Part shown: positions 1-64,000 of the stretch, in pieces
Position numbering within the stretch: the first letter of the stretch is position 1
Layout: every line of letters starts with the position of its first letter
Origin: Haliotis cracherodii
Taxonomy: Eukaryota
Length of the DNA: 64,000 nt
Assembly (NCBI RefSeq): GCF_022045235.1
Contig: NW_027266289.1
Coordinates: forward strand, 3,224,001-3,288,000
Direction: 5' to 3'
The notes under the pieces: model-generated
Database searches by the model: none
What the model saw: only the letters and a program-made list of their open reading frames with translations
What the model was told of the DNA's origin: nothing
Program-made: the position numbers and the translations under genes

Positions 1-2000
1 GTTTGATGACAATCACGTCCTGATGGGGGTGAACTAGCTGTGGAAGAAACAAGGTGGGTCCGTTTGATGACAATCACGTCGTGCTGGGGGTGAACTAGCT
101 GTGTAAAAAACAAGGTGGGTCTGTTTGATGACAATCACGTCGTGCTGGGAGTGAACTATCTGTGGAAGAAACAAGGTGAGTCTGTTTGATGACAATCACG
201 TCCTGCTGGGAGTGAACTAGCTGTGTAAGAAACAAGGTGGGTCTGTTTGATGACAATCACGTCCTGCTGGGGGTGAACTAGCTGTTGAAGAAACAAGGTG
301 GGTCTGTTTGATGACAATCACGTCGTGCTGGGGGTGAACTTGCTGTGGAAGAAACAAGGTGAGTCTCTTTGATGACAATCACGTCCTGATGGGGGTGAAC
401 TAGCTGTGAAAGAAACAAGGTGGGTTTGTTTGATGACAATCACGTTGTGCTGGGAGTGAACTAACTGTGGAAGAAACAAGGTGGGTCTGTTTGATGACAA
501 TCACGTCGTGCTGGGGGTGAACTAGCTGTGGAAGAAACAAGGTGGGTCTGTTTGATGACAATCACGTCGTGCTGGGAGTGAACTATCTGTGGAAGAAACA
601 AGGTGGGTCTGTTTGATGACAATCACGTCCTGGTGGGAGTGAACTAGCTGTGGAAGAAACAAGGTGGGTCTGTTTGATGACAATCACGTCCTGCTGGGGG
701 TGAACTAACTGAAAGAAACAAGGTGGGTCTGTTTGATGACAATCACGTCGTGCTGGGAGTGAACTAGCTGTGTAAGAAACAAGGTGGGTCTGTTTGATGA
801 CAATCACGTCCTGCTGGGGGTGAACTAACTGAAAGAAACAAGGTGAGACTGTTTGATGACAATCACTTCCTGCTGGGAGTGAACTAGCTGTGAAAGAAAC
901 AAGGTGGTTCTGTTTGATGACAATCACGTCGTGCTGGTGGTGAACTAACTGAAAGAAACAAGGTGGGTCTGTTTGATGACAATCACGTTGTGCTGGGAGT
1001 GAACTAACTGTGGAAGAAACAAGGTGGGTCTGTTTGATGACAATCACGTCGTGCTGGGGGTGAACTAGCTGTGGAAGAAACAAGGTGGGTCTGTTTGATG
1101 ACAATCACGTCGTGCTGGGAGTCAACTATCTGTGGAAGAAACAAGGTGGGTCTGTTTGATGACAATCACGTCCTGCTGGGAGTGAACTAGCTGTGTAAGA
1201 AACAAGGTGGGTCTGTTTGATGACAATCACGTCCTGCTGGGGGTGAACTAACTGAAAGAAACAAGGTGGGTTTGTTTGATGACAATCACGTCGTGCTGGG
1301 GGTGAACTAGCTGTGGAACAAAACAAGGTGGGTCTGTTTGATGACAATCACGTCCTGATGGGGGTGAACTAGCTGTGGAAGAAACAAGGTGGGTCTGTTT
1401 GATGACAATCAGGTCGTGCTGGGGGTGAACTAGCTGTGGAAAAAAAAAAAGGTGGGTCTGTTTGATGACAATCACGTCCTGATGGGGGTGAACTAGCTGT
1501 GGAAGAAACAAGGTGAGTCTGTTTGATGACAATCACGTCGTGCTGGGGGTGAACTAGCTGTGAAAGAAACAAGGTGAGTCTGTTTGATGACAATCACGTC
1601 CTGATGGGAGTGAACTAGCTGTGGAAGAAACAAGGTGAGTCTCTTTGATGACAATCACGTCCTGATGGGTGTGAACTAGCTGTGGAAGAAACAAGGTGAG
1701 TCTCTTTGATGACAATCACGTCCTGATGGGAGTGAACTAGCTGTGGAAGAAACAAGGTGAGACTGTTTGATGACAATCACGTCGTGCTGGGAGTGAAGTA
1801 GCTGTGGAAGAAAGAAGGTGAGACTGTTTGATGACAATCACGTCGTGCTGGGAGTGAAGTAGCTGTGGAAGAAACAAGGTGAGACTGTTTGATGACAATC
1901 ACTTCGTGCTGGGAGTGAAGTAGCTGTGGAAGAAATAAAGTAAGTCTGTTTGATGACAGTCACGTCGTGCTGGGAGTGAGCTTGCTGTGGAAGAAATAAG
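1..2000. repeat. 62-bp (some 59-bp) minisatellite, ~32 copies; the unit is a splice acceptor plus exon start
   Basis: Minus-strand unit ccttgtttcttccacag|CTAGTTCACCCCCAGCACGACGTGATTGTCATCAAACAGAC. Confidence 0.95.
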
Positions 2001-2226
2001 AGGACAATGGTAAATAACATTCGTGAATACCTCAACTAGTTAAATTGATTGCAGAACTACTCCCGTTTCCAGGATATGACAAAGATTTTGCAATGAAAAC
2101 TCGAACAATATTTATATTTGTAGAGAAGTTTAGTGAAGAGGTATTGTATGGTTTTAAAGATCTGCTCCGTAAACGATATATTGCACGGACAGACGGTGCC
2201 AATTTTATTGCCCATGCAAAATGCAT

Positions 2227-2703
2227 TAGTGAACATACATTTGACACGGTAGAGAACATACATTTGACACGGTAGAGAACATACATTTGACACGGTGGAG
2301 AACATACATTTGACACGGTGGAGAACGTACATTTGACACGGTAGTGAACATACATTTGACACGGTAGAGAACATACATTTGACACGGTAGAGAACATACA
2401 TTTGACACGGTAGAGAACATACATTTGACACGGTAGTGAACATACATTTGACACGGTAGTGAACATACATTTGACACGGTAGAGAACATACATTTGACAC
2501 GGTAGAGAACATACATTTGACACGGTAGAGAACATACATTTGACACGGTAGTGAACATACATTTGACACGGTAGAGAACATACATTTGACACGGTATAGA
2601 ACATACATTTGACAGGGTAGTGAACATACATTTGACACGGTAGAGAACAAACATTTGACCCGGTAGAGAACATACATTTGACACGGTAGAGAACATGCAT
2701 TTG
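2227..2703. repeat. 23-bp minisatellite
   Basis: Unit gtagagaacatacatttgacacg, about 20 copies. Confidence 0.95.
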
Positions 2704-2748
2704 TCACTCTACAGAATATACAGCGTATGCAGTCAGTGTTGATGTTAC

Positions 2749-2900
2749 CAGATTGAGCGCCTGTTCTTTATAGTATGGCGCGGTGACGCCCTGTCGGTAC
2801 CAGCTGAGGGACGGGATCGCGTCTCCCTCGACAATGCAGGTCAAATTGGCCCGCCCACCCACCAGCACCGTGTCTCCATACACACGCATCACTGGCGGCA
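2749..2900 (-). CDS. Ig-domain N-terminal half exon (VPPVMRVYGDTVLVGGRANLTCIVEGDAIPSLSWYRQG...)
   Basis: Acceptor tgtttcag|TG, donor CTG|gtaaca, Ig C...W motif. Confidence 0.85.
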
Positions 2901-5900
2901 CTGAAACAGAACATACGCAATGTGCAATATGACTTGTCGAAGAAGTTGTGACGTAATCTATTATATACTCCAGTGTGAAAGGCTGAGTTTTCTGAGGTGG
3001 AGAAAAGTGATATTTTCATTGCAGTTAACACGACACTCGATATGAGACTGTAGGGAACATAACACTTGATATTCCACATAACACTTTGACGGAACTATTG
3101 TCTTACATCCGGGTTAGAATAGGTCTTCAGCAACCCATGCTTGCCGTAAAAGGCGACTATGCTAATCGTAAAAGGTGACTAACGGGATCGGGTGGTCAGG
3201 CTCGCTGACTTGGTTGATGCATGTCATCGATCCCAATTGCGTGGATTGATGCTCATGATATCAATCACAGGATTGTCTGGTCCAGACTCGATTATTTACA
3301 GACCGCCGTCATATAGCTGGAATATTGTTGAGTGCGGCGTTAAACAACAAACCAACCAACCAACCAACAAGAGTTACCTCCCCGCAAATTATCTCCCCTT
3401 TCTTGTAAGCGTCTAGCCCGTACACAAACCGTTGTCCGTTTATTCACCTTAGTTCCACATTGACAAGGCAAAACAATGACAGATGGTCATTTATGGAGTT
3501 AATATCGCTTCTTGCCGTTTGTTATTCTCTTGAAAATGTTTCGTTATCAACACCAAATGTATCATTTAACTCGTCAATAGCGTCTCTTCGTTTCGCAAAG
3601 GGCAATTTTGGTAACTTGTCCAGCGTGTATTCTTTCGCTTTCAACTCGTGACGGGGAAAAAGGAGATGTTTTCAGTCGTGACAATGCTTCTCGTAAAAAT
3701 ATCTCCTCCATGTGATGTATGGTGTTACCTGCCACTGACGCGTGACGTATTGTATCGACTAGTGACGATGTGACGTATTGTATCGACCAGTGACGATGTG
3801 ACGTATTGTATCGGCCAGTGACGATGTGACGTATTTTATCGACCAGTGACGTGTGACGCATTGTATCGACCAGTGACGTATGACGTATTGTATCGGCCAG
3901 TGACGTGTGATTATATCGACCAGTGACGTTGTGACGTATTGTATCGACCAGTGACGTTGTGACGTATTGTATCGACCAGTGACGTGTGACGCATTGTATC
4001 GACCAGTGACGATGTGACGTATTATATCGACCAGTGACGATGTGAAGCGTTGTATCGACCAGTGACGTGTGACGTATTATATCGACCAGTGACGTGTGAC
4101 GTATTATATCGACCAGTGACGATGTGACGTATTGTATCGACCAGTGACATGTGACGTATTGTATCGACCAGTGAAGATGTGACGTATTGTATCGACCAGT
4201 GACGTGTGACGTATTGTATCGACCAGTGACGTGTGACGTGTGACGTATTTTATCGACCAGTGATGTGTGACGTACTGTATCGACCAGTGACGTGCGACGT
4301 ATTATATTACTGGTAATGACGATGTGACGTATTGCTTTATCGGCCAGTAACGTGATGTTTCATATTAGCAGCCTGGACGTTGTGACATATTCTGATAAGC
4401 GACAGTGACTTAATGACATTATGGCGTATGAAATGACGTTTTGACTTGCTGTTATACCCGCCGGAGACGTGGAGACGTAGACCATTGATGACTGGTTGCT
4501 GGAGCCCCGGATGTTGAAGGAGGTGATGTTCATGGCGTACTCTGTACCGGGGTCCAGCCACTCCACAACAGTCTCTGTGTTAGTCCCTGTAACTATATCA
4601 CGCTTAAGCTGATTGGCTGAAACACAACAGTCTCAGTGTTAGCCCATGTAACTATGTCAAGCTTAAGCTGATTGGCTGAAACACAACAGTCTCTGTGTTC
4701 GTCCCTGTAACTATGTCAAGCTTAAGCTGATTGGCTGAAACACAACAGTCTCTGTGTTCGTCCCTGTAACTATGTCACGCTTAAGCTGATTGGCTGAAAC
4801 ACAACAGTCTCTGTCTTAGTCCCTGTAACTATATCACGCTTAAGCTGATTGGCTGAAACACAACAGTCTCCGTGTTAGTCCCTGTATCTATGTCAAGCTT
4901 AAGCTGATTGGCTGAAACACAACAGTCTCAGTGTTAGTCCATGTAACTATGTCACGCTTAAGCTGATTGGCTGAAACACAACAGTCTCTGTGTTAGTCCC
5001 TGTAACTATGTCACGCTTAAGCTGATTGGCTGAAACACAACAGTCTCTGTGTCAGTCCCTGTAACTATGTCACGCTTAAGCTGATTGGCTGAAACACAAC
5101 AGTCTCTCTGTTAAGTGCCGATGACTTTTCATAGAACCATCTTATGATTAAAGACGTGTCTGTCGTTGAGTGTGACCTACTTCGCAAAAAACAATTGTCT
5201 GTTTATAGTCCTACCTGCCATGTCGTGGACCAGGATCCTGTAGGCCACCAAGGGACAGCACTGGAGAACACCTGGGGCTCTCCACCTCAGCCCCACGCTC
5301 GTGCTGGACACGTTAAACACGTGCAGATTCTCCGGGATACCTGGGAACTCCGACTCAACTGTTTCCATGGAAATCATTTCTGTTGTGGAGGGCGTTACGG
5401 CACCAGCTCGATTTTTGAAACCCTTTCTTTTGCCTAAAGAGAGACAAGATGCATAAGGTGAGGTGAGGTGAAATGGTGTTTAACGTCGCGTCCAAGATTA
5501 TTGCACGTATATAGAAACGTGCATGTACGTGTGTGTGTTTGTGTGGCTGCTTGTACTAGTCCGGACTGATGCCGATTTATAGTGCTAGCTCACTGAGATA
5601 CCATGCAGCAGTTTAACATGAATACCCCACTCAGACACAGTATACTGACTCCGAGCCGACCAGTCCTTGTTTTAGCCCCTTAATGCCGAGCGCCAAACAG
5701 GGTAACAACAAGTACCATCTTTTAACGTCTTTTGGTATGACGCGGTCGGGGATCGAACCCCGGACCTTCCGCTTTCCGGGCGGACGCTCTACCACTAGAC
5801 CACGGAGTTCTAAGATGCATATGGAAAAAACTGGGCATTGAACATCCTCCACACTGATCACTACACTGAGCCATCCTCTACACAAGGTGACTATGGGTTA

Positions 5901-8900
5901 CATCACTGTCTACAGGTCTCTTTGTTATGGGTTTACCTTTCCTGGATTTCCGGTCCCCCCTGCCACGCCCCTGTGGAGCCTCCCCGGTCTCCCTGCCAGG
6001 CCCCCACCGTGTGTCCACGCTCTCCCACTTGCTGTATGGCCCCGTGCCGTTCACCGTCCTCGCTGCCAGGCGGACCCGGTACGTGGAGTTCTCCTCTAAA
6101 TCTACAAAACAGACAGAAATATTTCCGTGGATTCCAGAATGTAGCGTGGACACTGAGCTGGGACGTCACCACTGACCACTCGTGGATACACAACTAGGAC
6201 GTCACCACTGGCCACACGTGGATACACAACTAGGACGTCACCACTGACCACTAGTATATACACAACTAGGACGTCACCACTGACCACACGTGGATACTCA
6301 GCTAGGACGTCACCACTGACCACACGTGGATACACAACTGGGACGTCACCACTAATCACACGTGGATACTCAGCTGGGACGTCACCACTGACCACACGTG
6401 GATAATCAGCTTGGACGTCACCACTGACCACACGTGGATAATCAGCTTGGACGTCACCAATAATCTACAAGGAGGTAATGTCCACAGGCTTAATGAACTA
6501 TGTACAATTCCTTATCCCCTTTCTTGTTGGGCTCCCCGAGAGGGTTTCCGAAGATGGAAGGGCTTTTTGGTACCTGCCGATGTATTTTAAGCGTTTGCCG
6601 ATGTCATCAATGACCCATGGGTATATACTGCCGCGATTGTGATGACGTCATAACTTACCTGTAAGGATGTACTCCAGGGGTTTCCGTGACGCCATCACTG
6701 TACAGATGTCACCACGACGACTGCCACGACGCTTGTATTGGATCTTGTACTGAGTTATCTTCCCATGACGCTTACTGGCAGGAGGAGGGTTCCATGACAA
6801 CCGAACCAGCTGCAACGTTAAACACTAATAACTCTTCAAGGTACGCGGCCCCTGAACGTGCATTTTAAATGTTTATCAAAGTCCTGAACGTGTATCTATA
6901 ATTATACACTGTATACCAAAGCGCATGAAAGTACGTGACCCTCATGATCTGAACATGTGCTTAATGACGTATGAAAGTACGTGACCGTCAAGACCTGAAC
7001 ATGTGCTTAATGACGTATGAAAGTACGTGACCGTCAAGACCTGAACATGTGCTTAATGACGTATGAAAGTACGTGACCCTCATGACCTGAACATGTGCTT
7101 AATGACGTATGAAAGTACGTGACCCTCATGACCTTAACATGTGCTTAATGACGTGTGAAAGTACGTGACCCTCATGACCTGAACATGTGCTTAATGACGT
7201 ATGAAAGTACGTGACCCTCAAGACCTGAACATGTGCTTAATGACGTATGAAAGTACGTGACCCTCAAGACCTGAACATGTGCTTAATGACGTATGAAAGT
7301 ACGTGACCCTCAAGACCTGAACATGTGCTTAATGACGTATGAAAGAACGTGACCCTCAAGACCTGAACATGTACTTAATGACGTATGAAAGTACGTGACC
7401 CTCAAGACCTGAACATGTGTTTTAATGTACTGTAAATCTTGAAATTAATGTGTTTCCAAATTAATACGACTGCTGACCCCAGCCATAAATACGACTTAAC
7501 ATCAATGCGTCTCCCCCACCACATAAATGCGAAGTTTAATCTATGCGAACAAATCCCACTCACTTTTTTTGCATTTAATTCACGCTTGCGTTAATTTCAA
7601 AATTTACAGCATATGAATGTACGTCACCCTTGGCCCTTGGACATGTAACTCCAGGTTCCGAGGCGGTTTACTTGGTCTGTCAGTGTAGGTTGCCGTAGAG
7701 ACTGTTGCTGTGGAGACAACGTTGTCGCCATTTGCCATGGATGCCAGTCTAAAGTTGTACCTTCTGCCGGGTATCAAGTTATCAAACAAGTGTGACCTTG
7801 ACTCCGCAGTGACCTTAATGGTATTAGCCTCTTTGTCTTCCTCGGACCAAAATACAGTGTAGTCCAGTGACCTATTTACATGTTTCCTTGGTAACGTCCA
7901 CGCCACAATTATTGAGGTTGAGGTCAAGGTCGTCGCCTCGATTTGAACAAACGTGTCTGGTCAGTTGAAAAAAAAGAAAGAAAGAATGAATACATGAAAG
8001 CACGGAATAGCAGTGTTTATCTACACTCTTCAAAAACAGGTGAGGTGAGGTGAAATGGAGTTTAACGTCGCGTCCAAGATTATTGCACTTATATAGTGAC
8101 GTGCATGTTACGTGTGTGTGTTTGTGTGGCTGCTTGTACTAGTCCGGACTGATGCCAATTTATAGTGATAGCTCACTGAGATACCATGCCGCAGTTTAAC
8201 ATGAATACCCCACTCAGACACAGTATACTGACTCCGAGCCGACCAGTCCTTGTTTTAGCCCCTTAATGCCAGACAGGGTAACAACAAGTACCATCTTTTA
8301 ACGTCTTTTGGTATGACGCGGCCGGGGATCAAATCCAGGACCTTCCACTCTCCGGGTGGACGCTCTACCACTAGACCACGGAGGCGGTCTTTTTTAAAAA
8401 CAGAAACGAACAGGTAGTATGTAGTTCAATGAACCTGACTACACAAAAAATCCGGTATATAAATTGGATATATGCTATTGGAAAATTTTGGTGGCCTGAT
8501 ACTCGACAAACGCAGCTATTGTCGATTTGCAATGTCTGAAACGGCATTGTTTTGGCATTTGTTCAAAAACACAAAGCAGGAAAACAGTAAAGCAAAATGC
8601 ACGTGCAAGTTAAGGCATTCGTAACTCGTGGTAATGGCTTTAAAAAGGCAAGCATAAGCCAATAATTTGTCATTCAATTGCCAACATTTTTCAGGTTCGA
8701 AAATGCCGAGACTCGCTGCCGATCGGAACATCGCCATAGGACGTATCCAAAGAGGGGAATCGCAGTCTTCTGTCGCACGCCACTTCAACGTCCACCACAG
8801 CACCATTTGCCGCCTTTGTGACCGATACACGCATTTCAATCCCACTGCAGACCGTCCGAGAACCGTCCGACCAAGAGTTACCGCCCTTGCACAGGATCGC

Positions 8901-11900
8901 TACATTTGACTGTCCCACCTACGTCATTGCAATGCCACAGCTACGGAGACTGCAGGACGCATCCCTGGTTTGAGGAGGATATCGGACCAGACTGTCAGGA
9001 ACCATCTTTTCCAGGCTGGAATCCGTCCCAGAAGACCAGTTATCGTCCCAATTTTGCAACAGATTCATCGACAGCGACGCTTGCGTTGGTGCCATACCTT
9101 ACAGCCTTGGAATTTGAGAAACTTGGGACGAGTGTGGTTTAACCATGAATCACGATTTCTTCTTCACCGGCGAGATGGAAGACAACGTGTTTATCGTCGT
9201 CGAAATGAGCGTTTTGCCCTACATTGTGTAAGTGAATTGGACAAACTGGGTGGCGATAGTGTCATTGTGTGGGAGGCCATATCCTACACCACGAGATCGG
9301 ACTTGGTTGTGGTTCAGGGAGGGTTGCAGCAAATCGCTACATGAATCAAATTCTCACCTCCTAACAATCATTGTCCGACAGAAGGAGTTGTTTCAACAGG
9401 ACAACGCTCCACCACACACAGCTAGTGTCACGGTAGACTTCCTTCATGATGCTAACATCAGTGTCTTGCCCTGACCGTCGAGATCTCCAGATCTCAACCC
9501 AATCGAACACCTCTTGGATGAATTCGATCGACGTGTAGGTCAACGTCAGAACACGCTGCAGACACTCCCCCAACTGGCCAACGCGCCAACGCGAGTTCAG
9601 CGCAAACTTGTGGCCTTATATGACATGAAAATGGATAGTGTTCAATGCCTTTGTACAACGACAACATGTGACTATCGAGCTCCAAAATGTCAAATTTGTA
9701 TCTATGATATTAAATTAAATATATCGACTTTATCGACTACATTTATTAAAAAAAATATCTCTGTGCGTTTCTGTTTTTAAAGAGTGTATGTATAACAATG
9801 TGAATCTAGTGTGGAAAAGTCGTATTGAATATATCAGTGTGTAGACATATAGCGTTGAAGGTATCAGTGTCTACAGATGTCGTGTTGAATGTATCAGCGT
9901 GTAGACATATAGCGTTGAATGTATCAGTGTCTAGAGATGTCTTGTTGAATGGGTCAGTGTGTTGACAAGCCGTGTTGAATGTATCAGTGTGTAGACAAGT
10001 CGTGTTGAATGTATCAGTGTCTAGAGATGTCGTGTTGAATGTATCAGTGTGTAGACAAGTCGTGTTGAATGTATCAGTGTGTAGACAAGTCGTGTTGAAT
10101 GTATCAGTGTGTAGACAAGTCGTGTTGAATGTATCAGTGTGTAGACAAGTCGTGTTGAATGTATCAGTGTGTAGACAAGTCGTGTTGAATGTATCAGTGT
10201 GTGGACAAGTCGTGTTGAATGTATCAGTGTCTAGAGATGTCTTGTTGAATGTATCAGCGTGTAGACAAGTCGTGTTGAATGTATCAGTGTGTAGACAAGT
10301 CGTGTTGAATGTATCAGTGTGTAGACAAGTCGTGTTGAATGTATCAGTGTGTAGACAAGTCGTGTTGAATGTATCAGTGTGTAGACAAGTCGTGTTGAAT
10401 GTATCAGTGTGTAGACAATTCGTGTTGAATGTATCAGTGTCTAGAGATGTCGTGTTGAATGTATCAGTGTGTAGACAAGTCGTGTTGAATGTATCAGTGT
10501 GTAGACAAGTCGTGTTGAATGTATCAAGGTGTAGACAAGTCGTGTTGAATGTATCAGTGTGTAGACAAGTCGTGTTGAATGTATCATCGTGTAGACAAGT
10601 CGTGTTGAATATATCAGTGTGTAGACAGACCTTGTTTAAAGTATTAGTGTGTAGACAAGTCGTGCTGAGTTGTCTTGTTGAATGTGACAGTGTCTAGATT
10701 TGTCTTGTTGAATGTATTATTGTGCAGATATGACTTTTTGTAAATTTATTCTAGTGTAGATAAGTAGTGACGAAACATCATTTCAGATTTCTCTACATGA
10801 TTGTGCGATAACACTGGACATATTAAGTTACCATGGCAACACGGAAATACTTCCATTCACCTTACCAAGAGGATAGGTCCGGTTCACGGCGGTCTCACTC
10901 CAAACACTTGACTCTTGACCTTTGACTGCCTTCACCCTGAACACATAAGTAGTATTTGACTGAAGATTGGAAATGACCGTCCGCGTGGCCTTGACCCCAG
11001 TGGCCAGAAGCCGGTGTCCCCGCTGCTGATGGATGTGGTATTTGACGTTGTAATGACGTCCGTCCAGCAGCTGAGTCTCCCCCAGCCCCGGGTCATGCCA
11101 CCTGACAACGATGTCACTAGGGGAGACAACTGCTGTGGAGATAATCTCCGGCTCAGGGAGTTTAATGGAACCTGGAACATATATAAATATACTACTCAAA
11201 AGAAGTTAAGCATCACCTGATTCTTTCATGTTGGTAATGTTAATCTGTCATGGCATGAGAGATTAACTATTGTAATATGAAAGAATCAGGTGATCCTTAA
11301 CTTCTTTTGAGTAGTATATATGAATCGTCTTCTTCTGTCTTCAACACATTAATAACACACAGTTCACCTCACAAACGTTCCGACATTTCAGTATGTTCGC
11401 AACTAGAAATTGGACCTAAATGGACAGAATGTGCAAAATATTTAGAAATATCACAACATACACCAGTCCTCTCATCGCCTTTTCTGCAATACAAGATGGC
11501 TACGTCATGAATCGCAAAGAACAATGAAGGACGAAGCGTGGTTTATTTCACAATAAAACATTGTCGTCCTGGCGTCATGTCTGGAGAATCAAACAATCGC
11601 TCGTAACTTAGGACGTTGAATATTACTGGACGTTATTTTTAGAGAGGAGTGTGTACTGAGTGAGTGAGTGAGTGAGTGAGTATGGTCTTACGCCGCTTTT
11701 AGCAATATTCCAGCAATATCACGGCGGGGGACACCAGAAATGGGCTTCACACATTGTACCCGTGTCGGGAATGCAACCCGGGTCTTCGGCGAGTGTGTAG
11801 TGAGCTGTTCCCCACAGATGAAGCTGGGCAACGCAGATACACCTGAGGGCCGAGCTATAGCATCCCAATTATGACAGTTGTCAGGTGCAGGTAATCGACG

Positions 11901-14704
11901 TGAGGCTTGTGAGAATATGCTGGAAATACCCACCTGTGCATAAAATGGACTTGTCCGACATTCTCGAGGTCGTATTCTAATGAGGGAGTAATCATTTTTT
12001 TTAAATACGGGTAAAAAAATTTAAACTTGTACATGTTATCATCATCCTTAAAGATGCTGTACATAATGTTGATATATTCATATAAGAAATAAACGACTCG
12101 TGGTCGTTGTTGATCCTTCGATAAAACACTGTAGGATTTATTCTCCCTGTAGTGTTTTACACCCTGATATCTCCTCACTGCAGGGTAGGTCGGGTAGAAT
12201 GTGGTTAAAGCGTTTGCTCGTCACGCCGAAGACCCGGGTTCGATTCCTCACATGGGTACAATGTGTGTAGCACATTTCTGGTGTCACCCGCCGTGCTGTT
12301 GCTAGAATATTGTGAAAAACGGCATAAAACAGTAATCACTCACCCCTAAGGGCATTGCATCACCTTATTGTTTCTGTCTGTGTGTATGTGTGTATTTGTG
12401 TTAGTGGTCAATACTAGTATGTCACTGTTATACCACCCCCAGCCAGATTACTGTTTATTCACCGTCTGTGTGTATGTTTGTTAGTGGTCAATATGTCACT
12501 GTTATACCACCCTAAGCGAGATAACTGTTTAGTCACCGTCTGTGTGTAAGTGTGTTAGTGGTCAATATGTCAATGTTATACCCCCCTCAGCCAGATAACT
12601 GTTTCTTGACCGTCTGTGTGTATGTGTGTTAGTGGTCAATATGTCACTGTTATACCACCCTCAGCCAGATAACTATTTAGTCACCGTCTGTGCGTTAGTG
12701 TGTTAGTTTTCAACACTAATATGTCACTGTTATACTGGCCTCAGCCAGATAACTGTTTTTTGACCGTCTGTGTGTATGTGTGTTAGTGGTCAATACGTCA
12801 CTGTTATACCACCCTCAGCCAGATAACTGTTTCTTCACCGTCTGTGTGTATGTGTGTTAGTTTTCAACACTAATATGTCACTGTTATACCGGCCTCAGCG
12901 AGATAACTGTTTACTCACCGTCTGTGAATGTGTTTTGGTTGTCAACACAAGTATGTCAATGTTATACCACCCTCAGCGAGATAACTGTTTCTTGACCGTC
13001 TGTGTGTATGTGTGTTAGTGGTCAATAAGTCAATGTTATACCACCCTCAGCTAGGTAACCCTCTGCTGTTGTTTTCTGTCAGAAAGGTCAATGCCTCGCA
13101 GCTACATTCGAACAAAGGCACAGTTTCCCCACATCTTGTGTCCATTACCACAACTTGTTGAAGGTCACCAGGGAAATGTTATGTCATGGTATCACAACAT
13201 TGGTCACGTGCGTGGCTAAAGTCGATACTTCCGGGTGTTAGCTGTGTTGTGAGCCAGTGTGGGTGCTGAGCTGTGACCCTTGCTATTGTTGCAACAAGCG
13301 GCGGGGGAGGGGGAAGGGAGGGGGAACGGGGGAGGGAGACGGAAGGAGGGAGGCGACGAGGGCAGGGGATATATGTAACACATCACGTCTTTAAGATGAA
13401 TAAAACCAGGTCAGCCGTTTCTTTTTCTTTCGAAAAAACGATTTATGAGGCTTCACTCGCCACGCTTAAACTCACGTGCAGTTAACAACAATATACCCAT
13501 GTGTTGTTATTTACTCATATACAATGTTTATCTCAACAACACAGTGCTCACAATACGTCCATGTGTTATTTTGTAAAACGCCATGTTTATCTCTACTGAC
13601 GGTACTGACATCTGACATCATCTACTGACACCTGACACAATCTACTGACAGCTGACACAATCGACAGTATCGACAGCTGACACAATCTACTGACAGTATC
13701 GACAGCTGACACAATCGACAGTATCGACAGGTGACACAATCTACTGATAGTATGGACAGGTGACACAATCTACTGATCGTATCGACAGCTGACACAATCT
13801 ACTGACAGTATGGACAGGTGACACAATCTACTGATCGTATCGACAGGTGACACAATCTACTGACAGTACCGACAGCTGACACAATCGACTGACAGTATCG
13901 ACAGCTGACACAATCTACTGACAGTATCGACATCTGAGCAATCTACTGACAGTATCGACAGCTGACACAATCTACTGACAGTATCGACAGCTGACACAAT
14001 CTACTGACAGTAGCGACATCTGAGCAATCTACTGACAGTATCGACAGCTGACACAATCTACTGACAGTATCGACATCTGAGCAATCTACTGACAGTATCG
14101 ACAGCTGACACAATCTACTGACAGTATCGACAGCTGACACAATCTACTGACAGTATCGACAGATGACACAATCTACTGACAGCATCGACAGCTGACACAA
14201 TCTACTGACAGTATCGACAGCTGACATTATCTACTGACAGTATCGACAGATGACATTATCTACTGACAGTATCGACAGATGACATTATCTACTGACAGTA
14301 TCGACAGCTGACATTATCTACTGACAGTATCGACAGATGACACAATCTACTGACAGTATCGACAGCTGACATTATCTACTGACAGTATCGACAGGTGACT
14401 CATTCTACTGACAGGTTCGACAGATGACACAATCTACTGACAGGTTCGACAGGTGATACAATCTACTGACAGGTTCGACAGATGACACAATCTACTGACA
14501 GGTTCGACAGGTGACACAATCTGCAGACAGGTTCGACAGCTGACACAATCTACTGACAGGTTCGACAGCTGATACAATCTACTGACAGGTTCGACAGGTG
14601 GCACTCTATTCCAACTTACCCACTGTTCCAGCCAGGATCTCCACCACACACACTACCATGCCCAGGACCCGTGCGTCAACCTGCCACCCCACCCTGGAAT
14701 CCAT
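2749..14704 (-). CDS. Secreted or cell-surface FN3/Ig protein, DCC/neogenin-related (signal peptide, 4 FN3, Ig, continues beyond the left edge). Exons: 14620-14704, 10866-11171, 7628-7956, 6659-6809, 5937-6101, 5215-5433, 4458-4616, 2749-2900
   Basis: Eight GT-AG exons join in frame (1566 nt, 522 codons). FN3 signatures (W..P, L.P.T.Y.V.V.A) and the Ig motif LTC...W are present. Confidence 0.9.
2963..3680 (+). mobile_element. Interspersed non-coding repeat, copy 1 (interrupted by SINE B)
   Basis: Collinear similarity to 57600-58378 (gagaaaagtgatatt..., tagttccacattgacaaggcaaaa, ggtcatttatggagttaat). Confidence 0.8.
3106..3370 (+). mobile_element. SINE family B, nested in an interspersed repeat
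   Basis: Matches the copies at 21472, 43537 and 59642; (aacc)n tail. Confidence 0.85.
3735..4360. repeat. ~27-bp minisatellite
   Basis: Unit gtgacgtattgtatcgaccagtgacg(a)t. Confidence 0.95.
4458..4616 (-). CDS. FN3 C-terminal half exon (NQLKRDIVTGTNTETVVEWLDPGTEYAMNITSF...)
   Basis: Acceptor gtgtttcag|CC, donor GCGG|gtataa, contains the FN3 tyrosine-corner motif LDPGTEY. Confidence 0.88.
4563..5112. repeat. 59-bp minisatellite, ~9 copies, spanning the acceptor of exon 4458-4616
   Basis: Unit is tgtttcag plus about the first 50 nt of the exon. Confidence 0.95.
5215..5433 (-). CDS. Linker plus FN3 N-terminal half exon (KRKGFK...PGIPENLHVFNVSSTSVGLRW...HDMA)
   Basis: Acceptor ctctttag|GC, donor GCAG|gtagga. 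Confidence 0.88.
5456..5811 (-). mobile_element. tRNA-derived SINE, family A
   Basis: A box (tggtctagtgg) and B box (ggttcgatccc) head, (cctca)n tail, TSD aagatgcata. Four copies in the window. Confidence 0.9.
5937..6101 (-). CDS. FN3 C-terminal half plus basic linker exon (DLEENSTYRVRLAARTVNGTGPYS...RKSRK)
   Basis: Acceptor tttgtag|AT, donor AAAG|gtaaac. Confidence 0.9.
6145..6460. repeat. 39-bp minisatellite
   Basis: Unit ggacgtcaccactgaccacacgtggata..., about 8 copies. Confidence 0.95.
6659..6809 (-). CDS. FN3 exon (LVRLSWNPPPASKRHGKITQYKIQY...EYILT); not in the ORF track
   Basis: Acceptor gttgcag|CTG, donor ACAG|gtaagt, phase 0-1. Confidence 0.92.
6925..7420. repeat. 46-bp minisatellite
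   Basis: Unit gaaagtacgtgaccctcaagacctgaacatgtgcttaatgacgtat. Confidence 0.95.
7628..7956 (-). CDS. FN3 exon (FN2-like plus the start of the next FN3)
   Basis: Long polypyrimidine acceptor accag|AC, donor AGG|gtgacg, contains NLIPGRRYNFRL. Confidence 0.92.
8040..8388 (-). mobile_element. tRNA-derived SINE, family A, nested in the Tc1 TIR
   Basis: Same sequence as 5456-5811, with an imperfect TSD ending aaaaacag. Confidence 0.9.
8703..9650 (+). pseudogene. Tc1-type DD34E transposase pseudogene
   Basis: MPRL...HTH, FNHESRF (catalytic D lost), FQQDNAPPH, PDLNPIEHL. In-frame stops (8907, about 9472) and a frameshift. Confidence 0.9.
9815..10720. repeat. 30-bp minisatellite
   Basis: Unit gtagacaagtcgtgttgaatgtatcagtgt. 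Confidence 0.95.
10866..11171 (-). CDS. FN3 exon (neogenin/DCC FN5-like)
   Basis: Acceptor ttccag|GT, donor TTG|gtaagg. Reads VRWHDPGLGETQLLDGRHYNVKY...YVFRVKAVKGQESSVWSETA. Confidence 0.92.
11192..11314. mobile_element. 123-bp hairpin MITE (Tc1/mariner-type)
   Basis: Near-perfect inverted repeat ctactcaaaagaagttaag...cttaacttcttttgagtag with TA flanks. Confidence 0.85.
11657..11792 (-). mobile_element. Short tRNA-derived SINE, family C
   Basis: (actc)n tail, 3' end shared with family B, inverted partner at 12190. Confidence 0.75.
12190..12345 (+). mobile_element. Short tRNA-derived SINE, family C
   Basis: Head gtggttaaagcg...gggttcgattcc (A and B boxes), tail cactcac. Confidence 0.75.
12375..13052. 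repeat. ~71-77-bp minisatellite
   Basis: Unit ccgtctgtgtgtatgtgtgttagtggtcaatatgtcactgttataccaccctcagccagataactg... Confidence 0.9.
13590..14600. repeat. 29-bp minisatellite
   Basis: Unit ctactgacagtatcgacagctgacacaat. Confidence 0.95.
14620..14704 (-). CDS. Exon 1, signal-peptide-like (MDSRVGWQVDARVLGMVVCVVEILAGTVG)
   Basis: Start context gcatcATGG, hydrophobic stretch, donor GTGG|gtaagt in phase 1 matching the next exon. Confidence 0.75.
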
Positions 14705-14719
14705 GATGCCTGTCTTCCA

Positions 14720-15005
14720 AGTCTCCCCGCCAAGTATTCCTGCTCAGTCTCCCCGCCAAGTATTCCTGCTCGGTATCCACGTTCAGTATTCCTGCTCAGA
14801 ATCCTTCGTCAGATTCCACATTCAGTATTCCTGCTCAGAATCCTTCGTCAGATTCCACATTCAGTATTCCTGCTCAGTACTAGTATTCCTGCCAAGTATT
14901 CCTGCTCAGTATCCCTGTCAACTATTCCTGCCAAGTATTCCTGCTCGGTATCCACATTCAGTATTCCTGCTCAGTATCCTTGCTCAGTATTCTTTTCAGT
15001 ACCCC
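14720..15005. repeat. Degenerate cagtattcctgct repeat, probably in the 5' UTR of the FN3/Ig gene
   Basis: Repeated 13-mer core immediately upstream of the ATG at 14704. Confidence 0.8.
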
Positions 15006-15269
15006 CGTCCACTACATCCATCTGACGTTGTCCCATGCGTGTGTGCTTGACACGGTCGTCCCACGCGTCAACGGGCCCTCGACTGGCCAAGTGGCTGGTG
15101 TTGGCGAGGGGCTAGAACAGTGTGCGGCTGCCCGGGGCAAGGCCGAGGATACTTCAGCTCACAGGGGGGAGCGAAGAAAGAACTGGGACTAGGGGAGCGG
15201 AGAGAACTATAAGTGTCCGTCACTACAAACAGCGTGTCTCGTTCTGCTTCTCGTGAGGCGTCTCTTGTA

Positions 15270-15805
15270 CTGGACTGTAGTACTGTCTCTCGTACTGGAT
15301 TGTTGTACTGTCTCTTGCACTGTCTCTAGTACTGTCTCTAGTATTGTCTCTAGTACTGTCTCTAGTACTGTCTCGTATACTGTCTCGTATACTGTCTCTT
15401 GTACTGTCTCTAGTACTGTCTCTAGTATTGTCTCTAGTACTGTCTCTAGTACTGTCTCGTATACTGTCTCGTATACTGTCTCTTGTACTGTCTCTAGTAC
15501 TGTCTCTAGTATTGTCTCTAGTACTGTCTCTAGCACTGTCTCTAGTACTGTATCTAGTACTGTCTCGTATACTGTCTCGTATACTGTCTCTAGTACTGTT
15601 TCTATTACTGTCTCTAGTACTGTTTCTTATACTGTCTCTAGTACTGTCTCTAGTATTGTCTGTAGTACTGTCTCTAGTACTGTCCCTAGTGCTGTCTCTA
15701 GTACTGTCTCTTATACTGTCTCTAGTACTGTCTCTAGTATTTTTTCTAGTACTGTCTCTAGTACTGTCTCTAGTATTGTCTCTAGTACTGTCTCTAGTAC
15801 TGTCT
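15270..15805. repeat. 12-bp minisatellite
   Basis: Unit ctctagtactgt. Confidence 0.95.
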
Positions 15806-15809
15806 TGTT

Positions 15810-16885
15810 ACAAATTCATACATTTTCTTAGTTTCATAGCATGATAAATGAACATTGATAAATTTCTCATAGTTTCTGTACAATCACAAGTCATTAATTT
15901 ACAAAATTTGTGACCGTTTGGGTTGCCGTAGAAATAGTTATTTAGATATGTTGCTCTTAAATCTTTATACACTAGACATACACATAAAACGTGATATTCA
16001 TCTTCAATACAATCAGTTTTACAAATCCTACAAAGTCTGTGTTCTCTTGCAATACCTTCATATCTGCCTGTTTCAATTAATAGATCATGTGAGCCACAAC
16101 GGAATCGAGAAAGGGCTGTTCTAAACTTATGAAAATTTACACTTAATAGATAAGGTTCTCGTATAATAGAAGTCTTAAATGTAGTGTAGTGATTTGCTTT
16201 TCAAGAACTGGACAAAGAACCATGCCATTTTTGGATGTACATATCTTTCAAGGTCTGTGTCAAGCGGGAGAAGAAATGCTGTGGCATATCTACATGTTGC
16301 TGTAACCAAATATAACCATATCCACATTCGTACAACATGGTTTTAACTTTTGATGCCCAATTTTGTTTCCCATGGCTGTCGTAGAGAAGCATCATATTAT
16401 TACATTTTCTAGGGTATCTTGAAGATGGCATATTTAATAAATTGACCCAGTATTTAATAACCTTTAAATAACTATTGATATACACGGGAAACTTTCCGCA
16501 CTCACCATATACCCTTTCGTTTTCTGTGCTAGATTTTACACCAAAGAACTTTTTACGTGCATTCAAATGTTTTTTCTCAATAACATCCACATGTTCTAGG
16601 CCCCAAATTTCTTATCCATACAATAGAATCGGTTTATATTTGTATCAAATATTTTAAAGTACACATATGTAATATTGTCCAGAACTCTAAGACTTTTTAA
16701 TATGCCTACAAACATTTCTTGACTTGCGATGAAATGTTATGTGCATTCCTTGACCAAGTTAATCTATTTGTAAAACACACGCCTAAGTTTGTTTTTTTAT
16801 AAAATGAAACAATTTCTACAGGCTTCCCACTGTAAAGTCATTTTTCTTTTCTGGATATGTTACCACCATTTTTTTTAAAACAAGT
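15810..16885 (-). mobile_element. Non-LTR retrotransposon 3' fragment (post-RT C-terminal region), decayed
   Basis: Reads VYGECGKFP...IKYW...NWASKVK...QKW, then SRFRCGSHDL.IETGRY and EDEYH motifs typical of LINE ORF2 C-termini. Frameshifted. Confidence 0.8.
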
Positions 16886-17232
16886 TTTGTCTCTAGTATA
16901 TTGCTAAACACAGTGTTAAAGAAAACAAACACATACAAACAAAACAGTCTATGCTGTCAATGCTCGAAACCGGTCCTGTATGGCCGTCAGGTACACTCGG
17001 TGATGGGTGCAGTGTACCGCTGATGCGTAGCCTGAGCCCCTCCAAGTCTGACTATTGATGCTCTAGGGCACATTACTGTATACAGAAAGGGACGTGGGGT
17101 ACAACGACCTCAGTAGCGTCGCTAACAAGGTAATGGAGATTAGTGGTAGCATTAAAATTACTCTGACATTAAACCCACATGGCTGAGATTATGTGCTAGT
17201 AAGTTGCTGAATTGCCAAAACTTTGAAACCGA

Positions 17233-17500
17233 CAGGACCGACCGGTGTAGTGGTAGAGCGTCCGAGAGCGAAAGGTCCGATATTCGATCCCCGGGCGCAT
17301 CATGACAGAAGACGTTAAAAGATGGTACTTGTTGTTATCCTGTCCGGCTTTCGGCATTAAGGGGCTTAAACAAGGTCTCGGAGTCAGCATAGTCTGTCTG
17401 AGTGGGCTATTCATGTCAAACTGCGGCATGGTATCTCAGTGGGCTAGCACTATAAATCGGCATCAGTCCGAACTAGAACAAGCCGCCACACAAGTACAAG
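17233..17500 (+). mobile_element. SINE family A, diverged copy
   Basis: Reverse complement of the other copies (gacgttaaaagatggtacttg...). Confidence 0.8.
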
Positions 17501-17529
17501 CATTCTGGTAGTTGGAGAGCTCGAAGCTC

Positions 17530-19560
17530 CTCTATGAGTGGTGGTAGCAGTCTTGGAAACCACTCTTTATTGGGCCATGCCGGAGCTATCAGAATTATGA
17601 CGCCATCTATGTTCTCGGTCTTCCTTATTTATGGGTCTTGGAAAGACCAAAGTGGGAATGCGTAAGCGAACATCACTGGCTGACTCACGGATGGGGTTTA
17701 CCTGGTGGACTAATGGATCTGGTTATCAGCTGACCTATACAGGTAGTCGTTTGTTTAGGTATGTAGCAATGAGATCCAGAAATGGAGTGTCCTACACCGT
17801 GGTGACCCATTTGAATACCTCAGGATGGAGGGTCCATTCTGTGGGTACCATCTTGGCTTCCGGGATAGGCAATCTGCAAGAATGTTCAACGTCTATCCTT
17901 CAACTCATCTAGTCTACCAAGGCAAATAAATGCATAACCACCCTCAACAAACGTACCCCTCTTGTGCCCCCTTGCTTGTGTATTTTATCTACCGCCGTCT
18001 GCGGCTATCAACACTGACGAGTGCTGCGATAGATGTGTCCAGGCTTTGATTGCTTGGATGATAGCCCAGTTTCCAGATAATGTCTTCTTGTCGTTGTCTG
18101 ACCACACTCATTGGACCCCGACGTTGTCTATTTGAGCACCCCAGCCTTCGCCTGACGCATCTGTGTAAGGGGTTGGACGGAATGGCAAATATGACTTGGA
18201 TACCTGACATAATATTGTTACGCTGAATCCACCCAAAAGCTGACACGTGAGGGGGTTGTGTTAGATCTTCCAGTTCCCTATTTCTGGTAGGATTCATTCA
18301 AGCTTGCAGTAGACGTAACTAATGATAACCTTTGAAACTAAGACCTTGGAGTCATGTTAAAGTTCTAAGCAAGACATCCACCAACGTCGTGACCTGATGG
18401 GTTGATCGAGTGCATTTAGGATCATTTCTCTTGCTCTTAGAAATCTGTCCTCTGAACCTTGCCCCTTTGAACATAATGCTGGTTCTAATTCAGACTTGAC
18501 GGATTGTACAAGGAAACTCAAATGTGGAGTTGAATAAGAAAAATTGCATTTGTCTTCATCATCTGAGAAAAAATGTCTATATAGCCGTGCAGTCTTAAAA
18601 GATGAGAGAACCTTATTATGTGAGTGATTATCCTTGTGAATGGTAGAAAACTGAATTCGAACCTTTGATCGATCACTTCAGAGTGGAGGTAAGGTCAACA
18701 ACTAGGTTGAATAGGCACATGCAGATCAGTCCAGGCTGACTAGCCAATCTCCTTGGATGAGTAGAAACTTCTTCTTGTGCCTAACTCCTGCAATACACTG
18801 ATTGCCAAGTTGTTTTTGTATAGCCAAGTTTGCGGCCGCTAACTTGGTACCTACGAGATGAAATCAGCGTCTTATTGGATGTAATATAAGCTCCGGACAC
18901 TGTTGGAAATGGAGTTTGTACCCTCTTTTTGCCAATTTTCAAATTTCCAATTTTCGCCGTATAGTTACAAACGATCAGCGACTGGTCCTGCGGTTGGCGT
19001 TAACATTCAGTAATCGGTGATCAAGGTCCAACAGCATAGCAAGGATAGGATTTGGCCGAATGATTTCTGGTGGACTTAATGAGACACAAACGTCGACCTC
19101 AACCGCCGCTATTGACTTTACCACGACCTCTGCCTCTTTGGAAGTCATATTTTCCTTGGCTTTGTCTGGAATGGGATGAAGTAGCTCTCCAAGGAGATGC
19201 ACGAAAAGACTCTCATCCCGACATAACATGTTTACATATCGGAGGGTCCATGTGACTGGGTATCTGTTGTGCGCTACTTTTTTATCTTCGATGCCATAGA
19301 GAAAGTGAGTTCTGGAATCTCTGATTTGTGGTATGTGAGATCAATCACAGACGTTAGCTTGCGGTTGAAGAATTGGGGGCCCAATATCGACTGAGACATC
19401 AAGCTGCGCCTTAGTGGGTCTGAAGTATTGTGCCTAACTTGTTGAATCAGATGGTTGCATTGCCTAATCAGAAATTGTGTGAAGATCCATACCTACGCAG
19501 ACTGAATAACTTCGTGCATCTTAAGAATGCTGTCTTTCATTGCTGACAGGAGCAAGTACA
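17530..19560 (-). mobile_element. DIRS-type (tyrosine-recombinase) retrotransposon relic
   Basis: RNase H motif YTDASGEGWGA (~18135-18168), then NILADCLSR, TEWTLHPEVF and LDLIATYLNKRLP (DIRS RNase H / methyltransferase-like region). Many stops. Boundaries approximate. Confidence 0.75.
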
Positions 19561-19579
19561 CGCAGCTAATCAGTTCATA

Positions 19580-19732
19580 TACATAGAGGTTATCACGCGA
19601 GTGTGTTTGGGGATGATAAATATCCTGCATTAGGAATAAACATTGTATTTAGCGAGCCTTGGCGAGCTAAATACATAGTGTTTATTCCTAATACCATCCC
19701 CAAACACACAAGCGTGATAACCTCTTTATCAT
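19580..19732. mobile_element. ~150-bp palindrome of the same structural class as 48718-48878
   Basis: Arms agaggttatcacgc...gcgtgataacctct, centre gcgagccttggcgagc. Confidence 0.65.
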
Positions 19733-20798
19733 ATAATGTCATTCTTTAATTCTGTGCTTCAAATTCGCTTTCCCTCTCTTACAAACATTACCGAAACATT
19801 GCAAGTTTTCCTGGAATGCGCGCATTAATATTTATTACATCACAGGGTAAGTGATGTGACAGTCGGACAGTGACAGTAGCTAATATAGTTCAAACTGAAA
19901 TCTGTTTCTTATACAGTGGCGAAATAACATATATGCAAAACAACAGTTGTTTTTAATTGCCTTTCGCGGCAATCCATCGGTCTGTCCGCTAGAGTAACTG
20001 CCCTTTGTCAAAGGGAAGCTACTCTAACCCTAGTCTATGAGGCGTCACGGCCACGGTCAGACGTTGTTGACAGTCGGTCTGTCCTGTTATAACGTTAAGA
20101 AGTGTAGTCATGCAGATGTACACACAGCGACAAAACGAAAAAGGTAACAGTTCAAACATATTTCGGCCAAATCCAACTATTTTAATTTGTGGAGAAGGTT
20201 TCAAGCCGCAGAGGTCTACAAGCACAGATATGGCTACTGATCCCGCTTGGCTAGGCCTCGTGCCCTCGCAAAATTGTTCCGAAAGTTATATCTCCAAAGT
20301 TACCAAAACTTATAAAATGCCTTAGCTACGTCACAGTTAGACACTGATTTTCAGTGTATTAGACTGTTCTTTTGATAATGATAGCAATTATCCCTGTAGT
20401 TTATCCAGATACCCGATGGTTAATTCTGACTCGATCGCCGAATGACGAGGGCGACGCCATGTTTGTTTATAAACAGTGATTGTAGTCCCTCCATGAACTT
20501 TGATATTTGCATCTCTATCCGCATATGACCCCAACGGATATCGTTTTTATCCGTTGGCTTTATCCTGCCGAGAAACCTACCCATTATATGATAAATGTTG
20601 ATATTAATCATCTGCTTACCGACATTGTCCAAATTATCCGAGCTTTTGAAACAGCTGTCATTTGTGACAATTGCTGAGGGAGCACGTCCTTCGTACTCGG
20701 AACCCCTTGACACTATTTACTTCATGTCTTGGTATGTTAGATTGACATACCTGGCTCGAAGAATGGGGTCTATTGCTTCTATACCTGTCAGACGCACG

Positions 20799-21343
20799 CA
20801 TCTTCCCAAGGCAAGTGAGTAAACTGACTATAAAAGTCCCGTTTCCACCCTTGCCATACTAGGCTGGTATTATGGAGTTACATTTTGGCTGGACTAACGA
20901 GTCTATGCATGGTCCAATCAAAATCGCGCACCGAAATCGAAATCCGGTTCGTAAAGTGTCATGCAGATTTCGTTCGACTGCAGGATATGCAAAACATGTG
21001 CACCGCTAACTCGTTGTCAACAGAAATTTTCAAAATGTTTTCATGCTTTTAATCAAGGTGCTCACGTGATTTGATGCACTTCGCGATGTAAGACTCGTTT
21101 TATCACAATACAGATCTTGATTATCAATCAGATCGTCTTGACTGGGCGCCACCGTTTTGTTAGAAGCAAATGCAAGTGATACGAGAGGGTGAATCTGATT
21201 GGTCAATAGGAGAGGCATAGAAAGGACATAACTCGTAATAGCCACTGGTGGCGCTACGATCGAGCCCAGGAATTCCAGCCTAGTTCGGCAAGGGTGGAAA
21301 CTGGACTTTTAAAGTCAGTTAACTCACTTGCCTCGGGAAGACG
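20799..21343. mobile_element. MITE with ~65-bp TIRs and an 8-bp TSD (P- or hAT-type)
   Basis: Termini catcttccc...gggaagacg, TSD gacgcacg, second copy at 40305. Confidence 0.88.
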
Positions 21344-21471
21344 GACGCACGTGGCCCATGCTCCGTTACCCGTGATGCATGGCGCGAGGAGGGGCTATAC
21401 TCACTACTCTCCCTGGATACTTTCTTTTGATTTACAGATTGTTTTAAAACATTGATGTCATGTGAAATACT

Positions 21472-21623
21472 ATAAAATGCATGTCATCGATTCCAATTGC
21501 GTGGATCGATGCTCATGATATTAATCACTGGATTGTCTGGTCCAGACTCGATTATTTACAGACCGCCGACATATAGCTGGAATATTGTTGAGTGCTGCGT
21601 TAAACAACAAACCAACCAACCAA
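21472..21623 (+). mobile_element. SINE family B, 5'-truncated
   Basis: 3' half of family B, TSD tcatgtgaaatac. Confidence 0.85.
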
Positions 21624-23157
21624 TCATGTGAAATACCTTCTAGGCGTTTTTCAAATATGGCGGACATATAAGTAGTTAGTGTTTAAAGGGGCATCAGCGA
21701 TAGCGACTATAGCACTCTAGTGGGCGGAGCTTAAACGAGTGATTTGATATGACGTCATAATAACATACAAATTTCATTGGTGAATGCGTACACGGGTGAC
21801 GTCATGTAAACACCCACCCACTTGGGCCGTTTGACAACAAGTACATAAGTTTCAATGGTAGTAAATATCCATCAAACGATTCAAAGACTTTTCAACAAAC
21901 CCGTAGGTCTTTGGTTTCAAAACCTACCTGTCATGTCGTCTTCACATCTTCATAAAATTATACTGTGAAATGTCCACCATTTATCCAACACGACACAAAT
22001 TATAGTTCTTCCCTATTCTCTGGGCGAGAACAAAATATGTTTGTCGTGGTGAATAAGTGCAGTGTAATTGCACAATAAAACTTAATCTGTATCACCAATC
22101 GTTATCCTGTGGTGTACGGTATATCTGCAGTTTATGAATAGCATTTCTCACAATATATAATCGTGATTTCAACAGTGTTTATATTTCGTTGGAATCTGGA
22201 TGACAACAATCGTGTAAACAACCCTGGTAATGGTCACAAATATTTCAAGTGATGAAAGTAGTTTATGTCGTTTCCGTCATCATGTTTTCATTGCCCAGTA
22301 GCAATGTATTTGGGCAAAGTCACACTTGTCCCAAAGCTCCTGAAGTCAATCGATCTGTGAAACTTGTCGGGGCCATGCAGTGACCCAGATTCCCTGTTGA
22401 TTGGCATGCCAAGTGTCATTTGCATAAGGTCATCCATATTTATTGTATGTGTTTCTCCCCCCAAGCTTCAACTAACAAGAGACGAAATAAGATATATTAC
22501 TTATTGTAATTTCAGTAATTGTGTAAGTTATTTTATGACATTTAAAAAAAAAATTAAAACACTTAGAACCAGAATCTAGTCTTTGAATTAATTTATGATT
22601 TAGAATCTAGATCGAGTCGGAAACGAATTTTTAATAAACAGAAGCAAGATAAGGTTGACCTTTTTATGACGGTGCAATGGTATATCTGGTAGTATTTCTT
22701 TTATTACATTGGAGCGCAATATTCCACATCGGCAGGAAAAATTGAGACACAAAATTTAATTTTGTATTATTTCACGTCGGAGTGGAAATAACATACGGAC
22801 AGCCTCATACTCCGAAACGATGTTCAGACGAATAATTGTTCACATTAATTATGTAACGTGCGTGAACATGGGTTTCAATGTTATAATCATCAAGGTTATT
22901 CAGGTCGCTGGCTACGCAGATCGACCTCTCTTGTAAACTACTTCGACATGAAAACATGTTTGGTTTCGAAGCTCAAAGCAACAATGTTTTTCTCAGATGC
23001 ATTTTTCACCATCCATGACGAGCATCTGTCATAATGTCAATGCCTCGACAATCTTCCTTGTCAGTTGATATCAACAGTGTAAACCGAGCCCTGAAAGATT
23101 GACACATCTCGTGATTTCATCAAAGATGACAACTACCTGAATATGGTCAATAAATAA

Positions 23158-23163
23158 TTTATT
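23158..23163 (-). terminator. Candidate distal APC polyadenylation signal AATAAA (proximal candidate at 24817-24822)
   Basis: AATAAA on the minus strand at the end of ~3 kb of largely TE-free sequence downstream of the stop codon. Confidence 0.4.
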
Positions 23164-23674
23164 TGCAAAGTTGATTCTAGTTCTAAGGTTGCCATGGTAA
23201 CAACATTACACAGGATTGTATAATTTTACAGAATGTTTGTACAAAACACAATGACATTGACTGGTGACAGGAAAACCACTGACTACACAAGATCATAGAA
23301 AACAGGAGGTTGAAAAGTAATCCACACTCATGCATGCTTGGCTTACGTCGTCATAGAAACAAGTGCCTACTACAAAGTTGTCAACAAGACCTTGGTGTAG
23401 AATGATTAATGCTCTCTTTTCATGCACGGACAGACAAACACACAATGTGCAAAACCTTGCAGAAAATGTCAACTTGATTCAACCACTGAATAGAGTTTAA
23501 GATGTTCTCCTTGATCTTGATACAGAACAGAGCTGAAAGGTGCAGAGTTGGGTTGTCAGGAACTGCTTGCTTAGAATAACGCACTACTGCCTACCAATTT
23601 GTGTTGGTGTGCGGATTGTTTTCTTCATTTTTGACAGCAATTGTAAGGAGTAAGTTGTCCAGAATTTGTGAAAA

Positions 23675-24035
23675 AGAAGGGGCCTGTTGTCAAGATAATT
23701 GTGAAGTAGGGGACCAGTTAAGATAATTGTTAAGTAGGACCTGTTAAATTATTGTTAAGTAGGACCTGTTAAGATTATTGTTAAGGAGGTGACCTGTTGT
23801 CAAGATAATTGTAAAGTCGGGACCTGTTGTTAAGGCTATTGTAAAGGAGGGGACTTGGTATCAAGACTATTGCAAAGGACAGGACCTGTTGTCAAGATAA
23901 CTGTGAAGGGGGGCACCAGTTGTTAAAACTATTATGAAGGATGGTATGAAGGAGGGCACCTGTTGCCAAAATAGTTGTGGGGGAGGGGACCTGTTGTTAA
24001 GACTACTGTGAAGGATGGGACCTGTTGTCAAGCCT
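23675..24035. repeat. Degenerate ~33-bp repeat
   Basis: Variants of ggacctgttgtcaagataattgtgaag. Confidence 0.8.
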
Positions 24036-26135
24036 GCTTGATATGAGGGGAATTTGGAGTCCAGCATATTGCACATTAACCCTGTCTACTGAGGTCCCGG
24101 AATGACTGGAAACTGTAAATGCTGACCTCAAACAAGACTAGAATCACTCACTTCAATCTTCCAGTCACAAAAAATTAGAAACTAAATCAAATACTGAATA
24201 TTTCCGACTTGTTCCTTGAAGCACCAGTAGCCTGTGATCACCTCCCACTTGTGTCTGTTACATAATGGCTGAGTAAACAGAGATGACATCTAATGGAAGT
24301 ACCTGCACAGTGGAATACTGAGGAGCATTGTTTGAAATAATGTCAAAACCCAAGACAGTCAGGCAGGTGACCCATAAGTGTTGCCTGCCCATCTTCAAAG
24401 TTACCTGCCCCACTCAGACTGTGAATAATTACTTGAGGATCACAAGGAGTTATGATAAAAATGAAAACGTAAGTTGTCTTAAAGTTATCTGCCAGACAGT
24501 CGGGTAGGTTGAGAAATATTTCACACAACCTAACAGAAAAGATTCCAGCCATGAGCAGGCGGGCAGGCAGTTATATCAGACACTGCTTAAGAGTAAACTC
24601 GGGGGGGGGGGGGGGGAGTTTAATGTGCATCACCAAACATTTTGTCAATGCATGCATGTTATAACAAGTAGAAGTAACAGCAGAAGCTGACAGGATGAAG
24701 ACTGTGAGGGGGCAACACATGTCAACTGACGGGATGGGAGTCGGTGCGGGGTGCATGTTGTGGGCCTAAACACGAACACTGACCAGAGGTGCACACACAG
24801 AAAATGCATAACTGTATTTATTGTAGAGAGACTAGGCATGTCTGACGGGGATCTGATGGTGTACAGGATATCAGTAAAGCAACAGCTAGTTCTCTGGCTT
24901 GTCATTCTGTGAGTAAATGTCAGTAGTAATGGGGACACATTTTCACAACAAATATTTTCACAAAGCAAAGACAATAATAATCTGCAATGAATGCTTGATG
25001 TGACACTGAGTGTCACATTGTTACACAGTGTCATGATTTCATCAGCTAGATGTGTCACTGAGTGTCACATTGTTACACAATCATCTGCTCGATATAGTCT
25101 TGGAACCTCCACAACACATAGTATATTATAAACACACTTGATCTCCTGCTGGTAGCGCAGCTGTCTCTGTTCAGGATAGCACCTTCGTGTCAGCTTGTCA
25201 CTACATTCTTCATATGCAAATACAACAGGACACGTGTCACTAAACCGTCACATGTCCTTACAGCTGTCACGAGTCACTACAGCTGTCCCATGTCACTAAA
25301 GCTGTCACTACAGCCATCACTACTGTTGTCATTTGTCACTAAAGCTGTCTCATGTCACTACAGGTGATGAGGACGAGACACGTTCCGGCAGCTACACGCA
25401 GGAGGTGGTACTGTACACAGGTTGAGGTGTATGTACACAGCTATGTACAGGGTATGTACAGGGGCACGTTATGTACACTTGGTGATTGTCCACCATCGTC
25501 AACGTCACACAATAAATAAACACACGGAAGCAACAAGCAGGAGCCGGCTTGGTCCTTGAGGCAGAACAAGATGCCAGTACATACAGCTAGAAGACATCAG
25601 GTGCAAGCATCGGCGTGGAGGATGTCAGGGACTTATCAAACAGCACTAAAACACCACTTGATTGTTTACATAACAGGTAAAGCCAGTTGCCAGTCTGCCC
25701 AAGCATATGTCTGTCCACATTGAAAGCAGAGGTCCACAGTTCACACACACTGCCCTGTCTGTACAAATAGCAGTCAACAGGCAGAGGAACACAGTTCAGA
25801 GGCTGGCAATGTCATTCCACTGCCTAAGGCAATCATCAGCAGAGTGACATAGTTCCACACAGGTATCATTGAACCGGTGTCACAGTGTCAACAGGTGTCT
25901 GCCACACAGGTAACATAGTACTCACAGTTGTCATAGTACAGGCGTAATAGTGTCACAGTTGTCTGTCACATAGGTAACATAGTACCTCACAGTTGTCATA
26001 GTGTCAAAAGGTATCTGCCACACAGGCAACATAGTACCTCACAGTTGTCATAGTACAGGCGTAATAGTGTCACAGTTGTCTGTCACATAGGTAACACGGT
26101 ACCTCCCAAGTTTCATTGTACCACACAAGTGTCCT

Positions 26136-29100
26136 TCACACAGTTGTCACCATGCATGGCCGTTTGTTTTCTTCCTCTACACTGTTTTCGTCTATCTTCA
26201 TTGAGTTATTCAGATATGATTGTCTTCTTCTTGCCAGCAACATTTCAGTTTTTGTGGCATGTTTAGAGCCAAGAGCTGGAAGACCTGATCGTTTGTTGTC
26301 TGTGATCACGATGTCGGTTGTCACCTCTGACCTGTTGTTCTGGACCACTGGTGGTTGTTCTGGTTTGGGAGCAGCGGGCGGGCTGTAGTTAAATGGCGGA
26401 ACTATGGCGGAGGGGCTGGTGCGTGACTCTTGCCACAGAGTTCCTGCCTTGGGGTTGGCGAGCAGATTGCGGCAGTTCTCCGTCAACTTCGCCTCCTCTT
26501 TGCCCTTCTTGTCCTTTCCCTGTTTCTGAGAACCAAAGATTTTGCTTAGGCCTGGTTTCTTTCCAAACAGCGTCGACTTGATGCTTTGAGCAACAGACTT
26601 GCCCTCCTTTTTGGAGCTTTTAGATTTTGATTTTCCATCCTTCTTGCTGTCCCGCTTGACCCAGATCTGCGGCTCACCAGTTGGAACTGAGCTCATCTCA
26701 TCAGGGTATCTCCGCCACACATTCCCCGGCGTACTGTCATCACACGATTGGTTGACAATGGTGGACAAGGAACTAGGCACCGAGCGACAGGTTTCGTCTG
26801 CGTTGGGCAGTGTGAGAGATCCTTCTGCTCTCTTCTTCTTCCAAGTGCCACTGTTGACAGGCAGGGAGTGCATGGAGATGTCGTCCAGCGAGTCGACGGA
26901 GCAGGAGAGGCTGGACATGCAGCTGTTGTCGTACAGGAGGGTGGAGTCTGACTTGTCGCCGATTCCATTGACGGACACATGGATGTTGTCAGCTGTCACA
27001 CAGTGATTCAGCTGGGTCAGGGATGGACTCTCCTGGAAGGCTGTGTTCAGATCAGTGTCAAGGTCATCCTCCACATCCACTACATCAGAGGAAGGGACAC
27101 TGCCGGCATCCAGGTCGGCAGTGATCTTGTCATATGTGCTACTTTTAGTTATACCCTCTTTAGGAGCTTGTTCAGTGGCAAGAGAGTCTGTTCGTTTAGG
27201 TGGTGGTGGCTTGTTGGCTCGGGGCTTGCCACTGGGTGCCGGGAGATTGCTGGGTTTTGGAGGGGAGCGTTTGGTCTTGGCTGCTGCAGCAGAAACAGGA
27301 AGTCTGGAAGCTGTTGCTGATGGAGGAGAGTCCCCATCCTCCTTCTTCCACAGAGTAGCAATCTTACTGGGCACCTGCTTCTTCCCGCCAACCGGTGGCT
27401 TCTTGTCAGAAGTGGGCGTGGCCACCTTTTTGTCTCCAGCAGCTGACAAAGTCTTATTCGGTGATGCTCCCTCACTCTTCCTGCCTCCGACACTAGTATT
27501 AGACGAACGCCTTCCAACTGGTGTTGTAGGCCTGGAATTAGTCTTCAGACTAGCACTACTATCAGATTTCTTAAGTTCTGACTTGCCTTCCAGTCTCTTG
27601 AGGTTGGAGGCTGAGCCACCCCGATTGAGAGATGTTCCGCTGCTGGTTTTGCAAAGGCTGGACCCACTCTGGGTCTTGGTGAGGCTTGTTCCGCTGCTCG
27701 TCTTGCGCAGGTTGCCACCACTTCCAGACTTGTTCAGGTTGCTCTTGCTGTTACTTCTTGGTGGAGTTGTCTGTCCCTGGACTGGACGAGCAAGGTTAGA
27801 AGGCTTCTTACCAGCCAAGGACGTATTTGGAGTTCTTTTCACCGAGCCTGACCCATCGTTTCTCTGCATTTGAATTTGTTTGTACCGTGCATCATAGCTG
27901 TTCTCTTGCGAGGTGTCTACCATGAAGTTAAAACCATCCAGAGCTTTACTCCAAGCCTCATGTTGGCTTCCTCCAGAATTCCTATTGGAACCTCCAGAAT
28001 GACGCTGATTCTGAGATGGGGAGGATTTCTTTTCTCTCAGCTTCACGGACTCCGGGTTGGTCTTGTTGGCATTGTGGTCCATGTCTATTGTAGGTGCACT
28101 CACAGATGCAGTGTCCTTAGTGAAGGTCCCCTGTTTGATGAGGGGCTTAGGTCTGTCAGTCTTAGTCTTGGCTGCGTTGTCTTTGGAGGACTGTAGCTTT
28201 GACTGAGGACTAGTTTTAGCTAGAGGTGACCTTGGAATGCTGGATGTTGAGTTGCTCCTGTTGGTAGCTGCAGGGCTGCGAGACTGACGCCTATTAGCAG
28301 CAGTTTTGTTGGGTGTGCTGCTGGCACTGGGACCCTGGGTCTGAGATCGAGGAGACACCTTCTTCACCCCAGTGGTCTGGTTCTGAGACTTGGCAACCGG
28401 AGATCTGCTGTTGGTGACTGGACGTGCACTGTGGCTGCTCACTTCTGATCTTGTTGTCGATGTTGACTTGACCGATGAAGCAGAGGACCTGCTACTGGTG
28501 GTGTAAAGAGGTTTTCTGCGTCCTCTCACAGCAGTTGGGTCCCCTTTGGGCGGAGTTCGGTTTAAGTTTTCTTTGCCAGGTTTAACTATCTTTGGTCGTT
28601 TCTGTGATGCCACTGATCCCTCTGCCTGTGAGATGGTGGAGCCAGAGTACTCACTGACCTTCTCTGAGGTGTTGGACCACGACACGGAGATCTCCGACGC
28701 TGTGTCCGAGGTGTAGTCATTAGAAACAAGTGACAGTGTCTCATTCTCAATAAACATGTCCTCGTCACATACACTGCCAGACATCTGGTTTGTGGACAGC
28801 TCCGACACAATCAAGCTGGCATTTTCTTCGAGTAACAGAATATCTTCAGGTGAGATTTCTTCCTCAAACGAGCTGGAGGTGTCTCGGTTGTTCACGATTG
28901 TCTCATCGGCAAAGATGTTTCTGACAACAGTAGTGTCTGCCTCGTTCCCTGACACCTCAGACTCGTCCATCATCCCATCCTCATCTGTGTGGATTTCTTG
29001 GGGGAAGGAAGTGTTCATCACATCATCACAACTGCCCTGGGACTGGGTGAGAGCCATCTTCATAATAAAGCTGTCATTGAGGTGGGACTTCTCGCTGTCG

Positions 29101-32100
29101 ATTTTCTCCGTCATGGAGTCTGTAACTGCCGAATCGCAGCTCGCCGTGAGCAGCTTCTCACGCAATGCCCTCGCCTCCTCCAACATGCGGTTATCAAATG
29201 ATGCAGTCGTCTCCTCCACCGCGTCAGCAGACCCTCGAAAGGGCCGGTTGAGTTTGGCGATCTCACTGTTAGAACTATCTTTCTTCGCCTTGACAAAGTA
29301 TTCACTGTCCTGGGAGTGAGACCGCTTCCAGCCGAAGCGCGAGTTGTGTGTGTGTTGTGAGGACTGAGTGTTCCAGGAGCTGGCTAGAGATTCCTGAGTG
29401 CTGGACGACTGAGACACCCTCTGTATCTCCCCTGCATCGGAGCAGCTGTAGGACATGGCCTTGCTGCCAGGCTTCTTGAACACACCCTCATCCATTGAGT
29501 CATCTGACCTCATTTCCAGGGACGTACTCTTCGACAACTTCTTGTCACTCTTAACTTTACCCCCAATTGACCGTCTAGATTTGTCCTCCCCACGACTGAT
29601 CCGACTCTTTGGCATCGCTGAGCTGATACACTCGTCTAGCAGAGCCTGTTCTGAGGGTGTGGGGTCAAAGGCTGTGGATTCAATGCTGAGCTCACTGAGA
29701 GAGCTGTTTCGTGAAAAGACAGTTGGAGTGTCCTCCACCTTGAAAGGCACACGCTGGTCTGTGATCACAGTGGTGTCCGATGTGGGTTTGTTTGGTTCTG
29801 GGCTGTGTAAAGAGCTGAGTGAAGAGTTTCGGGAGAAGCACATGGGCGTGTCCTCCATTGCATACCGCTTGTAGTTGTCCTCACTGTCCTTGGTATGATC
29901 GATGATGACGCTGCTCTCCTCACTGGACTGCCCCACGACATGTCTCTCTTTGGGTAGCGAGCTGGAGCTGGAGCTGACTGTGTCCGACACCTCGCCATGC
30001 TTTTCCACAAGACCCTGCACGTCTCCGCTCAGCATGCTAAGTTCACTCAGTGAATCGTTGCGAGAGAACACCAGCGGCGTGCCTTCCACTTGATACACTT
30101 GTGGAGAGTCCATTGAGTCCCCTCCATAGAACACAGAGTCATCTATTTGACCTTGGCAAGCCGAAGTCATATTGGAAACCTTATGTGCGCTTGTCTCAGA
30201 AAGCCTGAATCTGGCTGCATCATCCACGGAATCAATAGTCAGATCGCTTAGTGACGTAGCATTCGAAAAGTTGAGAGGTGTCCCCTCAACAGCATAAGAT
30301 TTCACGGTATCGGCTGCTTCACAGGGTTTGGATGTAGCCTGTGGTGGAGGTTGGGTGGCAACACTTGATGTTCTCTGTGGCTGGAAGGCAGCTGGAGCTC
30401 CAAGCAACTGTCGGACGTTTGGAGCAACTTGAGCTGCTGGGATTTTAGAAGACGATGATGGCGGTGAGTGTTTGATGTGTGGTATAACTTGGGATGCAGG
30501 TTTTCGGTTGATATCCTCGGCACCTTCGGCCTGACGGTCCATGTCCAAACGCCTTGCTACTTTACTTTTGGGCATGGCTGCTTGGATGACCTGCGACACA
30601 AGCAGTTCCTCAGTTTCCTCGCACAGGGAGCTGTTGTCAGATGTGATGTCGGAAGTCATGTCCTCCACCGCCGGAGCTGGTGACTGCTTCATGGACGTCT
30701 CATCAAAGGACAGCGAGCTCAGGTCACTCACTGAATTAGCATTGGAGAAGTTGAGTGGTGTTCCTTCTGTGGCGTACGTCTTGACTGTGTCAGAGTTGAA
30801 GTCAGGTGAGTAGCTGTCCACGTCCAACTGACTTGTTTGTCTGGGGGTCGACTGCTGCTGGATGTCGCTCACATATTGCAGCTGATGAGGTGTGGAGACT
30901 GTTGGCACCACAGGGGGCTTGTTGGGTGTGAGTTGAGGTCGGGGCTGAGGTCCTACAGAGCGGGATCCTCCTGTCTGGGGCGTCTGCTGAAGGCGGTTGT
31001 TCTGAGGGCCTCGAGGTGTTTGAGGTCCTCGGTTGGGTCCACCACGTGGAGTCTGTGGTGACCTGGGAGCAGGTTGAGCTAATTGTGATGTAAGTGATGA
31101 TTTGGTTGTACTCTGAGCTATACGGGAACCTGTCTTCCTGTCATCAAGTTTGCTGGGTGTCAGGGGGACAGTCTTACCAGGAGGACTTAATTTTCCGGCA
31201 GGAGATTTCGGGTCTTTACGAGTGAGTTTGTTGACAGCTGTGGGAGATTTGGAAGCTTGTGCTGCGATATTTGTCACTTTCGTTGGAAGCTTGGATTTGG
31301 TAGCGGATCCTAGGTTATCAATCTTTGGCACACCAGACTTCTTTTTGATTGCATTGTCTGACGAGCTTTTTCTCATTTTGCGACTGGAGTTATTTGGCAC
31401 TGGCATAGCGGAGCTGATGCACTGAGCTAGGATGTCCTCTTCTCCCTCAGACACCTCCGACATGGAAGAGTTCTCTTCATTCAAGTGGTTGGAAGCCTTC
31501 GTATCTTCAGATGTACTGTCATCCTGGCTGGGGTCAGTCTTCTTTCCTCCAGCCTCATCATCGATTGTTAGAGCACTGAGCATGCTGTGTGTGTCGGACA
31601 TGGTGGGTGGAGTGCCTTCATCTGCGTATACCACAGGGGCCTCCATTTTGCTGACTACAGACAGGTTGTCTGCGGCTATCAGGGCTGCCAGGCTGGACAC
31701 AGGTGGGGCTACATCAGAATCACACGCGATCTCCTCTGTGAAGTCTTCAGGTTTTTGCTCCAGGTCTGCCTTTTCTTCCTGTGGCTCTGGTTTGGGACTT
31801 GTAGGCATTGTTTCACTGGGGGAGTCCGGGAGTTCGCTGGGTGACACAACCTCGCTTGCACGCCTACTGTACTCACTGATCACCGAGCTGTGCACAGACT
31901 GAGTATCAAAACTGCTGAGAGACCCCAGCGAGCTGCAGCGGGAGAACATCAGTGGGGTCTCCTCCACATGGTGGTGATCATCAAATGTCACTGTCTTGTG
32001 CTCCTTCTCCACCACTTCCGCCGTCCCTGGTGTGGTAGATCCGGCTGTTCCAGGTGTTGTAGATCCTGCAGTCCCAGGCATGGCAGATCCGACCGTCCCA

Positions 32101-34831
32101 GATGTTTTGCTTGTCTTCCTGGCCTCGGAGTTCTCGATTACTGATGTGGACATTGCCTCTCCCTTCTCTGACTCCTCTATGCTGGAGAGGACAAGCTGAT
32201 GGCGACCTACATGGGACTCAGGGAGATCCCGAGCTTCACTGCTGTGCAGGCTGCTGAGAGAGCTGACCCTGGAGAAGCAGACTGGCGTCCCCTCTTCACA
32301 GTACGTCTTGGGTTGGTCCATGGGCACGTCCCTCGATGTGGGGGAGTGGAAAGTCTGCTCAAGTGCTCCCTCTGCAGCCTCTTCCTCCTCAGGGTTGGTA
32401 CTGCTGGAGTCTTCGACCACAGCAGGCCCTGGACCAGATTTGGCTGTGCTAGAAGCACAATTTGGTTCTTCAAATGTGTTGCTGTAGTCCTTCGTTTCAT
32501 CCTCCGCTTCCTCACACTCTTTCTTAGGCTCAGCTTCTTCTTTGTATTGAATCTTGCCGGTGAGGTCTGTAAGTGATGTGGCAGTGGACAGGTATGGTGT
32601 CCCTTCTGTGCAGAATGTCTTCACCTGGTCATCCGTGAAGAAGCTGGGCATGTACTCATCCAGCCTCTCATTGGTCCTGCGTGCTTCCTCCAGCTTGCAG
32701 TCAGCACAGTGGGGGTCAGACTCCTCGTACGGCGTGCTGGAATCTGTCTCAGCCTCCTGGTATCGTACATTGGGTTCAGGCTGGTGATACCGTTGGCCTG
32801 GTTCAGCCTCCTGGTATCGAACATTGGCTTCAGGTTGGTGATACCGTTGGCCTGGGTCAGCCTCCTGGTATCTTACACTGTAGTTGATTGGTTGATCCTG
32901 AAACGTTTCTTCTACATTCTCTGCATAACGGAGACTGAAGTTGGTCGGCTGGTCGTCCATGTCGATGTCGGTCTCAGCGTATGCTCCATATTGCGTTGGG
33001 ATGCCCTGGTGAGCTCCAACATTGCGGTGACGAGGCTCGTACACGTTGCGAGCGTTGTGCGGTGCTGGGAAGCGGTTGTGCACCATGTTTGGCATAGCTC
33101 TTGGTACCATTGTGGAGCCAACAAAATTGCCAACTTTGACCTGAGGTCGATTATTAAGCTGGTCACCACGACTACCACCAGCTCCAACATCCTGGTACTT
33201 TAGGCTGTAGTTGATTGGCTGTTCATCTCCCTCCCCAGCTCCAGTGTCACCCACATCGACATTGTTCCTCTTGGGGCCAATGTACATCTCCTTAGCATTA
33301 GGGAGGTAGTTAAAAGGCTTCTTACCAAATTGTTCAATGAGGCTTCTTTGAGGACCATTGAAGTTACCTCCCTTGATCTGAGCGGACTGATATGCCAGAG
33401 CGCGAACATTGCGAGGACCTTGTTGAGATTCAGGTTCAGCTGTTGAGTTGGCTGGTAGACCAGCATGCATTGCAACTTCCTGCATCACTTGGAGTATCCG
33501 ACTGTTTGGTGCTCCTCCTATTCGGGTTCTGTCCACAGCGCACCCGTCTGAGTTGAACCTGTGCAATCCTCCTCCATCTCTCTTCCTCTCCAGGCTGCCA
33601 GCCTGACGTTCATGCAGTAGGCGTGAGCTCTTGGCCAGCATGGTGTGTGCCCGTGACCGGTCATGGGAGATGTCAGAGTGAGTGCTGCCCACGCTGTCCT
33701 GACTGCCAGACCGTGCAACCCTCTGTGGGGACCGCAGTTTGCCGTCCACTCCGGCGCTGTCCGTACTCCCTGACCTAGGGAACATGTGACCTCGCATCAT
33801 GGGTCGGCGAGGTTCTGTGTCGGCCACGGGGAACACCACGACGTTGTCCCCAGAGTACCGGCGTGTGTAGGCATTGTCCTTCTTGGTCTCAGTTGGACTG
33901 CTCCGCGGACTCTCCACATTCTCACAGGTTTCCGCCAGGTTTTCATCCAACTCCTGTTCTAGTGCTCTGACTTTCCTGGCATGAAGTCCTGGACGGTTCG
34001 ACCCAGAGACCCGGTCAAGGTCAAGGTTCTTCATGGCTGGGCGGGCTGATAGGAGATTCTTGAGGGCAGCAGCACTTCCCATGGATATCATCTTGTGTTT
34101 TGAGTGCACCAAGTTCCTCAGCATGCTGACTGCACCCATCTCCCACAAGGCCTGCTGGTCCTCCTGGCATCGGGCTGACAGGTTCCACAATGTCCCACAC
34201 GCGTTGCTCACAATCGTCAGGCTCGTGGAGCGCAGATGCTTGAGCAGGAGCTGCAGGCAGCTGTGTTGCCGCAACACCTTGCGGTAGTCCTCCCTCACGG
34301 CGATGTGACTGGACACATTGCGGAGGATGCCCCCGCCGTTCTCTATGATGGCGAGTGTCTTGGAGGGGCTCTTATAGGTGAGCATGCTGACCAGGAATTC
34401 CAGCGCCCCTGACACAGCACAGATGTCCGCCTTGTTCTCTGTGCAGTGGGCAGACAGGTTCCACAAGGCACTTAGAATACTTTTCAGTGTGGACTCCTTC
34501 TTCACTTGCATAGCAGCTGCCATCAGCGTGGTGACAGCATTCACCTCACGGAGAGTCTTTTTACTGGCGAGGTCGGCGCGCCAAGACAAGTTGCGTAACA
34601 CGCTTGCAGCTACCTGACACAGGTCTTCATTCGGGGAACCGAGCTGGGCCACCAGGCCCTCCATCGCACCCTTCATGGAGCACAGCAATGCCTTGTTGGT
34701 CCCATCGCCGAACGTCAGGTTGGTCAGAGCCATGCACGCGTATCGCCTCATGGTGATGTTGTATTGCTCTGTGGTAGGGCCGTGGGCGTCGTGGTCCACC
34801 TCCAGCAGCTCAGCGATAGCCTGCAGACCAC
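26136..34831 (-). CDS. APC: APC terminal giant coding exon (ARM repeats, 15R/20R/SAMP repeats, basic region, PDZ-binding end)
   Basis: Acceptor ttgttgcag|GTGGTCTG (AG at 34832-33). Uninterrupted ORF (2887-aa ORF in the track) ending CMVTTV, TGA at 26136-38. Confidence 0.97.
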
Positions 34832-37800
34832 CTGCAACAAAGATGTTCGGTGAAGGGGTGGGACAATCTAGAATGTACAGTTAGACCATCTCGAATGTGC
34901 AGTTAGACCATCTGGAATGTACAGTTAGACCATCTAGAATGTACAGTTAGACCATTTCGAATGTACAATTAGACCATCTGGAATGTACAGTTAGACCATC
35001 TGGAATGTACAGTTAGACCATCTAGAAAGTACAATTAGAACCATCTAGAAAGTACAATTAGATCATCTGGAATGTACAATGAGGCCATCTGGAATGTACA
35101 ACTAGACCATCTGGAAAGTACAGTCAGACCATCTAGAAAGTACAATTAGATCATCTGGAAAAAACACTTAGACCATCTCGAATGTACAGTCAGGCCATCT
35201 AGAATGTACAACTAGACCATCTAGAAGGTACATTAGACCATCTGGAATGTACAATTACACCATCTAGAAAGTACAACTAGACCATCTAGAAGGGACATTA
35301 GACCATCTGGAATGTACAGTTAGACCATCTGGAATGTACAAATAGGCCATCTGGAATGTACAATCAGACCATCTGAAAAGAATAATTAGACCATCTAGAA
35401 AGTACAATAAGCCCATCTAGAAAGTACAATTAGATCATCTGGAATGTACAATTAGACCATCTGGAATGTACAGTTAGACCATCTGGAATGTACAATCAGA
35501 CCACCTAAAGAGAACAATAAGACCATCTAGAAAGTACAATAAGATCATCTGGAATGTACAATGAGGCCACCTGGAATGTACAGTCAGACCATCTGGATTG
35601 TACAATTAGATAATCTGGAAAAAACAGTTGGACCATCTGGAATGTACAGTCAGACCATCTGGATTGTACAATTAGATCATCTGGAAAAATCCGAGACCAT
35701 CTGGAATGTACAATCAGACCGTCTGAATGTACAATGAAACCATCTGGAATGTACAATCAGACCATCTGGAATGTACAATCAGACCATCTAGAAAGTACAA
35801 TTAGATCATCTAGAGGTGAGGTGAAATTGGGTTTAACGTCGCGTCCAAGATTATTGCACTTATATAGCGACGTGCATGCATGTGTATGTGTGTGTGTGGC
35901 TGCTTGTACTAGTCCGGGCTGATGCCGATTTATAGTGCTAGCTCACTGAGATACCATGCCGCAGTTTAACATGAATACCCCACTCAGACACAGTATACTG
36001 ACTCCGAGCCGACCAGTCCTTGTTTTAGCCCCTTAATGCCGAGCGCCAGACAGGGTAACAACAAGTACAATCTTTTAACGTCTTTTTGTATGACGCGGCC
36101 CGGGATCGAACCCTGGACCTTCCGCTCTCCGGGCGGACGCTCTACCACAGGACCACGGAGGCGGTCAGATCATCTAGAAAGAACACTTAGACCATCTGGA
36201 ATGTACAATTAGACCATCTAGAAAGAACAATTAGACCATCTAGAAGGTACAATTAGACCATCTACAATGTACAATCAGACCATCTAGAAAGTACAATTAT
36301 ACCATCTAGAAAGTACAATTTGACCATCTAGAAAGTACAATTAGACCATCTAAAAGGTAGAATTAGACCATCTAGAAGGTACAATTAGACCATCTAGAAA
36401 GTACAATTAGACCATCTGGAAGGTACATTTGGACCATTTCATAATCTGGGGGTGACAGAATTTTTCTTATCAAGATTACATATTTTTTTAATTAAAAACT
36501 ATGAGCCTGAACTTTTTATAAAGAATAACAACAATATAATTTTTCGGGTAACTATTCTCTTTTTTTTCAACAGTCTGAAGCATAATTATTATTTTCAAGA
36601 GTTTTCTGGGGACAATACATTTGTTTGGATAAAATCCCAGGGTATTTTAAAATAAAATATGAAATGGTCGGTCGGTCCCTTAGACCATCTGGGATGTAGA
36701 GTCAGACCATCTGGGATGTAGAGCTGGTCTTACCTAGTGTGCAGATAGCGTGACGGTGCTCCTCGTCGAAGGACAGCTTCATAAGAGCAGCTATGGCTGG
36801 CCCAGGATGATGGTCAATGTCTGAGGGTCGGGCTGCTGCAACAGGAACAGGAACAAGTTCAGGATGAGGTCTACCCACATACATCTACCCACAGGACATC
36901 GAAACACAGGATGTCTCCCCACCGGATGTCTACCCACAGGACATCTACCCACAGGACGTCTACCCACAGGACATCTACCCACAGGATGTCTACCCACCGG
37001 ATATCTACCCACAGGACATCTACCCACATGACGTCTACCCACATGACGTCTACCCACAGGACGTCTACCCACATGACGTCTACCCTCAGGATGTCTACCC
37101 ACATGACATCTACCCACAGGATGTCTACCCACAGGACGTCTACCCACAGGACATCTACCCACAGGACATCTACCCACAGGATGTGTACCTACAGGACGTC
37201 TACCCACAGGATGTGTACCTACAGGACGTCTACCCACATGAGGATGTCTACCCACAGGACGTCTCCCCACATGAGGATGTCTACCCACAGGATGACTACC
37301 AACATGACTTCTACCCACAGGACCTCTACCCACATGTTGTTGTCTACCCACAGGACGTCTACCCACATGATGTGTACCTACAGGACGTCTACCCACAGGA
37401 TGTCTACCTACAGGACATCTACCCACATGAGGATGTCTACCCACAGGACGTCTACCCACAGGACATCTACCCACATGAGGATGTCTACCCACAGGACATC
37501 TACCCACATGAGGATGTCTACCCACAGGACTTCTACCCACAGGACCTCTACCCACATGAGGTTGTCTACCCACAGGATGTCTACCAACAGGACTTCTACC
37601 CACAGAACCTCTACCCACATGAGGATGTCTACCTACAGTAGGACGTAACCCTCCTCCCACAAGTCGCCTACCTCCACTGCCTGGCTTGTTGTTCTTTGGT
37701 TCGTCTTCTTCCTCGGAGTTATCTCCCCTCAGTTGGTCACAGTGTGCTCTGATTTGTTCCAGGAGCCTGAGGACACGAGCCTCACGCCGACCCCGCTTGT

Positions 37801-40800
37801 CATCGGGGTGAGAATGTACGATGTTGTGCAGCGCTGCGGAGGCACGTGCTCGCGCTGCTTTACTTCCTCTTGTGTTGCCTAGCAACCCAGAATCCTTATC
37901 ACTCCCGTGCAGCAATTGGATCAATAGAGGAAGACACCCTGGAAACAGAAAAGAGTGAAATCAGCAACAGCAACGTCAGACAGGAACATAACTCAGGAGC
38001 AGCTTTGACAACCGCGCACATTCAGAACCACAGACTGATGTAAGCACACTGTCATCGCATGTTGAATGAATCCAGTTGAGCACAGCTCTGTGTGTCAGTT
38101 ACTGAAGCAGCAGCAGACTGTCTCATGGCTAAACAGCTAGACTCACCTGACTGTCTCATGGCTATACAGCTAGACTCACCTGACTGTCTCATGGCTATAC
38201 AGCTAGACTCACCTGACTGTCTCATGGCTATACAGCTAGACTCACCTGACTGTCTCATGGCTATACAGCTAGACTCACCTGACTGTCTCATGGCCATACA
38301 GCTAGACTCACCTGACTGTCTCATGGCTATACAGCTAGACTCACCTGTCTCATGGCTATACAGCTAGACTCACCTGACTGCCTCATGGCTATACAGCTAG
38401 ACTCACCTGTCTGTCTCATGGCTATACAGCTAGACCCACCTGACTGTCTCATGGCTATACAGCTAGACTCACCTGACTGTCTCATGGCTATACAGCTAGA
38501 CTCACCTGACTGTCTCATGGCTATACAGCCAGACTCACCTGACTGTCTCATGGCTATACAGCTAGACTCACCTGACTGTCTCATGGCTATACAGCTAAAC
38601 TCACCTGACTGTCTCATGGCTATACAGCTAGACTCACCTGACTGTCTCATGGCTATACAGCTGTCCTGGGAACTGGACATGGCCAGCAGGGTTCTACTCA
38701 TGTCGTCCTTGTCATGCGTGCCCAGCATCGACAGCAGCGAGTACACCATCTCCACCTGGTGGCAGAAACAAACATCAGCATACATAAGGGGGATGTATGT
38801 GCGGAGGTGATGAAAAGTGAGGTGACGTACACGAGATGATGACATGAGGGTGGGGTTGTATTGGGAGGTTACCTAGGAGGCGGCGTTGTATTGGGAGGTG
38901 ACCTAAGGGGTGGCATTGTATTGGGAGGTGACCCAGATGGCGGCGTATTGAAAAGTGACCTAGGAGGTGGCATTGTATTGGGAGGTGACCTAGATGGCGG
39001 CGTTGTATTGGGAGGTGACCTAAGGGGTGGCGTTGTATTGGGAAGTAACCTAGGAGGTGGTGTATTGGGAGGTGACCTAGATGGCAGCGTTGTATTGGGA
39101 GGTGACCTAAGGGGTGGCATTGTATTGGGAGGTGACCCAGATGGCGGCGTTGTATTGAGAAGTGACCTAGGAGGTGGCATTGTATTGGGAGGTGACCTAG
39201 GATGCAGGGTTGTATTGGGAGGTGACCTAGGAGGTAGTGTATTAGGAGATGACCTAGATGGCAGCGTTGTATTGGGAGGTGACCTAGGAGGTGGCGTTGT
39301 ATTGGGAGGTGACCTAGATGGCGGCGTTGTATTGGGAAGTGACCTAGGAGGTGGCGTTGTATTGTGAGGTGACCCAGATGGCGGCGTTGTATTGGGAAGT
39401 GACCTAGGATGCAGGGTTGTATTGGGAGGTGACCTAGCAGGTGGCGTTGTATTGGGAGGTGACCTGGATGGTGGCGTTGTATTGGGAAGTGACCTAGGAG
39501 GTGGCGTTGTATTGGGAGGTGACAGTTACCTTGGTGCCAAGTTGCTGGTGGGGATGCTGCTCGGTCCTGTCATCACTTGGAGCAGCGGCGGAGCTGTTGG
39601 TGCTGCTGGTGTTGGTGGAGTTGAAGCTCATGACGCTTGCAAGGTCATGACCTCTGAGGTCAGGGATCACCCCCTCTTCTCCATTTGGAAGCTCTGTAAG
39701 TATATGGAAGACAGGGTGTATAGCCTACCCTTCGCTATTGGCAAAGACTCGTGGTATATGGAAGAGAGGGTGTATAGCCTACCCTTCCCTATTGGCAAGG
39801 ACTCGTGGTATATGGAAGACAGGGTGTATAGCTTACCCTTCCCTATTGGCAAGGACTCGTGGTATATGGAAGACAGGGTGTACAACTTACCCTTCCCTAT
39901 TGGCCAGGACCCATGGTATATGGAAGACAGGGTGTATAACTTACCCTTCCCTATTGGCCAGGACCCGTGGTATATGGAAGACAGGGTGTTGTTCTGGGAG
40001 ATATTGGCCTGCAGGATGTCGGGGTTTTCCTGGATGATGACGTCCGACGTCTGTGTTGCTATGCTGATCATGACAGACCCGTGTGTCAGGCCAAACACAG
40101 ACTTGTCGCTGGTACGTGCGTTGTCAATGCCGGGCTTCGGGACAAAGATCTGAAGTGGACATCAGGAGGGAACTCAGATCAGGGAAACACAACATCAGGC
40201 TGTACTGGCAAACACTACACATGTAGCACTGACACCCCTCTGCCTTCAGCAGACATAGGACACAGACGAGACACACACAGTGCAAAGGACAAGACCGACA
40301 CAGGCATCTTCCCCAGGCAAGTGAGTTAACTGACTTTAAAAGTCCAGTTTCCACCCTTGCCGAACTTGGCTGGAATTACTGGGCTCGATCGTACTTTTAC
40401 CAGTAATGCCACTTCTTAGCCTCTCCTACGGACCAATCAGATTCCACCTCTCGTACCACTTGCGTTCGCTTCACACAAAATGGTGGGACCCAGTCAGGGT
40501 GATCTGATCGATAATCAAGATCTATATTGTGATAAAACGGGTCTTACATCGCGAAATGCATCAAATCACGTGAGCACCTTAACTAAAAACATGAAAAAAT
40601 TTGCAAAATATCTGCTGAAACGAGTTGGCGCTGTACATGTTTTGCAAATCCTGCAATCGACCAAAATCTGCACGACAGTTTACGAACTGGATTTCGATTT
40701 CAGTGTGCGATTTTGATTGGACTGTGCACAGACTCGTTAGTCCCGCCAAAATGTAACTCCATAATCCCAGCCTAGTTCGGCAAGGGTGGAAACTGGACTT

Positions 40801-43800
40801 TTAGGGTTAGTTAACACTCTTGCCCCGGGAAGATGGACACAGGAAGCAGGTAACTGACCTCTCCACACAGCGCTGTGTTGGTCGCCACATCCTTCACACA
40901 GCCTGGGTTCAGTCCCCGCTCCACGCTCATCTGCTGCTGCTTCAGTAACTGAAAGACAAGGGCTGTGCTCAACTGGCTTCATTCAACATGCAATGACAGT
41001 GTGTAGCATCTTTCTGTGGCTCTCAATGTGTGTGCTTGTTTATCAGTGGTTGTTAGTGTTTCTCTGTGTGTATGGTTGAGTGTGGTCGTGTGTTGTCGTT
41101 GGATGTGTGTGTGCTTGTCTATCAGTGGTTGTTAGTGTTTCTCTGTGTGCATGATTGAGTATGTTTGTGTGTTGTCTTTTGATGTGTGTGTGGTTGTGTG
41201 AGTGGTTGTGTGTGTGGTTATGTGTGTGGTTGTGTGTGTGGTTATGTGTGTGTGGTTGTGTGTGAGGTTGTGTGTGTGGTTATGTGTGTGTGGTTGTGTG
41301 TGNNNNNNNNNNNNNNNNNNNNNNNNNNNNNNNNNNNNNNNNNNNNNNNNNNNNNNNNNNNNNNNNNNNNNNNNNNNNNNNNNNNNNNNNNNNNNNNNNN
41401 NNNNNNNNNNNNNNNNNNNNNNNNNNNNNNNNNNNNNNNNNNNNNNNNNNNNNNNNNNNNNNNNNNNNNNNNNNNNNNNNNNNNNNNNNNNNNNNNNNNN
41501 NNNNNNNNNNNNNNNNNNNNNNNNNNNNNNNNNNNGTGGTTGTGTGTGTGGTTGTGTGAGTGGTTGTGTGTGTGGTTGTGTGTGGTTGTGTGTGTGGTTG
41601 TGTGTGTGGTTGTGTGTGTGGTTGTGTGTGAGGTTGTGTGAGTGGTTGTGTGTGTGGTTGTGTGAGTGGTTGTGTGTGTGGTTGTGTGAGTGGTTGTGTG
41701 TGTGGTTGTGTGTGGTTGTGTGTGTGGTTGTGTGAGTGGTTGTGTGAGTGGTTGTGTGTGTGGTTGTGTGTGGTTGTGTGTGTGGTTGTGTGAGTGGTTG
41801 TGTGAGTGGTTGTGTGTGTGGTTGTGTGTGTGGTTGTGTGTGTGGTTGTGTGTGGTTGTGTGTGTGGTTGTGTGAGTGGTTGTGTGAGTGGTTGTGTTTG
41901 TGGTTGTGTGTGTGGTTGTGTGTGGTTGTGTGTGTGGTTGTGTGTGGTTGTGTGTGTGGTTGTGTGAGTGGTTGTGTGAGTGGTTGTGTTTGTGGTTGTG
42001 TGTGTGGTTGTGTGTGGTTGTGTGTGGTTGTGTGTGTGGTTGTGTGTGTGGTTGTGTGTGTGGTTGTGTGTGTGGTTGTGTGAGTGGTTGTGTGTGTGGT
42101 TGTGTGAGTGGTTGTGTGTGTGGTTGTGTGTGTGGTTGTGTGTGTGGTTGTGTGAGTGGTTGTGTGTGTGGTTGTGTGAGTGGTTGTGTGAGTGGTTGTG
42201 TGTGTGGTTGTGTGAGTGGTTGTGTGTGTGGTTGTGTGTGTGGTTGTGTGTGTGGTTGTGTGTGTGGTTGTGTGTGTGGTTGTGTGTGTGGTTGTGTGAG
42301 TGGTTGTGTGTGTGGTTGTGTGAGTGGTTGTGTGTGTGGTTGTGTGTGTGGTTGTGTGTGGTTGTGTGTGTGGTTGTGTGAGTGGTTGTGTGAGTGGTTG
42401 TGTTTGTGGTTGTGTGTGTGGTTGTGTGTGGTTGTGTGTGTGGTTGTGTGTGGTTGTGTGTGTGGTTGTGTGAGTGGTTGTGTGAGTGGTTGTGTTTGTG
42501 GTTGTGTGTGTGGTTGTGTGTGGTTGTGTGTGTGGTTGTGTGAGTGGTTGTGTGTGTGGTTGTGTGTGTGGTTGTGTGAGTGGTTGTGTGAGTGGTTATG
42601 TGTGAAGGGTTATTTGAGTGGTTGTGTGTGTGGTGTGAGTGGTTGTGTGTGTGGTTGTGTGAGTGGTTATGTGAGTGGTTATGTAAGAGTCGTTATGTGT
42701 GAGTGGTTGTGTGAGTGGATATGTGTGAAGGGTCATGTGTATTGTCTGTGGTTAACAGTGTGTGGTTGGGTGTGTGGTCATGTTGTGTTGTGTCGTGTCA
42801 TGTCGTGTCATAGGGTGTTGTGTTGTGTTCACCTGCTGCTCTCGGTGGCGTTGTTGCAGCATCATCATCTCCGCCTCGATGTTGCGTATCCGCTGCAGAC
42901 GAGCCTCCTGTCGTTGAGCGATGTGTTCACTTGTCCCAAACTTCTCTGTCATGGCTTCCTCCAGTTTCTTGGCTTCGTACTCCACCTGTCTCCGAGTCAT
43001 GTCTGTCTGCAGGTTATACTGAAACACAGGACCACCAGATGTCTCATCTCAACCGCTCACCCAGACAACAACAACCACCCACCATAGAAGATGGAGACAC
43101 AGAACCCAATGAGTGAGTGATTGAGTTGGGTTTAACGCCGCTTTTAACAGTATTAATAGTACTCCAGTTATATCACAGCGTGACAGCTTAATGTGGGAGG
43201 AAAGCCCGAAGTGATGCAGGCCTCAGACGTTTACCACTTTGGTGAAACCCACGAGCACAGGTATGGCGCTGACAAACCTAGACACATAATTGGGGCGAAC
43301 CGGGATTCGAACCCATAATCATAGGTTTCTGGCGTACCCAAGGGACGCAACTCTGCACAGCGAATCGCGGCGCCTTAGACAACTGGGCCACCCGTGCCCA
43401 CAGAACCCAATGACATACAGTTTGTAAATTAGACAACAGGATCATTGCTTTCTTGCTTGTCTGGTGTCCACAGGACTCCAGCTGTATGACATGGGCATGT
43501 ATGTAATTCAATCTGGAAAAGACAATCCAGTGATTGGTTGTTTGTTTGTGTGTTGTTTAACGCCGCACTCAGCAATATTCCAGCTATATGACAGCGGTCT
43601 GTAAATAATCAAGTCTGGACCAGACAATCCAGTGATTAATATCATGACCATCGATCCACGCAATTGAGATCGATGACATGCATGAACCAAGTAAGCGAGC
43701 CTGACCACCCAATCCCGTTAGTCGCCTTTTACGACAAGCATAGTCACCTTTTACGGCAAGCAAGGGTTCCAGTGATTGATGTTATGAGCAACAATTGACC

Positions 43801-46637
43801 CTGCTGGGGTACGATAACAGGAAATACAGAAGACCAATGTGGCAACCAATGGCTTATCAGAAACTGTACTGGGAAGAGCAATGTGGCATCCAATGGCTTA
43901 TAAACTGTCCTGAGAAGGGCAATGTGGCATCCAATGGCTTATCATAAACAGTACAGGGAAGATCAATGTGGCATCCATCCAATGGCTTATCAGAAACTGT
44001 AAAGGGAAGAACAATTTGGTAACCAAACTATGGCTTATCATAAACTGTACTGAGAAGGGCAATGTGGCAACCAATCGATGGCTTATCATAAACTGTACTG
44101 AGAAGGGCATTGTGGCAACCAATCGATGGCTTATCATAAACTGTACTGAGAAGGGCAATGTGGCAACCAATCGATGGCTTATCATAAACTGTACTGAGAA
44201 GGCAATGTGGCATCCAATCGATGGCTTATCAGAAACTGTACTGAGAAGGCAATGTGGCATCCAATTGATGGCTTATCAGAAACTGTACTGAGAAGGGCAA
44301 TGTGGCATCCAATCGATGGCTTATCATAAACTGTACTGAGAAGGCAATGTGGCAACCAATCGACGGCTTATCAGAAACTGTACTGAGAAGAACAATGTGG
44401 CATCCAATCGATGGCTTATCAGAAACTGTACTTAGAAGGGCAATGTGGCATCCAATCGATGGCTTATCATAAACTGTACTGAGAAGAACAATGTGGCAAC
44501 CATTCGATGGCTTCATCAGAAACTGTACCCAGAAGGGCAATGTGGCATCCAATCGATGGCTTATCAGAAACTGTACTTAGAAGGGCAATGTGGCATCCAA
44601 TCGATGGCTTATCAGAAACTGTACTTAGAAGAACAATGTGGCATCCAATCGATGGCTTATCAGAAACTGTACTGAGAAGGGCAATGTGGCATCCAATCGA
44701 TGGCTTATCAGAAACTGTACTGAGAAGAACAATGTTGCAACTAATGGCTTATCAGAAACTGTACTGGAATGACACTGGCGAGACACCAGCGAGACACTGG
44801 TGAGACACTGAGAACAGCACCTGATGACCAAACGGAACCAGGCGTTATGAGGTATCCACACAGATTGTCAAACTTACTGTTTCCGAGAGCGGAAGATTCT
44901 CCAGCTTCTGTGACAAAATCTCCAGCTGCTGGAAGAAGCGTTCTCTAAGACTGTCCTCCGTCTGTATCTCCCGCATCAACGCATTCCTGCAAACACATCT
45001 CACACATCAACGTATTCCTTCAAACACATCTTACACATCAACGTATTCCTGCAAACACATCAACATATTCCTGCAAACACATCTCACACATCAACATATT
45101 CCTGCAAACACATCTCACACATCAACGTATTCCTGCAAACACATCTCACACATCAACATATTCCTGCAAACACATCTCACACATCAACATATTCCTGCAA
45201 ACACATCTTGCACATCAACATATTCCTGCAAACACATCTCACACATCAACGTATTCCTGCAAACACATCTCACACATCAACATATTCCTGCAAACACATC
45301 TCGCACATCAACGTATTCCTGCAAACACATCTCACACATCAATGTATTCCTGCAAACACATCTCACACATCAACGTATTCCTGCAAACACATCTCACACA
45401 TCAACGCATTCCTGCAAACACATCTCACACATCAATGTATTCCTGCAAACACATCTCACACATCAACGCATTCCTGCAAACACATCTCACACATCAACGT
45501 ATTCCTGCAAACACATCTCGCACATCAACGTATTCCTGCAAACACATCTTACACATCAATGTATTCCTGCAAACACATCTCACACATCAACGTATTCCTG
45601 CAAACACATCTCACACATCAACGTATTCCTGCAAACACATCTCACACATCAACATATTCCTGCAAACACATCTCACACATCAACATATTCCTGCAAACAC
45701 ATCTCACACATCAACATATTCCTGCAAACACATCTCACACATCAACATATTCCTGCAAACACATCTCACACATCAACATATTCCTGCAAACACATCTCAC
45801 ACATCAACGCATTCCTGCAAACACATCTCACACATCAACGCATTCCTGCAAACACATCTCACACATCAACATATTTCTGCAAACACATCTCACACATCAA
45901 CGTATTCCTGCAAACACATCTCACACATCAACGTATTCCTGCAAACACATCTCACACATCAACGCATTCCTGCAAACACATCTCACATATCAACCTGCAA
46001 TCACATCTCACACATCAACCTGCAATCACATCTCACATATCAACCTGCAATCACATCTCACATATCAACCTGCAATCACATCTCACATATCAACCTGCAA
46101 ACACATCTCACACATCAACCTGCAAACACATCTCAGATACCAGCATGTATCACATCAGTACACATGTACATTATTAGTAATGGCTGATACTGGCGGTATA
46201 CGTCTCATATTAAGTCAGTAACAACCATCTTGGATTATTAATGACAGTATACAGGCTCATGTGTGTGTGGTTAGTCCTGCTCTCTGATTGGTCAATCTCA
46301 TTTAGAGGCATGGTAAATGTTGCATATCTGACCTCTCCAAGTCAAGGTTGTGCAGCTGGGCATAGATCTCACTTAGAGGCATGGTAAATGTTGTATATTT
46401 CACCTCTCCAAGTCAAGATTGTGCAGCTGGACATAGATCTCACTTAGAGAGATGGTAAATGTTGTATATCTCACCTCTCCAAGTCAAGATTGTGCAGCTG
46501 GGCATAGATCTCATGTTCTGCATGGGTGAAGTGGCCGTTTGGGGAGTTGACCTCGGACTTGAGACATGTGACGTTGTCCACAGCATCGGCCCAGCTCTCG
46601 TTCTCATCTCGCTCTCCAAGGTCGTCTGTACTCAAGT
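26136..46637 (-). CDS. APC: Adenomatous polyposis coli protein (APC) gene, multi-exon. Exons: 46475-46637, 44878-44986, 42833-43018, 40859-40948, 39945-40149, 39530-39693, 38638-38755, 37672-37938, 36734-36835, 26136-34831
   Basis: All exons have GT-AG boundaries and compatible phases (10,100 nt in total). Near-identity to vertebrate APC motifs: LQTDMTRRQVEYEA, LGTKVEMVYSLLSMLGTHDKDDMSRTLLAMSSSQDSC, LMKLSFDEEHRHA, GGLQAIAELL. ARM repeats, 15-aa, 20-aa and SAMP repeats, and a C-terminal PDZ-binding VTTV are present. Confidence 0.97.
34868..36435. repeat. 22-bp minisatellite filling the last APC intron
   Basis: Unit agaccatctggaatgtacagtt. Confidence 0.95.
35815..36166 (-). mobile_element. tRNA-derived SINE, family A, inserted in the 22-bp minisatellite
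   Basis: Full length, 12-bp TSD agatcatctaga. Confidence 0.92.
36734..36835 (-). CDS. APC: APC exon (ARPSDIDHHPGPAIAALMKLSFDEEHRHAICTLG)
   Basis: Acceptor ttgcag|cag (NAGNAG), donor CTAG|gtaag, phase 1-1, matches the start of the APC ARM domain. Confidence 0.93.
36868..37640. repeat. 15/21-bp minisatellite filling an APC intron
   Basis: Variants of tctacccacaggacg. Confidence 0.95.
37672..37938 (-). CDS. APC: APC exon (GCLPLLIQLLHG...RVLRLLEQIRAHC...PGSG)
   Basis: Acceptor tgtttccag|GG, donor GGAG|gtaggc, 267 nt, conserved APC pre-ARM sequence. Confidence 0.93.
38115..38662. repeat. 33-bp minisatellite, 16 donor-containing units, spanning an APC donor site
   Basis: Minus-strand unit agctgtatagccatgagacagtcag|gtgagtct. 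Confidence 0.97.
38638..38755 (-). CDS. APC: APC exon (VEMVYSLLSMLGTHDKDDMSRTLLAMSSSQDSCIAMRQSG)
   Basis: Acceptor ccaccag|GTG, donor TCAG|gtgagt, almost identical to the vertebrate APC segment. Confidence 0.95.
38855..39523. repeat. 30-bp minisatellite filling an APC intron
   Basis: Unit gttgtattgggaggtgacctaggaggtggc. Confidence 0.95.
39530..39693 (-). CDS. APC: APC exon (LPNGEEG...DLASVMSFNSTN...QLGTK)
   Basis: Acceptor cttacag|AG, donor AAG|gtaact. ASVMS...LGTK is homologous to vertebrate ASVLS...HLGTK. Confidence 0.88.
39700..39989. repeat. 54-bp minisatellite, ~5 copies, spanning an APC donor and making up the whole intron
   Basis: Donor GTs at 39944, 39890, 39836, 39782 and 39728. 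Confidence 0.95.
39945..40149 (-). CDS. APC: APC exon (IFVPKPGIDN...ISIATQTS...SWPIGK)
   Basis: Acceptor cacttcag|ATC, donor AAGG|gtaagt, phase 0-1 fits its neighbours. Not conserved with vertebrates. Confidence 0.75.
40305..40835. mobile_element. Same MITE family in the opposite orientation, in an APC intron
   Basis: Termini catcttccc...gggaagatg, TSD gacacagg. Confidence 0.88.
40859..40948 (-). CDS. APC: APC 90-nt symmetric exon (LLKQQQMSVERGLNPGCVKDVATNTALCGE)
   Basis: Acceptor tgtctttcag|TTA, donor GAG|gtcagt, phase 0-0, open frame. Confidence 0.72.
41180..42720. repeat. GT-rich 10/12-bp simple repeat containing an assembly gap
   Basis: Unit gtggttgtgtgt. Confidence 0.95.
41303..41535. 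other. Assembly gap (233 N)
   Basis: Run of n characters. Confidence 1.
42833..43018 (-). CDS. APC: APC exon (YNLQTDMTRRQVEYEAKKLEEAM...EQQ), N-terminal coiled coil
   Basis: Acceptor tgtttcag|TAT, donor CAG|gtgaac, homologous to vertebrate FSLQTDMTRRQLEYEA. Confidence 0.95.
43113..43398 (-). mobile_element. SINE family D with a tRNA-Leu/Ser-like head
   Basis: Head ggtggcccagttgtctaaggcg...gggttcgaatccc, (actc)n tail, 15-bp TSD cacagaacccaatga. Confidence 0.8.
43537..43767 (-). mobile_element. SINE family B, 5'-truncated
   Basis: TSD tccagtgattg. Confidence 0.85.
43835..44766. repeat. 47-48-bp minisatellite
   Basis: Unit gcaatgtggcatccaatcgatggcttatcagaaactgtactgagaagg. Confidence 0.95.
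44878..44986 (-). CDS. APC: APC exon (RNALMREIQTEDSLRERFFQQLEILSQKLENLPLSET)
   Basis: Acceptor gtttgcag|G, donor ACA|gtaagt, 109 nt, phase 2-0, homologous to vertebrate RSLLL...SLPLTEN. Confidence 0.92.
44973..46140. repeat. 31-bp minisatellite (25-bp in distal units), >30 copies, spanning an APC acceptor
   Basis: Minus-strand unit tgtgagatgtgtttgcag|GAATRYGTTGATG. Confidence 0.95.
46298..46512. repeat. 71-bp tandem triplication spanning an APC donor
   Basis: GT copies at 46474, 46403 and 46332, each preceded by the exon end cttgacttggagag. Confidence 0.9.
46475..46637 (-). CDS. APC: APC exon (LSTDDLGERDENES...IYAQLHNLDLER)
   Basis: Acceptor ttccctgtag|AC, donor AG|gtgaga, phase 1-2. The end aligns with vertebrate YLEELEKER. 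Confidence 0.85.
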
Positions 46638-46750
46638 CTACAGGGAAGGAAAAACAAGGCTCAAGACACACTGAATTTTAAGCTGAAGACACACTCCATC
46701 AAAAGTCACAAGAATCTTAGACCCCTAGATACACCATCAATTCACACGAT

Positions 46751-47512
46751 CAGCCCCCATCAGACACAGTCTTGTCAGGACACACCCAGTCCCCATCAGA
46801 CACAGTCTTGTCAGGACACACCCAGCCCCCATCAGACACAATCTTGTCAGGACACACCCAGCCCCCATCAGACACAGTCTTGTCAGAAGGACACACCCAG
46901 CCCCCATCAGACACAGACTTGTCATGAGGACACACCCAGTCCCCATCAGACACAGACTTGTCATGCGGACACACCCAGCCCCCATCAGACACAGTCTTGT
47001 CATGAGGACACACCCAGCCCCCATCAGACACAGTCTTGTCAGAAGGACACACCCAGCCCCCATCAGACACAGACTTGTCATGAGGACACACCCAGTCCCC
47101 ATCAGACACAGACTTGTCAGAAGGTAACACACAGCCTCCATCAGACACAGTCTTGTCCTGAGGACACACCCAGCCTCCATCAGACACAGTCTTGTCAGAA
47201 GGTAACACCCAGCCCCCATCAGACACAGTCTTGTCAGAAGGACACACACAGCCCCCATCAGACACAGTCTTGTCAGGACACACCCAGCCTCCAACAGACA
47301 AAGTCTTGTCATGAGGACACACCCAGTCCCCATCAGACACAGTCTTGTCATGAGGAAACACCCAGTCCACATCAGACAAAGTCTTGTCAGTAGGACACAC
47401 CCAGTCCCCATCAGACACAGTCTTGTCAGAAGGTAACACCCAGTCCCCATCAGACACAGTCTTGTCATGAGGACACACCCAGTCCCCATCAGACACAGTC
47501 TTGTCAGGACAC
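46751..47512. repeat. 36/39-bp minisatellite
   Basis: Unit ccccatcagacacagtcttgtca(nnn)ggacacacccag. Confidence 0.95.
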
Positions 47513-48714
47513 TCCCTATCCCTATCTAATGTTGGGTATCTGTATAGTGTTATATCTAATGTTAGGTACCTGTATAGTGTCATATCTAATGTTCGGTGTC
47601 TGTATAGTGTTATATCTAATGTTGGGTGTGTGTATAGTGTCATATATAATGTTCGGTGTCTGTTTAGTGTTATATCTAATGTTGGGTACCTGTATAGTGT
47701 TATATCTAATGTTGGGTACATGTATAGTGTTATATCTAATGTTGGGTACCTGTATAGTGTTATATCTAATGTTGGGTGTCCGTATAGTGTTATATCTAAT
47801 GTTGGGTGTCTGTATAGTGTTATATCTAATGTTGGGTGTCTGTATAGTGTTATATCTAATGTTGGGTGTCCGTATAGTGTTATATCTAATGTTGGGTGTC
47901 TATATAGTGTTATATCTAATGTTGGGTGTCTGTATAGTGTTATATCTAATGTTGGGTGTCTGTATAGTGTTATATCTAATGTTGGGTGTGTGTATAGTGT
48001 TATATCTAATGTTCGGTGTCTGTATAGTGTTATATCTAATGTTCGGTGTCTGTATAGTTTTATATCTAATGTTGGGTGTCTGTATAGTGTTATATCTAAT
48101 GTTGGGTGTCTGTATAGTGTTATATTTAATGTTGGGTGTCTGTATAGTGTTATATCTAATGTTGGGTGTCTGTATAGTGTTATATCTAATGTTGGGTGTC
48201 TGTATAGTGTTATATCTAATGTTGGGTGTCTGTATAGTGTTATATCTAATGTTGGGTGTCTGTATAGTGTTATATCTAATGTTGGGTGTGTGTATAGTGT
48301 TATATCTAATGTTCGGTGTCTGTATAGTGTTATATCTAATGTTGGGTGTGTGTATAGTGTTATATCTAATGTTCGGTGTCTGTATAGTGTTATATCTAAT
48401 GTTGGGTGTCTGTATAGTTTTATATCTAATGTTGGGTGTCTGTATAGTGTTATATCTAATGTTGGGTGTCTGTATAGTGTTATATTTAATGTTGGGTGTC
48501 TGTATAGTGTTATATCTAATGTTGGGTGTCTGTATAGTGTTATATCTAATGTTGGGTGTCTGTATAGTGTTATATCTAATGTTGGGTGTCTGTATAGTGT
48601 TATATCTAATGTTGGGTGTCTGTATAGTGTTATATCTAATGTTGGGTGTCTGTATAGTGTTATATCTAATGTTGGGTGTCTGTATAGTGTTAGATCTAAT
48701 GTTGGGTGTGTGTA

Positions 48715-50196
48715 TATAGATAATACTACACTCATTCTCGTTAGATACCATTTTTACGAAACGTGTGGACTTTCTATGGTATCTGACCGAGCGAAAGCGA
48801 GGTCAGATAGCATAGAAAGTTCACGAGTTTCGTAAAAATGGTATCTAACGAGAATGAGTGTGGTATTTTATTTATTACCAACGTTAAATATATATTTAAG
48901 TGTAAATATATATTTAAGAGTAAATACATAACACTTCGTTCGTTGACAGACAAAACTGAAATCGGTTGCAAAATCTGGTTGCGCATGAATATTGATATAT
49001 AACCAAATATGGGCATTGTTGACATGTTTATGCATACGCATTAACAACATGCGCCTGCTGTTCTGTTTGCAAACAAACCAGCACCGACGCTCAAGATCCT
49101 TTTGGAAGAAAGTCTTCAACTTATGGTAATTCAAGCGCCATGTTGTTAGTACGCAGGACGCCGATAAGAAAATTTGAAATGTCACATTAGCGCCGCTCTT
49201 TGAATATCAGACCAACAGTCGGTCACTCGCACTGCCGGGGTCCCGTCTGTGCAATCAAAATGGTTCGGTTTCCTTGATCTATCAGCTGAATTTATATCAT
49301 GTTCGTACCATTTTGGAAGAGGGAAATCAGAGTGTTCGCCAAAGACATTCATGTTAACTGTACCACCCTATACTGAAGACGTGAAAATCAACAAACTCAA
49401 GTCTGCTTGCATGTCAGTGACAGCTTCGAACGATCGAAGGGCAAGGTCGCCACCGGAATAAGAAAAGACAACAGCGATCCACTCACAGCGTTTTATGCTA
49501 GAATGTTATTATTCACATTTGGGATGTTTGGGGCCACAAAATCAGAAGTCATGCACACTTCCACGGAGTTTTCGAATGATTTGTATCGGAACTGTTAACT
49601 TTAAGTGATCTGGTCGTGCTGTCGTGTACTTTCATTCATGAACAACACCTCCCGAAACAGCGCCACAAAACACGCTTCAAAGGGGACACCGATGGCACAA
49701 CTGGATCATACCAAATAAGTCTCGATATCTGTTCAGATAGTTTAAACAGACTTCGTTTCACCACGCTTATCCTTTAACGTTTAATCAAATTGAAAGTTGC
49801 GAAAGTGGTCGGGTGCGTCACGCACAAGGGGACCCTCACTCTATTGATCGGTAGTCGTACATTGTAAATCGATTTATAGATCTAGCTCGATTATATATAA
49901 TGTCTGTAGAAGCTCTATGCATAACTAACATAGAATGCAAACTGAATTTGATGCGTGTGACTATCTTGTTTAGTTTCATAAAGTGTTTGTAAATATCTCT
50001 CGTTCTCATGAATTTCTTCAGTTCTGCCTTGAATGACGTCTCACGATTTTTTATAAATGAAAAAAGTAGTCCCGGTGTGACAGAGGTCACGGTTATCCAA
50101 TCAAAACGAATAAAACAAGGTCAACCTTGTGCGACACATGTGTGACGTACGGATTAAGTATCTTACCACCTGTATCTTCACCACGTGGGTAATAAA
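48715..50196. mobile_element. Non-autonomous element with a terminal ~160-bp palindrome, inserted in the 30-bp satellite (possibly Crypton-type)
   Basis: Palindrome 48718-48878 centred on cgagcgaaagcgag. Internal inverted repeat tttattaccaacgt / acgtgggtaataaa. The satellite resumes on both sides. Confidence 0.7.
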
Positions 50197-51795
50197 GTGT
50201 TATATCTCATGTTGGTTGTGTGTATAGTGATATATCTAATGTTGGTTGTGTGTATAGTGTTATATCTAATGTTGGTTGTGTGTATAGTGATATATCTAAT
50301 GTTGGTTGTGTGTATAGTGATATATCTAATGTTGGGTGTGTGTATAGTGTTATATCTAATGTTGGGTGTCTATATAGTAATATACCTAATGTTGAGTATT
50401 TGTATAGTGTTATATCTAATGTTGGGTGTGTGTATAGTGTTATATCTAATGTTGGGTGTCTGTATAGTGTTATATCTAATGTTGGGTGTGTGTATTGTGT
50501 TATATCTAATGTTGGGTGTGTGTATAGTGTTATATCTAATGTTGGGTGTGTGCATAGTGTTATATCTAATGTTGGGTGTCTGTATAGTGTTATATCTAAT
50601 GTTGGGTGTGTGTATAGCGTTATATCTAATGTTGGTGTCTGTATTGTGTTATATCTAATGTTAGTGTCTGTATAGTGTTATATCTAATGTTGGGTGTCTG
50701 TATAGTGTTATATCTCATGTTGGGTGTCTGTATAGTGTTATATCTCATGTTGGGTGTCTGTATAGTGTTATATCTCATGTTGGGTGTCTGCATAGTGTTA
50801 TATCTAATGTTGGGTGCCTGTATAGTGTTATATCTAATGTTGGGTGCCTGTATAGTGTTATATCTAATGTTGGGTGTCTATATAGTAATATACCTAATGT
50901 TGGGTATCTGTATAGTGTTATATCTCATGTTGGGAGTCTGTATAGTGTTATATCTAATGTTGGTGTCTGTATTGTGTTATATCTAATGTTGGGTACCTGT
51001 ATAATGTTATATCTAATGTTGGGTGTCTGTATAGTGTTATATCTAATGTTGAGTACCTGTATGGTGTTATATCTAATGTTGGGTATCTGTATAGTGTTAT
51101 ATCTAATGTTGAGTACCTGTATGGTGTTATATCTAATGTTGGGTATCTGTATAGTGTTATATCTAATGTTGAGTACCTGTATAATGTTATATCTAATGTT
51201 CGGTGTCTGTATAGTGTTATATCTAATGTTGAGTACCTGTATAGTGTTATATCTAATGTTGGGTGTCTGTATAGTGTTATAGCTAATGTTGGGTGTCTGT
51301 ATAGTGTTATATCTAATGTTGGGTGTCTGTATAGTGTTATATCTAATGTTGGGTGTCTGTATAGTGTTATATCTAATGTTGGGTGTCTGTATAGTGTTAT
51401 ATCTAATGTTGGGTGTCTGTATAGTGTTATATCTAATGTGGGGTGCCTGTATAGTGTTATATCTAATGTTTGGTTTCTATATAATGTTATATCTAATGTT
51501 GGGTGCCTGTATAGTGTTATATCTAATGTTGAGTGTCTGTATAGTGTTATACCTAATGTTGGGTGTCTGTATAGTGTTATTTCTAATGTTGGGTGTCTGT
51601 ATAGTGTTATACCTAATGTTGGGTGTCTGTATAGTTTTATATCTAATGTTGGGTACCTGTATAGTGTTATACCTCATGTTGGATACCTGTATAATGTTAT
51701 ATCTAATGTTGGGTACCTGTATAGTGTTATATCTAATGTTGATACCTGTATAATGTTATACCTAATGTTGGGTACCTGTATAGCGTTATATCTAA

Positions 51796-52304
51796 AGTAC
51801 TCACGGAAATGAAAAAAAACTGTTTTTTCGACCTCAGATCTTAAATTATTGCAGTTAATATACAAAATATGTAAATATTCAAACAACTTAATTAGTACTA
51901 ATTGGGCCGTGGCGCAAATACAGCGTATCAAATGTTTTTATGCCTTTTTACACGTAAAAGTGTGTAAAAATGTGAATAAAACAGACTATTGTGAAACAGG
52001 GCATAACCAGGTGTAAGTAGATCAAGGTGACCTATGACACCTTGACGACAGGTGAGAACAGGTGCGTAATGCCTATAGTCTGTTTCTGCTATGTCAATTT
52101 GGACTTAGTTTTATTTTTGAATGTTGAAAGTGCCGACAAATTACCTCCTGTAAAGTACATTTTGTATTGTTCACTGAGATCAAACTAGCAAATCCAGACT
52201 AGAAAATTTCGAGTTGTTTTGTTATTACGTATTTACAGCTACGTAACACTTTGTGTCGATTTTTAAAATGAGAAAAACAGGTTTTCTTCATTTCCTTGAG
52301 TACT
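51796..52304. mobile_element. Kolobok-like MITE inserted in the 30-bp satellite
   Basis: TIR agtactca(c/a)ggaaatgaa with AG...CT termini, flanked by ctaa and ttaa. Confidence 0.75.
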
Positions 52305-54919
52305 TTAATGTTGGGTACCTGTATAGTGTTATACCTTATGTTGGGTACCTGTATAGTGTTATACCTTATGTTGGGTACCTGTATAATGTTATATCTAATG
52401 TTGGGTACCTGTATAGTGTTATATCTAATGTTGAGTACCTATATAGTGTCATATCTAATGTTGGGTACCTGTATAGTGTTATACCTAATGTTGAGTACCT
52501 GTATAGTTTTATATCCAATGTTGAGTACCTGTATGGTGTTATATCTAATGTTGGGTGTCTGTATGGTGTTATATCTAATGTTGAGTACCTGTATGGTGTT
52601 ATATCTAATGTTGAGTACCTGTATGGTGTTATATCTAATGTTGGGTGTCTGTATAGTGTTATATCCAATGTTGAGTACCTGTATGGTGTTATATCTAAAG
52701 CTGAGTACCTGTATAGTGTTATATCTAATGTTGGGTACCTGTATGGTGTTATATCTAATGTTGAGTACCTGTATGGTGTTATATCCAATGTTGGGTGTCT
52801 GTATAGTGTTATATCTAATGTTGGGTACATGTATAGTGTTATATCTAATGTTGGGTACCTGTATAGTGTTATATCTAATGTTGAGTACCTGTATAGTGTT
52901 ATACCTAATGTTGGGGTGTTTATATAGTGTTATACCTAATGTTGAGTACCTGTATGGTGTTATACCTAATGTTGGGTGTCTATATAGTGTTATACCTAAT
53001 GTTGAGTACCTGTATAGTGTTATACCTAATGTTGGGTGTCTATATAGTGTTATACCTAATGTTGGTACCTGTATAGTGTTATACCTAATGTTGGTACCTG
53101 TATAGTGTTATATCTAATGTTGGGTACCTGTATAGTGTTATATCTAATGTTGGTACCTGTATAGTGTTATACCTAATGTTGAGTACCTGTATAGTGTTAT
53201 ACCTAATGTTGGGTGTCTATATAGTGTTATACCTAATGTTGGTACCTGTATAGTGTTATACCTAATGTTGAGTACCTGTATAGTGCTATACCTAATGTTG
53301 GGTGTCTATATAGTGTTATACCTAATGTTGAGTACCTGTATAGTGTTATATCTAATGTTGGGTGTCTGTATAGTGTTATATCCAATGTTGAGTACCTGTA
53401 TGGTGTTATATCTAAAGCTGAGTACCTGTATAGTGTTATATCTAATGTTGGGTACCTGTATGGTGTTATATCTAATGTTGAGTACCTGTATGGTGTTATA
53501 TCCAATGTTGGGTGTCTGTATAGTGTTATATCTAATGTTGGGTACATGTATAGTGTTATATCTAATGTTGGGTACCTGTATAGTGTTATATCTAATGTTG
53601 AGTACCTGTATAGTGTTATACCTAATGTTGGGGTGTTTATATAGTGTTATACCTAATGTTGAGTACCTGTATGGTGTTATACCTAATGTTGGGTGTCTAT
53701 ATAGTGTTATACCTAATGTTGAGTACCTGTATAGTGTTATACCTAATGTTGGGTGTCTATATAGTGTTATACCTAATGTTGGTACCTGTATAGTGTTATA
53801 CCTAATGTTGGTACCTGTATAGTGTTATATCTAATGTTGGGTACCTGTATAGTGTTATATCTAATGTTGGTACCTGTATAGTGTTATACCTAATGTTGAG
53901 TACCTGTATAGTGTTATACCTAATGTTGGGTGTCTATATAGTGTTATACCTAATGTTGGTACCTGTATAGTGTTATACCTAATGTTGAGTACCTGTATAG
54001 TGCTATACCTAATGTTGGGTGTCTATATAGTGTTATACCTAATGTTGAGTACCTGTATAGTGTTATATCTAATGTTGGGTGTCTAGTGTTATACCTAATG
54101 TTGACTACCTGTATAGTGTTATACCTAATGTTGGGTGTCTATATAGTGTTATACCTAATGTTGAGTACCTGTATAGTGTTATACCTAATGTTGGTACCTG
54201 TAAAATGTTATATCTAATGTTGGTGCCTGTATAGTGTTATACCTAATGTTGAGTACCTGTATTGTGTCGGGTACAGATGGCCTCCATCTTGTCACATCAA
54301 ACATGGTGTATCCTCCCAGTACTGTCCCAGTCTCCTCCCTGTACTGCCCTGTGTTCCCTCTCCGAGCTGCCAGCTAGGTGTCTGTCTAGAACTCCTTGCT
54401 ACATCCTCCATACCACCCAGTGCCTGACTGGTATCACACCTGGACACAACTGCTATCCTTAGTCATTCCAACCCTGGCATTCCTCTCAGAATATACGACC
54501 TTCACCTTCACCCCTGACCTGACAGTAAGCCAATGAAGAACGGCTGGAGTTTACTCTGCTGCTGTAATAGCCTGGCTGCTGTGGCATTGTGAGTGAGCCA
54601 CCAGCTCATTACCTCGCTATAGCGCTGCCACGCGCCAACAATAGATGCCCTGTTATAGCACAGGCTTAATGAGCAGGGAGATGGGATATATTCAATATGG
54701 CCACATCAGCAGCTGAGTATTGTTTCTGGTGTCTGGAAGCAGGAAGACATTGGCTACAGTGGCAGGGCTGGCTGGGCCAAGGCAGCACATCTCCACTATT
54801 AATGAGTCTCTGTTGTGTGGGATGCTGCTGCTGCTGCTGGCTCCATCTGTCAGCCATACATCCCTGCTACAGTGACAATTGATTCCTGCAAGGAGGGTTA
54901 GAGGAGAGGGGGAGGGGGG

Positions 54920-55648
54920 GCAAATGGGGTGGGGGCTTCTAATATAGGACAAATAAGGGGGGTGGGGGCTACCAATATAGGACAACCTGGTGGGGGGTGA
55001 GGGGTCCAATATAGGACAAATAAGGGGGGTGGGGGCTACCAATATAGGACAACTTGGAGGGGGGTGGGGTCCAATATAGGACAAATAGGAAGATGTGGCA
55101 GTTACTAATATGGGACAAATAGGAGGCGGGGAGGCTACCAATAAAGAGCAAATGGGGGACGGGAGAGCTACCAGTAAAGGATACATTGTGGATGGGGGGG
55201 TGGGGGGGTGGGCCTACCAATATAGGACAACCTGGAGGGGGGTGGGGGGTCAAATATAGGACAAGTAAGGGGGTGGGGGGCTACCAATATAGGACAACCT
55301 GGAGGGGGAGGGGGTCCAATATAGCACAAATAGGGGGGGGGGGGGGGGGGGGGGGGGGCTACCAATATAGGACATCTTGGAGGGGGTGGGGGGTCCAATA
55401 TAGGACAAATAAGGGGGTGGGGGCTAACAATATAGGACAACTAGGAGGGGAGTGGGGGGCTAACAATATAGGACAACTTGGAGGGGGGTCCAATATAGGA
55501 CAAATAAGGGGGGTGGGGGCTACTAATTTAGGACACCCAGGTGGGGGGTGGGGGGTCCAATATGGGACATATAAGCGAGGGTGGGGGAACTACCTATATA
55601 GGGCAAATAAGTGTGTGGTGTGGTGGGAGGCTACCAATATAGGACAAA

Positions 55649-55679
<31 letters not shown>

Positions 55680-55715
55680 TACCTATATAGGACAAATAAG
55701 ATGGGGGGGGGGGGG
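54920..55715. repeat. G-tract-rich repeat
   Basis: ccaatataggacaa cores separated by runs of G. Confidence 0.9.
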
Positions 55716-55718
55716 TAT

Positions 55719-56388
55719 GCTGAAGACCAATTCTAACCCAAATCTTCAAGCAAGGGTTACTGAAGACCAATTTTAACCTGGATCTTCAAGCAAGCGTCGC
55801 TGAAGACCAATTCTAGCCCAGATCTTCAAGCAAGCGTCGCTGAAGACCAATTCTAACCCAGATCTTCAAGCAAGGGTTGCTGAAGGCCAATTCTAACCCA
55901 GATCTTCAAGCAAGGGTCGCTGAAGACCAATTCTAACCCAGATCTTCAAGCAAGCGTCGCTGAAGATCAATTCTAACCCAGATCTTCAAGCAAGCGTCGC
56001 TGAAGATCAATTCTAACCCAGATCTTCAAGCAAGGGTCGCTGAAGACCAATTCTAACCCAGATCTTTAAACAAGGGTTGCTGAAGACCAATTCTAACCCA
56101 GATCTTCAGGAAGGGTTGCTGAAGACCAATTCTAACCCAGATCTTTAAACAAGGGTTGCTGAAGACCAATTGTAACCCAGATCTTCAAGCAAGGGTCGCT
56201 GAAGACCAATTCTAACCCAGATCTTCAAGCAAGGGTTGCTGGAGACCAATTCTAACCCAGATCTTCAAGCAAGGGTCGCTGAAGACCAATTCTAACCCAG
56301 ATCTTCAAGAAAGGGTCGCTGAAGACCAATTCTAACCCAGATCTTTAAACAAGGGTTGCTGAAGACCAATTCTAACCTGAATCTTCAG
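55719..56388. repeat. 40-bp minisatellite derived from SINE family B
   Basis: Unit gctgaagaccaattctaacccagatcttcaagcaagggt(t/c). Confidence 0.93.
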
Positions 56389-56643
56389 GTCACCGAGTTC
56401 AAATAAAGATTTTTTCCCTCATTCGATATCACATCCCATATTCATCAATCACAAGCACCAAGCCTTTAGAAAGAGTGACAGCTGGGAGAAAAATTGCCTG
56501 AATATTTTTTCAATGTATCTCAATCTACTGATACAATCAATGATGGCAAAATTAGATCGGACTTGATCCTTGGCGATTGGGGAGTGAATTCATTCATCAG
56601 AATCAGGGGACAAGTCAGTTGTGGCACACAAGACACTCACAGT

Positions 56644-57149
56644 CAGAGCTCCAGATAAGCTGTTGGTGTTGTGGGTATTTTACCCATGTATTTTAAAATC
56701 ATTGGGTATCAGTAATTCTATCTGGGTATTCCAATTTCTGTTACCCACTAGTTTTTACACATATGGGTATTTAAGTTAAATATTTAAAAACACTATTCAT
56801 CTAGTCCCTGCAAACTGGTGTTGTGTGGGTTTGAGAGCTTCATAGGACTCAAACATACCACGATACTTCAACAAGAAAGGGTGATGGCAAATGATCATGA
56901 TGTAACTGTCATCGTGGAGTTCGGCAAAGTTGACGGAATGTCCGTTTAAAATTTCAAAATAAGTTGCTGATTTGCTAATCAAATACGGAAGGTTACTTCA
57001 CAATATTTTGATGATACGCACAAGTTTTATTTTTGTAGCCTATCTGTAATGTTCGTTGTGTATTTGATACGCTTGGATTATATTTTACTGCGTATTTCTG
57101 CATTTCTGATGCGTATTTCACGCAGATACGCAGCTTATCTGTAGCTCTG
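56644..57149. mobile_element. MITE with 19-bp TIRs
   Basis: Termini cagagctccagataagctg...cagcttatctgtagctctg, direct repeat cacagt on both sides. Confidence 0.8.
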
Positions 57150-57253
57150 CACAGTGGTAGAACTGGCTGTTGCAGCACACACGAGTCAGTAACTATCTGA
57201 GACAGCCTAGAGACAGGTTACAGTTTTATGGGATACAACACTGTTTATTATAT

Positions 57254-57599
57254 AAACCCATTTGACGTAATAAGCGCCCCGCTCTAATAAGCGCCCATGG
57301 CGATATTTGCTAAGATATTGGCTAGTGAACACTCCCGATTAGCACCCCTTCCAATTGATCAATGTACACAAGACTTATTTATTCGTGTATAATACACACT
57401 CATGTGTTATATGCACCCTTAATTATGGGGAATTTAATTCTGGATAAATATATCTGTCGTACATAAACATTTCAGGCTGTCAGCATAAACCACAAAATTT
57501 ATCTTTCAACTGTTTTTTTTTCACCAAAATAATATTCTAATAAGAGCCCCCTATTCCTAATTATGAAAGCGTCCTGGGCGTTTATTACGTCGAATACGG
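57254..57599. mobile_element. Mariner/pogo-like MITE, degenerate
   Basis: Inverted ends ttgacgtaataagcgccc and gggcgtttattacgtcgaatacgg, followed by TA. Confidence 0.6.
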
Positions 57600-58378
57600 T
57601 ACTTCAGTGTCAAAGAAGTTGAGAAAAGTGATATTATCATTGCAGTGAACTTAACACTCGATATTTCCCTGCGGTCAATGTAACACTTGATATTTCACTG
57701 CAGTGAACGTGACACTTGATATTTCCCTGCAGTGAACGTAACACTTCAACGGAAATATTATCATACAAGAGTTACCCTCCTTGAAATTGTCTCATGTGTG
57801 TCTAGCCCTTATAAAAACTGCTGACTTCCTTTTACGCTAGTTCCACATTGACAAGGCAAAATAATGACAGGTGGTCATTTATGGAGTTAATAATGCTTCT
57901 TGCCATTGGTGATTATGTTGGAAATGTTTCGTTAAACTGTAAATTCTAATTTAACTCGTCAATCAAGACTGTTTGTTTCGCAAAGCGCCATTTTTGTTAC
58001 TTAACCAGCATGTATTCTTTCGCTTCCCAAACGGTCTCGTAGATTTCAAGAATATTTTCTTTAAGTTGATTTTGTATATAATTTCATATCTCAATAAACA
58101 ATGATAAATGATAAAGAATTTTCGTGACCTTAAATATTCTTGATAACTTTTTTTTCAAAGTTGGAACTAATTTTTTTAAGTGGCAAACACAAGGGGTGGT
58201 GAACCGTCCCTGTGTGTTAGATAGGAAGAATTTACCTTTCAAGGTTATAAATTTGTAATGAAATAATTCAATTTCCTGGTAGATTACTACACTAAAAGTA
58301 TATAATAAATAAACATAAATATATATAATAAACTTCTGTCACTTTGTGACAGAGAAAAAGGAGATATTTTAAGTGAAA
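57600..58378 (+). mobile_element. Interspersed non-coding repeat, copy 2 (internal ~29-bp tandem units, ~310-bp insert)
   Basis: Homologous to 2963-3680. Confidence 0.8.
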
Positions 58379-58454
58379 ATAACTGCCCCCCCAATCTTCC
58401 CGAGGTAAGGTAGATATCTGACTGCAAAAGTCCAGCGTCCAACCTTATAAAACC

Positions 58455-61393
58455 ACGTGACTCGGTACATTATAAAGGGATATAACATTATGTTACCTGG
58501 TACACTATAAAGGGATATAATACCATGTTACCTGGTACATTATGAAGGGATATAGCATTACGTTACCTGGTACACTATAAAGGGATATAATACCATGTGA
58601 CCTGGTACACTATAAAGGGATATAATACCATGTGACCCGGTACATTATAAAGGGATATAACATTATGTTACCTGGTACACTATAAAGGGATATAATACCA
58701 TGTGACCTGGTACACTATAAAGGGATATAACACCATTGTGACCTGGTACATTATGAAGGGATATAACACCATTGTGACCTGGTACATTATAGAGGGATAT
58801 AACACCATGTGACCCGGTACATTATAAAGGGATATCACACTATGTGACCTGGTACATTATAAAGGGATATAATACCATGTGACCTGGTACATTATCAAGG
58901 GATATAACACTGTGACCTGGTACTTTATGAAGGGATATAATACCATGTTACCTGGTACATTTTAAAGGGATATAACACCATATGACCCGGTACATTATAA
59001 AGGGATATAACCCCATGTGACCTGGTACATTATGAAGGGATATAACACCATTTTGACCTGGTACATTATAAAGGGATATAACACCATGTGACCTGGTACA
59101 TTATAAAGGGATATAATGCCATGTGACCTGGTACATTATCAAGGGATATAACACTGTGACCTGGTACATTATGAAGGGATATAATACCATGTGACCTGGT
59201 ACATTATAAAGGGATATCACACTATGTGACCTCGTACACTAGAAAGGGATATAATACCATGTGTCCTGGTAGATTATGAAGGGATATAATACCATGTGAC
59301 CTGGTACATTATAAAGGGATATAACATTATGTTACCTGGTACACTAGAAAGGGATATAACATTATGTTACCTGGTACACTAGAAAGGGATATAACATTAT
59401 GTTACCTGGTACACTAGAAAGGGATATAACACCATGTGACCTGGTACACTATGAAGGGATATAACACCATGTTACCTGGTACATTATGAAGGGATATAAC
59501 ACCATGTTACCTGGTACACTAGAAAGGGATATAACACCATGTGACCTGGTACATTATAAAGGGATATAATACCATGTGACCTGTTACATTATAAAGGGAT
59601 ATAACACTGTGACCTGGTACACTAAAGGGATATAACACTATCTTTTGTTTGTGTTTTGTTTAACGCCGCAGTCAGCAATATTCAAGCTTTATGACAGCAG
59701 TCTGTAAATAATCCGAGTCTGGATCGAACAATCCGGTGTTTGACATCATGAAAAGCGATCCAAGCAATTGGGATACGATGACATGCATCAACCAAGTCGG
59801 CAAGCCTGACCACACGATCCTGTTAGTCGCCTCTTATGACAAGCACAGTTGCCATTTACGGCAAGCATGGGTTGTTGAAGACCTATTCTACCCCGGATCT
59901 TCATGGGTCTATAACACTATGTGACCAGGTTCTCTAAAGGGAAATAACACTATGAGGTCTGGTACTATACATAGGGATATAACACCATGTGACCTGGTAC
60001 ATTATAAAGGGATATAACACTATGTGACCTGGTACATTATAAAGGGATATAACACTAAGTGACCTGGTACATCACAACGTGACATAACACCATGTGACCT
60101 GGTACATTATAAAGGGATATCACACCATGTGACCTGTTACATTATAAAGGGATATCACACTATGTGACCTGGTACATAATAAAGGAATATAACACTATGT
60201 GACCTGGTACACTAACGGGATATAACACTATTGTGACCTGGTACACTAAAGGGATATAACACTATTGTGACCTGGTACACTAAAGGGATATAACACTATT
60301 GTGACCTGGTACACTAAAGGGATATAACACTATTGTGACCTTGTACATTATAAAGGGAAATAAATTTATTTTACCTGGTACATTATAAAGGGATATAACA
60401 CTATGTGACCTGGTACATTATAAAGGGATATAACACTATGTGACCTGGTACATTATAAAGGGATATAACACTATGTCACCTGGTACATTATAAAGGGATA
60501 TAACACTATGTGACCTGGTACATTATAAAGGGATATAACACTATGTGACCTGGTACATTATAAAGGGATATAACACTATGTGACCTGGTACATTATAAAG
60601 GGATATAACACTATGTCACCTGGTACATTATAAAGGGATATAACACTATGTGACCTTGTACATTATAAAGGGATATAACACTATGTGACCTGGTACATTA
60701 TAAAGGGATATAACACTATGTCACCTGGTACATTATAAAGGGATATAACACTATGTGACCTGGTACATTATAAAGGGATATAACACTATGTGACCTGGTA
60801 CATTATAAAGGGATATAACACAATGTCACCTGGTACATTATAAAGGGATATAACACTATGTCACCTGGTACATCACAACATGACATAACACCATGTGACC
60901 TGGTACATTATAAAGGGATATCACACTATGTGACCCGGTACACTAAAGGGATATAACACTATTGTGACCTGGTACACTAAAGGGATACAACACTATTGTG
61001 ACCTGGTACACTAAAAGGACATAACACTATTGTGACCTGGTACACTAAAGGGATATAACACTATTGTGACCTGGTACATTATAAAGGGAAATAAATTTAT
61101 TTTACCTGGTACATTATAAAGGGATATAACACTATGTGACCTGGTACATTATAAAGGGATATAACACTATGTGACCTGGTACATTATAAAGGGATATAAC
61201 ACTATGTCACCTGGTACATTATAAAGGGATATAACACTATGTGACCTGGTACATTATAAAGGGATATAACACTATGTGACCTGGTACATTATAAAGGGAT
61301 ATAACACTATGTGACCTGGTACATTATAAAGGGATATAACACTATGTCACCTGGTACATTATAAAGGGATATAACACTATGTCACCTGGTACA
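58455..61393. repeat. ~32-bp satellite
   Basis: Unit tgtgacctggtacattataaagggatataacac(ta). Confidence 0.95.
59642..59909 (-). mobile_element. SINE family B, inserted in the 32-bp minisatellite
   Basis: TSD tataacactat. Confidence 0.85.
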
Positions 61394-61798
61394 CTGTACA
61401 CTAATGTGGCAAGCGAAAGTCAAACACCATAAACAAGTAGCATAAACAAGAAGCATAAACAAGTAGCATAAACAAGAAGCATAAACAAGTAGCATAAAGT
61501 TGATATGAATAAATATAGATGTGTGCAGTAATTATGTTAAATATGAGTAGAGATTATACATATTGCCACTGACAAGGACAAGTGTTCCTGGGAGATTGAC
61601 ATAGGTGTGATAAGCAGGGTACAGTAAGAGTAGACCGCACCCACCCCACCCCACCCCATCCACCCCCCTCACTCACACACTGACATAAGGAGGGAGGGGA
61701 GAGGTGCAGGTGCCCCCGTCAGACAAGATGTTTCGGCATACAGCCCGCACTCAGGGAGCAGGTCCGGCACAGAGGCTGGAGAGAGATGAACTACCCAC

Positions 61799-61880
61799 CA
61801 TTGCGATAACGTTCCTCTTCCCCATCACACTCCACGTCCTCGTCCAGGGAGCTGTCCGAGGAGGAATCGGAATCGGACAT
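61799..61880 (-). CDS. Candidate upstream (first or alternative) APC coding exon MSDSDSSSDSSLDEDVECDGEEERYRN
   Basis: ATG at 61880 and donor AATG|gtgggt in phase 1, matching exon 46637. Lies in an island of unique sequence with nearby CCAAT motifs. No homology support. Confidence 0.5.
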
Positions 61881-62212
61881 TACTGCAGACACTGATCTAC
61901 ATCATTCTTAGCCAATCGCAACGCTCCTTACAAACACAGCACGGCGCCATGGATCAATCGATGAGTGGTAAAGCTGAATGGGCAGTGAGTGAAGTTGCAG
62001 TAACGATGTAGTATGACACAGCGGCGGCGCTGCATTGATTGGGGAGAGAGGCTTGCTTCATCTTGATGGAAATCAATCCTAGCAGACTGCCTTCCTCATC
62101 AACACACATCTGCAGCATCAACACACATCTGCAGCATCAACACACATCTGCAGCATCAACACACATCTCCAGCAACATCCTTTAGCACCTCCTCAGAAAC
62201 TACCAGAAAGCA

Positions 62213-62812
62213 AGACACTATATCCACCACAAAGGCACTGATAACACGATATATCCACCAACAAGTTACTGATAACACAGTATATCCACCTGCAAGTCGC
62301 TGATATCAACACGATATATCCACTAAGTCACTGATAACACAGTATATCCACCAGCAAGTCACTGATAACACGATATATCCACCAACAAGTCACTGATAAC
62401 ACGATATATCCACTAACAAGTCACTGATAACACAGTATATCCACCAGCAAGTCACTGATAACATGATATATCCACCAGCAAGTCACTGATAACATGATAT
62501 ATCCACCATCAAGTCACTGATAACATGATATATCCACCATCAAGTCATTGATAACATGATATATCCACTAAGTCACTGATAACACAGTATATCCACCAGC
62601 AAGTCACTGATAACACAATATCTCCATCAGCAAGTCACTGATAACACGATATATCCATCAAGTCACTGATAACATGATATATCCACCGACATGTCACAGA
62701 TAACACATCAACCAACAAGTCACTAATAAAACAGTATATCCACCAACAAGTCACTGATAACACGATATATCCACCACCAAGTCACTGATAACCCGATATA
62801 TCCACCACCAAG
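62213..62812. repeat. ~31-bp minisatellite
   Basis: Unit aagtcactgataacacgatatatccaccagc. Confidence 0.9.
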
Positions 62813-63212
62813 TCCCTGGTGTGTCTACAGAATGCTGACTATCGTGTCCCCACTCCTCCTGATGAGGTCACCTGGCAGAGTCCGAGATCAGTGTGACACA
62901 TCTGTAATCAAAGCTTGAGGTCACCGTGGTCCCAGTGTGAGATATGTGAGAGGGTGCCGTCTGTGTGTGCCCTCTGAGTGTGCCCTGTGTGTGCTGTGTG
63001 CCTGCCCCTGTTGGAAGACAGGAAGCGCAAGGACTACTTCTCCAGCAGGGAGTGCCGGTGTGTGTTGTCTGTGAGGTAACTGTCAGCAGCCTACACCAGA
63101 GTATATAGCAGCAGGCTGGCAGTGTGTGGGTTGTCTGATTCACCACCGCATGGAGCTGCCCGGCTCCAATTACACATCTTGCACAAGCATCTGTCCGACT
63201 CTCAACACATCA

Positions 63213-64000
63213 TCCCATTGTAGGACTGTATACAGAGAATACTGACATTGTAGGGCTCTATATAGAGAATACCCACATTGTAGGGCTGTATACACAGATA
63301 CCCACATTGTAGGGCTCTATACAGAGAATACCTACATTGTAGGGCTGCATACAGAGATATCCACAGTGTAGGGCTGTATACAGAGAATACCCACATTGTA
63401 GGGCTCTATACAGAGAATACCCACAGTGTAGGGCTCTATACAGAGAATACCTAAATTGAAGAGCTCTATACAGAAAATACTGACATCGTAGGGAATACCC
63501 ACATTGTAGGGCTGTATACAGAGAATACCCACATTGTAGGGCTCTATACAGAGAATACCCAAAATGTAGGGCTCTATACAGAGAATACCCACATTGTAGG
63601 GCTGTATACAGAGAATACCCACATTGTAGGGCTGTATAGAGAGAATACCCACATTGTAGGGCTGTATACAGAGAATACCCACATTGTAGGGCTGTATACA
63701 GAGAATACCCACATTGTAGGGCTGTATACAGAGAATACCCACATTGTAGGGCTCTATACAGAGAATACTCACATTCTAGGGCTGTATACAGAGAATACCC
63801 ACATTGTAGGGCTCTCTACAGAGAATACCCACATTGTAGGGCACTATACAGAGAATACCCACATTGTAGGGCTCTATACAGAGAATACCCACATTGTAGG
63901 GCTCTATACAGAGAATACCCACATTGTGGGGCTCTATACAGAGAATAACCACATTGTAGGGCTCTATACAGAGAATACCCACATTGTAGGGCTCTATACA
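63213..64000. repeat. 30-bp minisatellite
   Basis: Unit atacagagaatacccacattgtagggctct. Confidence 0.95.

What the first reader, a model, noticed from the sequence alone, without database searches (positions are those of the whole stretch)
39694..39989. An APC intron built entirely from exon-end tandem duplicates, with five in-frame donors
The 251-nt intron consists only of 54-nt units (about 45 nt of exon end plus gtaag/gtagg...). Its polypyrimidine tract (ctgtcttccatatac, before ttacag) is itself a copy of exon sequence. All five donors are phase 1 and stop-free, each adding 18 aa (e.g. GKLYTLSSIYHESLPIGK). The last would leave only a 35-nt intron. This resembles the tandem-duplication model of intron gain or expansion, caught in progress.
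Basis: partly seen in the sequence, partly recalled or inferred. Interest (0 to 1): 0.7.

Follow-up and report, generated by a model that had tools for sequence, protein, structure and literature searches.

The report
Splice-donor repeat fills abalone APC intron
An old intron of the abalone APC gene is made almost wholly of copies of the exon end before it, but three of four transcript assemblies splice at the first signal, so it is likely a tolerated repeat of a kind known from lancelets and humans, not a newborn intron.

Summary
On the minus strand, abalone APC intron 39944-39694 (251 nt) has 245 nt inside a 54-nt array (45 nt exon end plus 9 nt donor), five in-frame donors, and a pyrimidine tract copied from the exon. 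Intron gain is refuted: plain phase-1 introns sit at this position in all 3 other animal loci that carry the motif. Contigs of 3 of 4 RNA-like runs join at the first donor; the fourth is ambiguous. A minor ladder is not excluded. The array and its 3' end occur in 4 of 4 DNA runs under four organism labels. It is a splice-junction minisatellite ('mirage'), known from amphioxus and human F7, CBS and 6-16. This scan found the type before at other loci of this genome, and three more occur in this gene. Unit length of 3n is not clearly enriched (4 of 7 versus 34%, p=0.18). Two loose ends remain: the acceptor's reliance on an exon copy, and a Gigantopelta-like protein read-through showing similar ~54-nt copies at the same donor.

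The parts
39945..40149 (-). APC coding exon (205 nt, IFVPKPG...YHGSWPIGK); its last 45 nt (39989-39945) are the first repeat unit's exonic part
   Evidence: covered by one contig with both neighbouring exons in 3 of 4 RNA-like runs
39694..39944 (-). 251-nt phase-1 GT-AG intron, 245 nt of it in the array
   Evidence: joint 39693-39945 in X13, X14, X16
39700..39989 (-). 54-nt tandem array, 5.4 copies (45 nt exon end + 9 nt donor); units differ by 1-9 nt in a 5'-to-3' gradient
39939..39944 (-). Authentic donor (GTAAGT)
39885..39890 (-). Pseudo-donor 2 (GTAAGT); would leave 197 nt; the ambiguous joint of run X12 was placed here
39723..39836 (-). Pseudo-donors 3, 4, 5 at 39836, 39782, 39728 (would leave 143, 89, 35 nt); donor 5 has a second version in runs X5 and X10 (changes at 39721, 39724, 39725)
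39700..39719 (-). Terminal partial unit, 20/20 copy of exon sequence; the only pyrimidine tract before the acceptor
   Evidence: covered in 4 of 4 DNA runs
39694..39699 (-). TTACAG acceptor, the only non-repeat part of the intron; its AG is in register with an AG in units 3-5
39530..39693 (-). Downstream APC exon (164 nt, ELPNG...QLGTK); first 19 nt match the unit's continuation at 11-12 of 19
38116..38662 (-). Sister donor mirage in the same gene (33-nt unit, 15 junction copies)
46295..46513 (-). Sister donor mirage (71-nt unit, 2 junction copies, not 3n)
44966..46019 (-). Sister acceptor mirage (31-nt unit, 32 junction copies, not 3n)

Best explanation
This is an ancient APC intron whose sequence is now almost all a locus-born 54-nt minisatellite spanning the exon's splice donor; the transcripts assembled in three of four runs use the first donor, so the four downstream copies are likely silent or minor decoys. 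Inferred history: (1) a 54-nt piece across the donor was duplicated by slippage or unequal exchange, as at other junctions of this repeat-rich genome; (2) it expanded and probably still changes in copy number; (3) a deletion or conversion, possibly guided by the in-register likeness between the unit and the acceptor region, removed the old intron body and left 6 nt of its 3' end, so an exon copy now serves as pyrimidine tract; (4) the most upstream donor wins, as shown for human F7, which keeps the protein unchanged and lets the array persist.
For: Shown: anatomy. Unit core unique to this locus. Phase-1 G|GT intron after the YHGxW motif in 3 of 3 motif-bearing loci among 10 fetched, without exon copies (L002 698 nt, L006 213 nt, L009). 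Matching read-through in unnamed proteins P0130, P0140, P0142, P0147, P0151 (intron reading inferred). First-donor joint with 166 letters on the short side in X13, X14, X16, three studies. All 4 H. cracherodii and 3 H. asinina RefSeq isoforms that include the region read WPIGK-ELPNG. Same habit at 3 of 9 donors and 1 of 9 acceptors of this gene; 8 of 9 introns are 54-98% tandem array. Downstream exon start to the DxASVMSF motif is 16 residues in abalone, Gigantopelta, Patella and Liolophura (counted by hand), so it looks ancestral. Literature: PMC1557585 (first donor chosen), PMC3087553 (mirages do not disturb splicing).
Against: Run X12 (organism D) lists no joint at 39945. Its joint is placed at donor 2 with only 30 letters on that side, and it has array contigs at depth 4-16, almost all resembling units 1-2. 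Contigs drop rare forms, so minor downstream use is untested. No locus with the pre-array abalone intron was found, so step 3 is inferred. P0130 shows similar ~54-nt exon-end copies at the same donor in a distant gastropod, which a young neutral array does not predict. RefSeq models may rest on this same assembly.
Confidence: 0.72

Rival explanations
1. Working ladder: downstream donors are used in some species or tissues and add 18-aa copies of the conserved LSSIYHGxWP motif to APC.
For: All products are in frame and stop-free. Donor 2 is identical to donor 1. X12 has its joint placed at 39891, and its array depth lies almost wholly on unit 1-2-like bins, against 24% on the 3' bins in DNA run X11 of the same label. 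Human 6-16 and CBS use two proximal pseudo-sites (PMC1557585, Introduction).
Against: First donor only in 3 of 4 runs and 7 of 7 isoforms. The X12 side is 30 nt, under the tool's 31-letter bar, and units 1 and 2 differ by one base there, so an exon allele explains it. About 10% unspliced RNA over a long array would give X12's excess depth (20.6 versus 216). No clear 3n excess: 7 of 13 candidates p=0.11, 4 of 7 validated p=0.18.
Confidence: 0.12
2. Old, self-renewing mirage: the exon-copy intron arose before abalones and neomphaline snails split, is kept because the acceptor needs the exon-derived pyrimidine tract, and is re-homogenised from the conserved exon, which fixes the ~54-nt period.
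For: P0130 (63/70 identical to the Gigantopelta aegis exon) reads on into copies of its own exon end: 14/18 in frame (9/18 or better in 0 of 20000 shuffles) and 6/8, 6/8, 4/8 in the shifted frame (5/8 or better in 53 of 20000). Spacings are 55 and 53 nt, then 55 to the 4/8 match (the last by hand). Periods 53-56 are 18 of 421 arrays. One copy has the same G-to-E change as abalone units 3-5. The terminal copy is 20/20 and is present in 4 of 4 DNA runs.
Against: One protein, no DNA, acceptor unseen. Copies track each lineage's own exon, as independent duplication would. Boundary copies also arose at other APC junctions in L003, L004 and L006, so recurrence is common. P0130 was retrieved with a repeat-containing query.
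Confidence: 0.12
3. Acceptor reborn in a unit: a new AG arose in the last repeat, the old acceptor was deleted, and the first ~6 codons of the downstream exon derive from the repeat in another frame.
For: AG in register with the AG of units 3-5. 11-12 of 19 in-register match; 11 or more occurs at 22 of 9681 background positions.
Against: Over 54 possible registers the chance is about 0.12 (by hand). Exon-start length equals that in Gigantopelta, Patella and Liolophura, and its residues are conservative changes (E/D, L/M) from Gigantopelta's. H. asinina has the same residues.
Confidence: 0.03
4. Intron gain by tandem duplication of an AGGT-bearing exon segment (Rogers model).
For: Intron sequence has an identified exonic source.
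Against: Intron present at this position and phase in L002, L006, L009. 251 is not a multiple of 54. The acceptor and the next exon's start are not copies of the donor AGGT.
Confidence: 0.01

Closest known systems
Amphioxus 'mirages' (Adh3, BflGb6, BflGb9; PMC3087553, passages read; the original Adh3 paper was not read)
   Same: Minisatellite-like tandem copies of an exon-intron boundary; many units carry splice signals; normal splicing is kept; units of 10-160 bp; proposed there as a route to intron gain.
   Different: Here the array is 98% of a short intron and supplies the pyrimidine tract; the passages read describe no such case. Mollusc, not chordate.
Human F7 IVS7 37-bp VNTR, with 6-16 intron 2, CBS IVS13, lamin B2, PDGF intron 4 (PMC1557585: abstract, Introduction and Discussion read)
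   Same: First monomer spans the donor; identical pseudo-donors follow; the most upstream is used (two more in 6-16 and CBS).
   Different: The F7 unit is mostly intronic (4 exon + 33 intron nt); this one is mostly exonic (45 + 9) and 3n, so every pseudo-donor is in frame. Scanning was tested in mammalian cells, not molluscs.
[quoted passage not shown]
   Same: Intron sequence copied from exon; in ATP2A1 the duplicated exon segment also supplies a pyrimidine tract (per PMC4974935).
   Different: No new intron position, and donor and acceptor are not two copies of one AGGT.

Membership tests
Splice-junction minisatellite (mirage / F7-type VNTR) | Tandem array whose first unit spans an exon-intron boundary | tested here: met
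Splice-junction minisatellite (mirage / F7-type VNTR) | Splice signal reiterated in the units | tested here: met
   4 extra GT donors at 54-nt spacing
Splice-junction minisatellite (mirage / F7-type VNTR) | Main splicing at the authentic site | tested here: met
   3 of 4 RNA-like runs, 1 ambiguous; 7 of 7 RefSeq isoforms covering the region
Splice-junction minisatellite (mirage / F7-type VNTR) | Length variation between alleles or species | tested here: inconclusive
   Summed contig depth over the array relative to exon: 21.5, 30.5, 80, 216 in X5, X10, X9, X11. The tool states depth is no copy number, and no contig spans the array.
Splice-junction minisatellite (mirage / F7-type VNTR) | Concerted evolution inside the cluster | tested here: inconclusive
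   Neighbours are most alike (units 3-4 differ by 1 nt; unit 5 differs from 1-2 by 7-9), five units only
[quoted passage not shown] | Orthologues lack the intron | tested here: not met
   read-through proteins
[quoted passage not shown] | Donor and acceptor are two copies of one AGGT; a whole number of units is removed | tested here: not met
   251 = 4 x 54 + 35; the acceptor is TTACAG|AGC
[quoted passage not shown] | Identified exonic source of the intron sequence | tested here: met
Used pseudo-donor ladder (6-16 / CBS type) | Transcripts spliced at downstream copies | tested here: inconclusive

The most novel reading that the evidence does not exclude
The intron's 3' splice site depends on a copy of its own upstream exon, and that dependence has kept a ~54-nt exon-end repeat alive at this donor since abalones and Gigantopelta-like snails split: a minisatellite renewed from a conserved coding template, possibly with downstream donors used in the relative with the longest array.
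Probability: 0.13. Interest if true: 0.6.

Novelty: new member of a known kind. Interest (0 to 1): 0.24.

Why it matters
As it stands it is a compact, extreme example of a known repeat type: five competing in-frame donors in 251 nt make a simple test of first-donor choice in a mollusc, free of nonsense-mediated decay. It also shows that an intron made of exon copies need not be a new intron, a caution for intron-gain screens. If the gastropod parallel is shared descent, it would show a repeat held for a very long time by a splice signal's need for exon sequence.

Tried and rejected
Assembly artefact: rejected; 4 of 4 DNA runs hold array pieces and the 3' junction. Dispersed repeat family: rejected. 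Protein searches for ladder-bearing APC: none among 7995 longer candidates (limited to 266-2000 aa, so full-length APC was out of range; weak), 1 hit among 4980 near-length candidates (P0130). Of 22 hits, only P0001, P0130, P0140, P0142, P0147 and P0151 carry the APC motif; 10 more were viewed in full or in part and look like unrelated repeat proteins, and 6 were not viewed. Metagenome scan with this exon: 0 of 208 candidate stretches confirmed. No holder is on record as RNA; the four 'RNA?' runs are taken as RNA because their contigs join exons. No cover of 39694-39758 in RNA runs is not used as evidence. 3n-enrichment test: not significant and underpowered. The de novo finder is rough: 4 of its 8 calls in the window were false (all acceptor type); 4 of 11 non-APC donor candidates had a Pfam hit; one validated case (L031) came and dropped out, reason not checked. 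Literature searches for a mollusc report found nothing relevant (one search also blank, one paper). The library lacks most subscription papers, and no supplements were read. The search of earlier findings by sequence, words and relatives gave nothing. No branch point could be assigned by eye.

Full report
Gene and anatomy. The large open frame 34880-26136 matches H. cracherodii APC 100% and H. asinina 99% over the 420 residues scored and carries Pfam APC_r, Arm, APC_15aa and SAMP. Ten exons by coordinates give 3365 of 3365 residues of RefSeq isoform X1. The finding is the intron 39944-39694 on the minus strand. TRF gives period 54, 5.4 copies, 94% matches. Each unit is 45 nt of exon end plus 9 nt of intron start. 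The intron is 4 units plus 35 nt: a donor copy, a 20/20 exon copy and TTACAG. All five donors give stop-free products; intron retention stops 25 nt into the next exon. The unit core has 5 exact matches in G000, all here.

Is the intron new? No. A scan with the next conserved exon fetched 10 loci. Three carry the YHGxW motif, and in all three a phase-1 G|GT follows it within two codons of the abalone position: L002 (1684-2381) and L009 (donor 1542), annelid-like by best protein match, and L006 (1133-1345, AT-rich, 213 nt), bivalve-like. None has a second motif copy or a matching tandem array in that intron. Five unnamed proteins run off the exon into G at the same point, three of them into GK, which I read as intron read-through. 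The Rogers features given in PMC3443670 and PMC4974935 (passages) fail: the intron is no whole number of units and the acceptor is no copy of the donor AGGT.

Which donor is used? I laid 4 of the 8 runs guessed to be RNA. X13, X14 and X16 (labels A, E, B; three studies) each have one contig that joins 39693 to 39945 with 166 letters on the short side and continues into both neighbouring exons, so the exon is transcribed. X12 (label D) has its joint placed at 39891 with 30 letters on that side, below the bridging bar, where units 1 and 2 differ by one base. It also has array contigs at depth 4-16. Unspliced RNA at about 10% over a long array would give that excess (20.6 versus 216 in DNA run X11). 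Against this, X12's array depth falls almost only on unit 1-2-like bins, while 24% of X11's falls on the 3' bins; the two are different samples. I leave X12 unresolved. All 7 RefSeq isoforms that include the region (4 of 6 H. cracherodii, 3 of 5 H. asinina) use the first donor; these models may rest on this same assembly. Contigs drop rare forms, so a minor ladder is not excluded.

Age and variation. I laid 4 of 11 DNA runs. X5, X9, X10 and X11 (labels B, C, A, D) all run from the downstream exon through TTACAG into the terminal exon copy and then break into short, deep contigs. 39694-39720 is unchanged in X5 and X10; X9 and X11 have at most 1 and 2 unlisted differences on those contigs. The last donor has a second version in X5 and X10 (39721, 39724, 39725). 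Summed depth differs tenfold between runs, a hint of copy-number difference only.

Context. In this gene 3 of 9 donors and 1 of 9 acceptors are repeated in the intron, with units of 71, 54, 33 and 31 nt, and 8 of 9 introns are 54-98% tandem array. In 1.46 Mb of contig C26, 421 arrays of period 15-200 cover 312,537 bases; 97 of 289 with period 25 or more are 3n. Donor-junction arrays are 3n in 7 of 13 candidates (p=0.11) and 4 of 7 validated cases (p=0.18). So the in-frame property needs no special cause, though the test is weak. Earlier notes of this scan report the same type at other loci of this genome; I did not re-test those loci. They gave me the term 'mirage' and PMC3087553.

How the old intron body was lost (inferred). 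The acceptor AG is in register with an AG in units 3-5, and the next exon's first 19 nt match the unit's continuation at 11-12 of 19, against 22 of 9681 background positions at 11 or more. Some register among 54 would reach this about 12% of the time (by hand), so a chance likeness that guided a deletion or conversion is enough. A repeat-derived exon start is less likely, because its length and residue types match other molluscs.

The loose end. P0130 is 63/70 identical to the Gigantopelta aegis exon and reads on into copies of its own exon end, 55 and 53 nt apart, one at 14/18 residues (0 of 20000 shuffles reach 9/18). Periods of 53-56 are 18 of 421 arrays here. This is either a repeat origin at the same donor or an old array renewed from the exon. 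Boundary copies at other APC junctions in L003, L004 and L006 show that recurrence is common. No DNA for P0130 could be obtained. That abalones and neomphaline snails split hundreds of millions of years ago is recalled, not from a call.

Comparison and verdict. It works like, and passes the tested defining features of, a splice-junction minisatellite: amphioxus mirages (PMC3087553, passages) and human F7, 6-16, CBS, lamin B2, PDGF (PMC1557585, abstract, Introduction, Discussion). It fails membership of tandem-duplication intron gain. Searches found no mollusc report, in a library that lacks most subscription papers. Interest 0.24; new member of a known kind, notable only for filling a whole intron and lending its acceptor a pyrimidine tract.

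Noticed in passing
window 40930-41039 and 38008-38117: About 110 nt around the acceptor of exon 40948-40859 recur as an inverted copy in the intron 2.8 kb downstream, directly after the 33-nt array; the two could pair in the pre-mRNA and cover that acceptor.
   Followed up: partly
window 44987-46474: One APC intron has a donor mirage (71 nt) at one end and an acceptor mirage (31 nt, 32 copies) at the other.
   Followed up: partly
window 38116-38662: 33-nt donor mirage, 15 copies, also 3n; the same donor has exon-end copies in L004 (about 690-765, with GT) and L006 (about 2052-2138, GT lost).
   Followed up: partly
L003 404-630: 126-nt duplication of an APC acceptor plus exon start in an annelid-like locus: junction copies are not confined to abalone and amphioxus.
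   Followed up: no
window 39721-39749: Two versions of the last unit: X5 (label B) and X10 (label A) share one, while the window, X9 (C) and X11 (D) share the other at 39721-39725; a shared polymorphism, conversion or a label problem.
   Followed up: no
window about 40320-40400 and 40760-40830: Inverted ends in the only array-free APC intron, MITE-like by eye; not tested.
   Followed up: no
L029 4683-5903 and 8300-8851, L031 2487-2740, L042 7241-7716: Further donor mirages after Pfam-supported exons: three in fibronectin type III exons (39, 47, 36 nt) and one in a Leo1-like exon (67 nt).
   Followed up: partly
window 32749-32872: A second, unrelated 54-nt repeat (2.3 copies) inside the large APC coding exon.
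   Followed up: no
window 39960-39989 (exon end): The copied segment encodes a YHGxWP motif that recurs in mollusc, annelid and arthropod APC and has no Pfam match; its role is not known to me.
   Followed up: no

What the first reader, a model, noticed from the sequence alone, without database searches (positions are those of the whole stretch)
38007..41040. Intronic inverted copy of an APC 3' splice site: candidate long-range RNA duplex masking a 90-nt cassette exon
Plus-strand 38007-38117 (...cacactgtcatcgcatgttgaatgaatccagttgagcacagctctgtgtgtcagttactgaagcagcagcaga) is an imperfect reverse complement of 40930-41040. That second region covers the likely branch region, the polypyrimidine tract, the AG and the first 19 nt of the symmetric exon 40859-40948. 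The 23 nt over the AG and exon start match perfectly, while mismatches fall in the intronic part. In pre-mRNA the pairing would hide the acceptor and loop out ~2.8 kb holding four exons. The copy also abuts the end of the 33-bp donor ladder. It could drive in-frame skipping of the 90-nt exon or promote back-splicing (circRNA). It is not a recognisable TE.
Basis: partly seen in the sequence, partly recalled or inferred. Interest (0 to 1): 0.78.

Follow-up and report, generated by a model that had tools for sequence, protein, structure and literature searches.

The report
Inverted copy of an APC splice acceptor
An abalone APC intron holds a single upside-down copy of an upstream exon's splice acceptor, probably left by DNA-break repair, that could pair strongly with the original in the RNA but has no shown effect on splicing.

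Summary
Window 38007-38117 is an imperfect reverse complement of 40930-41040, with 96 identical positions, 13 substitutions and 4 gap columns. 23 nt across the AG and exon start are perfect. These are the only two copies in the 1.18-Gb genome, whereas a neighbouring MITE gives thousands of candidates.

The gene is Haliotis cracherodii APC, on the minus strand. The 90-nt exon, 40948-40859, is genuine and old.

As RNA the arms give a predicted duplex of -121 kcal/mol for the core; shuffles average -26.5. They pair in the minimum-energy fold of the whole 3.2-kb stretch.

The "cassette exon" reading is not supported. All 7 RefSeq isoforms that reach this region, in two abalone species, include the exon. 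The six transition differences show no bias towards G-U pairs in the sense RNA.

Length (111 nt), distance (2.8 kb), inverted orientation and splice-site content fit published repair-mediated duplication. The copy sits at the end of a 33-bp exon-end/donor minisatellite.

Skipping, back-splicing, editing and conservation therefore remain untested.

This scan had already noted another inverted exon copy elsewhere in this genome.

The parts
38007..38117 (-). Arm A, the derived inverted copy. In the pre-mRNA it reads as the reverse complement of the E90 acceptor region. The core is 38045-38117 (about 92% identical) and the outer part is 38007-38044 (about 70%).
40930..41040 (-). Arm B, the parent. 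It comprises the last ~92 nt of the intron upstream of E90 (probable branch region, pyrimidine tract, AG) plus the first 19 nt of exon E90. The core is 40930-41003.
40859..40948 (-). APC exon E90 (90 nt, phase 0-0), encoding LLKQQQMSVERGLNPGCVKDVATNTALCGE. Its acceptor lies inside arm B.
   Evidence: conserved across molluscs
39945..40149 (-). APC exon E205, inside the loop between the arms.
39530..39693 (-). APC exon E164, inside the loop.
38638..38755 (-). APC exon E118, the last exon inside the loop. Its end and donor are the unit of the 33-bp array.
38116..38662 (-). 33-bp minisatellite (16.7 copies, 95% matches) made of the exon end plus the gtgagt donor. Arm A starts where it ends, with a 2-nt overlap (GA) between the two homologies.
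37939..38637 (-). The 699-nt intron that holds the array and arm A. Arm A lies 66-177 nt upstream of its acceptor AG.
37672..37938 (-). Next APC exon (267 nt), downstream of arm A.
42833..43018 (-). APC exon E186, upstream of E90. It supplies the donor for the E90 acceptor.
40305..40835 (.). High-copy MITE with 74-nt terminal inverted repeats, starting 24 nt after the E90 donor. It is not part of the duplication. It served as the positive control for the copy-number search.

Best explanation
Arm A is a one-off inverted duplicate of the acceptor region of APC exon E90. It copies about 92 nt of intron plus 19 nt of exon. It was pasted 2.8 kb downstream into the intron after exon E118, at the far end of the 33-bp exon-end/donor minisatellite. 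The most likely origin is repair of a DNA break at that minisatellite by synthesis that copied nearby DNA in the opposite orientation. [quoted passage not shown] Both arms are transcribed in one pre-mRNA and can in principle form a very stable duplex over the E90 acceptor. I judge that it is mainly a structural by-product. The upstream intron is probably spliced before arm A is transcribed, or helicases open the duplex, so E90 stays constitutive. Shown here: the duplication, its uniqueness, the gene model, the duplex thermodynamics, and constitutive inclusion of E90 in gene models. Inferred: the repair origin and the small effect on splicing.
For: There are two copies only in 1,182,234,246 bases, while the same search detects a real repeat family next door. 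E90 is the parent: it is in the RefSeq proteins of two Haliotis species and its C-terminal half is conserved in other molluscs. The copy is 111 nt long, 2812 nt from its source, inverted, and holds a partial exon with its intron boundary. This fits the repair-mediated duplications described in passages of PMC2671141. That paper reports 824 proximal cases, with a median of 147 bp and a maximum of 619 bp. In 66% of all its duplicons the donor lay within 3 kb. Splice sites and partial exons were among the copied sequences, and one exon copy lay inverted in an intron of its own gene. There is a 2-nt overlap (GA) at the array/arm junction. E90 is present in 7 of 7 informative Haliotis isoforms. Segment length is the same in 5 of 5 Pomacea, 2 of 2 Liolophura and 10 of 10 Mytilus models. 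Of the 6 transition differences, 2 keep G-U in the sense RNA and 4 would do so only in the antisense RNA, so there is no sign of selection for pairing. The perfect 23 nt is not significant if only arm A is free to change (P = 0.16-0.30).
Against: No RNA data could be examined, and gene models can miss minor or tissue-specific isoforms and all circular RNAs. The duplex is thermodynamically overwhelming: -121.2 kcal/mol against -26.5 +/- 4.5 for 500 shuffles, and 93 of 111 arm B bases pair with arm A in the 3171-nt minimum-energy fold. Some formation in vivo is therefore plausible. The core is better kept than the outer part (p = 0.027), which could reflect constraint on pairing. No empty site in a relative was seen, so the repair origin rests on resemblance. 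A 2-nt microhomology is weak evidence. The E90 donor GAG|gtcagt is, by my recall of the consensus, suboptimal, which would make the exon sensitive to small perturbations.
Confidence: 0.55

Rival explanations
1. A functional long-range RNA duplex. Arm A pairs with the E90 acceptor in the pre-mRNA and hides the AG and pyrimidine tract. This tunes in-frame skipping of E90. Alternatively, it loops out E90-E118 and so promotes a 577-nt back-spliced circle.
For: The predicted duplex is very stable and dominates the global fold. Long-range pairings that mask acceptors or loop out exons are established: PMC2724269 (abstract and section 13) and PMC8052449 (passages). Inverted repeats of 30-40 nt suffice for circularisation in human reporter genes, per a passage of the review PMC11766002. 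The core is better conserved than the outer arm. E90 is symmetric at 90 nt.
Against: 0 of 7 informative Haliotis isoform models skip E90. There is no G-U bias in the sense strand. Arm A is transcribed 2.8 kb after the acceptor, so co-transcriptional splicing can win. A duplex that covers the acceptor itself should hinder back-splicing to that acceptor as well. In human genes, complementary regions are depleted around active splice sites (PMC8052449 passage). Skipping all four looped exons would shift the frame (577 nt).
Confidence: 0.2
2. An ADAR substrate. The duplex forms in unspliced RNA and is edited A-to-I. Arm A then acts as an accidental editing-complementary sequence for the start of E90 (lysine and glutamine codons) or for the acceptor AG itself.
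For: The predicted double-stranded region is about 70-110 bp with few mismatches and includes 19 exon bases and the AG. Complementary regions are enriched in editing sites in human genes (PMC8052449 passage). ADAR acts on inverted-repeat pairs (PMC11766002 passage). That molluscs have active ADARs is my recall, not a call.
Against: No RNA-DNA differences could be examined. Editing of the exon needs the upstream intron to persist until arm A is made. Nothing in the sequence itself points to editing.
Confidence: 0.15
3. Assembly artefact: a fold-back or chimeric join at the end of a tandem array created the inverted copy.
For: Arm A sits exactly at the end of a 547-bp minisatellite, and there is an N run in the intron upstream of E90.
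Against: The arms differ at 17 of 113 aligned columns and lie 2.8 kb apart within otherwise ordinary exon-intron sequence that matches the RefSeq protein. Artefactual fold-backs are expected to be near-identical and contiguous; that expectation is my inference.
Confidence: 0.03

Closest known systems
Repair-mediated duplication by capture of proximal chromosomal DNA (Pace et al. 2009, PMC2671141; passages read)
   Same: A short segment (111 nt, against a median of 147 bp) was copied from a donor less than 3 kb away on the same chromosome. There are two copies only. The copy may be inverted. Intron/exon boundaries and splice sites are among the sequences copied. The ACSBG2 exon copy in that paper lies inverted in an intron of its own gene.
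   Different: Those cases were recognised because they interrupt transposons and were dated with empty orthologous sites. Here the acceptor site is the end of a minisatellite and no empty site could be examined. The breakpoint signature is limited to a 2-nt overlap.
Long-range complementary regions that modulate splicing (Raker et al. 2009, PMC2724269; Kalmykova et al. 2021, PMC8052449)
   Same: Two complementary stretches sit in one pre-mRNA, kilobases apart. One overlaps an acceptor, and exons lie in the loop.
   Different: The known functional cases are conserved between species, usually 9-30 nt long, and associated with alternative splicing. This pair is a young-looking 73-111-nt duplicate over an acceptor that all gene models use, and its conservation is untested.
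Flanking inverted repeats that drive exon circularisation (Alu pairs, short 30-40-nt repeats; review PMC11766002, passage)
   Same: Inverted repeats lie in the introns on either side of a block of internal exons.
   Different: Here one arm covers the acceptor and 19 nt of the exon itself instead of lying clear of the splice site. No back-splice junction has been seen.
Inverted exon copy in a calbindin-like gene of the same genome (scan note s1-829595)
   Same: [quoted passage not shown] The follow-up agent read it as repair-mediated.
   Different: That copy lies inside a Tc1 transposon and includes a whole exon. I did not examine that locus.

Membership tests
Repair-mediated duplication (RD) | Short duplicated segment (up to about 619 bp) | tested here: met
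   111 nt aligned, with the core at 73 nt
Repair-mediated duplication (RD) | Donor within about 5 kb on the same chromosome | tested here: met
   2812 nt between the arms
Repair-mediated duplication (RD) | Unique two-copy duplication, not a mobile-element family | tested here: met
   2 matches in the whole genome with either arm. The positive-control MITE gave 7818 candidates.
Repair-mediated duplication (RD) | Breakpoints with microhomology, filler or small deletions | tested here: inconclusive
   There is a 2-nt overlap at the array junction. The other end fades into diverged sequence.
Repair-mediated duplication (RD) | Empty orthologous site in an outgroup | not testable with these tools
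The metagenome scan found nothing.
Splicing-regulatory long-range RNA structure | Stable complementarity between two sites of one pre-mRNA | tested here: met
   -121.2 kcal/mol for the core, z about -21. 93 of 111 bases pair in the global fold.
Splicing-regulatory long-range RNA structure | Affected splice site or exon is alternatively used | tested here: not met
   E90 is present in 7 of 7 informative RefSeq isoforms. This is annotation level only; no reads were examined.
Splicing-regulatory long-range RNA structure | Conservation with compensatory or pairing-preserving changes | tested here: inconclusive
   No orthologous DNA was available. Within the pair, 2 transitions keep G-U in the sense RNA against 4 in the antisense only.
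Splicing-regulatory long-range RNA structure | Splicing changes on disruption and is restored on compensation | not testable with these tools
   This is a bench experiment.
circRNA-promoting flanking inverted repeats | Back-splice junction between the flanked exons | not testable with these tools
The main text of the H. discus hannai circRNA paper has 0 mentions of APC. Its supplements are closed.
ADAR editing-complementary sequence | A-to-G differences between RNA and DNA within the duplex | not testable with these tools
   No reads were laid.
Transposable element / MITE | Many dispersed copies with terminal repeats | tested here: not met
   Only the two arms are found. There is no further match in the window.

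The most novel reading that the evidence does not exclude
A DNA-repair accident has given abalone APC a ready-made 70-110-bp clamp over a constitutive acceptor. In vivo this clamp sets the order or timing of intron removal across four exons. It then yields either a 577-nt APC circular RNA (E90 to E118) or ADAR editing of the exon start and the AG. That would be a caught-in-the-act example of how repair-mediated duplication creates new long-range splicing or editing control.
Probability: 0.15. Interest if true: 0.6.

Novelty: new member of a known kind. Interest (0 to 1): 0.3.

Why it matters
If the duplex acts in vivo, it would show a repair-mediated duplication turning directly into a long-range RNA structure over an active splice site of a conserved Wnt-pathway gene. 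That would link a known mutational process to the birth of splicing, circular-RNA or editing control. As the evidence stands, it is a clean and well-delimited example of a short inverted proximal duplication in a mollusc genome. The same genome holds at least one other inverted exon copy noted by this scan. It is useful as a test locus but not surprising in kind.

Tried and rejected
Transposon origin is rejected. Either arm finds only the two arms in the genome, whereas the adjacent MITE finds thousands.

A known RNA family is rejected. An Rfam scan of the region around the arms, at E up to 1, gave only two weak miRNA-like hits at 36287-36418, far below their gathering scores.

A chimeric duplication with a second donor is rejected. 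37900-38130 matches nothing else in the window beyond itself, arm B and the array units.

Selection for pairing has no support from the G-U asymmetry or from the perfect 23 nt. The core-versus-outer difference is left unexplained. It may reflect the fast-evolving 79-bp tandem repeat that overlaps the outer end of arm B.

Transcript fragments were sought in the protein collection. This gave 3 hits among 14 candidates, all non-Haliotis and covering 40% of the query, so it was uninformative.

The metagenome scan for the 23-mer gave 0 hits.

The sequencing-run list gave 24 rows from 13 studies, with shares of 0.19-0.27 and none on record as RNA. The exon fraction of the query is about 0.19 by my arithmetic. 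That is compatible with spliced RNA but shows nothing about E90 itself.

Isoform lists of other molluscs covered 62 proteins. 28 had both anchors and 34 lacked an anchor and were dropped as uninformative. Only the single Solemya model lacks the E90-equivalent segment.

The supplements of PMC11764893, which hold the circRNA host-gene lists, could bear on the back-splicing claim but are closed.
Full report
What is there. The window is part of the Haliotis cracherodii (black abalone) genome. Its 2887-codon open frame at 26139-34799 (minus strand) is 100% identical to RefSeq XP_071115935.1, 'adenomatous polyposis coli protein-like isoform X2'. Matching that protein to the window exon by exon fixes the minus-strand exons. 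They are E186 43018-42833, E90 40948-40859, E205 40149-39945, E164 39693-39530, E118 38755-38638, and the next exon 37938-37672. All have AG acceptors and GT donors.

The observation. The repeat finder finds two adjoining inverted pairs, 38045-38089 / 40959-41003 and 38089-38117 / 40930-40958, each 93% complementary. Every difference falls in the intron-derived part. The 23 nt covering TCAG and the first 19 exon bases are identical, and none of 100 shuffles of the window gave two such matches. Arm B holds the last ~92 nt of the intron upstream of E90, the AG and the exon start. Arm A lies 2812 nt downstream in the transcript, in the 699-nt intron after E118. It sits 66-177 nt before that intron's acceptor, exactly where the 33-bp array ends. 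The array has 16.7 copies of exon end plus gtgagt.

Is it a repeat family? No. Searching the whole 1.18-Gb assembly with either arm returns only the arm itself and its partner, at 86% over 110 nt. The tool can see repeats. The 531-bp element at 40305-40835 has 74-nt terminal inverted repeats and begins 24 nt after the E90 donor. It gave 7818 first-look candidates, and all 40 scored were full-length copies at 88-91%. In the window, searched in two pieces that leave out a short stretch, six inverted pairs of at least 40 nt lie within 5 kb. Three are MITE-like with about 400-nt spacing and two are tight hairpins. This pair is the only long-range one.

Which copy is the parent? E90 is a real and old exon. 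Its peptide is in the RefSeq APC proteins of H. cracherodii and H. asinina. Its C-terminal half (…VKDVATNTALCGE) aligns with Gigantopelta, Patella, Liolophura and Octopus APC. Arm B is therefore the source and arm A the derived copy.

RNA potential. As minus-strand RNA the 73/74-nt cores give a duplex of -121.2 kcal/mol. 500 shuffles of arm A give -26.5 +/- 4.5 with a best value of -43.6, and each arm folds alone at only -11.5 or -13.0. The full arms give -161.3.

Does it act? What can be said comes from gene models. Of 11 RefSeq isoforms in the two Haliotis species, 7 contain the upstream exon, and all 7 contain E90. The other 4 start downstream, at MSFNST… or MRQSG…, and are uninformative. 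Among other molluscs' models the anchor-to-anchor segment has one length within each species: Pomacea 5 of 5, Liolophura 2 of 2 and Mytilus species 10 of 10. Only the single Solemya model lacks the segment, and 34 of the 62 proteins examined lacked an anchor and were dropped. E90 is thus not a known cassette.

The arms carry no signature of selection for pairing. Of 6 transitions, 2 keep a G-U pair in the sense RNA and 4 would do so only in the antisense RNA. The perfect 23 nt is expected with P = 0.16-0.30 if only arm A is free to change. One observation points the other way. The core is less diverged than the outer 38 nt (p = 0.027), although the outer end of arm B overlaps a 79-bp tandem repeat.

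Origin. A scan note on another locus of this genome (s1-829595) pointed me to repair-mediated duplication. Passages of Pace et al. 2009 (PMC2671141) describe 824 proximal duplications in the human genome. They had a median of 147 bp and a maximum of 619 bp. For 66% of all the paper's duplicons the donor lay within 3 kb. Most breakpoints examined showed 2-9-nt microhomology, filler or small deletions. The copied sequences included partial exons and splice sites, and one exon copy lay inverted in an intron of its own gene. Arm A matches this on length, distance, orientation, content and copy number. The only breakpoint evidence is a 2-nt overlap between array homology, which starts at 38116, and arm homology, which ends at 38117. 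A break in or beside the minisatellite, repaired by copying nearby DNA, is my preferred origin. The empty-site test could not be run.

Comparison with known RNA mechanisms. Long-range pairings that mask acceptors or loop out exons are documented in Drosophila minigenes (PMC2724269, abstract and section 13). That paper saw effects in alternatively spliced introns but not in constitutively spliced ones. In human genes, conserved complementary regions suppress looped-out exons, surround circular RNAs and are rich in editing sites. They are, however, depleted around active splice sites (PMC8052449, passages). Repeats of 30-40 nt suffice for circularisation in reporters (review PMC11766002, passage). 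The present pair works like these on paper. It fails the one membership feature I could test, alternative use of the site, at annotation level. A duplex that covers the acceptor should hinder back-splicing to that acceptor too. Arm A is also made 2.8 kb after the acceptor, which gives co-transcriptional splicing a head start. Both of these points are inference. A search of the main text of the one abalone circRNA paper found no mention of APC. Its supplements are closed.

Verdict. This is a real, unique, inverted proximal duplication of a splice acceptor, most likely born by break repair at a minisatellite. It has strong but unproven pairing potential. The regulatory reading remains possible, at roughly one chance in five for splicing or circularisation and somewhat less for editing. 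It currently has no positive evidence beyond thermodynamics.

Noticed in passing
window 40305-40835 and 20801-21341: A 531-bp MITE with 74-nt terminal inverted repeats. It is high-copy in the genome: 7818 first-look candidates, and the 40 scored were all full-length at 88-91%. One copy begins 24 nt after the E90 donor. A second copy in the window is 85% identical and in the opposite orientation.
   Followed up: partly
window 36869-37619, 38116-38662, 38855-39523, 39700-39989, 41536-42727: Five consecutive APC introns each begin with a minisatellite, of period 15, 33, 30, 54 and 12 bp. The 33-bp and 54-bp arrays repeat the exon end plus its donor. Scan notes s1-823231, s1-823325 and s1-836499 cover such 'donor ladders'.
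   Followed up: partly
window 38638-38662 and the array units to 38116: RefSeq isoforms X6 (H. cracherodii) and X5 (H. asinina) start at MRQSG. This is the ATG that lies inside the 33-bp unit. Which copy or transcript start gives rise to them is unknown.
   Followed up: no
window 40853-40861: The E90 donor is GAG|gtcagt, with C at intron position +3. By my recall of the consensus this is suboptimal. The E90 acceptor's pyrimidine content (13 of 18) is like that of its neighbours.
   Followed up: partly
protein P0005 (Solemya velum APC model): This is the only mollusc model examined that lacks the segment equivalent to E90, with 60 aa between the anchors against 71-100 elsewhere. The cause may be a skipped or a missed exon.
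   Followed up: no
window 41027-41197: A 79-bp tandem repeat (2.2 copies, 90% matches) overlaps the outer end of arm B. The rest of that intron is a C/A-rich 12-bp array with an N run, which I left alone.
   Followed up: no
window 11187-11319, 48714-48875, 11672-12343: Two tight hairpin-type inverted repeats have 66- and 75-nt arms with 1- and 12-nt spacers. A third inverted pair, with 120-nt arms, is unrelated to the MITE above.
   Followed up: no
window 36287-36418: Two weak miRNA-family hits inside a 22-bp tandem array, at 26-27 bits against gathering scores of 94-96. They are most likely chance.
   Followed up: no
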